The position numbers and the translations under genes were made by a program. Source: a bacterium (lineage in GTDB: Bacteria; Myxococcota_A; Bradymonadia; Bradymonadales; Bradymonadaceae). From it: a DNA stretch of 64,000 bases. The notes under the pieces were generated by a model, which did not search any database, was not told where the DNA came from, and saw only the letters and a list, made by a program, of their open reading frames with translations. Shown piece after piece: positions 1-64,000 of this stretch. The first letter of the stretch is position 1, and the number at the start of each line of letters is the position of its first letter. The DNA lies in the NCBI GenBank assembly GCA_030427705.1, contig JAUIBR010000002.1, positions 156,631 to 220,630 on the forward strand, in the 5' to 3' direction.

Positions 1-871
1 GCAGCAGCGCCACGCCTATCACTGCGATGAACGCGCCGCCGATGGCTCGTGCGCTGATCTTCTCTTTCAAGAAAATTCGGGACAACGGGAGAATCCAGAT
101 TGGGCTCGTGGAGCTTAGCGTCGCGGCAACGCCTGCGTACGTGTATTTGAGGCCGGCGTTGAGCAACCAGATGCCCAGGTACGTGCCTAGGAACGTCGCC
201 ACGAAGAGCAACATCCCATCTTTGCGGTTCTCGAACGCGCCCTTCAACTTCGGAAGCTGACCGATCGCGCCAATCAAAATTCCGAGGGTCAGCGTCCCAA
301 ATGCAAGCCGCACCACGCTGATGCTAAGCGCACTAATGGTCTCGCCGCCCAACTTCGTAAGGATGTTCCCGCCGCTCTGGCAAAGTACGCCCAAGAGCGC
401 AAGACCGACCCCGAATAGGTCCAGAGACTTAGCGCCCGATGACTCCGCCGAGCGCTCCATGATGACCCAGGTCACCCCGATCACGGTCACCAGAATCGCT
501 CCACCCATGGCCAGCGTCAGGGGCTCGTCCAAGAATGGAACTGCAAGCAGCGCGGTCGTCGGAGGGGTAAGGGAAGTAAAGAGTAATGCACGGCGAGGTC
601 CGAGACGAATCAACGCACCAAAATACGCGCTGTCACCAATCGTAAGTCCAATGATGCCTGAAGCGGCGAGGAATCCCAGCTGCGTCATTGTCAAGCTGGC
701 CGGCCAGATCATGCCCTCCAGAATGATGAGCGAACCCGTCATCAAAACCAGCGCGATCGAGCACTTGAGGGCGTTGAGCGCGATGGGCGGGGTCTTCTGG
801 CCAAGCTGTGAAAACACCAGACTGGCGAATGCCCAAAATACGGAGGCCCCTACTGCTGCCAATTCACCCAT
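1..871 (-). CDS. EamA/DMT-family permease (drug/metabolite transporter), 3' end cut by window edge
   Basis: The track lists no ORF here. I translated the reverse complement of 1..871 myself, giving MGELAAVGASVFWAFASLVFSQLG...LTPPTTALLAVPFLDEPLT...LNAGLKYTYAGVAATLSSTSPIWILPLSRIFLKEKIS. It is a polytopic membrane protein with the duplicated EamA-type pattern. ATG is at 871 (cat at 869-871 on the + strand). The + strand ORFs 27..260 and 321..968 are shadow frames. Confidence 0.65.
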   Translation of the reverse strand, partial: MGELAAVGASVFWAFASLVFSQLGQKTPPIALNALKCSIALVLMTGSLIILEGMIWPASLTMTQLGFLAASGIIGLTIGDSAYFGALIRLGPRRALLFTSLTPPTTALLAVPFLDEPLTLAMGGAILVTVIGVTWVIMERSAESSGAKSLDLFGVGLALLGVLCQSGGNILTKLGGETISALSISVVRLAFGTLTLGILIGAIGQLPKLKGAFENRKDGMLLFVATFLGTYLGIWLLNAGLKYTYAGVAATLSSTSPIWILPLSRIFLKEKISARAIGGAFIAVIGVALL

Positions 872-1102
872 GAGTCCACCAAACTTCTGGACCTGGTTCT
901 CGTACCACGAACCGCGCACCTTCAACGATGCACAAAACAGCCTCAAAAATCTGAGCCACGTCCTGTGAAAGCCTCAGAAGTCCGAGACAAGACACCCACC
1001 GCCCGTCGTCAAAAATTAGTGAATTCAGACACTTACAGATAAATGGAATTCTTGGTTCAAAACATGCACGATGTCTGTGGGAACACTGAAAGGAGCCCCA
1101 AA

Positions 1103-2170
1103 ATGCGAATTAAACAGCTACTGACAATTGCCGCTCTCACTTGTTTGTCCGCGACCGCGTTCGCACAAAACACCTCGACACCTGACAGCGATGGTGACTG
1201 TGTTGCCGATGCGGATTGTCCTGCAGGATTCACCTGCGAGATTTACGAAACAGCGATCGATTGCGCACCGTGCCCAAACGACGGAACGGAGTGCCCTCCA
1301 TGCCCAAGTGGCGGCACCTACGGATATTGCTCGCCGCCTCCTCCGGAGCAGTGCAATAGCGACGCTGACTGCGCGACCGACGAAGTCTGCGTCACGTATC
1401 AGTACGAACAATGCAGTGGTTCGTCCGGCTCTGGCTCGACCGGAAACGGTTCGACAGACCCTGTCGCACCCTGCGAAGAAGGCGAAGACTGCGGTGACCG
1501 TCTGCCACCTGAGGTCGATCCGGAACCGGTGACCTGCACGAGCGGCAGCGAAAGCTACTGCGTGCCCCAATACATCGCGCCTTGCCAGCAAGACTCGGAT
1601 TGTGGCGAGGGCTTCTCGTGTAACGATATCGAGATCTGCAGCTGCACCGTCTCGGGCGGGCAACCTGTCGACAGTGATGGGTCCACAAGCACCGATGACA
1701 CACCTTCTGTCGACCCTGATGAAGACTGCTCGTGCGAGCCTAGCGGTGACAAATACTGTGAGTTGAACGAGGTCGCATGCGACACGGATGCAGACTGCTC
1801 CGGTTCGTTGGTGTGCGAAGACTTCGGTGGCGGCGACATTGCTGTCGACATCGCATGTGATTCTGACGGAGTTTGCGACGAACCACTCCCACCAGAGCCG
1901 GTCACCAACCCATCATTCTGCGCGCCTGAAGGCTACGGAGGTTGGGCCGACGCTGGTGTCGCAGGCACGGACCGTCTGGAAGCCGCGACTGGCCAGAACC
2001 TCTCGAACGAGTCCGACTCGATTCAGTGGGGCGACGACGGACGCGCTGGCGGAAGCAAAGCCACCGATGATGGCTGCTCTTCGACAAACGCGACGCCAAA
2101 CTGGCTGACGCCAGCTCTCTTGCTGGTTGGTTTGTTCAGCCTTCGTCGGCGACGAGAAACGGAAGAATAG
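1103..2170 (+). CDS. Secreted Cys/Asp-rich repeat protein with MYXO-CTERM-like C-terminal sorting tail
   Basis: ATG at 1103 is preceded by AAAGGAG. Signal peptide is MRIKQLLTIAALTCLSATAFAQ. There are many CxxC/DCxxD motifs. C-terminus is GCSSTNATPNWLTPALLLVGLFSLRRRRE (Gly-Cys, hydrophobic helix, Arg cluster). Confidence 0.7.
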   Translation: MRIKQLLTIAALTCLSATAFAQNTSTPDSDGDCVADADCPAGFTCEIYETAIDCAPCPNDGTECPPCPSGGTYGYCSPPPPEQCNSDADCATDEVCVTYQYEQCSGSSGSGSTGNGSTDPVAPCEEGEDCGDRLPPEVDPEPVTCTSGSESYCVPQYIAPCQQDSDCGEGFSCNDIEICSCTVSGGQPVDSDGSTSTDDTPSVDPDEDCSCEPSGDKYCELNEVACDTDADCSGSLVCEDFGGGDIAVDIACDSDGVCDEPLPPEPVTNPSFCAPEGYGGWADAGVAGTDRLEAATGQNLSNESDSIQWGDDGRAGGSKATDDGCSSTNATPNWLTPALLLVGLFSLRRRRETEE

Positions 2171-2903
2171 TCTCCGCTTTTCCCACCAATCGTATATCAG
2201 CGAGCTCACTGAGCGCGGTTTCTGCCGGATTGACTTCAATCACGGTGGCACCGCGCTCTTTTGCTGATTCCGGGATCTGCGCCGCTGGATAGACCAATCC
2301 CGATGTGCCCACCAAAAGGCATACGTCACAGTGGACTGCGGCAATCATTGCGTCCTCCCAAGCATGATGTGGGAGTTCCTCGCCAAACCAGACCACATTG
2401 GGCCGCAAGGGACCGTCGCACATTCGGCATTTTGGCGAGTCATTATAGTCCACACGAGACGCCGGGTAGACGGCTCGGCAGTTGTGACACCGCGCTTCAC
2501 TTAGGGTGCCGTGGAGGTGGAGGACTTCGACCATCGCGCCCTCTTCCAACGCGGCCTGCTCGACGAGGCCATCCACATTTTGCGTGGCCACCGACATGCT
2601 GTTCTGGATGCCCAGCCTGGCGAGCGCATAGTGACCGGGATTCGGCCAGACCTTCTTCAGATCGTCCTTTCGTTCTTCATACCAACGCAGCATGCCAGCC
2701 CGATCGCCAGTTTCGAACGTCTCCACATGAACCCAATCGACGATCGCAGGGTCACTGTAAGCTCCTTTGGGTCCCCGAAACGTTGGGATGCCGCTGGCAG
2801 CGCTCAGTCCCGCGCCGATAAACGCGAAGGGGCGCCGTGCATTGGCAAGAACCTCACGGGCTCTCTGCACTTCCGGATCTGAAATGACATTCGTGTCTGA
2901 CAT
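2136..2903 (-). CDS. cobB: NAD-dependent protein deacylase, Sir2/CobB family
   Basis: Has the GAGLSAASGIPTFRG Rossmann motif and a Zn ribbon CHNC...CRMC; 255 aa is the typical sirtuin size. Confidence 0.85.
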   Translation of the reverse strand: MSDTNVISDPEVQRAREVLANARRPFAFIGAGLSAASGIPTFRGPKGAYSDPAIVDWVHVETFETGDRAGMLRWYEERKDDLKKVWPNPGHYALARLGIQNSMSVATQNVDGLVEQAALEEGAMVEVLHLHGTLSEARCHNCRAVYPASRVDYNDSPKCRMCDGPLRPNVVWFGEELPHHAWEDAMIAAVHCDVCLLVGTSGLVYPAAQIPESAKERGATVIEVNPAETALSELADIRLVGKAETILPFLVADEG

Positions 2904-3026
2904 GTGGAGTCAATTTACTCCATAATAGGCGCAGATACCTTCGCAAGACCTATGAATTCAGTCAAAACCAGTTGGCACTCTATTTGCGTAGTACCGGCCC
3001 GAACTTGATTGAATAGAGGTGAACTA

Positions 3027-4037
3027 ATGAGATTTTTTAATGCTCGCATGCTTTTGGCTGCGCTCATTCTGGTCACGACTTCCCTGGTCGCATCCAACGC
3101 AGCTGCCGAGAACTGGGTGCTTTTCCAGATCGAGAATCGGCAGTTTTCCGAGGGAGACGCCGCGACCTTTCGTGATCTGCTCCAGTCTGAGTTGACGAAA
3201 CGAAACGGTGTGACCGTCTCTCGGGTCGACATGATCTGCGGCGACGTAAAATGCGTGACCCAAAACAGCCCGCAGGGCGCCGATGTTGGGGTCACGGGAA
3301 CGTTGTCCGCGCTGGGCTCCGCCGTTTTTGTGACCGTGACGGCCTATGACCTGAGCACGCAAACGACCAAAAGTTCTCAACAAATGAAGGTCGACCGCGT
3401 TGAGGAATTGGACAAGGTCGCGGCCCGCGTCGCCGAAGCGTTCGCTTCGTATGAAAACACCGATGACACAGCCCAGCTTGGCACGGTCACTACCGAAGAA
3501 GCGAAACCCGATACCCGTCGCGATGCCGACGGCGGCTTCATCTTGGGCATGGGTGCACTCATTCCAATCGATGGCTATACGGGTGATTCCGAGAACGTCG
3601 GAATCGGGATTGACCTCGGCTATTGGTACGAGAGCCGTAAGTTCGCAATCCACCCACGGGTGGGCTTTCGATTCAATGCGGACACGGACGAGGAGTTCCA
3701 GAATTCCTACTTCGAAGTCCCGATCGATGTCGGCGTGTTTTGGATTCCAGGGCTAGGCGACTTCTCCCCGTTGCTCGGCGGTGGTGCTGGCGTGCGCTAC
3801 ATCAATGAAGATCGTGAGGTGATTCGTCAGGTCGGTACCGTCATTCAAACGAGCAACCAAACGGTGCTCGAGGACGATGGCTGGGGCTTCTCAATGTACG
3901 GACGCGCTGGTGTGTTGATGCTTCGAACCTATTCGATGCGCATCTCGATCACCGGTGAATACAGCATCACGTTTTTGAAACTCAACGACGACGGCTTCCA
4001 ACAAGCTGTCCTCGCTGGCGTGAACGTCGTCTTTTAG
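3027..4037 (+). CDS. Putative outer-membrane beta-barrel protein
   Basis: ATG at 3027 follows AGGTGA. Signal peptide is MRFFNARMLLAALILVTTSLVASNAAA. Alternating amphipathic strands, C-terminal ...LAGVNVVF (terminal Phe). Confidence 0.45.
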   Translation: MRFFNARMLLAALILVTTSLVASNAAAENWVLFQIENRQFSEGDAATFRDLLQSELTKRNGVTVSRVDMICGDVKCVTQNSPQGADVGVTGTLSALGSAVFVTVTAYDLSTQTTKSSQQMKVDRVEELDKVAARVAEAFASYENTDDTAQLGTVTTEEAKPDTRRDADGGFILGMGALIPIDGYTGDSENVGIGIDLGYWYESRKFAIHPRVGFRFNADTDEEFQNSYFEVPIDVGVFWIPGLGDFSPLLGGGAGVRYINEDREVIRQVGTVIQTSNQTVLEDDGWGFSMYGRAGVLMLRTYSMRISITGEYSITFLKLNDDGFQQAVLAGVNVVF

Positions 4038-4046
4038 GAGCAGGCA

Positions 4047-4538
4047 ATGAAGAAGAACAACTACACACCATTCTACGTCGCCGGCGCCTTCGTTCTCTGG
4101 GCAATCCTTGGATGTGGCGGAATCTCGCCTGACGACTTCGATTTCGACTATACACCAAGCAACACCTGCGGAGGTGATGCCCCGGACGTAACCGGCGTTT
4201 GGGTCATCGAAGGAAGCGGCAAGCGCACGGACTGCTCACGCGAGTCGTTTGACTCCGATGACCTTCGTGTTTCGTCGTTGAGTATTCCCATCTCGTACGA
4301 CGCAGACACCGAGACGTTCGAGGTTGGCGACGGTCTGCCTGCTGGATTTGAGCTCACCAACGGTAGCGTCAATGGCAGCTGCATTTCGTTCAATACGGAA
4401 GAAACCGCCGGAGACAGCGATCAAAGCATGCTGTGGGAGGGCAAGTTCTCGAACGACAACACGATTGAGGGCGAGTTCACTGGGAACGGTCCATTTCGCT
4501 GCCAAACCTCCGGCGAGTTCCGGATGACTCGTCAGTAG
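4047..4538 (+). CDS. Lipoprotein, function unknown
   Basis: AGGAG lies 6 nt upstream. Lipobox is LWAILGC-GG. Confidence 0.55.
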   Translation: MKKNNYTPFYVAGAFVLWAILGCGGISPDDFDFDYTPSNTCGGDAPDVTGVWVIEGSGKRTDCSRESFDSDDLRVSSLSIPISYDADTETFEVGDGLPAGFELTNGSVNGSCISFNTEETAGDSDQSMLWEGKFSNDNTIEGEFTGNGPFRCQTSGEFRMTRQ

Positions 4539-4599
4539 GCCTAGCCTGATCCCCTGATTTCATGCATATTGGCGGCGTTATCGAATTCGGAGAACGCTG

Positions 4600-6270
4600 A
4601 TGTCTGATTACGACGACATCCGATACGTCGGCCCCCCCACCATGACGAACTCAGGACGTGAAGTCCTTGAGTTTCATTTTCACCGCTTTCTGGCGCCCTG
4701 GCTGCAGGTCAATGACGCTGACGAACTAAGCGTCGCTGTCGGCTTTGAGGCTTCAAATGCTCCGTCACAGACCTTTGAGGTAAATGCATCCGGCACAAAA
4801 GCTGTCGAGACGGCCTGGACCTTCGAAGACGCGCTCCAGACATGGCGACATGGTGATGGGTTGCTGCGGCTGAGCGGCGACAACGACGAGGGGCCGCTGC
4901 TCCGTGTAGTTCCACTCCTCGACCACGAATTCGGAAACCGTGAGCACGCCGTCGTCATCGGCTTCGCCCTATTGGAAGACGATGTTGCATCCCACGTCGA
5001 CCTCGATGAGCTCCAAGCGCACGCGGCCGAAGCCATCCGGGCAGCTAGACGCAACGCCGTCCGCCTCTACTTCGACGAGGGCACCCACAACGAGATCAAG
5101 GGCGTGTTGTATGGCATGCTGGAACACATGCCGGAGTGGACCGCATGTGACGGCTCGGCTTCGATTATTCTATCCAACTCTTTGGATGCCCTGACCTTGG
5201 ACGCCAGCGGGTCTGCCGACTTCCACGTGATGGCCGAGCGGCTGTTCCATGGTGGCGAAGACGTGGACCGATTGGTCGGCATGTGGCTTTCTGCGGATGA
5301 GTCATCCTTTTTGGGTGCCGCCGTCCGCTCGCAGAAGCGCTCCGGCAATCGGGCAGTGCACAAATTCAGCCGAAACGAAGACGACGATACTTGGACGCAT
5401 CTCGATGCTAGCTACGGTGCGTTCCACATCGCCGAACGCGATGAGCATGTTGTCATCTTGGTGCCGTTGCTCTTGGAGGACGAAGTCGACTCGGAGTTGA
5501 TTGGCTTCCTCTCACTCGCATATCGCCAGAACCGCACGATTTCTGCGGCTACCGTGAACACTCTCACGGTCCTCAGCGAGCGATTGGCTACGCACTTGAG
5601 GCACTCGGCAATCTACACGCTCAGTGCTCGCAAGATGTGGATGATTGACCAGATCCGAAGTCGATGTGAGCAAGCCATCGCGATGCCGGGGGATAACGCT
5701 GTCAAGCGCTCGGCTTTGCTGCACGAAGTCTGTGAAATTGTGCAAAACTACGCGGACGTCCCAGCGTTCTCGGTCGGGTACATCACGGACACGGACCCGA
5801 AGTTGCTTCGTTATGAGACGTCCTTCGGATGGACGGACTTCGTTGCGATTGACCTCGAGCTCGAACCCCCAAGTAGCCGAGACGACTCCGGCGTTTCTGC
5901 ACTCGCCGCGCGGATCAACAGAACGCTTGTTCTGGCCGGTCGCCAACAAGGCGAAGAAGACACGTTTAAGAACTACCTGTTTGTGAATGAAGAAACCGGC
6001 GACTTGGTCGACGCCAGAACACCAGGCGGTGAACGTGTGCTTGGCAAGGGTGGAACCTGGACCAAACTTGCCGAATACTACAAACCGGCGCGCGACTCCG
6101 CGTATGCCACGCTGGCCGTGCCGATTACGTTCGCAGACGAAGTCTTAGGGATTGTGGCCGTCGAAGTTGACCGAGATACCCATTGGTATTGGTGGACTGG
6201 ATACGGCGGACAGCTGCTCTGGAAGTCGATCTCGCACGACCTAGCGTACGCGCTTCGTTCCCTCAGTTAG
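4600..6270 (+). CDS. Cytoplasmic protein with two GAF-like domains, function unknown
   Basis: 556 aa, no signal peptide. Two segments end in GAF-like motifs (HVVILVPLLLEDEVDSELIGFLSL and ATLAVPITFADEVLGIVAVEVD). Confidence 0.4.
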   Translation: MSDYDDIRYVGPPTMTNSGREVLEFHFHRFLAPWLQVNDADELSVAVGFEASNAPSQTFEVNASGTKAVETAWTFEDALQTWRHGDGLLRLSGDNDEGPLLRVVPLLDHEFGNREHAVVIGFALLEDDVASHVDLDELQAHAAEAIRAARRNAVRLYFDEGTHNEIKGVLYGMLEHMPEWTACDGSASIILSNSLDALTLDASGSADFHVMAERLFHGGEDVDRLVGMWLSADESSFLGAAVRSQKRSGNRAVHKFSRNEDDDTWTHLDASYGAFHIAERDEHVVILVPLLLEDEVDSELIGFLSLAYRQNRTISAATVNTLTVLSERLATHLRHSAIYTLSARKMWMIDQIRSRCEQAIAMPGDNAVKRSALLHEVCEIVQNYADVPAFSVGYITDTDPKLLRYETSFGWTDFVAIDLELEPPSSRDDSGVSALAARINRTLVLAGRQQGEEDTFKNYLFVNEETGDLVDARTPGGERVLGKGGTWTKLAEYYKPARDSAYATLAVPITFADEVLGIVAVEVDRDTHWYWWTGYGGQLLWKSISHDLAYALRSLS

Positions 6271-8182
6271 ATCCCTTCGGCACCAAGTCCAACCCGCCAG
6301 TAAAGGCGTAGGAGACGTAGTCGTCATATGCATAGACGACGATGCCAAATGAGGCGTCTGCCTCTATCCTGTGGACGCCTGAGTCCACCGCTACGTTGAA
6401 CACTTCATAGCTCCGACCATCCAAGGTGACCTCGCGTCGCTCCAAGCGTGCGGACTCATCGAGCGACCGGCCATCCAACGCCACCGCGGCGTCTGTCGGA
6501 ATCGCCAGCGAGACGTACGATCGTTTGAACGTTGGCGGTGAGACGAAGCTGTAATCGCGCCGAAACTGCTCAACCGGCGGAAGGATAAACATCGACGGGT
6601 CACCGGCTTGTGTGCCGTACGCGCGCACGCCGGTGCTCTCGTGTCCCGAGATAATGCCGGCGATGATGAGATCGCCAGTGGACGACACGGTAGTAGGTTG
6701 CCGGGTTCCGAATTCGCAGAACGCCCCGGCCTGAAGCTGTATGGCCCCTCCCGCCAAACGGCTTGCGCAGTCTGCCGTAAACGTATTCGAGGGTGGCAGG
6801 ATGTTGAGCTCTTCCAACGGTGGGTCGAGCGTGATCACGGCGTCTTCGTCCGCGACAATCCGCCAATAGGTCGCTTCCGTGGTCTTGTCGCGAATCTGCT
6901 CCGCGCGCTGCCGCGTCGGCACCAATATGTAGCTTCGCCCCAACGTTTCAGCCGGCAGCAACTGCTCCTCCAAGTGGTCACACGCCCATTGGTCCTGAGG
7001 CACAAATGTACATGGATGGCCGGTGAATGCCGCCACCGGGTTGTCGGCGGTGATCTGGAGTCCTGTCAGGTCCTGCTGTGAGCTATCGGTCGGCGTATTG
7101 AGTTCAATGCTCAGGACGCCACCGGCGGGAATGGTGACTTCGGAGCGGTCGGCGTTGTTCAAGAGGACGGGAACTTGGGACTCCACGGTTACCGTCGTGG
7201 AAACGTTGGCGATGACCCGCACGTAGGGGCGAAATCCCGAGTCTGGCAACGATGGATAGCCGACGACGCGATAGCGTTGGCCCAATGCATAGTCTGGCAA
7301 AAGCAAGCTTGCGTCGTTTGTAGCCGTGAAATTGCAGCAATACGGGCTGTACTGCGAAACGACGGACGGTCGTGTGCTTGTGACTTTGAACGTCTGCGCT
7401 GGCCTATCGAGCAAGAACACTGCCGCAGACATGGCCGGCACCAACGCTGGCTCCCCAGTGCGGATTGCGAACGACGACTCGAAAGGCCGCAGAACCTGCG
7501 AGCGCACTGTGGTCCTTTCGGAGAACGCGTAGAACGGGCCAGGGGTAAGCGTAACCGACGATATGACTTTCGCAGGCTGGTCCCCCACCTTCACCTCGGC
7601 CTCCAGGGGCAAGAGTGGGTCTGGGTTGGCCACAACCACTGCAAACGGCGCGTTGTCCGTATCATTTCCCTGCGGGAAAAGATCGTAATAATTGGGATTG
7701 CGGTGGGCTGTGTATTCGCACCCAATATAGCTATCTGAGGCTTCGGCCGCGGCACAGAGGTCAAAACACGTCCCTGCCCTGCAGACGGTGTTTGATGGGC
7801 AGGTCTCAAGATTCGTCACGCCGGTTCCAGCAGCATCACAGACTGCCCGGCGCTCGGCCCCGACGCATAGGTCGCGCCCGGGATTGCAGCTAAACGCCAC
7901 ACATCGACCGGATTGGCAGATGTCTCCAGCGTCGCATGTTTTGCGGGCCCAACCTTTGCCATTGTCTCGGCATTCTTCGTAGATTGGGTTGTTTTCCGCG
8001 ACGCAACGACGCGTACCTGGACCGCACAACGACGGGACGGGACGGTCAGTCGCGCCAGCATCCACGAACCCAAGATCGATGGGCGTTCCGGCCGTATCGA
8101 TAACGGTTGCTGGGCCGGAGCCCTCTTCGTCACACGCGGTCAGGGCGAAGATCGCCAAGGCGATTATTGCCTTCTTCGCCAC
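6263..8182 (-). CDS. Large lipoprotein with Cys-rich N-terminal region, function unknown
   Basis: The longest ORF starts at 8251 but overlaps the upstream gene by 88 nt. The in-frame GTG at 8182 gives (M)AKKAIIALAIFALTAC-DEEG, a textbook lipoprotein signal. A Cys-rich module (CGPGTRRC...CQSGRC...) follows. Confidence 0.55.
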   Translation of the reverse strand: MAKKAIIALAIFALTACDEEGSGPATVIDTAGTPIDLGFVDAGATDRPVPSLCGPGTRRCVAENNPIYEECRDNGKGWARKTCDAGDICQSGRCVAFSCNPGRDLCVGAERRAVCDAAGTGVTNLETCPSNTVCRAGTCFDLCAAAEASDSYIGCEYTAHRNPNYYDLFPQGNDTDNAPFAVVVANPDPLLPLEAEVKVGDQPAKVISSVTLTPGPFYAFSERTTVRSQVLRPFESSFAIRTGEPALVPAMSAAVFLLDRPAQTFKVTSTRPSVVSQYSPYCCNFTATNDASLLLPDYALGQRYRVVGYPSLPDSGFRPYVRVIANVSTTVTVESQVPVLLNNADRSEVTIPAGGVLSIELNTPTDSSQQDLTGLQITADNPVAAFTGHPCTFVPQDQWACDHLEEQLLPAETLGRSYILVPTRQRAEQIRDKTTEATYWRIVADEDAVITLDPPLEELNILPPSNTFTADCASRLAGGAIQLQAGAFCEFGTRQPTTVSSTGDLIIAGIISGHESTGVRAYGTQAGDPSMFILPPVEQFRRDYSFVSPPTFKRSYVSLAIPTDAAVALDGRSLDESARLERREVTLDGRSYEVFNVAVDSGVHRIEADASFGIVVYAYDDYVSYAFTGGLDLVPKGSN

Positions 8183-9756
8183 ATCAGCCCCAAGAGTAGA
8201 AGAAACGCAACAGGCCATGGTGGGGAAGTCTGAACGCTGTTGCAGGCACAACCTTCGTCCTCCGGCGGTGCCTCCTGCCCCATATCAGGTATTCCCATGT
8301 CGAGGTCGGTGTCTGACAGGTCCTCGAACCTCAAATCTTCGATCACAACATTCGAGCTGGAGCCCTCGCCAGACTTGATGATGGAGAACTCCAGCGGTTC
8401 TGCCATTTCGTGTTGCACACCCAGGACATCAGTCACCAATAGCCGAGCGCACCACGGGCCGAGTTCAAAGGCCTGCGCGATGGCTATCTCGCCTGTCAGT
8501 CGGAACGAGGACGAAGGGAAAAGTCCAAAGCCATCAGCTTCTTCGGCAAACGTCACTGGCTCTCCCGTCGGCTCGGCACACGTGCCCGGCGCCGAAGAAA
8601 CTACTAATGATGCAACTTCGACCGTCATCGTTCCGAGGTTGAAGATGACAGCCTCAGTCGAGACGATACTACCCAGTTCAAACTCACTTCCACCGAGTTG
8701 GAAGCTCGTGACCATGAGATCATCGATACTTCCCGGAAGCTCGTCGAACCCTGCGACGTAACCCAATGTTCCCGTCCCGCCGTGGCCTTCGGCGACCTCA
8801 AGTCCAACTGGGGCACGTAGTAACGGTGCCGTGGAAGCAACGATGGCGTCCTGCACCGGGTCGTACCAGTGGATGCGATGATTTGCGCTGGTTTGGGTCC
8901 ACAGACCGGGCTCAAAAGTTGCGAACGCGACGAGGCCCGAGGGCAAAATCTTTGCGTCCGCGACCTCTCCTCCGATGGATGGCATCGCCGAAACATCGAC
9001 TTCCCAGTTCACCGTTCCATCAAGCGCCATGCTGAACACCGTGTATTGCGTCCCAACGATGAGTTCGTCTCCAGCGGGGCCTGCGAACACTGACCGCAGT
9101 GATGGCGAAAGCGCCTCGACAACTGTCGTCTCGGGCGGCGCCTCGACGTGTTCGAAGTTCGCATATTGTCGCCGGTCCACGATTCCATTTCCGAAGTCGA
9201 ACAGATCCAAGGTTCGAATGCCTACGGGTTCGTAGTTTGCGGCGATTACGATCTGGTTGTTGGGAAGCGCAATGACATCTGGGATTTGCGCAAAGCCGGC
9301 GACCAATGCCATGTTTTGGAACCAGACGACCTGGTCTGTACCGAGATCTCGAACCGTCACCACCGATCCGAACGAGTCCGCGATCGCGATGCGCGCAGGC
9401 TCGCCGCCGGCGAGGTAGGCTGTAACCGCGACGCTGTCGACCTGCCGGTATCGTGCCGCGGGATCGAGGACAAACCGAACGTCGCGTTCAGGCCCGTAGA
9501 TAACGGCCCCTTCGCCAGACGCCTGCCCAACCAAAGCTCCGCCATCAGGAAGCACCCGGACATCGGAAGCGATCGTGAGCTCGTCAGAGAAGACCCGCTC
9601 GCCCTGCAATGTCGACCCGCCCGCTTGGTCTGGCACCCAAATCTGCAGGCTATCGATGCCGCCGTGGAACACGACTTCCACGCCGCTCTGCGCTTCAGCA
9701 TTTGAAGCGATGAGCGCAAAGCAGATTGTTAGAAAGCACCGAAATCGGTTTAGCAT
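8164..9756 (-). CDS. Secreted protein with MYXO-CTERM-like tail, function unknown
   Basis: Signal peptide is MLNRFRCFLTICFALIASNAEAQ. C-terminus is DEGCACNSVQTSPPWPVAFLLLLGLMWRRRQ. The stop TAA is at 8164-8166. Confidence 0.6.
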   Translation of the reverse strand: MLNRFRCFLTICFALIASNAEAQSGVEVVFHGGIDSLQIWVPDQAGGSTLQGERVFSDELTIASDVRVLPDGGALVGQASGEGAVIYGPERDVRFVLDPAARYRQVDSVAVTAYLAGGEPARIAIADSFGSVVTVRDLGTDQVVWFQNMALVAGFAQIPDVIALPNNQIVIAANYEPVGIRTLDLFDFGNGIVDRRQYANFEHVEAPPETTVVEALSPSLRSVFAGPAGDELIVGTQYTVFSMALDGTVNWEVDVSAMPSIGGEVADAKILPSGLVAFATFEPGLWTQTSANHRIHWYDPVQDAIVASTAPLLRAPVGLEVAEGHGGTGTLGYVAGFDELPGSIDDLMVTSFQLGGSEFELGSIVSTEAVIFNLGTMTVEVASLVVSSAPGTCAEPTGEPVTFAEEADGFGLFPSSSFRLTGEIAIAQAFELGPWCARLLVTDVLGVQHEMAEPLEFSIIKSGEGSSSNVVIEDLRFEDLSDTDLDMGIPDMGQEAPPEDEGCACNSVQTSPPWPVAFLLLLGLMWRRRQ

Positions 9757-9832
9757 CGTGTTGCGTCCCTAAAGGCCGAGCGATTCTAACGAAGAGATGG
9801 ATTCCATCAAAACACGTTTCGTTCGACCACGG

Positions 9833-10276
9833 CTATTTGGTGTCTTCGCCGTAACGGTCCCGAATTGCGATGGCCAACTCGCGCTCGTCTTTGGTGGCCA
9901 GGTGCTTCGAGATCTCGTCATCGGCCAACATCCAGATGGGCTGCTGTCCGGTTCGGTCCAAACGTTGAATCTCAACCGTGACATTGACTGCGATGCCGTT
10001 CGGCGCAGGAATGATGCGGGAGATATAGCGACGTCGAACTTCTGTGTTGAGCGCGATGAACTCGGAAGCCACCACCAAACGGTCCTCATCCGCTAGCGCG
10101 ATGGGCAATCCGCGGTCCCGATATTCGTTTAATATCGAATTGTAGAGAATTTCTACTTCGTTCGGTGCGTCCTTCTGTCGTTGCTTAATCTCGGACGCCG
10201 ATGCTCCGCATCCAGAATTCAGGACAGCGGTTGTCAGAATTAGGCATGCCAGATAGTTTCGGATCATTAATTTCAT
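9833..10276 (-). CDS. Small lipoprotein, function unknown
   Basis: Internal ATG at 10276 gives MKLMIRNYLACLILTTAVLNSGC-GAS (lipobox). The longest-ORF start at 10351 would overlap the divergent gene. Confidence 0.5.
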   Translation of the reverse strand: MKLMIRNYLACLILTTAVLNSGCGASASEIKQRQKDAPNEVEILYNSILNEYRDRGLPIALADEDRLVVASEFIALNTEVRRRYISRIIPAPNGIAVNVTVEIQRLDRTGQQPIWMLADDEISKHLATKDERELAIAIRDRYGEDTK

Positions 10277-10290
10277 CAATACTTCTCGGG

Positions 10291-11133
10291 ATGTTTTCCA
10301 CCCGAACATTGAGGTGCACCGTGGTTCATCGAATCGTTTTACTTCTTTCAATTTGCCTCTTCCTCGGCGCCGTTGGGTGCTCGAGCGGTCCGGATGGAAA
10401 GTCTGACGAGAAACCCATTCGTACTAACGGCATGGTAGCCCAAGAACATTTCGTCAAAGGCAATGCCAAGCTCGAATCGGGAGACTACAAAGGCGCAGTG
10501 AAAGAGTACAGGCGTGCTCGGAAGTATCACGCGGAACGATGGGATATCGCGATGAACCTGGGAATCACATACTCGCGCGCTGGCAAGTTCACGAAAGCCA
10601 TCAACCAGATGGAAGAAGCGCTGCGATTGGGCGGCGACAAAGAGCTCATCTGCTATTTCAACCTTGGAAACGTCTACCAGGAACGCGGGATGTACCCTCA
10701 ATCGGTAGACGCGTATCGCGCGGCGCTGGCCCAAGAGCCCGACAAACCCCACGTCGATACGCTCATCAATTTGGCGTCAGCGTATATGTTTATGTATCAG
10801 TACGATAACGCGAAGCAGACCTACGAATACACGCGTTCGCTCGTCCCGGATGACCCTCGCCCCGTGCACGGTATCGCGTTGGTGCTACAAGCCCAGAATC
10901 TGTACCAGCAATCCTACGAAATGTACGAGAATGTACACCGGATCGATCCAAACTTCGCGATGAGCTACCTCAACAAATCGTGGGTATTAGCGGCTTTGGA
11001 CCGATACCCCGAAGCAATACGATCGTTAGAGACGTATTTACAAAAGGACCCGAAAGGGCCTTATGTGCGCCGAGCCAACACGATGCTTCGTGTGTTCAAA
11101 TCTAAGCTTGCGCAGAAAAACGGCGGAGCCTGA
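10291..11133 (+). CDS. TPR-repeat lipoprotein
   Basis: ATG at 10291 gives MFSTRTLRCTVVHRIVLLLSICLFLGAVGC-SSG. At least five TPR units follow (AVKEYRRARKYHAERWDIAMNLGITYSRAGKF..., ICYFNLGNVYQERGMYPQSVDAYRAAL...). Confidence 0.7.
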   Translation: MFSTRTLRCTVVHRIVLLLSICLFLGAVGCSSGPDGKSDEKPIRTNGMVAQEHFVKGNAKLESGDYKGAVKEYRRARKYHAERWDIAMNLGITYSRAGKFTKAINQMEEALRLGGDKELICYFNLGNVYQERGMYPQSVDAYRAALAQEPDKPHVDTLINLASAYMFMYQYDNAKQTYEYTRSLVPDDPRPVHGIALVLQAQNLYQQSYEMYENVHRIDPNFAMSYLNKSWVLAALDRYPEAIRSLETYLQKDPKGPYVRRANTMLRVFKSKLAQKNGGA

Positions 11134-11197
11134 TTCGCCCTAAGCGATTGTAGGAATACTGGAACTTTAACCCCAGAAAATAAAAGCAAGAAATCGC

Positions 11198-11226
11198 TTG
11201 ACCCTACACGCCTCGTTCACTTTATT
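11198..11226 (+). promoter_or_regulatory. Candidate sigma70-like promoter for csp (TTGACC-17-TTTATT), weak -10
   Basis: TTGACC at 11198-11203, 17-nt spacer, TTTATT at 11221-11226. It lies ~105 nt upstream of the csp ATG, consistent with the long csp leader. Confidence 0.25.
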
Positions 11227-11331
11227 TAAGTCATGCTAGTGGTCGTATTCCATACCACATCCTCAGGGGAGGTATGTGGAGGTAGGTGTACGTAACCAAC
11301 TGTCAAACCAGTGGTACTCGGGAGGAACAGT

Positions 11332-11553
11332 ATGGCTAGGGGAATGGTAAAGTGGTTCAATAATGCAAAAGGCTTCGGGTTCATCACCCAGGAAGGCGAC
11401 GTCGACGAAGATATCTTCGTACACTACAGCCAGATTGAAGGTGATGGATTCAAGACCCTCCGACAAGGAGAGGAAGTCGAGTTCACGTTATGCAACGGGG
11501 ACAAAGGCTACCACGCTGAGAACGTTCAGCGGCAAGACGAAGTCTTGAACTAA
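11332..11553 (+). CDS. cspA: Cold-shock protein, CspA family
   Basis: MARGMVKWFNNAKGFGFITQEGDVDEDIFVHYSQI... carries RNP1/RNP2-like motifs. GGGAGG lies 7 nt upstream of the ATG. Confidence 0.9.
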   Translation: MARGMVKWFNNAKGFGFITQEGDVDEDIFVHYSQIEGDGFKTLRQGEEVEFTLCNGDKGYHAENVQRQDEVLN

Positions 11554-11577
11554 CCACCCAAAACACACTTCGAAAAA

Positions 11578-11603
11578 AGGTAGGCAGGGGCCTGCCTTTT
11601 TTC
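11578..11603 (+). terminator. Rho-independent terminator after csp
   Basis: AGGCAGGGGCCTGCCT hairpin (7-bp GC-rich stem) followed by TTTTTT at 11597-11602. Confidence 0.75.
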
Positions 11604-11672
11604 GTTGTGCGCTACCTTGATCACCTGTCGGATCAGACGTATCTTCGCAGACATCTTCGGTTGGAGTGATCA

Positions 11673-12455
11673 ATGTCAAACGCTCAGATTTGTGGCAATT
11701 GCAGCGCTATCGTACCCGATGGCCATCATTACTGTGGACGCTGCGGCGCACAGTACGTTGGTGACGGGACCGTCTCGCCAAACGAGACGATGTTCTTCGG
11801 CGCGATGCAGGCGCCTGGACGAGCCAAACTTATCTTGATTAAGGGCGAGGGCCTCGAGGGGTTGAGCTACCACCTCAATGCGACTGAGCACGTTGCCGGA
11901 CGCAAACAAGGGGCAATCCTCTTCCCTGAGGACAACTACCTCAGCCCGAAGCACGCGACATTCCTGTATCGCGACAACGTCCTGTACCTGCGTGACGAAG
12001 GCAGCCACAACGGCACATTCGTCCGCATTAAAGAGCCAACGCTGCTCGAACATGGCGACGAGATTTGCGTCGGTGAGCAAATCCTTCGAATCGAGCACCT
12101 CAACCTGCGACGCGAATACCCGATGCGCGAAGAGACGCTGATGTACATCAGCCCTCCAAAAGACTACGAGTTCCGCGTCGTTCAAGTCATCCGCGGAGGG
12201 CGCCCAGGCGCGTCATTCTGCTCGGTGAACAACGATGTGCTTATCGGCCGCGAAGGCTGCGATATGAACTTCCCGGACGACCGTCACGTCTCGCGAAAGC
12301 ACTGCCGTCTCACATGGCAGAACGGCAAAGTCCTCGTCACCGACGACGACTCGCGCAACGGCACGTTCGTGCGAATCAAAGACGAAGTTCGTCTTAACCA
12401 CTCCGATTATGTCGTGTTTGGTTCTGAGCTGATGCGGGTCGAAATCAACTCTTAG
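11673..12455 (+). CDS. Zinc-ribbon + dual FHA-domain protein
   Basis: N-terminal CGNC...CGRC ribbon. Two FHA cores: GRKQGAILFPEDNYLSPKHATFLYRDNVLYLRDEGSHNGTFV and GREGCDMNFPDDRHVSRKHCRLTWQNGKVLVTDDDSRNGTFV. GGAGTG is a possible SD. Confidence 0.8.
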   Translation: MSNAQICGNCSAIVPDGHHYCGRCGAQYVGDGTVSPNETMFFGAMQAPGRAKLILIKGEGLEGLSYHLNATEHVAGRKQGAILFPEDNYLSPKHATFLYRDNVLYLRDEGSHNGTFVRIKEPTLLEHGDEICVGEQILRIEHLNLRREYPMREETLMYISPPKDYEFRVVQVIRGGRPGASFCSVNNDVLIGREGCDMNFPDDRHVSRKHCRLTWQNGKVLVTDDDSRNGTFVRIKDEVRLNHSDYVVFGSELMRVEINS

Positions 12456-15400
12456 GTTGACTCGCCACCGCGCGCCGGACTCTCGGGTCTGGGTGCTTCG
12501 AGTATTTCTTCAACACCTTTTGGGCCTCATCTCCGCCGATGCGCCCAAGTGCGTCGATCGCGGCCACTTTCACCGGGATTGGGGAACTAATCAGCAAGTC
12601 TGAAAGTGGCTTCACGCCAGATTGAGACTCCACCATGCCCAACGTACGGCACGACGCAATCTGCACGGACCGATAGTCATCTTTCAGCAACGCAGACGCC
12701 CGCGACGATACTCGGTCGCTCTTCGAGCCGGCATGCATCCGCCCGTAAGCTGTCACCGCGGCTAGCCGTACTTCAAAGTTTGAATCCTTCAGGCCGGCTT
12801 CTGCTGCATCGGCAGCTTGCGAGTTCCCGTCGAACCCGCCCAGCGCCAGCATTGCTGCGGCCTTAACATCAGGGTCTTTGGACGACACGTGCTTCAATAC
12901 AATCGGTACCGAACCTGCGTCACCGATAGCCGAGAGCACCGCCAGCGCGAGCGCGTCAGATGGTCTGGCGAGCTCGGTTGCAACCGTGGCGAATTCGCTC
13001 TGAATCGGAGTGACCAGTTTGCGTGTGATTTCATGAGCCTTGTCGGGGTCGGTCGATAAGGTCAGCACACCCAATCGCAGGTAGCCGCTTGGATCGACGA
13101 GGTCGCGCAGCATCGTGGAGCGTTTGTCCGACTTCAGGGTCTTCGAGATGATACCTGCGATGACGCCGGCGTTCTCCTCAACAAATGGAGACGTGTCGAC
13201 CACATCAACGTGGTTCGCCTGATTCTCAAGGTTATCAAGCATCTGCTCGACATCCATGTTTCGCTCACGGTCGTTGATCAGACGTGCCTCCAATCGGATT
13301 TCCTCCAACCGACGTCGTTCTTTGGAGACGGCATCGGTCTGAGACAGGGTTGCGAGCAGCGAGATTCCTCGCCCTGCCCGGTCACGAAGCTGGTAGTTGG
13401 GTCCCCAATAGGTTTCGAATAACGCGTCGAGTGCTTGCGGCCCACCAATCTGCGCCAGACTCCAAGCCGCCACGGCGGCCACGCGGTCCGTGCCGGTTGC
13501 CAGAATCGTACGAAGCGTCGGAATCGCCTGTTTTTCTCCTGTCCGCCCCATAGCCCAAACCACCGAGATTGCGATGTAGTCCGCGTAGCGGCTTGACCCC
13601 AGGCTCTCGTAAAACTCGGTGATAGCTTTGCTTGCCTTTGGTCCACCAATGCGACCAAGGCTCAAGGCAGCCAGCGCTTGCTCCCGCCAACTTTGTCCCT
13701 TCGCGAGAATCTCGATCAGCTTCTTGATCGCGACATCGCCACCGACACCACCCAGTGCCCACACAGCGATTTCACGTATCGTCGGGTCGGAGTCCTCGGT
13801 CACTCGAGCGAGCGGACCAGCCGCGCGTTCGTCGCCGATCTGAGCCACGGCCACAGCCGCCAAGATGCGCAGCTGTTCTTTCGAATCATCGACCATTCGC
13901 GACAGCGGCAGTGCGCCATTGCCCTGACGAAAGTCTCCCAACAACCGCACAGCGGTGGCACGCTGACTGAGGTCATCGCTTTGCAGCGCGTCCACCAAAA
14001 CCGGCAACGCCCGCTGACCAATCTCGTCCAATTCGCGTTCTGCAGCCGCACGTTCCGTCGCAACCCCGTAACGGTCACGCGAAACCAGCGGTTGGGTCAT
14101 GCGGTCATACATCTCGAGCATGATTTTGCGGTACACCGGTTTGGGTGGCGTCCGGTAAACGAGCGGGAAGAAGTCGCCTTCGACCTCCTGCATGCGCCCA
14201 TCGATTTCAGCCAGTGAAATCGCGCGACGTGCCGCGCGCAAAATCAGTCCCTCGTCGTTGGCCTTCTTCGTGACCAACCTGTAAATCCGCTCCGCTTCTA
14301 AGAAGTGGCCAAGCTCAACGAGCGTCTCTGCCAGCTTCATTTGAATGTCGAATGCGCGCGGGTCGAGGTCGATGGCAGCCCGGTATTGCTCAACTGCCGA
14401 CTCCAACCGGCCCATCTCGTGGTAGATATGGCCCAGACGCGCTTGTGCCCGCGCATCATCTGGGTTCTTCTCGACCGCCATCGTCGCGTATTGCACGGCC
14501 TGATCGGACTCGTACAGTTTCAGCGAAAGCTCGGCGATGCGGTGAAAGTAGTCCTTTGCATTGATGGGTCGCAATTCCGCAAGACGCTGCAGAGTCGCGA
14601 TTGCCTTCTTGTACTTGTTCATCTGGCCGTAGAGCTTTTCCAGCGACACGAGTGCTTGTTCTTCGACCTTCTTGCCCTGGTCGTCACCCATCTTTCGGCC
14701 CTGTTCCGAGAGCTTCACATAGACTTTCTCGGCATCATCGAACTCACCAAGCTTCACGTAGGCCTCCGCCAGGAAGAAGCCTGAGTTTGTGTCGTTCTTG
14801 GACGCAAACTCTTGCTGGAACTCACGCATCTTGGCACGAAGTCGATTCTGGCGACGGTAGATGTTGATGATGCGACCACGGGCCTCGTTGGCCGTCAGCG
14901 ATTGGTCGGTCGTATCCAAAATGTGCTGCCACGTCTTGACCGCGTTGGCCCATCGCCGAGCACGTTCGTACGCGAGCGCAAGTCCCCGTTGAATGCTGGG
15001 GTCGTCGGGTGAGATTTCGACAGCTTTCTCGTAGTAGCGAAGGCCTTTCTCAACCATCCCGTGTTCGGCCAAGACCTGACCGAGTTTTGCGTTGCTCTCC
15101 GCCTTTCCGAGGTTGGAGTTCAGCAGTTTTTCCCAAGTTTTGACGGCGAGGTCGACGTCGCTGTTCTGGTAATAGAACTCGCCGAGACCCAGAATATATG
15201 CGTCGTTTCGAGGGTCCATACGCAGAAGCCGTTTGTAGACCCGCAGGGCATCTTCACGCATTTGATAGCGCATGAACGTGTCGGCGAGCGTCACCCGGAC
15301 GTCGGGGTCGCGCTTGAACCGACTTTCGATGCGCTTGAGCATCTTCTCGGCAGCTTTCCGATTTCCCAGCCGGAAATGATGACGAACCAACTCGAATTGG

Positions 15401-16506
15401 AAGCGATGCTGGCTAGGCGCGACGCGAATCAGGCCCTCGTAGGCCTTGATGACCTCTTTGTCTTTTCCGCGGCGCTCCAAGATGCGAATAACCTTGATGC
15501 GAGGGTCGACGCTTCGACTGTTCTTGCTCGACGCACGCTTGTAGTATTTGAGCGCGTTCTCTTCGTCGCCGACTTCGTCGTAAAGCGACGCGAGCTCCAT
15601 CGATTGGTCATAGTTCGGATTACGCCAACGACCTTTGTACTCCTCGACAAGTTCGTTCAAACGGTCCATGCGACGGTACACCCCGACGATCCGTTGACGA
15701 AGTTCGCGATGCAACCAGTTGCCTGATCGGACCAGCTTCATCGCGTCACGATAGGTCTCGATGGCCTTGTCTTCCTTGCCCATCTTCTCGTACAGGTCGC
15801 CAAGGTCACGCATCGTGGTGGCTTTGGCCTTGGTGTCTCGGCCAGCCAGCTTGATCAGCGCCTTGTACTGCTCTTCCGCCTTTTCGTAGCGCTTATACTT
15901 GATGAGCACCTGCGCGTACTCCAGGCGCAAGTACTGATTTCGCGGGTCGAGCTGGACGAGTTGGTCGTAGTAGTTCTGTGCCGCCTCCCAATCTCGTTGG
16001 TTGAACGCCAGGTCTGCGAGCTTGCGTAGGATGTCCTGCTTTTTGCTTTTGTCCTTCTCGAGGCTAAGGGCCTTCTCGAAATCTGAGGTCGCCTCTGGGC
16101 CATGTTGCAGCAATAGGTGCACCGATCCGCGGCTGAGCCATGTGACCGGGTCTTTTGGGTCGAGCCGAACTGCCTCGTTGTATTGCTCGAGCGCCGGATC
16201 GTATTCGTTTTTTGCCTTCAGAAGGTGCCCAAGAATCAACCGGTAGCTGACGCGGTCGGGCTTTTTCTCGACCTTGCCCTGGTACTCCTTGATGAGACTA
16301 TCGAGGCCTTTGCCTTTGCCGACATAGTCGAGCAGCTTCTTAAACGCTAACCCCTCGGTGGGGGTGCGCTCCAAGAGCGTCTTGTATCGCTTGATGATCT
16401 CGGCTTTGCGTGAGTCGCTGACGGACCATTTGTCCTGCGCAAAAGACTGCGCGGGGATCGCGATTCCAAAGGAGATGAACAGGATGAGAAGAGTAATTTT
16501 CTTCAA
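12445..16506 (-). CDS. Giant secreted TPR + HEAT (PBS-lyase-like) repeat protein
   Basis: 1353 aa. Signal peptide is MKKITLLILFISFGIAIPAQSFAQ. About 20 TPR units make up the N-terminal 750 aa. The C-terminal part has HEAT/PBS-type repeats (LRILAAVAVAQIGDERAAGPL, VKAAAMLALGGFDG, VRLAAVTAYGRMHA, VKVAAIDALGRIGGDEA). Confidence 0.75.
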   Translation of the reverse strand: MKKITLLILFISFGIAIPAQSFAQDKWSVSDSRKAEIIKRYKTLLERTPTEGLAFKKLLDYVGKGKGLDSLIKEYQGKVEKKPDRVSYRLILGHLLKAKNEYDPALEQYNEAVRLDPKDPVTWLSRGSVHLLLQHGPEATSDFEKALSLEKDKSKKQDILRKLADLAFNQRDWEAAQNYYDQLVQLDPRNQYLRLEYAQVLIKYKRYEKAEEQYKALIKLAGRDTKAKATTMRDLGDLYEKMGKEDKAIETYRDAMKLVRSGNWLHRELRQRIVGVYRRMDRLNELVEEYKGRWRNPNYDQSMELASLYDEVGDEENALKYYKRASSKNSRSVDPRIKVIRILERRGKDKEVIKAYEGLIRVAPSQHRFQFELVRHHFRLGNRKAAEKMLKRIESRFKRDPDVRVTLADTFMRYQMREDALRVYKRLLRMDPRNDAYILGLGEFYYQNSDVDLAVKTWEKLLNSNLGKAESNAKLGQVLAEHGMVEKGLRYYEKAVEISPDDPSIQRGLALAYERARRWANAVKTWQHILDTTDQSLTANEARGRIINIYRRQNRLRAKMREFQQEFASKNDTNSGFFLAEAYVKLGEFDDAEKVYVKLSEQGRKMGDDQGKKVEEQALVSLEKLYGQMNKYKKAIATLQRLAELRPINAKDYFHRIAELSLKLYESDQAVQYATMAVEKNPDDARAQARLGHIYHEMGRLESAVEQYRAAIDLDPRAFDIQMKLAETLVELGHFLEAERIYRLVTKKANDEGLILRAARRAISLAEIDGRMQEVEGDFFPLVYRTPPKPVYRKIMLEMYDRMTQPLVSRDRYGVATERAAAERELDEIGQRALPVLVDALQSDDLSQRATAVRLLGDFRQGNGALPLSRMVDDSKEQLRILAAVAVAQIGDERAAGPLARVTEDSDPTIREIAVWALGGVGGDVAIKKLIEILAKGQSWREQALAALSLGRIGGPKASKAITEFYESLGSSRYADYIAISVVWAMGRTGEKQAIPTLRTILATGTDRVAAVAAWSLAQIGGPQALDALFETYWGPNYQLRDRAGRGISLLATLSQTDAVSKERRRLEEIRLEARLINDRERNMDVEQMLDNLENQANHVDVVDTSPFVEENAGVIAGIISKTLKSDKRSTMLRDLVDPSGYLRLGVLTLSTDPDKAHEITRKLVTPIQSEFATVATELARPSDALALAVLSAIGDAGSVPIVLKHVSSKDPDVKAAAMLALGGFDGNSQAADAAEAGLKDSNFEVRLAAVTAYGRMHAGSKSDRVSSRASALLKDDYRSVQIASCRTLGMVESQSGVKPLSDLLISSPIPVKVAAIDALGRIGGDEAQKVLKKYSKHPDPRVRRAVASQPKS

Positions 16507-16573
16507 GGTTCAAGCCGTGAAAGTAGACATCACCATCAAGAACCGATGTTAGATGGCGAACAATTCCAGAAGC

Positions 16574-17074
16574 CTATGTTTCGAGGAATTCGACCTTATT
16601 TTGGTCGAAAAGTTCCTTTATCGCGAGGGCGAACTCAATTGTTCCGTTTCGAGCGACTACTTCTTCAACGCCCTGCACCACGAGGATGGTCGCCCCGGAA
16701 TCGGCGTCGTATCGAATCTTCTCGACATCTTCAAAGCCCACGGAGTGCGAGATTACGCCGCCCCAGGGCAGACTAGTCTCGAACGCAACGACCTCTTCAT
16801 TTGGGTCAAACGCCCACAACTCCGTGCGCAACGCCTTACCGATCGACGAAGCCAAGGCGATTAACGCCGCGACACCAACCACGACACCTGCATAGATTTC
16901 CAGGCCAATTTCGTGACGCCGCCCAATCCAGTCGATCCCAAAGAGCACGCCCAAGCCAACGCAAACTATCGGAAAAACCTGAAGAAAGCGCTTCACTCCG
17001 CGCATTCGCCGGCCGGCTTTGCTGACCTCGATGAGCACCACGGGGCCATCTTTTCGAAGTTGATACTCTGACAT
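16574..17074 (-). CDS. Small membrane protein, function unknown
   Basis: 166 aa with two predicted TM helices (VFPIVCVGLGVLFGIDWI, IYAGVVVGVAALIALASSI). Confidence 0.4.
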   Translation of the reverse strand: MSEYQLRKDGPVVLIEVSKAGRRMRGVKRFLQVFPIVCVGLGVLFGIDWIGRRHEIGLEIYAGVVVGVAALIALASSIGKALRTELWAFDPNEEVVAFETSLPWGGVISHSVGFEDVEKIRYDADSGATILVVQGVEEVVARNGTIEFALAIKELFDQNKVEFLET

Positions 17075-17119
17075 TTCGCCTCGCTCGTGGCTTTACGCTG
17101 GGCGGGAGGTTAGTTACTG

Positions 17120-19066
17120 ATGACCAGACTTGAAAGGCGAAGTTCGACCATGGAGTCCAGACGCAAAAGCCGGGGCTTTCTTCCACACCGTATCACACTG
17201 TGGGTTGGGGTTTGCTGTATCATCGCGATCGGCTTGTTGGATAACCGGCCAGTCGACGTCGATGTCGACATTCCATCGGCCGATCCGGTCGAGCTGACGC
17301 GCGACTCGGAGTCCGATGTCGTCATCGTTTTGGACTACCAAGCTATCAAGTCTTCTCCAGACAAGTTCTCAAAAAAGGACTTCAGCGCGGCATGGATCAA
17401 CCTTTTTGAGCAAGAAATTGGTCCTGTGACGATCGCGACACCGGGTTCGCTTTCGCAGAAGATGTTGGACAAGGCGCAGGTGCTGGTCCTGACCTCGAGT
17501 GCGTCCGACGTGCCGGAATCTCTTGTAAAACGGCTGCGCGAGCGCGTGCTAGACAACCGGATGTTGTTGGTTCAAGAGCGCCCCAAGGGTGAGCTCCGCG
17601 ACCGATTTGGAGCAAATGCCAAGGTCGGCTCGCAGGGTGCTGATGGTTTCACGTTCGCGCGAGATTTGCCCGAACCGTTCAATCGACAATTACTCGCCAC
17701 GCCTTTGTCGACCGAGTACCTCGGGTCTACGACCGCGCGCGAGCGTTCAGAAACCCTACTTTCAATCGACGGCGCACCCGTCATCTATGCCGAGAAGATC
17801 GGCAAGGGCACGATCATCACAATTGATTTTGACCTTGGTGAAGCGCTTGTTTCGCTGCAGCAAGGCAAGCCCAGCGATGACTTTTCGGTGCACCCGAAAG
17901 GCGAATGGCCGAAGACGTCGGACCTCGTGCTGAACGAGACGCTCAATGGCAGCGATGTCCCATTTGCGGACCTGCTTGAGCGGTTCATCGTGCATGGCGT
18001 CGTCGGTCGCTACCGCCCTCTGCCCGCATTTTGGCTCTTTCCCAATGGCGCCGATGGTGCGGTCATCCCGATCCACCCTGACGATGCGCTGGGTGACAAA
18101 GCGACGTGGATGCTCCGACACGAAGTCACCCACAAAGCAACCTCAACCTTGTTGACGACCTTCGACGCCGGAATGACAGCGTCCGAGGCAGCCGTCGCCA
18201 ACCGACTTGGCGGTGAGCTCGGTTTGATATGGAGAGTCGAAAACTCACCTTCCGCCAGACTTGAGTCGTTTGGTGTCGGCGCATTGCAACCGTTTGCGCG
18301 CGCAGCATCCCTTGAGAACCAATTCCAAGCGGTCGTGGAAACGAGCCCATCCGAAGCGTTGTTCACCGGGATGACGCACGAGCGCTGGTGGTCGGATGAC
18401 TGGAGCGCACCATTTCGTGCGTTGGTGACCAAGAGGGTTCGAACCGATGTCTCGTACGCCAGTGAGTCGCGTGGCTATAGTTTTGGGACTGGATTGCCCT
18501 ACCTGGCTTTGGACAACAGCGGCCTTCCACTGTCGATCCGCGAACAACCCGTGATCCTTCCAGAGCGAGCGACGACCGGGCCTGAGCTCGAGGAATTACT
18601 TGAGAAAAGTCGGGGCGGACACCATCAAGCGATTGGCTGGAGCTTGAGTCCTTCGTCGTTCTCGTCGCTACCAGAAATGCAACGGTTCGACGCCTGGGTT
18701 GATAGTTTTGAGGCCGCCAAGCGCCACAATCACTCGATCATGAGCGTTCGACGCCTGGACGTCTTCCTGCGCTCCCGTCGTGCTGGTGTCATCACCAGTC
18801 AGATTGTCATTGAAAACCAACCCGACCAGCCTGAATCCCGCATTCTGCGTATCACAGCGGAAGCCAAGCGTCGGGGCATGCATTTGATGGTGCCGAAGAA
18901 CATCTTCAACAAGCCACTCTACAAAGTTCGTCGAGCCGCGAATCGTGTAGGTGATGAGCTGGTCAGCGGTGAGATTGAAGTGCGCGATGTCAGCTATGTT
19001 GGGTATCCAATGGCGCTGATCCCATTGGACTCTGGCTTTAACTCGATAGACGTGGTGTATCGCTGA
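17120..19066 (+). CDS. Membrane-anchored 648-aa protein, paralogue A; function unknown (possibly carbohydrate-active)
   Basis: N-terminal TM (ITLWVGVCCIIAIGLL). Blocks shared with the downstream paralogue: FGTGLPYLALDNSGLPL..., RSRRAGVITSQ, PLPAFWLFPNGADGAVIPIHPDD. Confidence 0.6.
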   Translation: MTRLERRSSTMESRRKSRGFLPHRITLWVGVCCIIAIGLLDNRPVDVDVDIPSADPVELTRDSESDVVIVLDYQAIKSSPDKFSKKDFSAAWINLFEQEIGPVTIATPGSLSQKMLDKAQVLVLTSSASDVPESLVKRLRERVLDNRMLLVQERPKGELRDRFGANAKVGSQGADGFTFARDLPEPFNRQLLATPLSTEYLGSTTARERSETLLSIDGAPVIYAEKIGKGTIITIDFDLGEALVSLQQGKPSDDFSVHPKGEWPKTSDLVLNETLNGSDVPFADLLERFIVHGVVGRYRPLPAFWLFPNGADGAVIPIHPDDALGDKATWMLRHEVTHKATSTLLTTFDAGMTASEAAVANRLGGELGLIWRVENSPSARLESFGVGALQPFARAASLENQFQAVVETSPSEALFTGMTHERWWSDDWSAPFRALVTKRVRTDVSYASESRGYSFGTGLPYLALDNSGLPLSIREQPVILPERATTGPELEELLEKSRGGHHQAIGWSLSPSSFSSLPEMQRFDAWVDSFEAAKRHNHSIMSVRRLDVFLRSRRAGVITSQIVIENQPDQPESRILRITAEAKRRGMHLMVPKNIFNKPLYKVRRAANRVGDELVSGEIEVRDVSYVGYPMALIPLDSGFNSIDVVYR

Positions 19067-21012
19067 TGGCTAGTCGTACACGAAATTCAGTGTTGTACGC
19101 ACTGCGCTGGGATATCGCCGCAATCGCGATCCTGACGTTCCTCGTGGTCACCTACGATTGGTTGTCCCAGACGCGGGTTCGTGAAACGCCAAGCGAACTC
19201 ACTGCTGGCAGCCGTCCCCCCGATCGCACAGAGGGCGATATCCTGCTGCTTTTGCCGGATACGCCAAGTGCTGAAGCCAACCACATTAATGAGCTCGATT
19301 GCTCGTACAGCTGGTTCAATACGCTGTGGCAAGAGTACGGCTCGTTTGCGACCGCCCTCACCCGCGACCTTAGCCCCGAGATTTTAGCGGGCCGCACGCT
19401 AGTCATCGTGCCTGCACGTGTCGCGCGTGACATGCCAGCCAATGGCGTTCGGGCACTGGAATCGTTTGTAAAACGTGGTGGCAAACTCATTGTCGAGCGT
19501 CCAAACGAACAATGGACCTCACTGGCATCCGTCTTCACGACGGGCAAGGACCGACACGCCAGGCAAATCACGTCGGTGGAAGGTCTAGAACTGCGGGGTT
19601 CGATTCGTGACGACCTTCTCACCGTGCCGCTGACCGGATTGATGACCGCTGCGCCCGATATGGAGCCGTACCCAGACGGTCCATTATTGCTAGAGGTAGA
19701 CGGGCAAGCGGGCATCGTGCGCCAGGAGATCGAAAAAGGCGAAGTCTTCAGCTTCCTCTACAACCACGGCTGCGCGACTTTGGCGCTACAACAGGGGCGC
19801 CCAGCTGCGGAGTCGATGACCTTCAAGGGTAGTTCGGCAGCGGAGCGTTCGATTCACGTCGAAGAGTTGAGCAATCGCATCCCGCACGCTGACCTTCTGG
19901 ACCGTGCGATCCTTCGACGCGTAACGCGCGACCGCCCCACGCCTCGATTCTGGTACTTCCCATCGACCTTTTCGGGCGCGATGATCATGACTCTGGATGC
20001 GCCGGAAGACTTCGCCAGCGCGTTGTCATTCGCAGATTTGGCGAAGAAACGCGAAGGCGCAACGACCATCTACGTCGCCGCCGATCGGCTTGATGACACG
20101 CAGGCCGCGCTCGCGCGCAAGACCGGGGCCGAGATTGGGTTGTCTTGGGTTCGCGGCGTGAACCGACCGTTCGTGACAGAATCGGTTGGTATCGGGGGAC
20201 TGCGCCCTGTCGCAACGGAGTTGGACTTAAACGCACAATTCACGCGGCTAAATCTCACGCTGCCGGATTCTGAACCGCTACGACTTGGCCGGGTAGAAGA
20301 ATCGATGATGCAACCCGACTGGGCGTCGACATTCCGCCAGCTTGCGGCCGCGCGAGTTCGGATGAGCTCCACATTGGGTCCAACCAAACGCGACCAATGG
20401 GGCTATCTGTTTGGAACGGGTTTCCCGTTCTACCCGCTGGACGATCGCGGACTTCCGCTCCCGATGCTCGAGTCGCCGTTCGTCATGTCTGGTGCCAGTT
20501 TGAGCCGCCCGCGATTGGAGTCACTCTTGGGCCGAAGCGAAGGTGGCGACTTCCAGGTTCTGGTTCTCTCGATTCCGAGCGATGTCATGGCGCGCGCCCC
20601 GTCCGCAGGGGTCTTGCTAGCATTCAAAGATGCGTTCGACCTGGCTCGCAAGCATGACCATTGGGTGGCACAGCATGGCGAACTTCTGGACTTCCTTTCG
20701 GTTCGCCGCCGATCGGTATTGACCAGCCAATTCAGCAAGGAGCAGCGCAAGCTGACGATCAGCGCAAACGTACTCGGTGCTCGGTCCATTTCGATCGAGT
20801 CGGGGTCGATTCCGAGCGTCGCGTTCCCAAAGACGTGGGATGGAGAAGGCGTCGAGGTCGTCGAACTCGACGGTGAGCCCGTGGACCTGCGAAAGTTGGC
20901 CCAACGCGGCAGTGAGTACGTCGTCGAAGTTGGCATTGGGCGCCACGTTCTGATGGTTCAGTACGCGGAACCCAAGGCCCTAAAGATCGACGAAGAAGCG
21001 GCTAATGAATGA
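19066..21012 (+). CDS. Membrane-anchored 648-aa protein, paralogue B; function unknown
   Basis: ATGA overlap with paralogue A at 19066. N-terminal TM (IAAIAILTFLVVTY). Matches A at FGTGFPFYPLDDRGLPLP, VRRRSVLTSQF, PRFWYFPSTFSGAMIMTLDAPED. Same length as A. Confidence 0.6.
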   Translation: MASRTRNSVLYALRWDIAAIAILTFLVVTYDWLSQTRVRETPSELTAGSRPPDRTEGDILLLLPDTPSAEANHINELDCSYSWFNTLWQEYGSFATALTRDLSPEILAGRTLVIVPARVARDMPANGVRALESFVKRGGKLIVERPNEQWTSLASVFTTGKDRHARQITSVEGLELRGSIRDDLLTVPLTGLMTAAPDMEPYPDGPLLLEVDGQAGIVRQEIEKGEVFSFLYNHGCATLALQQGRPAAESMTFKGSSAAERSIHVEELSNRIPHADLLDRAILRRVTRDRPTPRFWYFPSTFSGAMIMTLDAPEDFASALSFADLAKKREGATTIYVAADRLDDTQAALARKTGAEIGLSWVRGVNRPFVTESVGIGGLRPVATELDLNAQFTRLNLTLPDSEPLRLGRVEESMMQPDWASTFRQLAAARVRMSSTLGPTKRDQWGYLFGTGFPFYPLDDRGLPLPMLESPFVMSGASLSRPRLESLLGRSEGGDFQVLVLSIPSDVMARAPSAGVLLAFKDAFDLARKHDHWVAQHGELLDFLSVRRRSVLTSQFSKEQRKLTISANVLGARSISIESGSIPSVAFPKTWDGEGVEVVELDGEPVDLRKLAQRGSEYVVEVGIGRHVLMVQYAEPKALKIDEEAANE

Positions 21013-21934
21013 TGCTTTCGCCAGACTCGGCAGTATCGATCGTCACAAAGACTGCGCCCGTCACAATCCAAATCACGACACCAAGTAGCGCCGTAATCAG
21101 CCAGTTACCAAGCTGGATTCCGATGAATGCGTACTCTTTGAGAATCGCGATACTGATGGCCGAGGTGATCGAACCGCCAATGACGATCAGTCCCGTCACG
21201 AAGATGACCACAGCCACTGCGCCCAAGAGCAGCGCCCAATACTTCTTGGCCGACTCGAACGACTCGGTGAGCGCTTCAATCGGATTATGGCCGACGGCCG
21301 CGTAGAACGTGCTCATCATCAGCAAGAACCCAGCGACTAAGCCGGGAATCACGCAGAAGACGACGCCAATACCAACGATGACGGATACGATCACCGACGT
21401 AATCGCAACCGGGATCGCTCGACTTAGCGCCGATTTTGCGACGCCGCCAATGCCGTCCACCGATTGGGGTCCCTGAACCAACATCTGCTTAAGCGGCGCA
21501 AAAAGGCTCGCTCGCAGCGCCGTCATGATCACGCCCCGAATCACGTTCACGCCCGTCAATCCGTAGAAGACGAACTCGGTAGCCGAACCAAACACGCCTT
21601 CGAACGAAACTGCCGAGACAACGATCGCAAACAGCACGAACAAGAAGTCGATGGCAAAGATACCCACCCAAACCGCGAGGATTGGGCCCAGAAAGCGTCC
21701 GGCCACCGTCTTGATGTTCTCGACCACGTCATCAAACGTGGGGTCGTATACGCCGCCAGCCAGACCCGGCTGAGCGTGCCCAGCGAAGGGATCATGTTGC
21801 GGTTGCGGCTGTTGTGGCTGCTGTGGCTGCCCAAACGGATCTTGCCCCGGCCCCGGTGGTTGGTTCCAGTCGTTCGACATATCTGCTCCATAGTTGTGAA
21901 CCCCCATTCCATCGATCCCAAGGCATGCTGTCAA
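21002..21934 (-). CDS. Polytopic membrane protein with Pro/Gln-rich N-terminus, function unknown
   Basis: Hydrophobic helices throughout. N-terminal low-complexity stretch PPGPGQDPFGQPQQPQQPQPQ. The start is uncertain; MSNDW at 21880 is possible. Confidence 0.45.
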   Translation of the reverse strand: MTACLGIDGMGVHNYGADMSNDWNQPPGPGQDPFGQPQQPQQPQPQHDPFAGHAQPGLAGGVYDPTFDDVVENIKTVAGRFLGPILAVWVGIFAIDFLFVLFAIVVSAVSFEGVFGSATEFVFYGLTGVNVIRGVIMTALRASLFAPLKQMLVQGPQSVDGIGGVAKSALSRAIPVAITSVIVSVIVGIGVVFCVIPGLVAGFLLMMSTFYAAVGHNPIEALTESFESAKKYWALLLGAVAVVIFVTGLIVIGGSITSAISIAILKEYAFIGIQLGNWLITALLGVVIWIVTGAVFVTIDTAESGESIIH

Positions 21935-22022
21935 GAACGGCGTTTCACAGCCGTTGAATCGGCTTGCGCAACCACAGCAACAGCGCTATCACCTTTACAT
22001 CTGTAGACATTGACCTTTTTGA

Positions 22023-23462
22023 ATGCACGTGAGGGCCATAATGCTCCATCGACGGAATTCGTGCGTAGGTTTGCTGGCGATTGCCGCAACTCTATGCGTA
22101 GCTAGTGACGCCGCCGCCTCCGGTTTTGCTGCTGCTCGCTTTGGTGGCGAGCGCGGAAACCCAACCGAATCCAACCCGACAGCGCTGTACTACAATCCAG
22201 CAGGGATTGGCTTTGCGGACGGAACGCACTTCTATCTGGACGTGAACACTGCGATTCGCTCGGCGACATACACCCGTCCCGAAGGCGCCATCGATAATCC
22301 CGGCGATGCGGACGCGATTGCGGCCAATACCGGTGAGGGCACCGCAAGCAACATCATCGTTGCGCCAATGGCAGGTGTGACGACCGACTTCGGCATCGAC
22401 ATGCCTTTGAAGATCGGCGCGGCGTTCTTCGTGCCATTTGGTGGTTCGACGGTCTGGGACAAAACGGAAGCTTCGGCTGACTACCCAGGCGCCGAAGACG
22501 GCCCACAGCGTTGGTACGCGATCGAGGGTTCCATCACGACCTTGGGTGTCGCACTTGGCGGCGCTTACAAGCTCGAAGGACCGCGTCTCTCGTTGGGCCT
22601 TACGGGTAACCTCTACCTCAGCTCGATCAACACGATCCGCGCTCGTAACGCAGACGGCACGGACGATTTGACAGAGGCTGGCGCACTGAAAGAAGGCCGT
22701 TCGTGGCTCGATGTCTCGAGCGTCGACTTCGGACTGGGCGCCGGTATCCTGTGGGAAGCATGGCGTCGCAAGGCTTGGATTGGCCTGAGCTACCAAAGCG
22801 CACCAAACTTCACGGGCAAATACACGTACGAAGGCACGCTGACCAACCGTTTGGCGACGGCTGCCGAGCGAGACGTCAACGAGGAAATCCGCGTCGATGC
22901 TGCACTTCCCGATATCCTTCGCTGGGGTATTCGTGTTCGACCAAAGATTCGCCACGAATTCCGTTTGTTTGGCGATGTGACCTTTTGGAGCCGATTCGAG
23001 CAGCAATGCTTGTACGGCGCTGACGTCGATGACCCTGAAGCAGCTTGCGAACTTAACGAAGACGGCTCGGCCGCAAACCCTGACGCAGGGCCTATCGTTC
23101 AATCGCTTCAACGTAACTACGAGAACGCATGGGGCATCCGCCTTGGATACTCCTACTGGTTCATGAAAGAGCTCGAATTGCAGTTGGGCGCGGGATACGA
23201 CGGCAACGCCATCCCGGATGCTCACGTCGACTCGGCTCTCATGGACATGGACAAGTTCAGCGCCGCCCTCTTCGTCGTCTACGACTTCACGGAGTGGTTC
23301 AAGTTCCAGATCGGAGCGACGAACATCTTCTACATGGAGCGTGACACGACTGGCGCAGCTGATAACAGCGATCTAGAGCTGCCTTCGCGGCAGCCAGGTA
23401 ACGAAGGGATTTACCACCAGAATATTCTGGTCGTGAATACGGGATTCTTCCTGAACTTCTAG
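22023..23462 (+). CDS. FadL/TodX-family outer-membrane hydrophobic-compound channel (putative)
   Basis: Signal peptide then SGFAAARFGGERGNPTESNPTALYYNPAGIGF, the FadL-type N-terminus. About 450 aa, C-terminal ...NTGFFLNF (terminal Phe). Confidence 0.55.
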   Translation: MHVRAIMLHRRNSCVGLLAIAATLCVASDAAASGFAAARFGGERGNPTESNPTALYYNPAGIGFADGTHFYLDVNTAIRSATYTRPEGAIDNPGDADAIAANTGEGTASNIIVAPMAGVTTDFGIDMPLKIGAAFFVPFGGSTVWDKTEASADYPGAEDGPQRWYAIEGSITTLGVALGGAYKLEGPRLSLGLTGNLYLSSINTIRARNADGTDDLTEAGALKEGRSWLDVSSVDFGLGAGILWEAWRRKAWIGLSYQSAPNFTGKYTYEGTLTNRLATAAERDVNEEIRVDAALPDILRWGIRVRPKIRHEFRLFGDVTFWSRFEQQCLYGADVDDPEAACELNEDGSAANPDAGPIVQSLQRNYENAWGIRLGYSYWFMKELELQLGAGYDGNAIPDAHVDSALMDMDKFSAALFVVYDFTEWFKFQIGATNIFYMERDTTGAADNSDLELPSRQPGNEGIYHQNILVVNTGFFLNF

Positions 23463-23528
23463 GCCCAATTAGATTCGCAACTGAAAATCAAACATACTGA
23501 GCTTCCTCAGGAAGCACATGGCGATACG

Positions 23529-24335
23529 ATGAAATCAACACTTCTAAAAACTTCTATCGTGGGTCTCTTGGCCCTTGGCGCAGGCGTCGGTTGCACCAGC
23601 CCGGATCCAGCGGCCTCGCTTGAGGCGTTTGAAAGCCGCACCGAAGAGGACCGTAAGATTCCGGACATGGACACTGGCGACGGTGTACAAGCGGACATCT
23701 CGGGCACGTACCTTCTTGGCCTTTCGACGGTGTTGAACCGGACGGTTCCCATCTACCTTTTGGTCAATGTCGAGGTGGACGAGAACTTCGTCGCGAACTT
23801 CGAATTCCAACCGCTCGGAACCGATGAACAACCTGACCCGCGCATGCCAGTCGGCGACCTCATCATTCCCGGCCCGTCTCAAATCAACGAAGACGGCACG
23901 TTTACGGTTTCGCTCGATATGGTGACGGTTCCTGGTGAAGCCAACCCAATCACGGGCGGTAACATCCTGGCGGACATTCAACTGAATGGTGTTGTTCGAT
24001 CCGAAACCGATTGGTGCGGAAGCGCTGAAGGTCAGGCTTACGAGCCCACACCGTTGAACCTCGCCGGCACGACCTTCGGAACATTGCCAACGACGAACGA
24101 CGCGGATTGGTCTGCGCTTCCTCCCATCCTCAATTGCGATGGACCGTCGGCAAACAACGCGAACAACATGAACAACATGAACAACGCGAATAACTCGAAC
24201 AACACGAATAATTCGAACAACTCGAACAACTCGAACAACTCGAACAACTCGAACAATTCGAACAACTCGAACAACTCGAACAACTCGAACAACTCGAACA
24301 ACTCGAACAACTCGAACAACTCGAACGGCGGGTAG
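23529..24335 (+). CDS. Lipoprotein with C-terminal poly(NNS/NNV) tail
   Basis: Lipobox LALGAGVGC-TS. The C-terminus is ~60 aa of NNANNMNNMNNANNSNN(TNNSNN)n encoded by a hexanucleotide repeat. Confidence 0.6.
   Translation: MKSTLLKTSIVGLLALGAGVGCTSPDPAASLEAFESRTEEDRKIPDMDTGDGVQADISGTYLLGLSTVLNRTVPIYLLVNVEVDENFVANFEFQPLGTDEQPDPRMPVGDLIIPGPSQINEDGTFTVSLDMVTVPGEANPITGGNILADIQLNGVVRSETDWCGSAEGQAYEPTPLNLAGTTFGTLPTTNDADWSALPPILNCDGPSANNANNMNNMNNANNSNNTNNSNNSNNSNNSNNSNNSNNSNNSNNSNNSNNSNNSNNSNGG
24143..24323 (+). repeat. Coding hexanucleotide microsatellite (AACAACTCGAAC-type, ~30 hexamer units, imperfect at the 5' end) specifying the Asn-rich tail
   Basis: Runs of aacaactcgaac/aacaattcgaac are directly visible. 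The minus-frame shadow ORF 24038..24457 (ELFELFELF...) is an artefact of this repeat. Confidence 0.9.
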
Positions 24336-24341
24336 TTCGAC

Positions 24342-24779
24342 ATGTTGGAACTGGATCTAAACGAAGACCAAATGGTCCATCTCGTGCGCCTTCTGATGGG
24401 CGCCGCGATGGCAGATGGTGAGTTCGACGGGCTGGAAGCTGGCGAGATCAGCGACATCCTGCATGAGGTGTTCGATGGTGACGTACCGTCGGCAGTGTCG
24501 ATGGAGATGGCGAAGTTTGAGGTCGAGGACTTCTCGGTTCAGGAGTCGTGCGACGCGCTGAATTTCTCGACGGATGCGCAGCGTTCAGCCCTAATTGCCT
24601 TGGTGACGCGTGTGACCGAGGCTGACAGCCTTCACGACCTGGCCGAGAGCTCGTACATCAAACAGGTCGTTGGTGCGATTGGCGGTGACGTGGAAGCTTA
24701 CGAGCAACACATGTACGAGGTTGTCGTCGTTCGACCGCCGCCACTTCCGACGTCCACGCAGCGCAATAAGAAGCGCTAG
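24342..24779 (+). CDS. Small acidic protein, possibly TerB-like
   Basis: 145 aa, helical and acidic, with an MADGEFDGLEAGEI pattern reminiscent of the TerB/DjlA N-terminal fold. Lies 6 nt downstream of the lipoprotein gene. Confidence 0.3.
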   Translation: MLELDLNEDQMVHLVRLLMGAAMADGEFDGLEAGEISDILHEVFDGDVPSAVSMEMAKFEVEDFSVQESCDALNFSTDAQRSALIALVTRVTEADSLHDLAESSYIKQVVGAIGGDVEAYEQHMYEVVVVRPPPLPTSTQRNKKR

Positions 24780-25420
24780 AAGACGTAGCGGGCCGTAAAC
24801 AAGGCCTGACCTGCGAACTCCATTTCCCAATCAACAACGCCGGTGTTCACGGCGTTCCAATCATATTCTGGGATGGGCATAACCAAGCTTCGCAGCGCCA
24901 TGCCTAGCTTGAAGTCGCCCAGATTGATTTCACCGCCGACGCCTACGAAGCCAACGGGTGCCACCGTAAATGTATCGGCTCCGTAGACTTCGGCGTATGT
25001 GAACTCTGCTCCGCCGCCCGCGTGGATATTGGGCGTGATGAACCAGTCAGGGAAAAAGCGCGCACCGACAGCCAATTGGGTATGGGCCGATTTGCGTTCA
25101 ATTCCATTTTTCTCGGGTTCGGACGTCGTGTGATAGGCGTCCAACGATAGCTCCGTGAAGAAGTGCTGCCCGACATCCACGGTCCCGAAGATTCCAACGC
25201 CATTCATTCGGCAGGCGGTCCAGTCCGTGTTGCCCTTCTCGTTTAGGTGCTTGAATCCGTATCCACCGATTCGAAACCCAAGCGAGAATCGTACGGGAGG
25301 AGGCTCAGCTTCCGTCTCGTCCACGTTGATTTGCACATTCATGTTCAATTCGTCGGCGCTCGCCATGCTGGGAATTGAGAGGAACATCGCCATTACAACC
25401 ACTATCCATTTCGTCTTCAT
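24776..25420 (-). CDS. Small outer-membrane beta-barrel protein (OmpW/OmpA-beta-like), putative
   Basis: ATG at 25420 follows GAGG and gives signal MKTKWIVVVMAMFLSIPSMASA. Alternating beta-strand pattern, C-terminal ...ALFTARYVF. Confidence 0.5.
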   Translation of the reverse strand: MKTKWIVVVMAMFLSIPSMASADELNMNVQINVDETEAEPPPVRFSLGFRIGGYGFKHLNEKGNTDWTACRMNGVGIFGTVDVGQHFFTELSLDAYHTTSEPEKNGIERKSAHTQLAVGARFFPDWFITPNIHAGGGAEFTYAEVYGADTFTVAPVGFVGVGGEINLGDFKLGMALRSLVMPIPEYDWNAVNTGVVDWEMEFAGQALFTARYVF

Positions 25421-25487
25421 CTTGACCTCGCGTTGAGTTTCCATGCTTTCAACAACATTCGTCGGGACGCTCGCGAGATTTTGTGCG

Positions 25488-27212
25488 ATGAAATTTCGAA
25501 TTTTGCGGGATTGTCCGACTATGGGTTTCTCGAAAACGCTTATCCGGGGACCTTTGGTGCAGGCGCTGCTGATTGCACTATTGTCTTTGGTTTGCGGTTC
25601 AGCAGCCGCGCAGATGCCCACCGTCGAACGCGCCCAACGCTCGGTCGTTGAAGGGTTGGCTGCCGCGAAGGCGGTCTCCGAGTTTTCGGTGACGTATCAG
25701 CCGCCGCCGACGCATGAGTCGATTCGCTTCGAGGGAAACGTACTCATCCCGTCCATTGTCTTGGGTTCGGCCGTTCGCCTGCCAACAAATGCGGAGGTGT
25801 CCGAGCAAAACGCCAAAATCGTTGCGAAGCAAATTCTGGAGGCGTATCGGAACGCGGGCTACGTGTTGGCGCAAACGCAAGGCCTGGTTGTCGATGATGA
25901 GTTCGTCGTGCTCATCGCCGAAGGCAAAATCAACAAGACGGTTATCGTAGGCGCAAGCGACTTCACGACGCTGAACATGCGCTACGAATTCCAGCTGCCA
26001 GGGAACACCTACAATCGTTTTCAGGTGGCGAAGGAAACAGAGCGCCTGGCCAAGAAGTACGGATTCACAAAGATCGATTTCGAGGTCGTTTCCAAGCATC
26101 GCGGGGAAATGCTCTTCAATCTGCATCAGTTTGCTCCAGGGCTTGAGCGGACTCGGGACGATCAGTTTGAAGAGGCGCTGAAGCAGCTTTCAGACCAGCA
26201 TGATCTGGTATTGCGATGCCGAACCGAACGACCTGACACGTCGTTCGGCTACGGATTGCGCGTCCTTCCGCCTTTTGGTCTGGAACTCTACACACGCTAT
26301 CGGGACAAGACGTTGTTGCTGGAAGATGACGTGTTCGAGGTTGGTGGCAACCTGTCAGGAGGCGTCGACTCTGGCTTCACCCGCGCATCCGCGGATGCAC
26401 AGTGGCAAAGTCCGCCCATCGTCGGCGATTGGCTTGTTCCCGGCGTAAAGACGCAGGCCAAATTGACGCGGCTTTCTCGTGGAGACTTGGACCTCGATAG
26501 ATACTGGCTCTTCGAAACGATTCAATTGGGTCGGATGGGTCTGCGTTTTGGTGAGGACAGCGTGATTTCTCTGGGTGTCGGCGTTCGATACGACAATGCG
26601 TTTCGATTGGATACGAATGAAGAGACGCCAGACTATGTGAACGCAGAAGAACGGGTATTCGGACTCACTCAGCTCGACATCGACCTCAGATTTCCTGAGC
26701 CGGGTGTGCTTCGCTTGGATAAAACCCACTTCCTCCGAATTACGTTCACCAACTACGACATCATCCAAACGAACACGATCCTCAAGTCGACGCTGCGGTA
26801 CCAGAAGGCATTTACGTTTGGTTACAACGACCTGTTTTTCCGTAGCCGGATCGTCGCGCTGTTGGGGGAAGGCATAAGTTGGCAGGATGAAATCACGTTA
26901 GGTTCAAACATCATCAAGGTGGTTCCGGGCGATGTCAGCTTCACGCCGCGAACGGCCCAAGTGGGTGCGGAGTCTCGACTGTCGGTGTATCGAGATCTCG
27001 TAAAACTAAACGTTATCGCTGGCGTGGCTGGCTATTCGAAGCTCACCCCGGATGATGCGTTCGTCGACCCTTCCATGGTCTTCGTCATGGGACCCGGACT
27101 TTCCCTCATGATTCTCGACGTTTTTGCGATCGACGCTTACTACCCAATCGGCGTGAATCTTGATGGAGACGTGAAGGCGCAGTTCTCATTCGACATCAAG
27201 AAGGTATTCTGA
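25488..27212 (+). CDS. Outer-membrane protein with POTRA-like N-terminal module (Omp85/ShlB-like), putative
   Basis: Signal ...LVQALLIALLSLVCGSAAAQ (an alternative ATG is at 25521). POTRA-like segment VVDDEFVVLIAEGKINKTVIVGASDF...YGFTKIDFEV. C-terminal strand pattern ends ...FSFDIKKVF. Confidence 0.35.
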   Translation: MKFRILRDCPTMGFSKTLIRGPLVQALLIALLSLVCGSAAAQMPTVERAQRSVVEGLAAAKAVSEFSVTYQPPPTHESIRFEGNVLIPSIVLGSAVRLPTNAEVSEQNAKIVAKQILEAYRNAGYVLAQTQGLVVDDEFVVLIAEGKINKTVIVGASDFTTLNMRYEFQLPGNTYNRFQVAKETERLAKKYGFTKIDFEVVSKHRGEMLFNLHQFAPGLERTRDDQFEEALKQLSDQHDLVLRCRTERPDTSFGYGLRVLPPFGLELYTRYRDKTLLLEDDVFEVGGNLSGGVDSGFTRASADAQWQSPPIVGDWLVPGVKTQAKLTRLSRGDLDLDRYWLFETIQLGRMGLRFGEDSVISLGVGVRYDNAFRLDTNEETPDYVNAEERVFGLTQLDIDLRFPEPGVLRLDKTHFLRITFTNYDIIQTNTILKSTLRYQKAFTFGYNDLFFRSRIVALLGEGISWQDEITLGSNIIKVVPGDVSFTPRTAQVGAESRLSVYRDLVKLNVIAGVAGYSKLTPDDAFVDPSMVFVMGPGLSLMILDVFAIDAYYPIGVNLDGDVKAQFSFDIKKVF

Positions 27213-27247
27213 GGTGAATTGGGCCATACTGTTGGCTCGGAGCGCAG

Positions 27248-36264: not shown

Positions 36265-38547
36265 TCACTTCATCGCGCCAACTTTGAACAACGCTGGAAC
36301 TAAGAGGAGATCCGCGACGACAGCCACGACGAAACAGTACGGAAGCAGGTACCCCATGAACGCGATCGTTAGGTAATCGGAGATCACGAACGGAACGAAG
36401 CCCACGGTGAAAATAAAGGTCGTCATGAAGATGCCACGACCCGAGAAATGGAAGGTCGCCCGGATGGCCTCGTCCACCGTGTCCTTGCGTGTGCGCTCAA
36501 GTTTGTAGCGGGTAATGAAGTGAATCGTGTCATCGACGCCGATTCCAATCGCGATCATTCCGATGATCAACGTGTCGGTATCGACCAGGTCCCAAAACCA
36601 TCCCACCCACGCGCCAAGCGCCAATAGTGGCAAGACATTGGGAATCATCGAAACTAGCCCAGTGCGAAGAGAGCGGAACCCAATCACCAACAGCAGCGCG
36701 ATAATCGCTAGCGAGAAACCCAGCCCTCGCCGTTGTCCACCAACGATGTCCGACACCCAATCACCCATCAGCGACTGAAATCCCGTGCCCTCGACCTTGG
36801 CGTCCGGGACATGCTTACGCAGGATTTTGGCAAAATCCTGGCCCAGATTGTAGATGGCGCGGATGCCACCTTCGTCGATATACGCGGTGATGTGGACACT
36901 GCGACGGCTGAAGTCGACATAGGGGTCCAACGCGTCAATTCCCTGCATCTCCAGCACCACGAAGATCTGCGCGATGGCCTCGGGGGTCAGCGGCAAAAAC
37001 TCGACGTCAGCCCCCGCGATGGCCTGATGCGTAGCCTTCATGATGTTCACGATGCTCACGACTTTATCGACCTGTGGATGAGCCTCGATCTCGGCTTGAG
37101 CCGCAGCGATCGCATTGAACGTCTTGGCATCCAGCACGCCCTCGGGCTTGCCGGTATCGACGTACAGTTCCACCGTTGAAGTCGATGCGAACGTCTCGGC
37201 AAAAAAGTCCTGATCGACGCGAACCTGGCTGGATGGCCCCAGCCGTTTCAGAAACTCGGTCTCGAACGTGATCTGCGAGGCCCCCGCCACGCACCAGACA
37301 ATCGCTAACCCCGACGCAACGATAACCAACCATGGACGCTTTGTTGAAACGGACGCACACAGATCAAGCAATTGGTCGATGGCCGACTGCATCGCGCGGT
37401 TGCCGCCCTCTCGCCAGCGTTTCGGGGTCTCGATCTTGGCCAACAGTATCGGCACCAAGGTCATCGCCAACACGTATGCGACGAAGACGCCGAACGCTGA
37501 CACGGCGCCAAGTTGGATGAACACCGGGGTCGGGATAAACATCATCGAGATGAAGCCAACCGCCGTCGTGACGGACGTCAGGAAACACGCCTGACCCACG
37601 TCCACCGTGGCAGCGACGATGGCTTCGTGCTTCGACTCGCGGTGCTCAATCTCCAGCAAATATGCGCTACACAGGTGCACCACATCGCTGAACGAGATGA
37701 TCATCACGAGGCACGGCACCAACGTGATCATGATATTGATGTTCGGGTTCCAGAGGATCGAGAACGCCATCGCGATCGCGACCGCGATGAGCGCCGAGAT
37801 TGTGTTCACGAACACGGGCCACCATCGGCCGAACATCAGGAACACCGAAATCAGCAGCAACACCACGACGAACGGGAAAAGCTTAAACAGGTTCGACCGG
37901 CTCTGGCGCACAATCTCGGCATGCACCGGCGTAATGCCGGCATAACGAACTTCTTCGCGTGTAAAGCCCGACGCGACGAACGCATCCGTGATGGCGTCGA
38001 CAATTCGAGGGGAATTTTCGGCATCACGATTGTCGCCCGGGACGAGCTTGCCGATGAGCATAAACGTCCCGCTGTCCTTGGCGACGAGCAATCCTCCGAC
38101 CTCGTCGTCGTTCTGAATCTCCGCCAAAAGATCGGCCGCTCTTGTTGGGTCTTCGCTGGCAATCTCGCTGAAGTTTCGTTCCTTGATGGAATCGCCGACC
38201 AAGCCCATGCGGCTAAAGGAAACAGGGCTCACGACCCGTTCGATGTCTTCCATCGCGTCAACGGCGGCGTGAGCCTTCTGTAGCTTGCCCAGCGTTGGCT
38301 CTACGAAGGGATTATCAGCTTCAATGGCAACAATAACCGCTTCATCGCTACCAAATTGACGCGTGAGCTCTTTGTAACGTTGAAAGTCGTGGTGTTCCTC
38401 ACCGAAGAACATCGACTCGATGGAAGACCCAAGATTTGCAGTTGGAAAGAGGGCGAGCGAAGCGATGAGCACCAGCAATACCGCCGCCAGAAAACCTCGC
38501 GTGTGGGACAACACGAGGTTTACATATCGTTCGAGCAGTCGCTCCAC
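36265..38547 (-). CDS. MMPL/RND-superfamily exporter (HpnN-like, 12 TM with two periplasmic loops)
   Basis: 760 aa. It has the N-terminal TM, a periplasmic domain and a TM bundle, repeated twice. The FGIGVDDTIHFITRY motif is typical of MMPL/SSD transporters. Confidence 0.75.
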   Translation of the reverse strand: MERLLERYVNLVLSHTRGFLAAVLLVLIASLALFPTANLGSSIESMFFGEEHHDFQRYKELTRQFGSDEAVIVAIEADNPFVEPTLGKLQKAHAAVDAMEDIERVVSPVSFSRMGLVGDSIKERNFSEIASEDPTRAADLLAEIQNDDEVGGLLVAKDSGTFMLIGKLVPGDNRDAENSPRIVDAITDAFVASGFTREEVRYAGITPVHAEIVRQSRSNLFKLFPFVVVLLLISVFLMFGRWWPVFVNTISALIAVAIAMAFSILWNPNINIMITLVPCLVMIISFSDVVHLCSAYLLEIEHRESKHEAIVAATVDVGQACFLTSVTTAVGFISMMFIPTPVFIQLGAVSAFGVFVAYVLAMTLVPILLAKIETPKRWREGGNRAMQSAIDQLLDLCASVSTKRPWLVIVASGLAIVWCVAGASQITFETEFLKRLGPSSQVRVDQDFFAETFASTSTVELYVDTGKPEGVLDAKTFNAIAAAQAEIEAHPQVDKVVSIVNIMKATHQAIAGADVEFLPLTPEAIAQIFVVLEMQGIDALDPYVDFSRRSVHITAYIDEGGIRAIYNLGQDFAKILRKHVPDAKVEGTGFQSLMGDWVSDIVGGQRRGLGFSLAIIALLLVIGFRSLRTGLVSMIPNVLPLLALGAWVGWFWDLVDTDTLIIGMIAIGIGVDDTIHFITRYKLERTRKDTVDEAIRATFHFSGRGIFMTTFIFTVGFVPFVISDYLTIAFMGYLLPYCFVVAVVADLLLVPALFKVGAMK

Positions 38548-38550
38548 GAG

Positions 38551-39150
38551 CTACTCAGGCTTTTTCTTGGTCAGGCTCTTTCTGAGATGTTTGATCAACT
38601 TCGGCAACGTTTCGCGTTGCGCCTTTGTGATCAGACCATCTGGCACCATCATGTCGGGAACCGCATGAACCTTGTAGATCACGAGCGAACGCTGACCAGA
38701 ACTGTCAAAGTTCTGAATGCGCCAACTTCCGCGATTCGACTCGAAATCGCCCTTGATAAGCACCCAGGTACGACTCCAAACCGGTGGACCCACCACATGT
38801 TTGGCCTGCGTCAGCGCGGTTAGGTTCGAAAGCGGCCAAGGCATATCGGTCGTCACCTGGCATGTAATCTGGTCGCCCTTCTTTCGGATCTGCTTGCTCT
38901 CCAACACCCGAATCATCGTCTTGGTGTATCGGGAGCAATCCCCGACGATCTTCCAAACTTCCTCAGGCGCGGCGTCGATAACTGCCGTCACAGTGGCTTC
39001 GGGAATATCCGAGCCCTTGATATCTTTCAGCTCAACTACGATTTCGCCCTTGTCCAGGCGGTCTCGCAGTTTGTTCTGACCAAAGGCAAATGCCGGAATC
39101 ATCAGCATCAAAACTGCGATTGAGCACGACCATAAGAGGTTCTTCTTCAT
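38551..39150 (-). CDS. Secreted SRPBCC (START/Bet v1-like) lipid-binding family protein, putative
   Basis: Start MKKNLLWSCSIAVLMLMIPAFAFGQ is immediately downstream of the GH31 stop. The ~175-aa mature domain has the EEVWKIVGDCSRYTKTM... pattern of SRPBCC/polyketide-cyclase-like folds. Confidence 0.4.
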   Translation of the reverse strand: MKKNLLWSCSIAVLMLMIPAFAFGQNKLRDRLDKGEIVVELKDIKGSDIPEATVTAVIDAAPEEVWKIVGDCSRYTKTMIRVLESKQIRKKGDQITCQVTTDMPWPLSNLTALTQAKHVVGPPVWSRTWVLIKGDFESNRGSWRIQNFDSSGQRSLVIYKVHAVPDMMVPDGLITKAQRETLPKLIKHLRKSLTKKKPE

Positions 39151-41045
39151 TCTGACCATCCGACCGAAACTTCGTCTGTGGTTGCGGGGACTTTCACCCA
39201 CAAAAACGTTCCTTCAGCATCAACCCACCACCCTGAATCCGCCGATTCAAGGTCCGTCGCCGAGTTGGCGTTAGTCATTGCCGAGCCATTGAGTGTAACC
39301 GATGTGAGTGTGCGACCGCGAGTGTGGATTCGGAACACCACTCCACGCGGTGCGCTGGACAACACAACCTCGCTTGTGCGCAAAGATACAGAATCGACCG
39401 TGTCCGACTCTCCATGCAACGAGAACGCGGTCGTCGCGCCCCCAGGATACGCCAATATCGCCAGCGCTCCTTTGGAATCGAAGGCTGAGATACCACTCGT
39501 GTCTCCGAGCAGGTCCATCGGGATGATCGCGCCTTCCTTCACGAAGAGCGGCATCACGGATTGGTCCGTGGCGTCGTAATTCTGCAGCGTTTGGTCACCT
39601 GCAATCTCGGTGGTCTGGTCCCACCAATCGAACCAAGTACCCGCAGGAAGCTCAACATCGCGAGTACCAGTCTCGTCCAGGACCGGTGCGACCAGGAATG
39701 CCTCCCCAAGCATGTAACGATAATCGTCTGTCCAATCAGCCTCTTGGCCCTGAGGACGGATGATGGGCGGAGCATTTCCTGCGTATGCTTCCTGCGCCAG
39801 GCTAAACCAGAACGGTATCAGCTCGGTGTGTAGCGTCGCCCAATACCGGTAGATATCGACGGTCTCCTGAGCATTCGTTTCCACCGTCCACGGAGCGAGA
39901 TTGTCGCGACCATGAAGCTGCATGAACGGCATCATTCCTGACACCGCCGTCCATCGAACGAAGTTGTCTTGGTCGAACGGAATCATCCGACTGATTTCGT
40001 TCTCGTCGCGATCAAGGTAGCCACCCAAATCCGACCCAAGAACGACATAACCCGCCTCCGCAGATCGAAAGATGTGGTCCAACGCGTCGGCGAGTCCCAC
40101 CCAATCACGGTGATTGTCCCCGGCCCAGACAACAGGGGCGTGTTCGGGACGTGCGTAGAAACGACCATCAAATTGATAAGATTGGTCATAGGCTCTGACC
40201 ATCGTGACGAACTCGTCGGTTCCGACTTTGTCCGCACCGTATGCATAAAAGTCCTGGTAGTACTTCTCCGAGTACTCTTGAAAGGTCTTCTCGCCGTCAA
40301 AGGTCTGAACGGAATCTGTCGTGATGTACTCCTCGCCAAAGTCGAGCTTCCATCCCGCCACGCCCATCTCCAACAGAGCGTCTTGTTGGCGGTGCCACCA
40401 TTGCATACCGTCTGGGTTCCAGAAGTCGACCGCGGAACCTTTTCCCTTCCACCATGTAAACTCGTCGCCCTCGTTGATGTAGTAACCACACTCGCTTCCG
40501 GTTTCGTAGTTTGGCGACGGATTGGGATAAATCGCCGTATCACCACCACCTGTTTCGAGGTCGAAGTTCAGCGTGTTCACCATCTGCGTCGTCCAGAGCA
40601 CGATCCGGACGTTTTGCGCCCGAAGGTCTGAAACCATGGTCGCAAATTCGGGATACCGTTGCTCGTTTGGCACGAACGTGTTGTAGGCGGTCTCCCAAGG
40701 CGAATCCAAGACCACAACGCCGATGGGAATGTCGCGATCGATGAATCCCTGAACAAATTCTCGCGTGTCCGCCCCGTCCGAGATGTCTTTGGAAATCCAT
40801 GGCAGAAACGCCCACTTCGGCGTGTAAATCTGCGGGTCAGCGAACGACTCGTCGGCGCCAGGGGTAAAGCCGCAATTGGAGTTCGCCATGTCATCGCCCA
40901 TGTCGGAGCGCTGCATGTCCTCAACGTTATTGACGTTGTTTGTGTTGTTGGCGTTGTTCGCTCGGACGTTGTTCGAGTTTGAATCGTCCGAACATCCGAA
41001 GACGGCCACGCTCAGCGCGGCATACAGCAGGGGCCTGAGCCTCAT
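39147..41045 (-). CDS. Glycoside hydrolase family 31 lipoprotein (alpha-glucosidase/alpha-xylosidase-like)
   Basis: Lipobox AVFGC-SDD then an NNVRANNANNTNNVNNV linker. GH31 catalytic region VDFWNPDGMQWWHRQQDALLEMGVAGWKLDFGEEY (compare E. coli YicI VDFTNPDACKWY...GVDCFKTDFGERIP). Confidence 0.7.
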   Translation of the reverse strand: MRLRPLLYAALSVAVFGCSDDSNSNNVRANNANNTNNVNNVEDMQRSDMGDDMANSNCGFTPGADESFADPQIYTPKWAFLPWISKDISDGADTREFVQGFIDRDIPIGVVVLDSPWETAYNTFVPNEQRYPEFATMVSDLRAQNVRIVLWTTQMVNTLNFDLETGGGDTAIYPNPSPNYETGSECGYYINEGDEFTWWKGKGSAVDFWNPDGMQWWHRQQDALLEMGVAGWKLDFGEEYITTDSVQTFDGEKTFQEYSEKYYQDFYAYGADKVGTDEFVTMVRAYDQSYQFDGRFYARPEHAPVVWAGDNHRDWVGLADALDHIFRSAEAGYVVLGSDLGGYLDRDENEISRMIPFDQDNFVRWTAVSGMMPFMQLHGRDNLAPWTVETNAQETVDIYRYWATLHTELIPFWFSLAQEAYAGNAPPIIRPQGQEADWTDDYRYMLGEAFLVAPVLDETGTRDVELPAGTWFDWWDQTTEIAGDQTLQNYDATDQSVMPLFVKEGAIIPMDLLGDTSGISAFDSKGALAILAYPGGATTAFSLHGESDTVDSVSLRTSEVVLSSAPRGVVFRIHTRGRTLTSVTLNGSAMTNANSATDLESADSGWWVDAEGTFLWVKVPATTDEVSVGWSE

Positions 41046-41107
41046 TTCGTTCCTCTAAATTTACATCTGACGCGCGAAGTTTATCGATCGATCGTACGAA
41101 ATTCCAA

Positions 41108-44100
41108 TTACAATCCATCAAGTTCTTTGGATCGCAATCGCACGTCCAGCCACTCGCCGAGCTGAGGATCCGCGGCCCGAATCTGATGCACCAACCAATG
41201 CACATCTGGATGCACGAAGTTGGTCTTCATCAAGATTTCGTCCAACTCATTGAGAGAGCTCACTTCTCCGATGCCCATCTTCTGATGGAGCATGACGAGG
41301 TGGGGCACCAACTTCAGCTGTAGCGCGAGCTTGGGACCAAACTCGTCCAAGGCTTGGGTCGCCAGCCGAAGCGCTTCATCGTTGTTTCCGCATCGAAGCT
41401 CCATCACGGCCTGACGGGCCACGACCAAGCCAGCCAAACTGGAGTTGCAGTCCATGAAGGAGCGTAGGGCAATCTGGTAGTGCTCGCGCGCGTCATCGAA
41501 CTGTTTGCGGAGTGCAAACCCATCTCCGATCGATTTCAACGCCATGCCCGCAGCAGACAAGGACCCGGCCTTTGTCGCATATTCGTAGGCCTGCATTGCA
41601 TATGGCAGACCGTCGGGGTTGCCTTCACGTAACCACACGTCAGCAAGCCCCTGCAGAGCCCATGCATAGTCGATGTCACTGCCACCAAGCTCTGCGAGTT
41701 CGGCGGAGTTTGTGTAACATTCAACCGCCCCTTCTCGGTCTCCGCGGTTGAGACGGAACCAACCCTCACCATGAAGGATTTTGGCCAAGCCGATTTGATC
41801 GCCGATCGACTCGAAGATGGCCTTCGCGGTCATGTAGAGGTTGAGCGCATCCTGGTATTCGCCGCGTACGTAGAGCAGGCCCGCAATCGCTCGATACGCG
41901 TTTGCCACGGCCTGTTTGTCGTCACATGTTGCGCAAGCCTCGCGAAGTTCTTTGGCGACCGAATCACCGTTTTCGAGCTGTCCGACAAAACGAAAAACTT
42001 CGACGCGACGGGTCTGTGCTTGCAGGGACTCAGCGGCGTTACTGGGCGTCGAGATGGTTTGATCGATCTCACGAATGCGGTCCAACAAACGCATCGAGGC
42101 GCGGTAATCGGTCTGACGCATGAGCTCGTCGACGGCCAGCAAGTACTGTTGGCGCGCCTCTTTGAGACGTCCGGCGTCGTACAAAAACGTCCCGCGACGT
42201 TGCGCAGCAGGCACGCCGTTGGCGGCGTCTTCAAGCTCCGCATTCGCACAAGCGATGAGCACATCTGACCATCGCCCCGCGGACTGCGAACGACGTTTGA
42301 TGAGGTCCACCAGTGGTGATTTGGCGAACGCCCAACCGTCGGGGAAAACGACCGCCAAACCCTCGAGTTCCATTCGCACCGCGAGTCCTGAGGGAATCTC
42401 AATTCCGAGACAATTCGCCGCCGAACCCCACTCTTCGTTGGAGATATCTCCACCCAAGGCCACGGCGAGTTCCAATGCAGGCGCCGCTTCTTCGGGAAGC
42501 TCAGAGAGGATATCTCGAAGTCGGTTCTCCCATAGTTCTCGAAACTCTTCCGTTAGCTGGTCGCTTTCGACACGGAATCCGTCCTGCGTTGCGACCAGCT
42601 CTTCGTTCGAGATCCAGTGAGCAACCAGCTGTTCAGCCGCTTTGAACTGCCCCATCGAGCGGTGCATCAGGAAATTGCGCGACCCTTCATCCAACGGAAT
42701 CAATCGGGTCAGATAGTCGCGGAAATCGGATTCACCGACCTCGTCGATTTGCAGCGTTGGGGCATCGAGTGACTCTTCCCAGCCGCCAGCTCGCCCAGAC
42801 ACAACCACGAATGCGTTCACGGTTCGCCAGCGAGCCAAGAGGGCTGCGAACGCAACAGCGTCCTCGCCCCACTGGGCATCGTCGATCCACACGAATACCG
42901 GTCTGCGCGCCGAAACGAACTCAAGGACCCGAGCGAGTACGATATGGCGTTGATTTGGCGACTCGAACTGAATCGCAGGCGCCGATAATGGCACCTCGTC
43001 CCCCATCAACAACATCACGCTGGCGGCCAATTCATCGATGGAGACGTCAGCTCCCCACAACCGCAACGACTCTTTGACGAACGCAAACATCTCTTTCGAG
43101 CCCATGCCTTTGCACGGCAGGAGTTTGCGCATCAATCGCGGGATACCTTCGTCGCTACTGGATGACTGCGTATGTCCGGACCGAATCGCGTGATGCACGA
43201 TTCCAAGTTCCATCGCGCGCCGCGCCACCCACTGGATGCAACGTGTTTTGCCAACCTGGGCATCCCCGATGACCTTCATGAAGTGCGGCCCACCTTCAAG
43301 AGCGTCACCTAAGGCAGACCACAGGCGCTCTCGTTCGGCTTCACGATTAACGAACGGGGGCGGCCGCAGTCCAAACAAATTCAGGCCGACACCGCTCAAG
43401 GTCGGAAGCTCAGGTTCTTCGCATCGCCAATCGACGAACGGGGCGCGTTCCGTCGATTCTTCTTGGAGTCCGCGATGGTCAGAGCTGAGCACTTCCACAC
43501 GTCTAGAAACGTTGATTTGCTGCGTGTCGCTGTAAGTCAGAGTCGCGAAATGGGTAGAGGACTTCCCGTCGCGCGGCTCGATCGAGTCCGACTCGTTCAG
43601 ACTTTTGGAGGGAACCCACTGACCACGGCATAACTCGGTCAGATTCCATGCAGCGTCAGCCGCGCATTGGAACCTCTGGTTGATGGCTTTCTGCACCAGC
43701 TTCTGCAGCCATGCTTCGAACTTGGGGGGGACGGGAAAGAGCGGTGCGAGTTTCGGAAACGGATCTTGTAGATGTTTCATCCCAACTGCGAACGGTTGCC
43801 CGGCCACAAACGGCGCCTCACCGCAAGCCAATTGGTACACGACACAGCCCAACGCGTAGAGGTCAGTCCACGGACCATACCGCCGCCAATCACCACGAAA
43901 CTGTTCCGGAGCCATGAACGCAGGGGTTCCCGCCGTTGACGAGCTCAATGCAGCAGGATCCAAGGTCATCGTCGGATCGACCACATGGGAAATGCCAAAA
44001 TCCGTCAGCAGCGGGTAGTAGCCATCCTGGTCTTCACCCAAGAGGATGTTATCGGGCTTCAAATCACGATGGACGACGCCTCGCGCGTGGGCGTACGCCA

Positions 44101-44461
44101 GCGCATCGAGCACGTCGAGAACGAGTCGTGAGAGCTGCCCCCAACTCTCCAGTTGTTCGGGGAGCGCACCAACAGCCAATTCCATCGCAAACCAAGGCGT
44201 GCCCGGCTTGTAGTCATCGGATGTGACATTTTCGGGGATTCGGCCGACATCGATGATGTTGACGATGCCGCGATGGTTCAGCCCCGCAACCGCACGAATT
44301 TCGCGCTCAAAACCTTCGATGAATCGCGTGTCATTCGCCTTCTTTCCGCGGACGGTTTTGATGGCGACCTCATACGGGGAGTTCTTGTGCGCGGCGCGCC
44401 AAACGTCGCCCATGCCGCCGCGACCGATCCTCTCCTCAAGTATGAACTCGCCAATTCGCAT
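41108..44461 (-). CDS. Ser/Thr protein kinase fused to STAND P-loop NTPase and TPR array
   Basis: Kinase motifs GRGGMGDVW, AIK, HRDLKPDNILL, DFG, APE. Walker A GDAQVGKT follows near position 390. The C-terminal ~450 aa are TPR-like. Confidence 0.85.
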   Translation of the reverse strand: MRIGEFILEERIGRGGMGDVWRAAHKNSPYEVAIKTVRGKKANDTRFIEGFEREIRAVAGLNHRGIVNIIDVGRIPENVTSDDYKPGTPWFAMELAVGALPEQLESWGQLSRLVLDVLDALAYAHARGVVHRDLKPDNILLGEDQDGYYPLLTDFGISHVVDPTMTLDPAALSSSTAGTPAFMAPEQFRGDWRRYGPWTDLYALGCVVYQLACGEAPFVAGQPFAVGMKHLQDPFPKLAPLFPVPPKFEAWLQKLVQKAINQRFQCAADAAWNLTELCRGQWVPSKSLNESDSIEPRDGKSSTHFATLTYSDTQQINVSRRVEVLSSDHRGLQEESTERAPFVDWRCEEPELPTLSGVGLNLFGLRPPPFVNREAERERLWSALGDALEGGPHFMKVIGDAQVGKTRCIQWVARRAMELGIVHHAIRSGHTQSSSSDEGIPRLMRKLLPCKGMGSKEMFAFVKESLRLWGADVSIDELAASVMLLMGDEVPLSAPAIQFESPNQRHIVLARVLEFVSARRPVFVWIDDAQWGEDAVAFAALLARWRTVNAFVVVSGRAGGWEESLDAPTLQIDEVGESDFRDYLTRLIPLDEGSRNFLMHRSMGQFKAAEQLVAHWISNEELVATQDGFRVESDQLTEEFRELWENRLRDILSELPEEAAPALELAVALGGDISNEEWGSAANCLGIEIPSGLAVRMELEGLAVVFPDGWAFAKSPLVDLIKRRSQSAGRWSDVLIACANAELEDAANGVPAAQRRGTFLYDAGRLKEARQQYLLAVDELMRQTDYRASMRLLDRIREIDQTISTPSNAAESLQAQTRRVEVFRFVGQLENGDSVAKELREACATCDDKQAVANAYRAIAGLLYVRGEYQDALNLYMTAKAIFESIGDQIGLAKILHGEGWFRLNRGDREGAVECYTNSAELAELGGSDIDYAWALQGLADVWLREGNPDGLPYAMQAYEYATKAGSLSAAGMALKSIGDGFALRKQFDDAREHYQIALRSFMDCNSSLAGLVVARQAVMELRCGNNDEALRLATQALDEFGPKLALQLKLVPHLVMLHQKMGIGEVSSLNELDEILMKTNFVHPDVHWLVHQIRAADPQLGEWLDVRLRSKELDGL

Positions 44462-44540
44462 GCAACGCTCGTCGTCGTTTGTCTGTCATTATGGGGAAAA
44501 CGGAGCACCCGGTCGATCGCAATCTGGGAGACGTGCAGGG

Positions 44541-46703
44541 TTGCATTATCTGGCGATTGAACCGGACAATGGATCCACTCAATGGAGTGCATGTGTGAGT
44601 GGTGACCCTCCCAAATTTGATGTCTTTGCGACCGGAGTCAGCGGCTCTGTGATCGTGACGTTGGGGGTTTTCCTGAACGCCGTCGCAGAAGTATCCGTGA
44701 CGCCTTTTGGAACTGCAGCGGACTATGTAAATGCATTTGGCGCAGCGTGTTTGTTGGTCGGCGCACCGATTCTGTTACTGGCCGGAATCGACCATGCACT
44801 CACAAGAACAAAGATGCCGCACGCTGTCGGTTTTTGGAGCCCTCCCCTTTTGGGGTTGGTGTTCTTTGCTCTGACGTCCTTTCAATCTGGGGTGTTGTCG
44901 CCAGTGGTCGCGATCGGAATCACCCTCGGCTGTTTGGCTGCTGGCGTTTTGGCCGCGAGAAATCTGTCATTTTTTGGCAGTGCTAAATCGAGTGCTTTCT
45001 CGGCGCCCACCGTTTGGTGGGTCGTCCTGTCGGCAATCTTGTTTCACGACGCCATCGACACGACTTCGGGTCCATCGACTGCGACCGCTGGGCTTCCGCT
45101 ACTCGCAGGGATCGCAGGCGTTGGCGTCCAATCCTTTGCGGTCTGGGCTGAGCGGCAACCGAAGCTTCGGAGCCTTGGACTCGGTGCAGGCCTCTTGCTA
45201 GCCGCCGTTGCAGCTTTTGTGCTCCAAAACTGGTTGGTAGAGCTGAACATGCAGCTGAAGCTGTGGCTCATCCTTTCGATCGCGACTGGCGTGAGCGCGC
45301 TGGGGCGCGAGATTCCTGGGGCTAAGGTTATCGCTGCGTTTGTTCTGGTCATTGCATTAGCGTTTGGCGGTTGGAAGTCCTCACAAGATATTCCTTCCAG
45401 ATTTGCCGGAACTTCCACCAGAAGTACTGCCGGTACCGCTGCGCGCTTGCTTTCATCGTTCGATGATGCGGATCGCGACGGCTTCTATTCGGATGCCGTC
45501 GGAGGCAACGACTGTGACGACACCGATGCCTCCATCCATCCTGCATCAGCCACGGGGTGCTGGTCGGACCTCGCGGCTGAATTGGTCTCCCCGAACGCCA
45601 AACCCATCGCCGATGACGTGTTGATCGTCATCATCGACGCCATGCGCGCGGATGCAATTGAGCATGCTCCAAACCTGTCGGAGCTCGCCAAGCAAAACGT
45701 GTCGTTCACTCGTGCCTGGGCGCCAGGAAATTCTACTTTCTTGAGCGTGCCGACGATGCTGAGTGGACAGTCACCAGTCGCCGCAATCAAAACCATGTCA
45801 GAAAATGACAAATATGAAGATCTACTAAAGGGTAAGACGGTATTCGATGTTTCGGACGAAGACTGCGATGTGATGATTGTACAAGCCCACGGTTATGCGG
45901 ATTGGCTATTCGCCTACTATCCCAAGCCGGAGCTCCGCTCATTTTCAACCCAACTCACTGACACCGGTCACGGCGCGCCATTTGCGGTCGAGAAGCTCCA
46001 AGGGGCGCTTGAGAAATGTGGCGACAAACCCGTCACCGCGGTTGTCTACATCGACGATCCGCATATCGAACAACCGGAGCTCAAGTACACCTGCCGTGAC
46101 GGCTCGCAAGGTGGCCGTGAATGTTACCACGAAGAGATTGGCGTTGTGGACGACGCGCTTGGAAAGATGCTGACGTTGATGGACAGCCGAAAACGTCCTC
46201 GACTGACCGTCGTGACCGCCGACCATGGCGAAGCGTTCGAAGAACACGGACATCGCGCTCACACTTCGAGCGTCTTTAACGAACAAATTGCGGTGCCTCT
46301 GGTCGTTGCAGGAACCGGTGATGCCGCGAAAGTTGTGACACAACCGACAACGCTGTTGGCGATCCCCGCGCTTGTCGAGGCCTACAAAGTTGGGGCAACG
46401 CAGCAGAAACGCGCACATGGAAACCCGCTTAGCTGCGGGGTCGCTAACCCTTGTCTGGCCCCGCTCGCCCACAATTGGCTGGGTCACGTCAAACGTGGCT
46501 GGACGCCGCCATCGACCGCGGTGACGGACGGAAAATGGAAGCTCGTCTATTTTTGGAAGACCAATCGAAGCCTGGTTTTCGACCTCGAAGCGGACCCGCA
46601 GGAGTCAAAACCCTTGGATGAACCCGAGGTCGAGCAGCGTTTGATGACCGCCCTGAAGCGAACATTTGCGACCGAAATGAAGGCGTCGCTCAGCGGACCC
46701 TAA
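44541..46703 (+). CDS. Membrane-anchored alkaline-phosphatase/sulfatase-superfamily enzyme (LtaS/EptA-like transferase or sulfatase)
   Basis: The longest ORF (from 44223) is antisense to the kinase gene for ~240 nt, so I trimmed it to TTG 44541 (GGGAG 10 nt upstream). GTG 44595 is an alternative. About 8 TM helices precede the catalytic domain VLIVIIDAMRADAIEH...APGNSTFLSVPTMLSG...DHGE. Confidence 0.5.
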   Translation: MHYLAIEPDNGSTQWSACVSGDPPKFDVFATGVSGSVIVTLGVFLNAVAEVSVTPFGTAADYVNAFGAACLLVGAPILLLAGIDHALTRTKMPHAVGFWSPPLLGLVFFALTSFQSGVLSPVVAIGITLGCLAAGVLAARNLSFFGSAKSSAFSAPTVWWVVLSAILFHDAIDTTSGPSTATAGLPLLAGIAGVGVQSFAVWAERQPKLRSLGLGAGLLLAAVAAFVLQNWLVELNMQLKLWLILSIATGVSALGREIPGAKVIAAFVLVIALAFGGWKSSQDIPSRFAGTSTRSTAGTAARLLSSFDDADRDGFYSDAVGGNDCDDTDASIHPASATGCWSDLAAELVSPNAKPIADDVLIVIIDAMRADAIEHAPNLSELAKQNVSFTRAWAPGNSTFLSVPTMLSGQSPVAAIKTMSENDKYEDLLKGKTVFDVSDEDCDVMIVQAHGYADWLFAYYPKPELRSFSTQLTDTGHGAPFAVEKLQGALEKCGDKPVTAVVYIDDPHIEQPELKYTCRDGSQGGRECYHEEIGVVDDALGKMLTLMDSRKRPRLTVVTADHGEAFEEHGHRAHTSSVFNEQIAVPLVVAGTGDAAKVVTQPTTLLAIPALVEAYKVGATQQKRAHGNPLSCGVANPCLAPLAHNWLGHVKRGWTPPSTAVTDGKWKLVYFWKTNRSLVFDLEADPQESKPLDEPEVEQRLMTALKRTFATEMKASLSGP

Positions 46704-47220
46704 CCGTCATCACCAAGCGTTTTCCCTTGGAGATCTGGACCGATTTAAGCTTGGCATCTTGGTACTCCAACGAAGCACGATAGGTGTCTTGGCCGTCCAA
46801 GAATGAAAACCCAAGCAAGTGGAAACCTTCTTTCGAGACCGTAAGCGATGGAGTGGTCCCGTATCGAAATGCGAACGCATTACTGACAACCCGAACCTCG
46901 GATTTTGTCGGGTCCAAGAGTCCCTTCGCTTGTATGAGGTCAATAGGATTCGTCGCAACCAGGGCGATGAAAAGTGCCTTCAGCTCGCCTTTGGAGTCCT
47001 TTGTTGCGGACCGTTGGTCAGAGAGCATGACGCCATCTTTGCTGACGGTCGCGTTGAACTCCTTCAGTTCTTTCCCCATCGCGGTGACGACGAATTTGCC
47101 TTCAGGGAGCTGACGCGACGCCAAAGCGGCGCGCACCAGATCAAGCGGAGGCGGTGTTGCTTCGGCGGGCACTGCAAACAGCAATCCAAGCAACGTCAGA
47201 ATAAGCGCGCGTCTAGTCAC
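46690..47220 (-). CDS. Secreted protein, function unknown
   Basis: Signal MTRRALILTLLGLLFAVPAEA. Overlaps the galU stop by 8 nt, suggesting an operon. Confidence 0.45.
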   Translation of the reverse strand: MTRRALILTLLGLLFAVPAEATPPPLDLVRAALASRQLPEGKFVVTAMGKELKEFNATVSKDGVMLSDQRSATKDSKGELKALFIALVATNPIDLIQAKGLLDPTKSEVRVVSNAFAFRYGTTPSLTVSKEGFHLLGFSFLDGQDTYRASLEYQDAKLKSVQISKGKRLVMTVRVR

Positions 47221-48082
47221 AGATCTCGCGGAGGTAGGATTGGAGACGGTCTCGGAGTTCAGGTCGTTTCAAGCCAAAGGCGATGTTTGCCGTGATCAGG
47301 CCAATGCGGTCACCGATATCGTGACGTTCGCCTTCGAATTTGTAGCCAACGAGCGCTCGTTCCCGGGCAAGTCGAGCGAGTGCGTCCGTCAATTGAACTT
47401 CGCCCGTATCGTCGGCGCGAACGTCTTCAAGATAGTCGAAGATGATTGGAGGCAAGACGTAACGACCGATGACGGCCAGATTCGACGGCGCCTCTTCGAA
47501 CTGCGGTTTCTCAACCAGCATCCGAACGCGGTAGAGACCATCGCTCCATTCTTCGCCATCGACGATTCCGTAACGGTCGACCTCGTCGTCGGGCACCTCC
47601 ATCACGCTGACAACGCCCTGACCGTACTTTTCGTACACGTCCAACAACTGGCGTGCGCCGGGTACTTCGGCATCGATGATGTCGTCTGGCAACAGCACGA
47701 TAAACGGCTCGTCACCGACAACGTCCTTCGCGCAGAGGATCGCGTGCCCAAGTCCCAGAGGCTTCTTCTGACGAACCGCCACGGTACGAATCATCTCGCC
47801 GATGTTTCGGACAATCTCCAACTCTTGCGTCTTGCCGCGCTCTGCGAGGATCGACTCAAGTTCATAGGAGTAGTCGAAGTGGTCGGTGATCTGCCCTTTT
47901 CCGCGACTCGTGATGAAGATGACTTCTTCAATGCCCGACTTCACGCACTCCTGCACGATCACTTGGATGGCGGGAACGTCGACGATTGGCAGCAACTCTT
48001 TTGGTACTGACTTCGTCACCGGAAGTAGGCGAGTACCGAGACCTGCAACAGGTACGACAGCTTTTGTAACCTTCTTGGTCAT
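47213..48082 (-). CDS. galU: UTP--glucose-1-phosphate uridylyltransferase
   Basis: MTKKVTKAVVPVAGLGTRLLPVTKSVPKELLPIVD... is the canonical GalU N-terminus. VLPDD and EKP motifs are present. The longest ORF extends to 48136, but ATG 48082 matches the family start. Confidence 0.9.
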   Translation of the reverse strand: MTKKVTKAVVPVAGLGTRLLPVTKSVPKELLPIVDVPAIQVIVQECVKSGIEEVIFITSRGKGQITDHFDYSYELESILAERGKTQELEIVRNIGEMIRTVAVRQKKPLGLGHAILCAKDVVGDEPFIVLLPDDIIDAEVPGARQLLDVYEKYGQGVVSVMEVPDDEVDRYGIVDGEEWSDGLYRVRMLVEKPQFEEAPSNLAVIGRYVLPPIIFDYLEDVRADDTGEVQLTDALARLARERALVGYKFEGERHDIGDRIGLITANIAFGLKRPELRDRLQSYLREICD

Positions 48083-48208
48083 GATTCGTTTCCAAACATG
48101 GGTTGATGCCCTTTGTATTGGGTGCGCGATCCACACACAAGTAAAAGTGGGACTTGATCGCGCTAAAAAGGCACGACATTATATCCTACCAAGCTGATAG
48201 GAATTGAA

Positions 48209-48769
48209 ATGGAACATGTTTTTAAAGGTACGACAATCGCCCTGGTTCAGGGCGACATCACGACAGTCGAAGCCGATGCGATCGTGAACGCGGCAAACTC
48301 TTCGTTGATGGGCGGCGGTGGTGTCGACGGCGCCATACACCGAAAAGGTGGACCCACGATTTTGGACGAGTGTCGCGACTACGTTGCTGCTCACGGCAGC
48401 TTACCTACTGGCGAAGCGATGATCACAACGGGAGGCGACCTTCCCGCTAGCCATGTGATTCACACTGTTGGTCCGGTCTATCAAGGCGGGAAGCACGGCG
48501 AATTCGTGAAGCTTGAGCGCGCCTACACTCAGTCGCTGCTACTGGCGAAAGAACACGGGTTGAAAACTGTCGCGTTTCCATCCATCTCGACCGGCGCGTA
48601 TCGCTTTCCGATCGATGAAGCCGCCTACGTTGCGCTGAACACCTTGAAGCGGGTAATCGCCGAACACGAAGGCGCGTTTGATCGCCTTTCGATGGTGTTG
48701 TTCTCCCAAGCTGACTTTGACGTCTACGCCGCAACCTTCGACGAGGTCATCACGACGATGATGGGCTGA
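48209..48769 (+). CDS. Macro-domain protein (O-acetyl-ADP-ribose deacetylase, YmdB-like)
   Basis: IALVQGDITTVEADAIVNAANSSLMGGGGVDGAIHRKGG...AFPSISTGAYRFP carries the full macro-domain signature. Confidence 0.9.
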   Translation: MEHVFKGTTIALVQGDITTVEADAIVNAANSSLMGGGGVDGAIHRKGGPTILDECRDYVAAHGSLPTGEAMITTGGDLPASHVIHTVGPVYQGGKHGEFVKLERAYTQSLLLAKEHGLKTVAFPSISTGAYRFPIDEAAYVALNTLKRVIAEHEGAFDRLSMVLFSQADFDVYAATFDEVITTMMG

Positions 48770-51176
48770 TTCGCCGCTTCAGGAGCAGCGAATTCGTAAC
48801 CACACTGACACTCGAAAGCGCCATTGCACCAGCCGCCAACGCCGGCTGCAGAAGTCCCGCCGCGGCCACGGGGATCAACAACGTGTTGTAGAGAAACGCC
48901 CAGATCAGATTCTGTCTGATCTTCGAGTGGATCGCCTCGGACGCCTCGATTGCGCGCACAACCCCGTCCAAACTATCCGATAGCAGAATGATCGCGGCGC
49001 TTTGCTTGGCGAGGTCGGTCCCCTGCCCCATCGCGATGCCGATGTCGGCGCTTGCGAGCACTGGCGCATCATTGATTCCATCACCGATCATCGCGACGAC
49101 ATGACCATCACGCTGCAAGTCGGCTACGCGGTCAGCCTTGTCCTCGGGCAGCAAGCCACCGATGGCGCGCTCCAGCGAAACGCCGACCGCCTCGGCAGTG
49201 GCTTCGACCGCTTCCTGCCGGTCTCCGCTCATAATCCAAGTCTGGGCGCCTCGAGCTTGCAGGACGCGAAAAAGCTCATCAGCGCCAGGCCGTGCGGACG
49301 ACGAGTGTTGAATGATGAACGATCCTAAATATTGTTCATCAACTTCCAATCCAACCACAGTTTCCGAGGACACGCTATCGGTGCTCTGCCCCAGCCAGTC
49401 TAAGGATCCAAGTCGGACGACGGTGCCGTCGAGCTGTCCTTTCACGCCCTTGCCGACCACGGTTTCGACGTCAGTCACGTTGGGAAGTTCGAGGTCATCC
49501 GCGTCGGCCGCATCACGAATCGCGGCGGCGAGTGGATGAGACTGTTCCGCCTCCAGTGCAGCTGCAATCGCGAGCGCCCGCTTGGGCTCTTCGGAATCGA
49601 CTTTAGACACGACCGAGCGACCATGGGTGATGGTTCCCGTCTTGTCGAAGACGACGTCAGTGATTCGGCTAGTCTGCTCAAGCGTGGATGCGTCTCGAAT
49701 CAAAACCCCGCGTCGGGCGGCCTCGGACATTCCCACCATAATCGCCGTCGGTGTCGCCAAACCCAATGCGCATGGGCATGCGACAACCAAGACCGCAACG
49801 GCAGGGAGCACGGCGGCTGTGATATCGGACGTTGTGAAGTACCAGCCAACAAACGTCACAGCCGCGACCAAGATTACGATTGGCACAAATACACCCGAGA
49901 CCTTGTCCGCAAGGCGCTGCGCGTCGGCTTTGCCTTCCTGGGCCTGCGCGACACGCTGGGCAATCTGAGCCAGAACAGTCTGACGACCGGCATGGGTTAC
50001 CGTCAGCTCGAATGACTTACCGATATTCGTTGTTCCCGCGCGAACTTCGTCACCGATGTGCCGCACAACGGTATCTGCTTCGCCGGTCAGCATGGACTCA
50101 TTGAGATGCCCTTCCCCGGTGGTCACTGCGCCATCGGCGGGTACTGACTCCCCGTTTCGAACCTGAACGATATCGCCCGGTTCCAACGTGGCTGCATCAA
50201 CACGGGTCCACTCCCCGTCTTTTCGCAGGTGTGCCTGTTGCGGCGCCAGATCCAGAAGCGCTTCCATCGTCCGGCTCGCGCTCGCTTTGGACCGAGACTC
50301 AAGCCATTTACCGATGGAGATAAGGGTCAGGATCATCGCTGCGCCATCGAAGTAGACGTGCAGTTTCAAGTCCCCGACCACGACTATCATTGAGTATCCG
50401 AGCGCAACGGTCGCGCCCAGCGACACCAACGTATCCATATTGGCCGAAAAGTATCGCAACCCCCGCAATGCACCGATGTGAAATGGTTTGCCGACGTAGC
50501 CCCAAACCAAGAGCGTCAACGCCGCGAGCGCGAAATCAGGATAGCGAGACGTGAATGACCAACCAAACCACATCGGCCCCATTTGAAGCAGCAGGATGGG
50601 CAGCGTGAGCGCCAAACCGACAATCCACCGGGTCTTCCAGTGTTTCGCTTCTTCATCTCGCCGAGCGCTGATACGCGTCGAATCCGAATCGTCTTGGACC
50701 TTGGCTTCGTACCCGACGGCTTCGACCGCATCGATCACCGATTGCGGGTTGCCGCCTGATTCGTAGACGACGCTCGCGACCTCTGAAGCATAGTTGACGG
50801 AAACCTGCGCGACCCCAGGCGTCTTCTCGATGGCTGATTGAACTTTTGCAACGCACGACGCGCAGGTCATGCCTTGAATATCGAAGCGCTCATCCACATT
50901 GCTGAGCGGGGCAGCGGGCGTTTCGGCGGTTTCCGCCGATTCTTCCGCTTCGACCTTGGCCTCTTCGTCTTGGTCGAATGGCTCCAGCGACGCATCAAAC
51001 CCAGCCATTTCGATGGCATCGATGGCGTCCTCCAAAGACCCATCGCCGTCGACGTGTGCGAGATTCTTCTCTAACGAGACCTCGGCCTCGAAGCCTGCGT
51101 CCTTTAGGCTGCCTTCGACGCGTGACACGCACTTACCGCATGTCATCCCCTGAATATGAATTGTTTGCTGCATCAT
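48750..51176 (-). CDS. copA: Copper-translocating P1B-type ATPase with two N-terminal HMA domains
   Basis: Two GMTCxxC metal-binding sites (GMTCGKCV, GMTCASCV), CPC in the TM region, and DKTGTIT, GDGIND, TGE motifs. Confidence 0.9.
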   Translation of the reverse strand: MMQQTIHIQGMTCGKCVSRVEGSLKDAGFEAEVSLEKNLAHVDGDGSLEDAIDAIEMAGFDASLEPFDQDEEAKVEAEESAETAETPAAPLSNVDERFDIQGMTCASCVAKVQSAIEKTPGVAQVSVNYASEVASVVYESGGNPQSVIDAVEAVGYEAKVQDDSDSTRISARRDEEAKHWKTRWIVGLALTLPILLLQMGPMWFGWSFTSRYPDFALAALTLLVWGYVGKPFHIGALRGLRYFSANMDTLVSLGATVALGYSMIVVVGDLKLHVYFDGAAMILTLISIGKWLESRSKASASRTMEALLDLAPQQAHLRKDGEWTRVDAATLEPGDIVQVRNGESVPADGAVTTGEGHLNESMLTGEADTVVRHIGDEVRAGTTNIGKSFELTVTHAGRQTVLAQIAQRVAQAQEGKADAQRLADKVSGVFVPIVILVAAVTFVGWYFTTSDITAAVLPAVAVLVVACPCALGLATPTAIMVGMSEAARRGVLIRDASTLEQTSRITDVVFDKTGTITHGRSVVSKVDSEEPKRALAIAAALEAEQSHPLAAAIRDAADADDLELPNVTDVETVVGKGVKGQLDGTVVRLGSLDWLGQSTDSVSSETVVGLEVDEQYLGSFIIQHSSSARPGADELFRVLQARGAQTWIMSGDRQEAVEATAEAVGVSLERAIGGLLPEDKADRVADLQRDGHVVAMIGDGINDAPVLASADIGIAMGQGTDLAKQSAAIILLSDSLDGVVRAIEASEAIHSKIRQNLIWAFLYNTLLIPVAAAGLLQPALAAGAMALSSVSVVTNSLLLKRRISPSSS

Positions 51177-51228
51177 TCACCTCGCCAATTCGATGCTATG
51201 CGAGGGATGAAGGTCGCAGAATGGCGCG

Positions 51229-52176
51229 CTACTTCTTGCGCTTCTTACGGGCCTTGTGCTTCTTCTTTGGTTTCTGATCAGGATTTTCGTAAGCGTCTGC
51301 GCTGTCGAATTCCTCATCATCATCGTCCTCTTCATCGTCGTCGTTGGAGGCACTTCCCTCGGGTGGATCGTACTTAACCCATTCGACAGGCTCACGCTGC
51401 CGCACCAGGTTGGCGAAATACAATCCGATGAAGAAGAAGATAATCGACATGTATTGCGCTGGCGTAAGCCCGAAGTAGCGGGCATCGCCGCCCATTTCGG
51501 GGGTTGTGCGCAGGAAGTCGAAGAAGAAACGGGCCGGCGCATACATCAAAGCGACGAGTGCAACGAAGAACCCACGTGGCTTTGGTGACCGGTCGGCGAT
51601 AAGAACCGCGGCGACAATGAAAATCCACCAGATTGCCTCGTAGAGGCCAAGATCGTGGCGAATAACGCCATCGGTCCACTCAACACCCAAGAAGAAGTCG
51701 GTTTCAGCGCCTGGATGGTCGTGAACCGACGCGCAACCGAAGCGACCGAACATCCAGGAGAACGTAAGGCCGTATACGCCCAAACCGTCGACCCAGGCTC
51801 CGAGATCCTGCTCTTCGTGGACCAGCTTGTACAGGAATGCAGCGATGATGCCGCCCAGCAATCCGCCGTAGCTTGAGATCGAACCCCATACTTTGAACAA
51901 GATCGCGGGATCTTCCGCCAACTTTTCGGGCTCGTACATGACCACGTTGAACACGTGTGAAAAGCACCAGCCAAATACGACCAGCCAGATACCCCAGTTT
52001 TGGAAAGCCTCGCCTGAGATACCCATCTTCTCTTCGGCGCGCTTGCTGGTCATGTGGAACGTAATCAGCAGCCCGATGGCCACGAGGAGGCCAAAGGAGT
52101 GTATCTTCAGCGGTCCCCAAATTTCCCAGGGGCCGAACGTAAATAGGTCGTATGGAATCGCAGCCAGCAAGTTCAT
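51229..52176 (-). CDS. lgt: Prolipoprotein diacylglyceryl transferase (Lgt-like) with unusual acidic/basic C-terminal tail
   Basis: FKVWGSISSYGGLLGGIIAAFLY and FGRFGCASVHDHPG align to the Lgt WDGGMSFHGGLIG and GRLGNFINGE regions. It has about 7 TM helices. The tail is DDDEEDDDDEEFDSADAYENPDQKPKKKHKARKKRKK. Confidence 0.6.
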   Translation of the reverse strand: MNLLAAIPYDLFTFGPWEIWGPLKIHSFGLLVAIGLLITFHMTSKRAEEKMGISGEAFQNWGIWLVVFGWCFSHVFNVVMYEPEKLAEDPAILFKVWGSISSYGGLLGGIIAAFLYKLVHEEQDLGAWVDGLGVYGLTFSWMFGRFGCASVHDHPGAETDFFLGVEWTDGVIRHDLGLYEAIWWIFIVAAVLIADRSPKPRGFFVALVALMYAPARFFFDFLRTTPEMGGDARYFGLTPAQYMSIIFFFIGLYFANLVRQREPVEWVKYDPPEGSASNDDDEEDDDDEEFDSADAYENPDQKPKKKHKARKKRKK

Positions 52177-52261
52177 TCAATTTCTCCAGAACATGGCCAA
52201 AAGCCGGACGGGACGTTACATTGCAGCATGTTTCTGAGCAAGGTTCGGAACGAGTTGTAAA

Positions 52262-53296
52262 ATGTCCACCGTCCCTCCTGAGATAAACCGTTGGGTTGTC
52301 CTTCCGATTTCCGGTGGTCTCTGGGTGTGCCGAGACGACATGGGCATGATGAAGCCCGAGTTTCCGCTTACGTTGGAAACTGAGGACGACGCCATCCTGG
52401 AGAAACGCGAGGTCCCGGGCGTTCAAGATGTCGCGGTAAGTTCGACGTCGAGCTACGCGGCGGTCCGAAGTCAGGGCGGGAAGGCGTTGCACGTCTACCG
52501 ACTTGAGGAAGAGACCGGGACCCCCGTCCACATTGCGCTTCCAAGGGATATGGAGCGTGTCCGATCCGCGGCATTTTATGGTGATCGACTCTTTGTTGGT
52601 GGCCAACCTCAGACCAACCCTGCCACACGGCTTGGTTTTTTCGACCTGACCCAAAACAAGCCGCGGTTCACACCGTTAGACCTGCCCGACTCACTTGGGA
52701 TCGTGAACAAGCCGGTCGTAAAAGTGGTTGTTTCAGGCGACAAATTGTACGCGATCGATACGTCGTTTACGCCCAAGCTTGCGCTTGTTTACGACGTTAC
52801 GCGTGACGATCCGGAGCTCCTCATTCAAACCAGAATTCCGAGCGGCGTAGACGACAACGTGTTGGATATGGCGGTGGGTCGCAGCTATGCAGCCGTCCTC
52901 AGCGAAACACGCAGCAAGGAGGGCAAGGCATGGAAAATTGGTGTCTTCGATTCCCACACCTTCGACGAAATCGCCACGTTCTTCCATCGTGTGCAATGGT
53001 CTGACACGCTCGCCGTCCCCAGCCAGATCGAGGCGATGGACGACGTTTTCCTGTTGGCACACGGGCTTGAAGGATTGGGCGTGGCTCGGTTGCAGGACTC
53101 AGAGCCAACGTTGTTTCAGAAGTACTATCCGATCCAACCATGGAGCCATCCGTACCTGCCGCTGCACCGCATCAAGTATGTCCAACCGCTGGGTCCTGGT
53201 CGTGTGATTGGTCTGCAGCCGAACTCGATTTCAGGCAGCGTATTTTGCGTGATCAAACGGGGCTCGTACCTGTGGTGGGAAGAGATCAAGCTGTGA
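52262..53296 (+). CDS. Hypothetical 344-aa protein (beta-rich, possible propeller), translationally coupled to the Ntaq1-like gene
   Basis: No signal peptide. Repeated strand motifs (RLFVGG, KLYAID, YAAVLS, VFLLAHG). Stop TGA at 53294-53296 overlaps the downstream GTG (GTGA). Confidence 0.5.
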   Translation: MSTVPPEINRWVVLPISGGLWVCRDDMGMMKPEFPLTLETEDDAILEKREVPGVQDVAVSSTSSYAAVRSQGGKALHVYRLEEETGTPVHIALPRDMERVRSAAFYGDRLFVGGQPQTNPATRLGFFDLTQNKPRFTPLDLPDSLGIVNKPVVKVVVSGDKLYAIDTSFTPKLALVYDVTRDDPELLIQTRIPSGVDDNVLDMAVGRSYAAVLSETRSKEGKAWKIGVFDSHTFDEIATFFHRVQWSDTLAVPSQIEAMDDVFLLAHGLEGLGVARLQDSEPTLFQKYYPIQPWSHPYLPLHRIKYVQPLGPGRVIGLQPNSISGSVFCVIKRGSYLWWEEIKL

Positions 53297-53799
53297 GCTC
53301 GGCCCTCCCCTACACGCCGTATTTCTGTGAAGAGAACGCCTGGCATCGATGCAAGGCGGACGAGACGGGGCATGCGGTGTTTATCTCGAACGAGCTGCGT
53401 TGCTGTCCCATGTGGTCTCAGCGTGCAGCACCTGAAGGCGAGCCTGTGTTCTGGGACTACCATGTGATCTTTGTCGCGGCTGACGGGAAGGTTTGGGACC
53501 CCGATCACACCGGCGGCATGCCGGTGTCGTTGCAGGATTGGCTCTCGCACACCTTTCCGTTCTTCGAACAAACACGGCCCCCATACCTTCCGATGTTTCG
53601 CCCGATCGAGGCGCATACTTATGTCGAAGTCTTCGGATCCGACCGTTCGCACATGAAGGATGAGATGGGCGAGTGGCTGCAGACTCCGCCGGATTATCCG
53701 TGCATCGGCAGCGATATGACGCTGCCCAGGCTCTGGGATTCCAACGACCCTTGGCCGTCAGCGTGGGTCGACCTCACCGGACTGCTCAGCATCTTCTAA
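53293..53799 (+). CDS. Protein N-terminal glutamine amidohydrolase (Ntaq1/WDYHV1) homologue
   Basis: Trimmed from the 53140 ORF to GTG 53293. YFCEENAWHRC, AVFISNE, VFWDYHVIFV, FGSDRSHMKD and PPDYPCIG match human NTAQ1 blocks YCEENIWKLC, AVFISNE, VIWDYHVVLL, ASDRSHMKD and PPPYPCIE. Catalytic Cys and His are conserved. Confidence 0.75.
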   Translation: MSSALPYTPYFCEENAWHRCKADETGHAVFISNELRCCPMWSQRAAPEGEPVFWDYHVIFVAADGKVWDPDHTGGMPVSLQDWLSHTFPFFEQTRPPYLPMFRPIEAHTYVEVFGSDRSHMKDEMGEWLQTPPDYPCIGSDMTLPRLWDSNDPWPSAWVDLTGLLSIF

Positions 53800-54177
53800 A
53801 TGTTTGTCCACCATCTTATGTCGATGGACCTCTACCTGCCCGGCGTATGCGGCGAGGCCTGATGCTGGATCAACGATCTCGGGCAAGGTGTTCGTTGTTT
53901 CTTCGCTGCCGGACGCGGTGATCGTCATGCCTTCGAGGTCGATCTCCATCATCATCTCTTCCATGAGCATTTCGTGCTGCGAAGCCGTGTGAATACGCGG
54001 CAAACGGACCCGCCGACCACTCATATACCCAAAACCACCGCATCCACAGCCGCTGGTACCGATGCCGGACATCCCAAGGCTACCGTAAAACTCTTCGTCC
54101 GTTTGGTGGATGTCTTCATCCAGATATCCACAACCGATAAACAGCAGGCAGAGTGGTACAAGTAGCAGATGTCGCAT
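53758..54177 (-). CDS. Small Cys/Gly-rich lipoprotein
   Basis: ATG 54177 gives MRHLLLVPLCLLFIGC-GYLDED. The mature part carries SGCGCGGFGYMSG. Confidence 0.45.
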   Translation of the reverse strand: MRHLLLVPLCLLFIGCGYLDEDIHQTDEEFYGSLGMSGIGTSGCGCGGFGYMSGRRVRLPRIHTASQHEMLMEEMMMEIDLEGMTITASGSEETTNTLPEIVDPASGLAAYAGQVEVHRHKMVDKHLEDAEQSGEVDPR

Positions 54178-54368
54178 GGCTTCCTCGTCAAGTGGTTCTG
54201 CGGGGAAAGACAGCGTCCGAACCACAAAGTTCCGAGAAAAACCAAAATTTTTTTCACCCGTTTCGCGAGGTCGTCCGTAGTGGTTGAACATTATCGACGA
54301 TTCATTAGAATGCGTGCGCCATTCAGATGTATGCAAGCCCCCTACAAGGGCCGAGTTTAGGTTACACT

Positions 54369-56870
54369 ATGAACTTCCAGTTGCGGGCGTTCTTCGCTCT
54401 TCTCATTTCGTTGCTTTTGATCGGATGCGGTGATGACACTGCGGAACCCGGCACCAAATCTTGTGATTTTGGGGAACGATTGAATCCAATCACCGGTCAG
54501 TGCATTCCGGTGCAGACGGCGAACAACGTTAACAACGTCAACAACGTCAACAATCAGAATAACGTCAACAACGTTAACAATCTGAATAACGTCAACAACA
54601 CGAACAACGTCAACAACGTCAACAACACCAACAACATGAACGACATGGGCATGGACGACGGTGTGAGCGAGCGTTGTGACCCCGCGTTGGACTCCGATAA
54701 TGACGGCCTGACCAACGACTGCGAGTGCATTCTGGGCACGTCCAGCTACGAGATGGACTCCGACAATGACGGCTTGAACGACAACGTTGAAGACGCAAAT
54801 GGCAACTGCTCAGTTGACCCAGGCGTTGAAACCGACCCTCGCAGCGCCGACACCGATGCCGACGGCGCAACGGACAGCGAAGAGATCGCAGCCAACTCGA
54901 ATCCACTCGATCAAGACTCCGACGATGACGGTGTTTTGGATGGTGCAGAGATTGCGTCCGGCTGCATGGACCCTAACTCCGAAGACACGGACAACGACAC
55001 GCTGCCAGACTCGGTGGAAGACGGCGACCTGAACGGCCAAATCGGCAACTGCGTAAATCGCGTGTACAACCCGACCTGTGCGCTTGGTGAAAGCGACCCG
55101 TGCCAGGCCGACACGGACGGCGACGGAACGCCCGACGTCGATGAAGCGCAGTACCGCGCATGCCGCCCCGAAGACACGAATAACCTCGCCACGCCAAACC
55201 TCTTGTTGAACATGGTTGGCGACTACCAACTGGCATACGATTCAGGCGTGACCACGTCGGTCGTTACATCAAGCGGTGGTGCGGTCGAAGCACACGTCTT
55301 CGAAGATATCACCCACAAGTACACCGGATTCATCGCGTCGCTCACACCTCCAGGTGGTGAGACGCTGCCAAGCCGATTGGATGACCATATCGTCAGCGAA
55401 ATGCAGGCACTCTACCCGAGCGCAGTTCGACGCGTCGGTGGGCGACAGGTGACGACGCATGACGGCTTCAAAGCCAACGTGGGCGCGATCGTCGATTTGC
55501 CAAACAACACCGCGCTGCACACGGCACGCGACACGATCCTTGCCCGCCTCGCAGGGCAGGCACCTGGAAACCTTAGCAACACGCTGACGGGCACGCTCAA
55601 CGGCAACAACTCGGAACCAACGCTCTTGGTCTACGAAGTTATCGCCCGTAGCCAGACGCAATACATCGTCGTTGGCGCAGTTGTCACTCTTTCTGACTAC
55701 CAAAATGACGCTGCCTTCTCAGGCATCCGGGTCGATGACCTCACCGGTGGAACCGCTGTCGCAGGCTCCATGGAAATGCTCACTGTCGATTGCGTTTCGT
55801 ACCGCGTGACGGCCAAACCAAAAGTTGACGTCATCATCTCGATCGATGGCTCAGGCTCGATGAGCGACGAACAGGCTGCATTGCAGAACTTCGCCGTCGA
55901 CTTCACGACCTTGCTGACTAACTCGAACCTCGATTGGCGGACCGCTGTGACGCGTCCGGATTGCGGAAGCAACGCGGCGTTGTCGCAAGAGGCACAGAAC
56001 CTGTTTGGCGGCGCAAGCTGCGGACCATCGATTCCGATTTCGATTCCTGGCTTCCCAGGCATCGGCGGTGACACCGGCGAGCTCGTCAACGGCGACTTCA
56101 CGGCAGACCCAATGGAATTGCGGCGACGATTGGACCCAGGTGTGTTCTCGGGCGGAGGTGAGTACACCATTTCTGCCCTGACCGCCGCGGCCGACCGCGC
56201 GCTGCCTCGTGACAACCAGAATCCAGCGAAATTCCGTGAAGATGCTGCGGTTATTCTGATTGCCATCACCGACGAAGAGGACGAGTTCTTCCAAGACGAC
56301 CTGTCGTTCGGCAACACCAGCAATATCACGCTGACGATGGCCGAGCAGACGGAGCTCGAGAATAAGACGTCGGATTGGGTCAACTTCCTGCTTAAACCTG
56401 AGCTTGGCGCGACCGCATTCGGTATCGTCTGGCCAACCGGTGAGCAGTGCCAACCTAACGGTTCGTTCGTGGCACACGCAGTGTCCCACATCGCCAACGA
56501 AACCGGTGGAACCGTCGGCTCCATCTGTCAGGCGGATATCACCAACACATTGCGAGTCATCGCCGAAGCCACAGCGGGTATCGCATCCGGACTGCGCCTT
56601 CGTGGTGTGCCGATTGCTCCAACCATCGAAGTCATCAACGGCTCGGCGACGACCGGCATGATCCTGCCGCTCAACCGAAGCCGTACTCAGGGCTTTGACT
56701 ACGACTCGATCGTCAACCGCGTTTCATTCACCGGCGCAAACACACCTCAAACTGGCGACCGCGTCGTGATTCCATACCGACGATGGGAAAACAGCGTGTT
56801 CGTATGTACCGCCAACGACGAATGCCCTGCCGAGCAGAAGCTCAAGTGTGTTGACGGCGAGTGCCGATGA
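54369..56870 (+). CDS. Lipoprotein with thrombospondin type-3-like Ca-binding repeats and a VWA domain
   Basis: MNFQLRAFFALLISLLLIGC-GDD then an NNVNNVNNVNNQNNVNNVNNLNN... linker. Repeated DxDxDGxxDxxE units (DSDNDGLTND, DTDADGATDSEE, DSDDDGVLDGAE, DTDNDTLPD, DTDGDGTPDVDE). VWA MIDAS is VDVIISIDGSGSMSDE. Confidence 0.6.
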   Translation: MNFQLRAFFALLISLLLIGCGDDTAEPGTKSCDFGERLNPITGQCIPVQTANNVNNVNNVNNQNNVNNVNNLNNVNNTNNVNNVNNTNNMNDMGMDDGVSERCDPALDSDNDGLTNDCECILGTSSYEMDSDNDGLNDNVEDANGNCSVDPGVETDPRSADTDADGATDSEEIAANSNPLDQDSDDDGVLDGAEIASGCMDPNSEDTDNDTLPDSVEDGDLNGQIGNCVNRVYNPTCALGESDPCQADTDGDGTPDVDEAQYRACRPEDTNNLATPNLLLNMVGDYQLAYDSGVTTSVVTSSGGAVEAHVFEDITHKYTGFIASLTPPGGETLPSRLDDHIVSEMQALYPSAVRRVGGRQVTTHDGFKANVGAIVDLPNNTALHTARDTILARLAGQAPGNLSNTLTGTLNGNNSEPTLLVYEVIARSQTQYIVVGAVVTLSDYQNDAAFSGIRVDDLTGGTAVAGSMEMLTVDCVSYRVTAKPKVDVIISIDGSGSMSDEQAALQNFAVDFTTLLTNSNLDWRTAVTRPDCGSNAALSQEAQNLFGGASCGPSIPISIPGFPGIGGDTGELVNGDFTADPMELRRRLDPGVFSGGGEYTISALTAAADRALPRDNQNPAKFREDAAVILIAITDEEDEFFQDDLSFGNTSNITLTMAEQTELENKTSDWVNFLLKPELGATAFGIVWPTGEQCQPNGSFVAHAVSHIANETGGTVGSICQADITNTLRVIAEATAGIASGLRLRGVPIAPTIEVINGSATTGMILPLNRSRTQGFDYDSIVNRVSFTGANTPQTGDRVVIPYRRWENSVFVCTANDECPAEQKLKCVDGECR

Positions 56871-57781
56871 GCAAGCCCTCGCCCGGTCAGCTGGCTTTCG
56901 CCGCGACCGGGTTTCTTTGCATAGCCACCCCGATACTTCTGGCGCTCTGCAATGTCCGAATCGAGCCCTCCTTCCTTTTCAAGGTCGCGGGGGCTGTCGT
57001 GTTTCTGCAGCTAGTCTCTATTCGGTACCGCAAACAGGATGAGAAGCCGCTTGTCGGGGCCATCAACGGCGCGGCATTGCTGATGGTCTTCACGACCGTC
57101 TATGCGGTCGCACACTACTGCCTGCCGCACATGGCGGGCGTGTTCTACGACGACACATTCGCTGCGATTGACGAAGCGATGGGCATGAGTGCCCGCGACA
57201 TCACCCTCTGGGCGCGTGAGTCCTGGGTCGATGATGCGCTGGCGAAAATCTACTACGCGTTCTTCTTTCAGTTTGCCCTCTACATTCCGTATGCGTCAGG
57301 CGTCCGGCGCGACTGGTACCGGATGTATGAGTGCCTCTCCAATATGTTTATCTCCGCGCTCATCGGCTTGGTTATCTTTGCCATCTGGCCGGCGAAGAAC
57401 ACGGTCTGGTTCTACAAGTTGGATGATATTCACGGGATGGTTGGCATCGCAGAGCAGCTGCAGCTACTGCAGGACGGCACGTTCGGACTACTCACCCATC
57501 AGAACGCATTGGGGCTTATGCAGTTTCCTTCGTTCCATGTCGCGATTGCCGTCATCCTGTGGTGGGACATGCGCTATGAACACAAGGCTGTGCTGGCGAT
57601 TGGTGGCGTTTGGACCGCTGTGATGAGCGTTTCAGCGGTTACCGCCGGCGCGCATTATGTCATCGATATCTGGGGCGGGATCGCCGTGGCAGCCATCAGT
57701 ATCTTGGCCACGAAATTGCTGACACGCCCACGAAATGAGGATGAGCTGGACCCCGTCCCGCTCTGGAGGCGCGACAGCTAG
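56867..57781 (+). CDS. PAP2-superfamily membrane phosphatase/transferase (putative)
   Basis: Six TM helices. PSFHVAIAV and HYVIDIWGG resemble PAP2 motifs 2 and 3. ATG 56867 overlaps the upstream stop (ATGA); the track start 56861 is a GTG. Confidence 0.5.
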   Translation: MSKPSPGQLAFAATGFLCIATPILLALCNVRIEPSFLFKVAGAVVFLQLVSIRYRKQDEKPLVGAINGAALLMVFTTVYAVAHYCLPHMAGVFYDDTFAAIDEAMGMSARDITLWARESWVDDALAKIYYAFFFQFALYIPYASGVRRDWYRMYECLSNMFISALIGLVIFAIWPAKNTVWFYKLDDIHGMVGIAEQLQLLQDGTFGLLTHQNALGLMQFPSFHVAIAVILWWDMRYEHKAVLAIGGVWTAVMSVSAVTAGAHYVIDIWGGIAVAAISILATKLLTRPRNEDELDPVPLWRRDS

Positions 57782-57811
57782 TCGATGATGCCTCGGTGAG
57801 CGAGCCATCTA

Positions 57812-57960
57812 CTCGCATATATTTTCGACTTATCACGTCTTTTTACCCATAACTCACATATATTTACGACTTATATGAAACATGTGTTTGATATTTAACT
57901 CGTATTAATTTACGATTAAAGCTGAATTTACCGTTTTACTCGCACTTATTTACGACTTAT
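57812..57960 (+). promoter_or_regulatory. Low-GC hipBA upstream region with four ~23-bp direct repeats (consensus ACTCGCATATATTTACGACTTAT); candidate operator array/promoter
   Basis: Copies at ~57813-57835, 57853-57875, 57900-57921 and 57938-57960. Spacing is 40, 47 and 38 bp (about four helical turns). The last copy ends in the hipB ATG. The region is ~32% GC against a ~59% background. Confidence 0.5.
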
Positions 57961-58282
57961 GAACGCAGAAACCTCACTCCAACAAGTTGCCCAGCGTCTG
58001 CGCCAACACCGAATCAACCGGCAACTCACCCAGGCTGAGCTCGCCGAAAAGGCCGGGGTCACGAAGCGAACGATCGAGAATTTGGAGAGCGGGAAGTCCA
58101 CGCAGTTTCTGACCGTGCTGAGGACGATGGAGGCTCTCGACCTACTTGAGAACATCGATGTCGCCATTCCGGAGGTCCCCGTCAGCCCCTTGTTGAAGCA
58201 TGCGCGGGACGGGGAGCAGCCACAAAGGGTTCGAAAATCCAAGCCCACGGCCGACACCGAATGGTCATGGGGGGATGAATGA
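57959..58282 (+). CDS. hipB: HipB-like XRE-family HTH antitoxin
   Basis: LRQHRINRQLTQAELAEKAGVTKRTIENLESGKS is an XRE HTH. 107 aa. Stop overlaps the hipA start (ATGA). Confidence 0.8.
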   Translation: MNAETSLQQVAQRLRQHRINRQLTQAELAEKAGVTKRTIENLESGKSTQFLTVLRTMEALDLLENIDVAIPEVPVSPLLKHARDGEQPQRVRKSKPTADTEWSWGDE

Positions 58283-59568
58283 CCACGGCTGCAGTCCGGC
58301 TTTGGGGCCGTCAAATCGGCGCGGTGTCGACTGTAGACGACCGCGACTACTGTGCATTTCAATACACGCCAGAGTTCGCAGCGAGCGGGATCGAGGTCGC
58401 GCCAATCTCGATGCCTCTGTCCAACCGAATCTACACATTCCCTGCCCTGTCCCGGACGACGTTCAATGGCCTACCCGGCCTGCTGTCCGACTCACTGCCC
58501 GACAAGTTTGGCAATCGACTCATCGATGTATGGCTCGCAAACCAAGGCCGGAAACCCGAGTCCTTCAACGCAGTCGAGCGGCTTTGCTATATCGGAAGCC
58601 GCGGTATTGGCGCGCTGGAGTTTGAGCCAGCGGTCGGTCCAACCACCGCAAGTGAACACTTGGAAGTTGCACAATTAGTTGAGCTCGCATCCACGATTCT
58701 CACGCAACGTGAGACGCTGTCCGGTTCGTTCGAAGACCCAGCTATGCGAGCAACGTTGTCCAGCATCCTTCGCGTCGGCACATCCGCCGGGGGCGCCCGT
58801 GCCAAGGCGCTCGTCGCATGGAACCCGGACACCGGCGAGGTACGCTCGGGGCAGATCGATGCCGAGGGATTTGGCTACTGGCTCCTGAAATTCGACGGGG
58901 TTTCAAACAACCGCGACAAGGAGCTCGCCGACCCGAAAGGCTTCGGTGCGATAGAGTATGCCTACTATCTTATGGCGACCGCCGCTGGCATCGACATGAT
59001 GGAATGTCGCCTGCTTGAAGAAGGCGGAAGACGTCATTTTATCACCCGCCGGTTCGACCGGCCTGATGGGCATCGGCTGCATATGCAATCCCTGTGTGCG
59101 ATGGCCCACTTCGACTTCAACGACGCCGGAGCTCATAGCTACGAACAGGCCTTTCAAGTGACTCGTGACATCGGTCTTTCCAAGGTCGACGTCGAGAAAC
59201 TCTACCGGCGTATGTGCTTCAACATCGTGGCCCGAAACCAGGACGACCACGTGAAGAACATCGCCTACTTGATGGACCGACACGGAAACTGGTCTCTCTC
59301 GCCCGCGTACGACATGACCTACAGCTACAACCCGCAGGGGGCGTGGACCGCTCGCCATCAGATGTCCATGAATGGCAAGCGCAGTGACTTCACAAAAGAC
59401 GACTTCGTGGCAAGCGCCAGGACGGCCGGATTGCCCCAAGGACGGGGCGCACGAATCCTGGACGAGGTCCGAGAGGTTGTAGGAGAGTGGAAAAGCTTCG
59501 CCAAGGAGGCGCGCATACCCGCTAAGCGATACAACGCCATCGCAAAAACGCATCGATTGTCATTCTGA
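58279..59568 (+). CDS. hipA: HipA-family Ser/Thr kinase toxin
   Basis: HipA N-terminal coupling domain, then the catalytic motif ARNQDDHVKNIAYLMDRHGNWSLSPAYD (HipA_C). 429 aa. Confidence 0.85.
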   Translation: MTTAAVRLWGRQIGAVSTVDDRDYCAFQYTPEFAASGIEVAPISMPLSNRIYTFPALSRTTFNGLPGLLSDSLPDKFGNRLIDVWLANQGRKPESFNAVERLCYIGSRGIGALEFEPAVGPTTASEHLEVAQLVELASTILTQRETLSGSFEDPAMRATLSSILRVGTSAGGARAKALVAWNPDTGEVRSGQIDAEGFGYWLLKFDGVSNNRDKELADPKGFGAIEYAYYLMATAAGIDMMECRLLEEGGRRHFITRRFDRPDGHRLHMQSLCAMAHFDFNDAGAHSYEQAFQVTRDIGLSKVDVEKLYRRMCFNIVARNQDDHVKNIAYLMDRHGNWSLSPAYDMTYSYNPQGAWTARHQMSMNGKRSDFTKDDFVASARTAGLPQGRGARILDEVREVVGEWKSFAKEARIPAKRYNAIAKTHRLSF

Positions 59569-61125
59569 TTCGGAATCCGATGACATGCCCAACATGTCGA
59601 ACTGCCACTCGTGGCCCATGTTGGCGTCGGTGATGGTCTCGTAGTCTTTGGCCAAAAACTTCATACGCTCAGCCGACACGAAGTTTCCTTCTTGAGCATT
59701 CATTTCTTCCATCAGCTCATCGATATGCGCTTTGTGCTCAGGAATCGCTGGGTCGTAAACGGGTTTTCCGTCGATCTTGAATTGCTCCAAAATCCCGCGC
59801 CAACGCTCAGTGTCGGGCTTGATCTCGTGGTCGGAACAGATGCCGCTTCGCATGTACGCGACGCAGTGATCGTACACGTTTAACATCGACCGCAACGCCC
59901 GCTTGGAGCCGGTCGTATTAACCATCACAATCCCTTTCGGATTCAGATGGTCTTTCATCAACTGCATGAATTCTTCGCTCAACAACGTCGACGAGAAGCC
60001 GCGCTGGTGAAATGACGTGTTGCTAATGATTGCATCGAACTTTCGATCGTTGGTGTGCATCCAACGACGGGCGTCATCCTCAACCAGTTCAACCTTGGGA
60101 TGGTCCAGCAACACCGCGCTCTCGGGGTATTTGCTGATGAGGTCGAAGTACCCAGGACTGATCTCGATGATCGTGACTTTTTCGATGCCAGGGTGTTCGA
60201 CCAGTACACGCGACCAGGAACCCGTAGCCATGCCAACGACAAGCACGGTCTTCGGGTCTTCATGAAAGGCACTCAGCGAATATGGCCGCACGATCCCATT
60301 CACATCATCGATGAGGTCGATGCTGAAGGTGCCGTCGTAGACACCGCCCCCGATCGCGACGTCCTCTTCGTCCACCGCGATGAAGCCTGACTTGGTCTCG
60401 AAGACGTATTTGAACTCTTGGGATTCGTACTCGGGACCGTAGTAGAGCTTCTCGAGCATGCCGCTGTAGACCGTGCCCGTGAGCCCAACAACAACCGCAA
60501 TACACGCCACGAGCGCTCCCGCCGCGCCGGCGAGCTTCGCCTTATCGGGGCGTGTGCTCGCGAATAGAACAAACGCCAAGGCGAGTCCGATGATCGTTAG
60601 GACCATCGCGATGGAGGCCGTGGACGCCACATCCAACCAAATGAATCCTGTGATGAGGCTGCCTCCAACCGAGCCAGCAATATTAGCCACGTACACGTAC
60701 GACAGACGTGACCCGACGTGCGAGTCTGCGGCGATGCCGTAGTGCATCAACACAGGCAGCTGCGCCCCGAAGATGCATGCGGCACCAAACACAAAGTAGA
60801 GCGCGGTAAACCCGGGTATTGCAACATGGAGTGTCACCAGCCATGCCATCGCCGGAATCACCAACCAACCAGCCAGCGCCCCGCCTCCGATGAACATCGC
60901 GAGCGAGCGCAGGGCTTCAGGCGAATACGTTGCCTTTCCGTTTGTGAAGCGTTTCGACCACTTTGCGCCGAGCGCGATACCGGCCAGGAACAGCCCAAGC
61001 AACATCGGAAACGCCGCAGCAGAACCGGCGGTGCTCCAGGTAAACAGGCGAGCCCAGAGAATCTCGTACGAGAGGCTGATGAACCCAGAGGCGAAGGACA
61101 GTCCCAGGACGATAAACCAGGTCAT
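59560..61125 (-). CDS. Spermidine-synthase-like aminopropyltransferase with N-terminal 7-TM domain
   Basis: N-terminal TM helices. C-terminal SpeE-like methyltransferase fold (VLVVGMATGSWSRVL, KVELVEDDARRWM, FDAIISNTS). Confidence 0.55.
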   Translation of the reverse strand: MTWFIVLGLSFASGFISLSYEILWARLFTWSTAGSAAAFPMLLGLFLAGIALGAKWSKRFTNGKATYSPEALRSLAMFIGGGALAGWLVIPAMAWLVTLHVAIPGFTALYFVFGAACIFGAQLPVLMHYGIAADSHVGSRLSYVYVANIAGSVGGSLITGFIWLDVASTASIAMVLTIIGLALAFVLFASTRPDKAKLAGAAGALVACIAVVVGLTGTVYSGMLEKLYYGPEYESQEFKYVFETKSGFIAVDEEDVAIGGGVYDGTFSIDLIDDVNGIVRPYSLSAFHEDPKTVLVVGMATGSWSRVLVEHPGIEKVTIIEISPGYFDLISKYPESAVLLDHPKVELVEDDARRWMHTNDRKFDAIISNTSFHQRGFSSTLLSEEFMQLMKDHLNPKGIVMVNTTGSKRALRSMLNVYDHCVAYMRSGICSDHEIKPDTERWRGILEQFKIDGKPVYDPAIPEHKAHIDELMEEMNAQEGNFVSAERMKFLAKDYETITDANMGHEWQFDMLGMSSDSESE

Positions 61126-61754
61126 TTGCGCCCCCTGAATTTCAGGTAGGTCACGCCGGCGACGATGAAGTTGAAAACAACGCCCAGCCCAACTGCCCCA
61201 TAGAGACCACCGAACCGGAAGATGAACATTGCAGCAAGGATACAGACGCTCGCGCTGCCCAAAGTGTTGAAGTGATAGAGGTCGCCAACGGCTTCACCGA
61301 CCTCGTGATCTTCACCGACAATATGTGTGACAAGAACTGGCAGAGTTGCGCCCATCAGCATGGTCGGGATGCACACAACACCAAACGCAATCGCGCCGGC
61401 TGCCAGCGCGGAAATACCCGCAGTAGCTTGCCCAACGCCGATAATCAACGGAACGCTAATCGCCCCAAACAAACCGATAGCAAGCTCGATACCTGCAAAA
61501 ATAGGAATCAGCTTTTCCGGGTACTTTTCAGAGACCACACCGCCAATCAAACTACCGACGCCAAGCCCTAGCATGAAGGCGGCAACGATCGCCGTGATGG
61601 CCTCGGAATTCGTGCCGTATGTCAAAAACAACAGGCGTTGCCATGCCAGCTGATAGAGCAACGCCGACATGCCAGAAAGGAAGAAGACGCCGTAGAGAAC
61701 CTTCAGCGCAATCGCTTTTCCCGGGTCTTCGTTTTGAGCAGCCTCGTCACTCAC
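61122..61754 (-). CDS. 6-TM membrane protein paralogous to the N-terminal membrane module of spermidine-synthase-like fusion proteins
   Basis: [16 protein letters not shown] matches ILWARLFTWSTAG in the downstream gene. ATGA overlap at 61122-61125. Confidence 0.45.
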
Positions 61755-62764
61755 GCCGCAACTCGTTCAAAGTAGTTAGAGAACACCTGGATGGTGTGTT
61801 CGATATCACTGTCGCTTACGTCTTTATGCGTCACCAGTCGTGTGAAGTATCCCACGCGAAGAAGTACCCCCTGCTCTTCTGCAAACGCTTGCAGGTTCGC
61901 ATGATGGGCCGGGCTGACGCACAACATAACCATATTCGTATCGACCGAGTAGACGTCGAAGCCTGGAATGGCGCGCAAGCCATCCGCAAGGTCCGCAGCC
62001 CGACGATGGTCTTCGGCGAGTCGCTCAACGTTGTTCTGGAGGGCAAAGATACCGGCCGCGGCAATGATGCCGACCTGACGCATCCCGCCGCCGACCATCT
62101 TGCGCCATTTGTGAGCCTCGGCGATGAACTCGCGTGGGCCGCACAGCACCGACCCAATCGGCGCGCCCAGCCCCTTGCTGAGACAGACGGAGACTGTGTC
62201 GAAATGCTGAGTAATCTCTTGCACGTCAACGCCAAGGGCGACCGCAGCATTGAAGACGCGTGCGCCATCCAAATGCAGCGCCAAGCCGTGTTTGTCGACG
62301 AAGTGCCGCGCATCTTCCAGATACGAAAGCGGCAAAACCTTGCCTGAGGTTGTGTTCTCCAGGCACAGCAACTTGGTGCGTGCGAAATGGCAGTCGTCGG
62401 GTTTGATGTACTCCTCGACCATGCCTAGCGAGAGCGTGCCGTCGTCCTGGAACGGCAGCGGCTGGGGCTGAATGCTGCCCAACACGGCTGCGCCGCCACC
62501 TTCGTAGCGATAAGTGTGCGCTGTCTGGCCAACGATGTACTCGTCTCCCCGCTGACAATGCGACATTAGCCCCAAGAGGTTGCTCTGCGTCCCGCTGGGC
62601 ACGAACAACGCTGACTCCATGCCCACCATGTCCGCGGCCAACTCCTGCAGGCGCAGAACCGTCGGATCGTCGCCAAAGACGTCGTCCCCAACCTCTGCCT
62701 CAAACATGGCCTGCCGCATCGCATCGCAAGGCCGTGTGACTGTATCGCTTCGTAGATCAATCAT
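61751..62764 (-). CDS. ltaE: Low-specificity L-threonine aldolase
   Basis: [12 protein letters not shown]..., the PLP lysine context [12 protein letters not shown], and DGAR are all present. 337 aa. Confidence 0.9.
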
Positions 62765-62771
62765 GCCGCAC

Positions 62772-63668
62772 TCAGGTACCAGAATAGCTCAGCCAGACAT
62801 CATCGAACTCGCCGTCTTTCGCATCGTCGAACTCGACCCAGAAATGAATATGACCTTCGCCGAACTCCTCTTGGTAGAGCAACAATTCGACATCGTCTTC
62901 GTCAACTTCGTCGTCGTCCCAAACCTCGTCTTCACCTTGCCAGTATGATGGCCGACCAAAGATGTGTTCATCGTGCTCAGACGGGTCGTGTGCGCACCCC
63001 AGAATCTTCGACAAACCATCGAAGAAGTCTTTTGGAAGGTACTTGGTGATATCGTCGTAATCGTAGGCTTCGCCCTCGCCGATGTAGAACACAAAGCCTG
63101 GTTTAAGCTCTACGCTGTGTGGGGCATCACGGAACTCCTCCATGTAGTGTTCCGCGTAGCTGTACTCGCCGTCGGGATACTCAGTGACCTGTAGATCGTC
63201 GAGTGGGCCGTCATAATGAATGGCAAGGCCATCCACGGCGCCGTCGAAGAACAAGTACAGCATTCCCGTCGCAGGTAGCTGCTCGGTAACGTCGACTGCC
63301 CGGATGTCTGCTAGATTAAGCTGCGCGCAGAAATAATGGTCTTCCGGCCAATCGAAGTCTGCGGGAAGGTGCGGCAAACCACGTAGTTTCGACGAGCCCA
63401 GATCGATTTCTGATTCAGGCGCGCGTTGCGAGTCGATCCCGATGCGAAATTGGAGGCTATCTGCCAATACGCCTGGGCTGACTTCATCGTTTAGAAAACG
63501 GGTACCGGCCCCGTCCCAATACAAAAGCCGGGCCTCCGGCTCGGCAAAGTCGCCGATGTTCTCTTCACCCCAACTCGCGGCCGCTTCAGGCAGCGCGAAG
63601 CCACGAACAAAATCTCGAGCAGCGTTAAGCTTCGACATTGGTACTCCAACGAAAAACGTTGGAGGCAA
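62772..63668 (-). CDS. Acidic DUF1963 (YwqG-like) family protein, putative
   Basis: 298 aa, very acidic C-terminus. The [25 protein letters not shown] and YLFFDG pattern resembles YwqG/DUF1963. Confidence 0.35.
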
Positions 63669-63704
63669 ACTACGCCGAGTTAGTGCCGGATGATAGGGGA
63701 AAAC

Positions 63705-63941
63705 CTAATTGATTCGGGTGTATCTGGTGTCAGGATCGGGCACGACATGGTCGGCCGCACCCTCTTTGTACGCGCCGTACTGCCGGAAATTTTTCCGCGC
63801 TTCCTGCAACGTCAGGCCGTTGGGGCCTTCACCCTCGTCGGGTTGGTCTGTGCCGTCGTCTTCCCAGAAGCAAACGAGGCAGATCTCGAAGCGGCCGCGT
63901 TCCTCGAGCGTCAGGTAGCCGCAACATGGGCACGGGCGCAT
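63705..63941 (-). CDS. CPCC-family cysteine-rich small protein
   Basis: MRPCPCCGYLTLEERGRFEICLVCFWEDDG carries the CPCC...C..C signature. 78 aa. Confidence 0.55.
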   Translation of the reverse strand: MRPCPCCGYLTLEERGRFEICLVCFWEDDGTDQPDEGEGPNGLTLQEARKNFRQYGAYKEGAADHVVPDPDTRYTRIN

Positions 63942-64000
63942 CGGTTCGATATCGCCAGTGATACGGGCATCGACCCCAATGCTCTTCAGCTGTTCTTGAA

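Follow-up and report, generated by a model that had tools for sequence, protein, structure and literature searches.

A conserved propeller–amidase gene pair

A gene for a predicted seven-bladed beta-propeller, here called X, and the gene for an NTAQ1-type amidase directly downstream of it form a real, conserved two-gene operon, which is probably translationally coupled. Both genes lie on the forward strand of the 64-kb stretch of DNA that was analysed as a whole (the window). X occupies positions 52262–53296 and runs from the ATG at 52262 to the TGA at 53294–53296 (344 codons), encoding a protein of 344 aa that is predicted to be cytoplasmic. The amidase gene occupies positions 53293–53799, its frame running from the GTG at 53293–53295 to the TAA at 53797–53799, and encodes 168 aa when counted from GTG 53293. 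Read from the sequence, the amidase GTG and the X stop codon TGA share the four nucleotides GTGA at 53293–53296 of the same strand. The original prediction had started from this overlap between the 344-aa ORF and the amidase gene, and its coordinates proved exact on checking.

Taken in a single genome, the 4-nt overlap of X and the amidase gene is no more than chance. When genes are called as longest ORFs, the 64-kb window has 31 pairs of same-strand neighbours, of which 4, the HipB/HipA pair among them, overlap by exactly 4 nt. Because such overlaps are ordinary in the window, the meaningful signal is the conservation of the junction across lineages. A scan for promoters and terminators returned nothing above the shuffled expectation.

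The downstream gene encodes an NTAQ1-type amidase

Judged by its sequence, the downstream protein is clearly an NTAQ1-type N-terminal glutamine (Nt-Gln) amidohydrolase, an orthologue-grade relative of eukaryotic NTAQ1 that adds a bacterial enzyme to a known family. It matches PF09764 (Nt_Gln_amidase) with 137 bits, where the gathering cut-off is 27 (E 7e-40; model positions 1–153 of 184), and human NTAQ1 (4W79) matches it at E 7e-27. Residues C12, H57 and D71 align with the catalytic triad Cys28/His81/Asp97 of human NTAQ1 (PMC4214742); the corresponding forward-strand codons are TGT at 53326–53328, CAT at 53461–53463 and GAT at 53503–53505. Alignments of 16 and of 35 homologues show no change in the triad or in the motifs CEEN, WDYHV and DRSHM, and the protein shares the alpha-beta-alpha sandwich fold of solved NTAQ1, an enzyme classified in the papain-like superfamily (PMC10318531).

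Family, fold and triad are thus the same as in eukaryotic NTAQ1 (human C8orf32/WDYHV1; PDB 3C9Q, 4W79; PF09764). In contrast to the eukaryotic enzyme, the amidase described here is bacterial and ~35 residues shorter, lacks the short N-terminal lead and has a shorter C-terminus. Its gene furthermore stands in an operon behind a propeller gene, and arginyltransferase or UBR-type downstream machinery is neither known for it nor was seen near it. The enzyme would hydrolyse the side-chain amide of N-terminal Gln on peptides or proteins, and conversion of Nt-Gln to Nt-Glu is its most likely reaction.

X is a predicted seven-bladed propeller without a named family

Neither Pfam nor NCBIfam contains a match to X even at E<=1, and ten relatives of X likewise had no match in these collections at E<=0.1. 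X does not carry the sequence signature of WD40, Kelch, PQQ, NHL, LVIVD, YncE-type or other named repeats either. A structure model based on a 13-sequence alignment is all-beta (pLDDT 87.8, pTM 0.88) and has 27 strands, and we read seven repeats of a hydrophobic strand motif from the strand list and the alignment, with seven four-stranded blades arranged around an axis. X is confidently modelled as a generic seven-bladed beta-propeller, probably a soluble one. This structure prediction, which the original prediction had proposed as a check, gives substance to its description of the upstream protein as beta-rich and blade-like with no recognisable family (model pLDDT 88). Inspection of the N-terminus revealed no signal peptide; the N-terminal 10–40 residues are the least conserved and the least confidently modelled part of the protein.

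The X family has 45 invariant residues, many of them acidic or basic (charged: D96, R123, D166, K172, D178, D198, R207, K222, K225, D230, D235, E236, D261, D279 and E340), and no invariant His or Cys. By our own blade assignment, the invariant polar residues concentrate at 94–300, approximately blades 3–6. With the subfamily motifs FTPK, SG[IV]DD, GKAWK, DE[IV][AS]TF, [RQ]PW and WWE, X founds a small uncharacterised subfamily. A profile search with X against 1.84 billion representatives found 8 close and ~230 more distant members, mostly of 300–400 aa and none with a Pfam family, so that X defines a new unannotated propeller family of ~230 cluster representatives. Fusions to a protein kinase, an FHA domain or a LysM domain occur in a few of the distant members.

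Among the structural neighbours of X are many peptide- or degron-binding propellers (beta-TrCP, DCAF12, FBW7, WDR5 and the clathrin terminal domain) as well as enzymatic ones (hydrazine synthase beta, virginiamycin B lyase and CylK). All are at most 16% identical to X, with no preferred relative. As the similarity is generic to propellers, the fold does not specify the function. Comparison with known N-recognin domains (ClpS, UBR box, ZZ, Gid4-type) gave no Pfam homology, and the structural neighbours are generic propellers with no ClpS, UBR or Gid4 fold among them. A propeller-type glutaminyl cyclase (PF05096) was considered and rejected; that family is five-bladed, X has no Pfam match, and both the X model and its best neighbours are seven-bladed. 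An assignment of the two genes to an anti-phage defence system was likewise rejected, as neither X nor the amidase matches a PADLOC defence-system model at E<=0.1.

The pair and its RTGA junction persist across divergent lineages

Homologues of X amount to 13 clusters among 5.8 billion. Genomic context was recovered for 11 distinct X-bearing lineages, in which X is 33–80% identical and the flanking genes differ; a metagenome scan with an X alignment found one locus. The amidase gene lies directly downstream of X in nine of the 11 lineages (the window, L003, L005, L006, L007/L008, L009, L014, L015 and L016). In all nine, the junction reads RTGA, with GTGA in five and ATGA in four, and this is kept regardless of the last X codon, which varies among them (CTG, CGA, ACG, GCG). 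The two lineages with X but no adjacent amidase, L004 and L017, both read CTGA. In the GC-rich clade, X ends with the Arg codon CGA, giving ATGA, in 4 of 4 Arg-ending lineages with the amidase, and with CGC in the single lineage that lost it.

The X-bearing lineages fall into two clades whose immediate flanks are unrelated. Clade 1 (54–60% GC) carries Lgt, Cu-ATPase and small lipoprotein genes beside the pair, and clade 2 (63–70% GC) a TPR gene, PolX and a Pkinase-AAA16-TPR gene. Between the clades, X is 33–39% and the amidase 35–45% identical, while within clades X is more conserved than the amidase. Across pairs of lineages, the identity of X rises and falls with that of the amidase (r = 0.88), as would fit vertical inheritance of both genes together. 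The X–amidase operon would have been passed down as one unit within a small, probably Myxococcota-like, group of bacteria. Conservation of the pair elsewhere, on which the original prediction had made its claim depend, was thus borne out from the side of X, where the two genes are a conserved unit with a start/stop overlap; it did not extend to amidase genes at large, five loci of which lack X.

Amidase translation starts at or near the overlap

A distant in-frame ATG as the true amidase start would make the overlap irrelevant. The longest-ORF listing does run the amidase frame back to an ATG at 53140 (-153 nt). This codon is not conserved, and in-frame stops 57 nt (L003) and 114 nt (L006) upstream of the overlap start preclude an extension in these relatives, for which reason we reject the distant ATG. 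Moreover, the PF09764 match starts at residue 7 of the GTG-started product, corresponding to model position 1, and homologous amidases have N-termini 4–9 residues ahead of the Y-x-x-x-x-C-E-E-N motif.

A possible alternative start is offered by two in-frame GTG codons at -21 and -18 (53272–53277, forward strand). Every lineage has an in-frame start codon at -21 (GTG, but ATG in L015), and the second GTG (-18; 53275–53277 in the window) is also found in L003 and L015. The -21 codon arises from the invariant Trp-Trp residues of X (codons TGGTGG); as a by-product of these residues, its conservation is uninformative on its use. An amidase started there would overlap X by 25 nt, and no SD-like sequence was found upstream of it. 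Together, the sequence comparisons support an amidase start at the overlap or within 21 nt of it.

The only candidate Shine-Dalgarno (SD) element is a purine-rich stretch, GGGAAGAG, at 53277–53284 of the forward strand, 9–16 nt upstream of the amidase start; the GC-rich clade has GGGAGGAG instead. The stretch falls within the conserved Trp-Glu-Glu codons of X (WWEE) and is also kept in lineages without the amidase, indicating that the constraint acts at the protein level; a ribosome-binding role of this stretch would be an additional, putative one. In the GC-rich clade, the core of this sole SD-like element ends 11–13 nt upstream of the start, far from optimal, and this suboptimal distance favours termination-reinitiation. 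The conserved overlap suggests that amidase translation is probably coupled to termination of X: a ribosome ending X would re-initiate at the overlapping GTG or ATG of the RTGA junction, aided at most by the rather distant GGAGG or GGAAG within the WWEE codons. Of the stoichiometric co-expression that had been deduced from the coupling, co-transcription and a probable termination-reinitiation stand, but the overlap does not indicate a 1:1 stoichiometry.

The linkage is one-sided

The amidase family is larger than the X family. We found 71 clusters, eukaryotes included, which mostly lack X. A genome scan with a single amidase sequence identified 4 loci, and X was absent from five amidase loci of four distinct lineages when 4.5–5 kb upstream and 5–6 kb downstream were examined. 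These X-less loci belong to two Myxococcota MAGs, a Verrucomicrobiota MAG, a gammaproteobacterial MAG and P0015, the last of which encodes the closest relative of the window's amidase (46% identity). Since these loci carry the amidase without X, the enzyme does not need X in general, and X is a lineage-specific accessory rather than a general subunit of the enzyme. Conversely, X stays well conserved in the two lineages without an adjacent amidase, so it may have a function of its own and may retain it when the amidase gene is not next to it. A search for distant X-family members with a mixed alignment yielded P0094 as the sole outgroup member, with no amidase near its locus, and no X–amidase fusion protein was present among 233 X-family matches.

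In an NJ tree of 82 amidases, the X-linked enzymes fall into three groups within the bacterial part, and the eukaryotic sequences stand mostly apart. The tree is star-like and supports neither monophyly nor multiple origins of the X-linked members.

X as a putative binding module of the amidase

We tentatively favour the reading that the two genes are a coupled operon, that the enzyme is an Nt-Gln amidase and that X is a binding module working with it, a combination to which we give slightly less than an even chance. X would select or present substrates, or tether or regulate the enzyme. A role as a binding or specificity partner is plausible, the substrate-recognition partner or N-recognin analogue of the original prediction being a reasonable hypothesis, and X may make a physical or functional contact with the amidase. 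Support for a binding module is indirect and comes from the kinase, FHA and LysM fusions of distant family members, the peptide- and degron-binding propellers among the structural neighbours, the clustering of invariant polar residues at 94–300, and two kinds of precedent, namely propeller-controlled papain-fold hydrolases and the eukaryotic Nt-amidase targeting complex.

Propeller-type degron and peptide receptors, such as beta-TrCP, FBW7, DCAF12, WDR5 and the Kelch-type KLHDC2, recognise short peptide motifs, terminal or internal, on their top face; they are seven-bladed like X and are among its structural neighbours. Some cysteine hydrolases of papain/transglutaminase fold depend on a partner: USP1, USP12 and USP46 on the WD40 propeller UAF1 (WDR48), and vasohibin on SVBP. 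In both of these systems a papain-superfamily Cys-His-Asp hydrolase has a dedicated non-catalytic partner, which is a propeller in USP–UAF1; the likeness of X and the amidase to them is an analogy only, with no sequence relationship. The targeting complex of the eukaryotic Arg/N-degron pathway (Nt-amidase, ATE1 and UBR1/UFD4) is a precedent for a partner-bound Nt-amidase that hands on its substrates (PMC11441550). However, the Nt-amidase is bound there to a transferase and E3 ligases rather than to a propeller, and X has no homology to any of these.

X could instead be an enzyme of the same pathway that acts before or after deamidation, as a propeller of the lyase, cyclase or hydrolase type whose central tunnel holds a metal or acid-base site. 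The 45 invariant residues, many of them charged, would suit such a role, as would the stronger conservation of X compared with the amidase, its persistence where no amidase is adjacent, and the enzymatic propellers among its neighbours. Yet these propellers match X no better than WD40 scaffolds do, the family lacks an invariant His or Cys, X matches no enzyme family of Pfam or NCBIfam at E<=1, and family members are fused to signalling or binding domains, not to catalytic ones. We regard an enzymatic X as rather unlikely.

It is similarly unlikely, in our estimate, that the operon is kept for expression economy only, with X and the amidase functionally unrelated and the overlap a by-product of compact genomes. 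Such an arrangement would agree with the share of same-strand pairs in the window that overlap by 4 nt (4 of 31), with the occurrence of the amidase without X in other bacteria and of X without an adjacent amidase in two lineages, and with the wider synteny that recurs near the pair (the Pkinase-AAA16-TPR gene and a spermine-synthase-like gene). It accounts less well for the persistence of the pair and of the exact RTGA down to 33–39% protein identity between the clades, while the immediate flanks differ completely. In addition, X adjoins the amidase in 9 of 11 lineages though both gene families are rare, and the third-codon base at the junction tracks the presence of the amidase.

The idea that X is itself the substrate, also raised in the original prediction, has only genetic linkage in its favour and is extremely improbable, because the residue after the initial Met is S, T, D, W, V, E, F or M in the 13 homologues and never Q, the N-terminal 10–40 residues are the least conserved, the family has no conserved Gln or Asn column, and methionine aminopeptidase is specific for small residues and so would not expose a Gln.

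Relation to N-degron pathways

The pair touches on N-terminal processing in bacteria. In the literature examined, deamidation of Nt-Gln figures only as a step of the eukaryotic Arg/N-degron pathway (PMC4214742, PMC11441550), in which Nt-amidases act inside multi-protein targeting complexes (PMC11441550), and in bacteria with Bpt, Nt-Glu is a secondary destabilising residue (PMC3692480). Our literature search found no bacterial NTAQ1, no link between NTAQ1 and a propeller, and no Nt-amidase step for a bacterial N-degron pathway. To our knowledge, the bacterial N-degron pathways described so far stop at secondary destabilising residues (Aat, Bpt), and no Nt-amidase is part of them.

In the bacterial Leu/N-degron pathway (ClpS-ClpAP and Aat, with Bpt for Nt-Asp/Glu in Vibrio vulnificus), conversion of Nt-Gln to Nt-Glu would feed the residue that Bpt makes destabilising (PMC3692480), and an Nt-Gln amidase in Bpt-bearing bacteria would add a tertiary level like that of eukaryotes. 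The X–amidase pair may be connected to such a ClpS/Bpt-type route. A search of the 64-kb window and of the sequence flanking 10 related loci turned up neither clpS, clpA, aat or bpt nor an ATE-type gene, which sets the locus apart from that pathway. We consider it decidedly unlikely that the two proteins are a heterodimer that feeds a Bpt/ClpS-type route, with X capturing particular N-termini or substrates and the enzyme turning Nt-Gln into Nt-Glu. Were this the case, the pair would represent the first prokaryotic "tertiary destabilising residue" branch of the N-degron pathway, and the propeller a new kind of N-terminal adaptor.

With 13 clusters among 5.8 billion, pairs of this kind are very rare, and their scope is limited. 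What is new is the conserved pairing of a bacterial NTAQ1-type amidase with a dedicated, unannotated propeller, and it provides a small two-protein system for asking what NTAQ1 does in bacteria, whether a deamidation branch exists there and how an Nt-amidase selects its substrates.

Conserved neighbours of the gene pair

In the window, the 3' end of the NTAQ1-type N-terminal glutamine amidohydrolase gene (hereafter amidase; 53293-53799, plus strand) is overlapped by 42 nt by a convergent gene for a small lipoprotein (53758-54177, minus strand) whose lipobox and mature N-terminus are conserved and read L[FI][IT]GCG[YF]LDEDIH. The mechanically called ORF of this lipoprotein (192 aa, TTG start) is probably too long; the ATG-started form comprises 139 aa. 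Counterparts were located in relatives at L003 1913-2311, L015 1509-1907, and L004 1136-1564. Throughout the lower-GC clade, which comprises four lineages, one of which has lost the amidase, the small lipoprotein gene stays syntenic with Lgt and X, the predicted beta-propeller gene of the pair.

In the GC-rich clade, a gene for a PolX-type DNA polymerase comes next after the amidase. At loci L005 (2615-4354) and L006 (7462-9231), the polymerase gene shares 23-53 nt with the 3' end of the amidase gene, and at L017 (1944-3668), where the amidase is missing, it comes directly after X. At L007/L008, the PolX-type gene is located on the opposite strand.

Further genes recur at a greater distance from the pair. 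A protein of about 1100 aa with Pkinase, AAA_16, and TPR domains is encoded in the window (41108-44461, minus strand) as well as at L006 (1500-4874), L007 (1451-4873), and L009 (1741-5028). In the window, its gene and the pair are 8 kb apart; in the GC-rich clade, it precedes X at a distance of about 1 kb. Likewise, a spermine-synthase-like gene is present both in the window (59560-61125) and at L005 (4599-6752). The recurrence of these two genes represents a loose, wider synteny.

Amidase neighbours in loci without X

Two Myxococcota MAGs carry an NTAQ1-like gene without X (loci L010 and L011). In both, a gene for a PrmA-like methyltransferase (PF06325, E = 2e-13) comes after the NTAQ1-like gene and overlaps it by 8 nt (L010 4974-6288, and L011), and a divergent GNAT gene (Acetyltransf_6) is located ahead of the amidase. 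PrmA belongs to the L11 methyltransferase family and also methylates the N-terminal amino group of L11. In these two MAGs, the same amidase may take part in a different partnership that modifies N-termini.

Other genes of the window

One product of the window, 798 aa long (30782-33178, plus strand), contains Major Vault Protein domains (MVP_shoulder, E = 9e-19; Vault_3, E = 4e-10); it is a vault-shell protein of eukaryote type in bacterial DNA. A 1008-aa protein (33175-36201, minus strand; EGF_3, E = 2.5e-109; EGF_CA, E = 1.4e-91) is composed of about 12 EGF-type domains, and an 847-aa putative lipoprotein (54327-56870, plus strand) carries an extended NVNN repeat tract ahead of its bacterial TSP3 repeats, which are rich in Asp. 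Together, the EGF-type, MVP-like, and NTAQ1-like genes, the TSP3 repeats, and Ser/Thr kinases make up an unusually eukaryote-like domain set.

Genes for a HipB-like HTH antitoxin (57959-58282) and a HipA kinase toxin (58279-59568) form a pair on the plus strand that overlaps by 4 nt, as X and the amidase do. Two adjoining plus-strand ORFs (17120-19066 and 19066-21012; 1-nt overlap), neither of which matched a Pfam family, are of equal length (648 aa each) and may be tandem paralogues. Genes for a SIR2-family protein (2136-2903, minus strand) and a stand-alone Macro-domain protein (48209-48769, plus strand) are also present and do not adjoin.

Follow-up and report, generated by a model that had tools for sequence, protein, structure and literature searches.

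The four repeats located directly upstream of hipBA in the 64-kb stretch of DNA analyzed here (the window) very probably represent the four sites, O1 to O4, of a hipBA autoregulatory region whose layout is common to dozens of related hipBA loci. Judged by comparison of these loci, each unit is most likely an imperfect 24-bp palindrome, TAAnTCG(y)(C/A)A-wwww-T(G/T)(r)CGAnTTA, suited to a HipB dimer, and the whole is most likely an ordinary self-regulating toxin-antitoxin promoter, a known kind of device with different parameters. In the first-pass annotation, the units had suggested some other mode of binding or an iteron-like element; because they appear to be palindromes tied to hipB across loci, such a mode is not supported and the feature can be explained by standard toxin-antitoxin autoregulation. 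As a by-product, we obtained a family-level HipB operator class, TAAnTCG-N10-CGAnTTA, which has two pairs of sites 40 bp apart, a start codon without Shine-Dalgarno (SD) sequence and a KRTxE recognition helix, and which supplies DNA probes and mutations for the study of HipA-HipB promoter assembly beyond E. coli and Shewanella. The class is apparently undescribed, as no description of TCG-N10-CGA operators was found in the literature searched, the coverage of which was incomplete.

The repeat array and the hipBA locus

The repeat search returned one direct-repeat family with four 24-nt copies at 57810-57833, 57851-57874, 57897-57920 and 57937-57960, and copies 2, 3 and 4 were 88%, 67% and 88% identical to copy 1, respectively. 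Allowing up to 3 mismatches, the 23-mer consensus matched 3 times, while 100 dinucleotide shuffles gave an expectation of 0.00; no match was present outside the array in the 64 kb. The earlier observation of four repeats of about 23 bp just upstream of hipBA was thus confirmed. The distances given as 40, 47 and 38 bp were measured as 41, 46 and 40 bp from start to start. Copy 4 ends on the AT of the hipB ATG (57959-57961), in agreement with the claim that the last repeat runs into the start codon. When O1-O2 was aligned to O3-O4, the similarity was confined to the operators and the inter-site sequences were unrelated, so there is no evidence of a recent duplication of a pair. The features of the locus are collected in Table 1.

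Table 1. Features of the hipBA locus and its upstream region in the window (bits: score against a symmetrised matrix made from the sites of homologous loci alone)
Feature	Position	Strand	Remarks
PAP2-family membrane protein gene	56861-57781	+	upstream neighbour of hipB
AT-rich intergenic region (PAP2-hipB spacer)	57782-57958	.	177 bp, 34.5% GC, houses the operator array
Putative operator O1	57809-57832	+	CTACTCGCATATATTTTCGACTTA; core TCG 57813-15, CGA 57826-28; 16.5 bits
Putative operator O2	57850-57873	+	TAACTCACATATATTTACGACTTA; left core TCA, one mismatch; 14.5 bits
Candidate promoter	57888-57916	+	TTGATA-17 nt-TACGAT, 9 of 12 consensus match, sigma-70-like; encloses O3
Putative operator O3	57896-57919	+	TAACTCGTATTAATTTACGATTAA; 24.2 bits, top fit to the family palindrome
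Putative operator O4	57936-57959	+	TTACTCGCACTTATTTACGACTTA; ends with the A of the hipB ATG; 21.6 bits
hipB	57959-58282	+	107 aa, XRE/Cro-type HTH antitoxin, predicted repressor; Pfam HTH_19/HTH_31/HTH_3
hipA	58279-59568	+	429 aa, Ser/Thr kinase toxin; Pfam Couple_hipA + HipA_C, full length

The low-GC island reported in the first-pass annotation is real, but its figures (about 32%, in a genome of about 59%) required correction: the intergenic region has 34.5% GC, hipBA about 59% and the whole 64-kb window 56.7%. The locus is of the two-gene hipBA type, with an HTH antitoxin gene in front of a protein that combines an N-terminal Couple_hipA domain (2e-19, profile positions 2-98 of 99) and a full HipA_C kinase core (2e-53, positions 1-213 of 213), and the two genes overlap in the sequence ATGA. 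The matches of the window HipB to the NCBIfam models couple_hipB and HipB lay under the curated cut-offs, and its relatives in the PDB were 4ghj (the closest solved HipB-like chain) and HipB chains; a sequence search of the PDB with the window HipA reached HipT-type chains only. The hipB ATG at 57959 is the first start codon past the in-frame stop at 57923. The window HipB has an N-terminus about 9 residues shorter than that of most relatives (107 aa versus 116-117 aa), and the distance from O4 to the ATG is unchanged despite this. At its 3' end (59560-59568), hipA overlaps by 9 bp with the 3' end of a convergent gene (59560-61125, - strand; a 521-aa membrane protein with a spermidine-synthase-like domain), which leaves no room for an intergenic terminator between them.

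The palindrome shared by homologous hipBA loci

In the 24-mer register starting at 57809, 57850, 57896 and 57936, each unit reads, imperfectly, TAAC-TCG-N10-CGA-CTTA. The best dyad centre was identical in the four copies; 7 to 9 of the 14 positions mirrored about it were complementary, and each site was about 60% self-complementary over 24 bp. Since the dyad in the window alone is weak evidence, relatives were examined. The two nearest HipB homologues (45-46% identity), the only ones detectable by word-based search, both precede a hipA-like ORF and both have an AT-rich upstream region, which carries AATTCG-N10-CGAATT, a perfect palindrome, together with AACTCG-N10-CGATAT in the first homologue and AACTCG-N10-CGAATT in the second. 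HipA is far more conserved than HipB, its homologues amounting to thousands of proteins at about 65% identity, and a genome scan yielded 80 hipA loci from many phyla, all of which have a HipB homologue (31-50% identity) directly upstream; 77 of the 80 loci formed the sample for the upstream analysis.

We counted every dyad made of a 4-mer, a gap and the reverse complement in up to 220 nt upstream of hipB in the 77 loci, with the window excluded. The top dyad was TCGT-N8-ACGA, present in 28 loci versus 0.2 expected, followed by TCGC-N8-GCGA in 26 loci and ATCG-N10-CGAT in 20, and CGCC-N6-GGCG, CGTC-N6-GACG and GTCA-N4-TGAC also ranked high. All top dyads are registers of a single palindrome, TAwnTCGyCAwwwwTGrCGAnTwA. 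Among 164 exact-core sites upstream of homologous hipB genes, the column counts were mirror-symmetric. Sites of the family showed no polarity, since the identity between two of them averaged 0.62 when both were read in one direction and 0.61 when one was inverted. When the matrix built from homologues only was run over the 64-kb window at a threshold of at least 10 bits, exactly four matches were obtained, and these were the four repeats. The bare core TCG-N10-CGA had 66 matches versus 45 expected in the GC-rich window and is unspecific; specificity therefore rests on the full 24-bp matrix and the comparative data.

The position of the sites is conserved as well. There were 206 matrix matches in 20 kb of sequence (260 nt upstream of each hipB) against 8 in the 417 kb elsewhere in the loci; exactly four sites were found in 34 of the 77 loci, three in 12 and two in 14. 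They recur at about -144, -104, -58/-59 and -18/-19 from the hipB ATG, and the corresponding positions of O1 to O4 in the window are -146, -105, -59 and -19. The distances O1-O2 and O3-O4 are nearly always 40-41 bp, whereas in loci with four sites O2-O3 can be as short as 22 bp or as long as 48 bp and is most often 46 bp, and the layout 40-46-40 is the most frequent among homologous loci (41-46-40 in the window). The view that the array is the hipBA regulatory region, in parallel to the four HipB operators of E. coli, is borne out. The idea that the repeats are phased on one DNA face survives at most within the pairs, whose spacing is 40-41 bp; the middle spacing is the variable one. The O2-O3 distances in loci with four sites, which are not phylogenetically independent, fall into groups of 27-29, 35-37 and 42-48 bp, roughly one helical turn apart.

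The low GC content upstream of hipB is a family trait as well (38% in the 160 nt upstream versus 61% in the hipBA coding sequence, 77 loci), and the gene upstream of the array varies among loci, which indicates that the operator array travels with hipB. The average of 61% GC in the hipBA coding sequence is found in hosts of very different phyla, and the module is also plasmid-borne, which is consistent with frequent movement of hipBA by horizontal transfer. Haliea sp. E17 (NZ_JBLWFK010000002.1) carries, besides the four hipB-adjacent sites, an extra pair of strong TCG-type sites at 1705-1768 of its locus (22.9 and 24.5 bits), located at -439 and -399 from the hipB ATG and exactly 40 bp apart. 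This pair might be a remnant or belong to another promoter under HipB control.

The impression of direct repeats in the first-pass annotation has a real, local basis, because the window sites are unusually alike in direct orientation (0.78, versus 0.62 when one copy is inverted; second among 47 loci). In the window, C occupies both 'n' positions (ACTCG...CGACT), and the left inner half-site reads TCGyAT in every copy, the right one TCGTAA. If the units were true direct repeats read directionally, head-to-tail HipB protomers, for example, or another regulator would be arranged on one DNA face, a mode unlike that of E. coli HipB, as proposed in the first-pass annotation. We consider this improbable, since the family sites have no polarity and mirror-symmetric conserved columns around the dyad TCG-N10-CGA with TAA/TTA flanks, copy 3, the most divergent as a direct repeat, fits the family palindrome best, and the solved relatives of HipB, a Cro/XRE-type HTH protein, are dimers that bind dyads. 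Moreover, the asymmetric positions of the window (C at both 'n' positions; left inner triplet yAT, not yCA) are those that are degenerate in the family. The likeness of the window copies in direct orientation, which the palindrome model leaves unexplained, may stem from common ancestry or homogenisation of the sites, or else from recognition that is truly asymmetric, and HipB could contact these sites asymmetrically.

HipB recognition helix, known hipBA operators and a proposed mechanism

The family alignment shows a strongly conserved HTH in HipB, and the window protein shares it (LTQAELAEKAGVTKRTIENLESG), and the recognition helix of the window HipB is K36-R37-T38-I-E40 (KRTIE). The signature KRTxE was present in 58 of 60 loci with at least two sites and in none of the 15 loci without a site (Fisher 6e-14, kinship ignored); these 15 site-less loci, four of which are on plasmids, carry LRTVQ, KNTVQ, VRTLR and other helix variants. 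The TCG-type matrix was not validated on the plasmid relatives (Trichlorobacter, Roseovarius, Roseibium and Hymenobacter; HipA 54-61% identity), which bear other palindromes together with differing HipB recognition helices: GGCC-N6-GGCC upstream of hipBA on the Roseovarius and Roseibium plasmids, TAATG-N14-CATTA on the Hymenobacter plasmid and GCGCA-N6-TGCGC on the Trichlorobacter plasmid. Operator specificity thus appears to diversify within the HipA clade alongside the recognition helix and to turn over quickly within this one clade. Such a joint change of operator and helix is the pattern expected if HipB binds the sites, and from it we infer that HipB is the protein that would bind O1 to O4.

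A close parallel in architecture is E. coli, in which HipB binds its four operators cooperatively with HipA as co-repressor (PMC3920265). In the genome sequence of strain MG1655, hipBA is preceded by four TATCC-N8-GGATA sites at -134, -106, -67 and -39 (spacing 28-39-28), the -35 element TTGACT abuts O3 and the -10 element TATAAT overlaps O4. As in E. coli, the window has four dyad operators directly upstream of hipB in two pairs, with equal spacing inside the pairs and a wider gap between them. In both systems HipB is of the Cro/XRE HTH type and has a C-terminal Trp, and hipB overlaps hipA; the C-terminal W-x-W-G of the window HipB is conserved family-wide and recalls the C-terminal Trp of E. 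coli HipB. The E. coli operators overlap the promoter region, and the parallel in the window is the candidate promoter enclosing O3, which is not significant. The systems differ in the half-site (TAAnTCG versus TATCC), the inner spacer (N10 versus N8), the spacing within pairs (40 versus 28 bp) and the position of O4, which abuts the start codon with no SD sequence in the window and ends 21 bp before the ATG in E. coli. The window proteins share 22% (HipA) and 32% (HipB) identity with those of E. coli K-12, and TATCC-N8-GGATA was absent from 57700-58000 at up to 2 mismatches, which places the window sites in a different specificity class.

The hipBA operon of Shewanella oneidensis MR-1 has four equally spaced GTGTA-N6-TACAC operators with a separation of 34 bp, the fourth of which sits inside the hipB ORF (PMC4150777). 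The window resembles it in having four palindromic operators whose half-site and spacing are unlike those of E. coli and the last of which reaches the hipB coding start; unlike the equally spaced Shewanella operators, the window sites are paired at 40 bp with a family-variable middle gap and have another half-site, and GTGTA-N6-TACAC was absent upstream of the window hipB. Adjacent Shewanella operators are bound without cooperativity (PMC4150777), so that bridging by HipA or HipB is not universal. [quoted passage not shown]

On these grounds, we propose that one HipB dimer would occupy each site through the Cro/XRE-type helix-turn-helix with the recognition helix KRTIE. The sites form two pairs, O1-O2 and O3-O4, with a fixed centre-to-centre distance of about 40 bp within a pair and a variable linker between the pairs (46 bp in the window). 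If the system works as in E. coli, transcription of hipBA would be repressed by HipB, either alone or in complex with HipA, and the HipB dimers within a pair are probably bridged or stabilised by HipA, which would account for the constancy of the 40 bp. O3 and O4 would cover the likely promoter, the transcription start and the start-codon region, and the lack of an SD sequence in front of hipB would follow from the occupation of the last 22 bp before the ATG by O4.

Promoter, translation start and surroundings of the array

The candidate promoter was the only sigma-70-like match of at least 9 of 12 in the region (1 found versus 0.6 expected in shuffles, not significant), and its implied transcription start would lie near 57923. 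Relatives with the 40-46-40 layout have TTGACT right after O2 and TATATA right before O3, with a spacer of 17 nt, and TTGA[CT] was present at -87 in 9 of 20 loci; this conserved TTGACT-17-TATATA flanking O2 and O3 was absent from the window. A strict sigma-70 scan across the family, which demanded A2 and T6 in the -10 element, gave few promoters with an inconsistent start position. Several loci of the classes with a short middle gap have TTGAC just past O3, near -37, from which the transcription start would fall at about the ATG; leaderless transcription is not claimed, as the -10 elements of these short-gap loci are unconvincing.

The first-pass annotation had also noted the lack of an SD sequence in front of hipB and suggested an atypical initiation, and indeed no AGGA/GGAG/GAGG core was found in -18..-4 of the window hipB, where the -12..-7 hexamer is TATTTA. 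Among the 42 loci in which O4 abuts the start codon, just 4 have an SD-like core and 38 lack it, which makes this a family property that is not peculiar to the window locus. The putative leader (57923-57995; -3.4 kcal/mol) folds worse than its shuffles (z = +1.27), and an unstructured leader fits SD-independent initiation of hipB. Translation of hipB, as read from these features, probably starts either on an mRNA that has no leader or, without an SD sequence, on a leader that is AU-rich and unstructured. Whether such a start inside repressor-bound DNA goes together with a HipA-bridged 40-bp complex unlike the 28-bp complex of E. coli is a more speculative proposal, which we regard as rather doubtful; if true, operator occupancy would set both transcription and the ratio of antitoxin to toxin translation.

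It has to be considered whether the repeats act mainly as RNA, in the form of 5' UTR hairpins, a PAP2 terminator or a small RNA. Palindromic operators can in principle form hairpins once transcribed, and just past the PAP2 gene a terminator-like hairpin is located at 57800-57825 (+ strand), in which the stem GCGAG-N7-CTCGC (57800-57816) is followed by the T-rich run ATATATTTTC and the 3' arm coincides with the left half of O1. This role is very improbable, since folding of 57782-57840, which includes this hairpin, was not significantly better than that of shuffles (z = -0.71), the putative leader folds worse than shuffles as given above, and Rfam gave a single match far below threshold at chance level (E = 0.34). 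The conservation moreover follows a DNA dyad with AT-rich variable centres and shows no compensatory stem changes.

The array might also be iteron-like, with a role in replication or partition, or mark one end of mobile or repetitive DNA that lies beside hipBA by chance. Like plasmid iterons, it has several similar units of about 20 bp (four of ~23 bp here) in an AT-rich stretch, and hipBA modules of the family do occur on plasmids, but this origin is scarcely credible because no initiator, rep, par or transposase gene is adjacent (the neighbours being PAP2, hipB and hipA), the units are dyads 40-46 bp apart instead of about 22 bp, Tandem Repeats Finder reported no array for the region and the inter-unit sequence is unrepeated, the array keeps its position relative to the hipB start in unrelated genomes with differing upstream neighbours, and the recurrence expected of a dispersed repeat was found neither elsewhere in the 64 kb nor in 241 million metagenome records, in which the window-specific unit gave 20 isolated singletons (chance level), none in an array and none beside hipBA.

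No tRNA was found in the 64-kb window. The gene at 54327-56870 (+ strand) encodes a protein of 847 aa, predicted to be secreted or a lipoprotein, in which a long low-complexity run of asparagine and valine (NNVNNVNNVNNQNNV) occurs along with a weak match to the bacterial TSP3 repeat, slightly under the Pfam cut-off.
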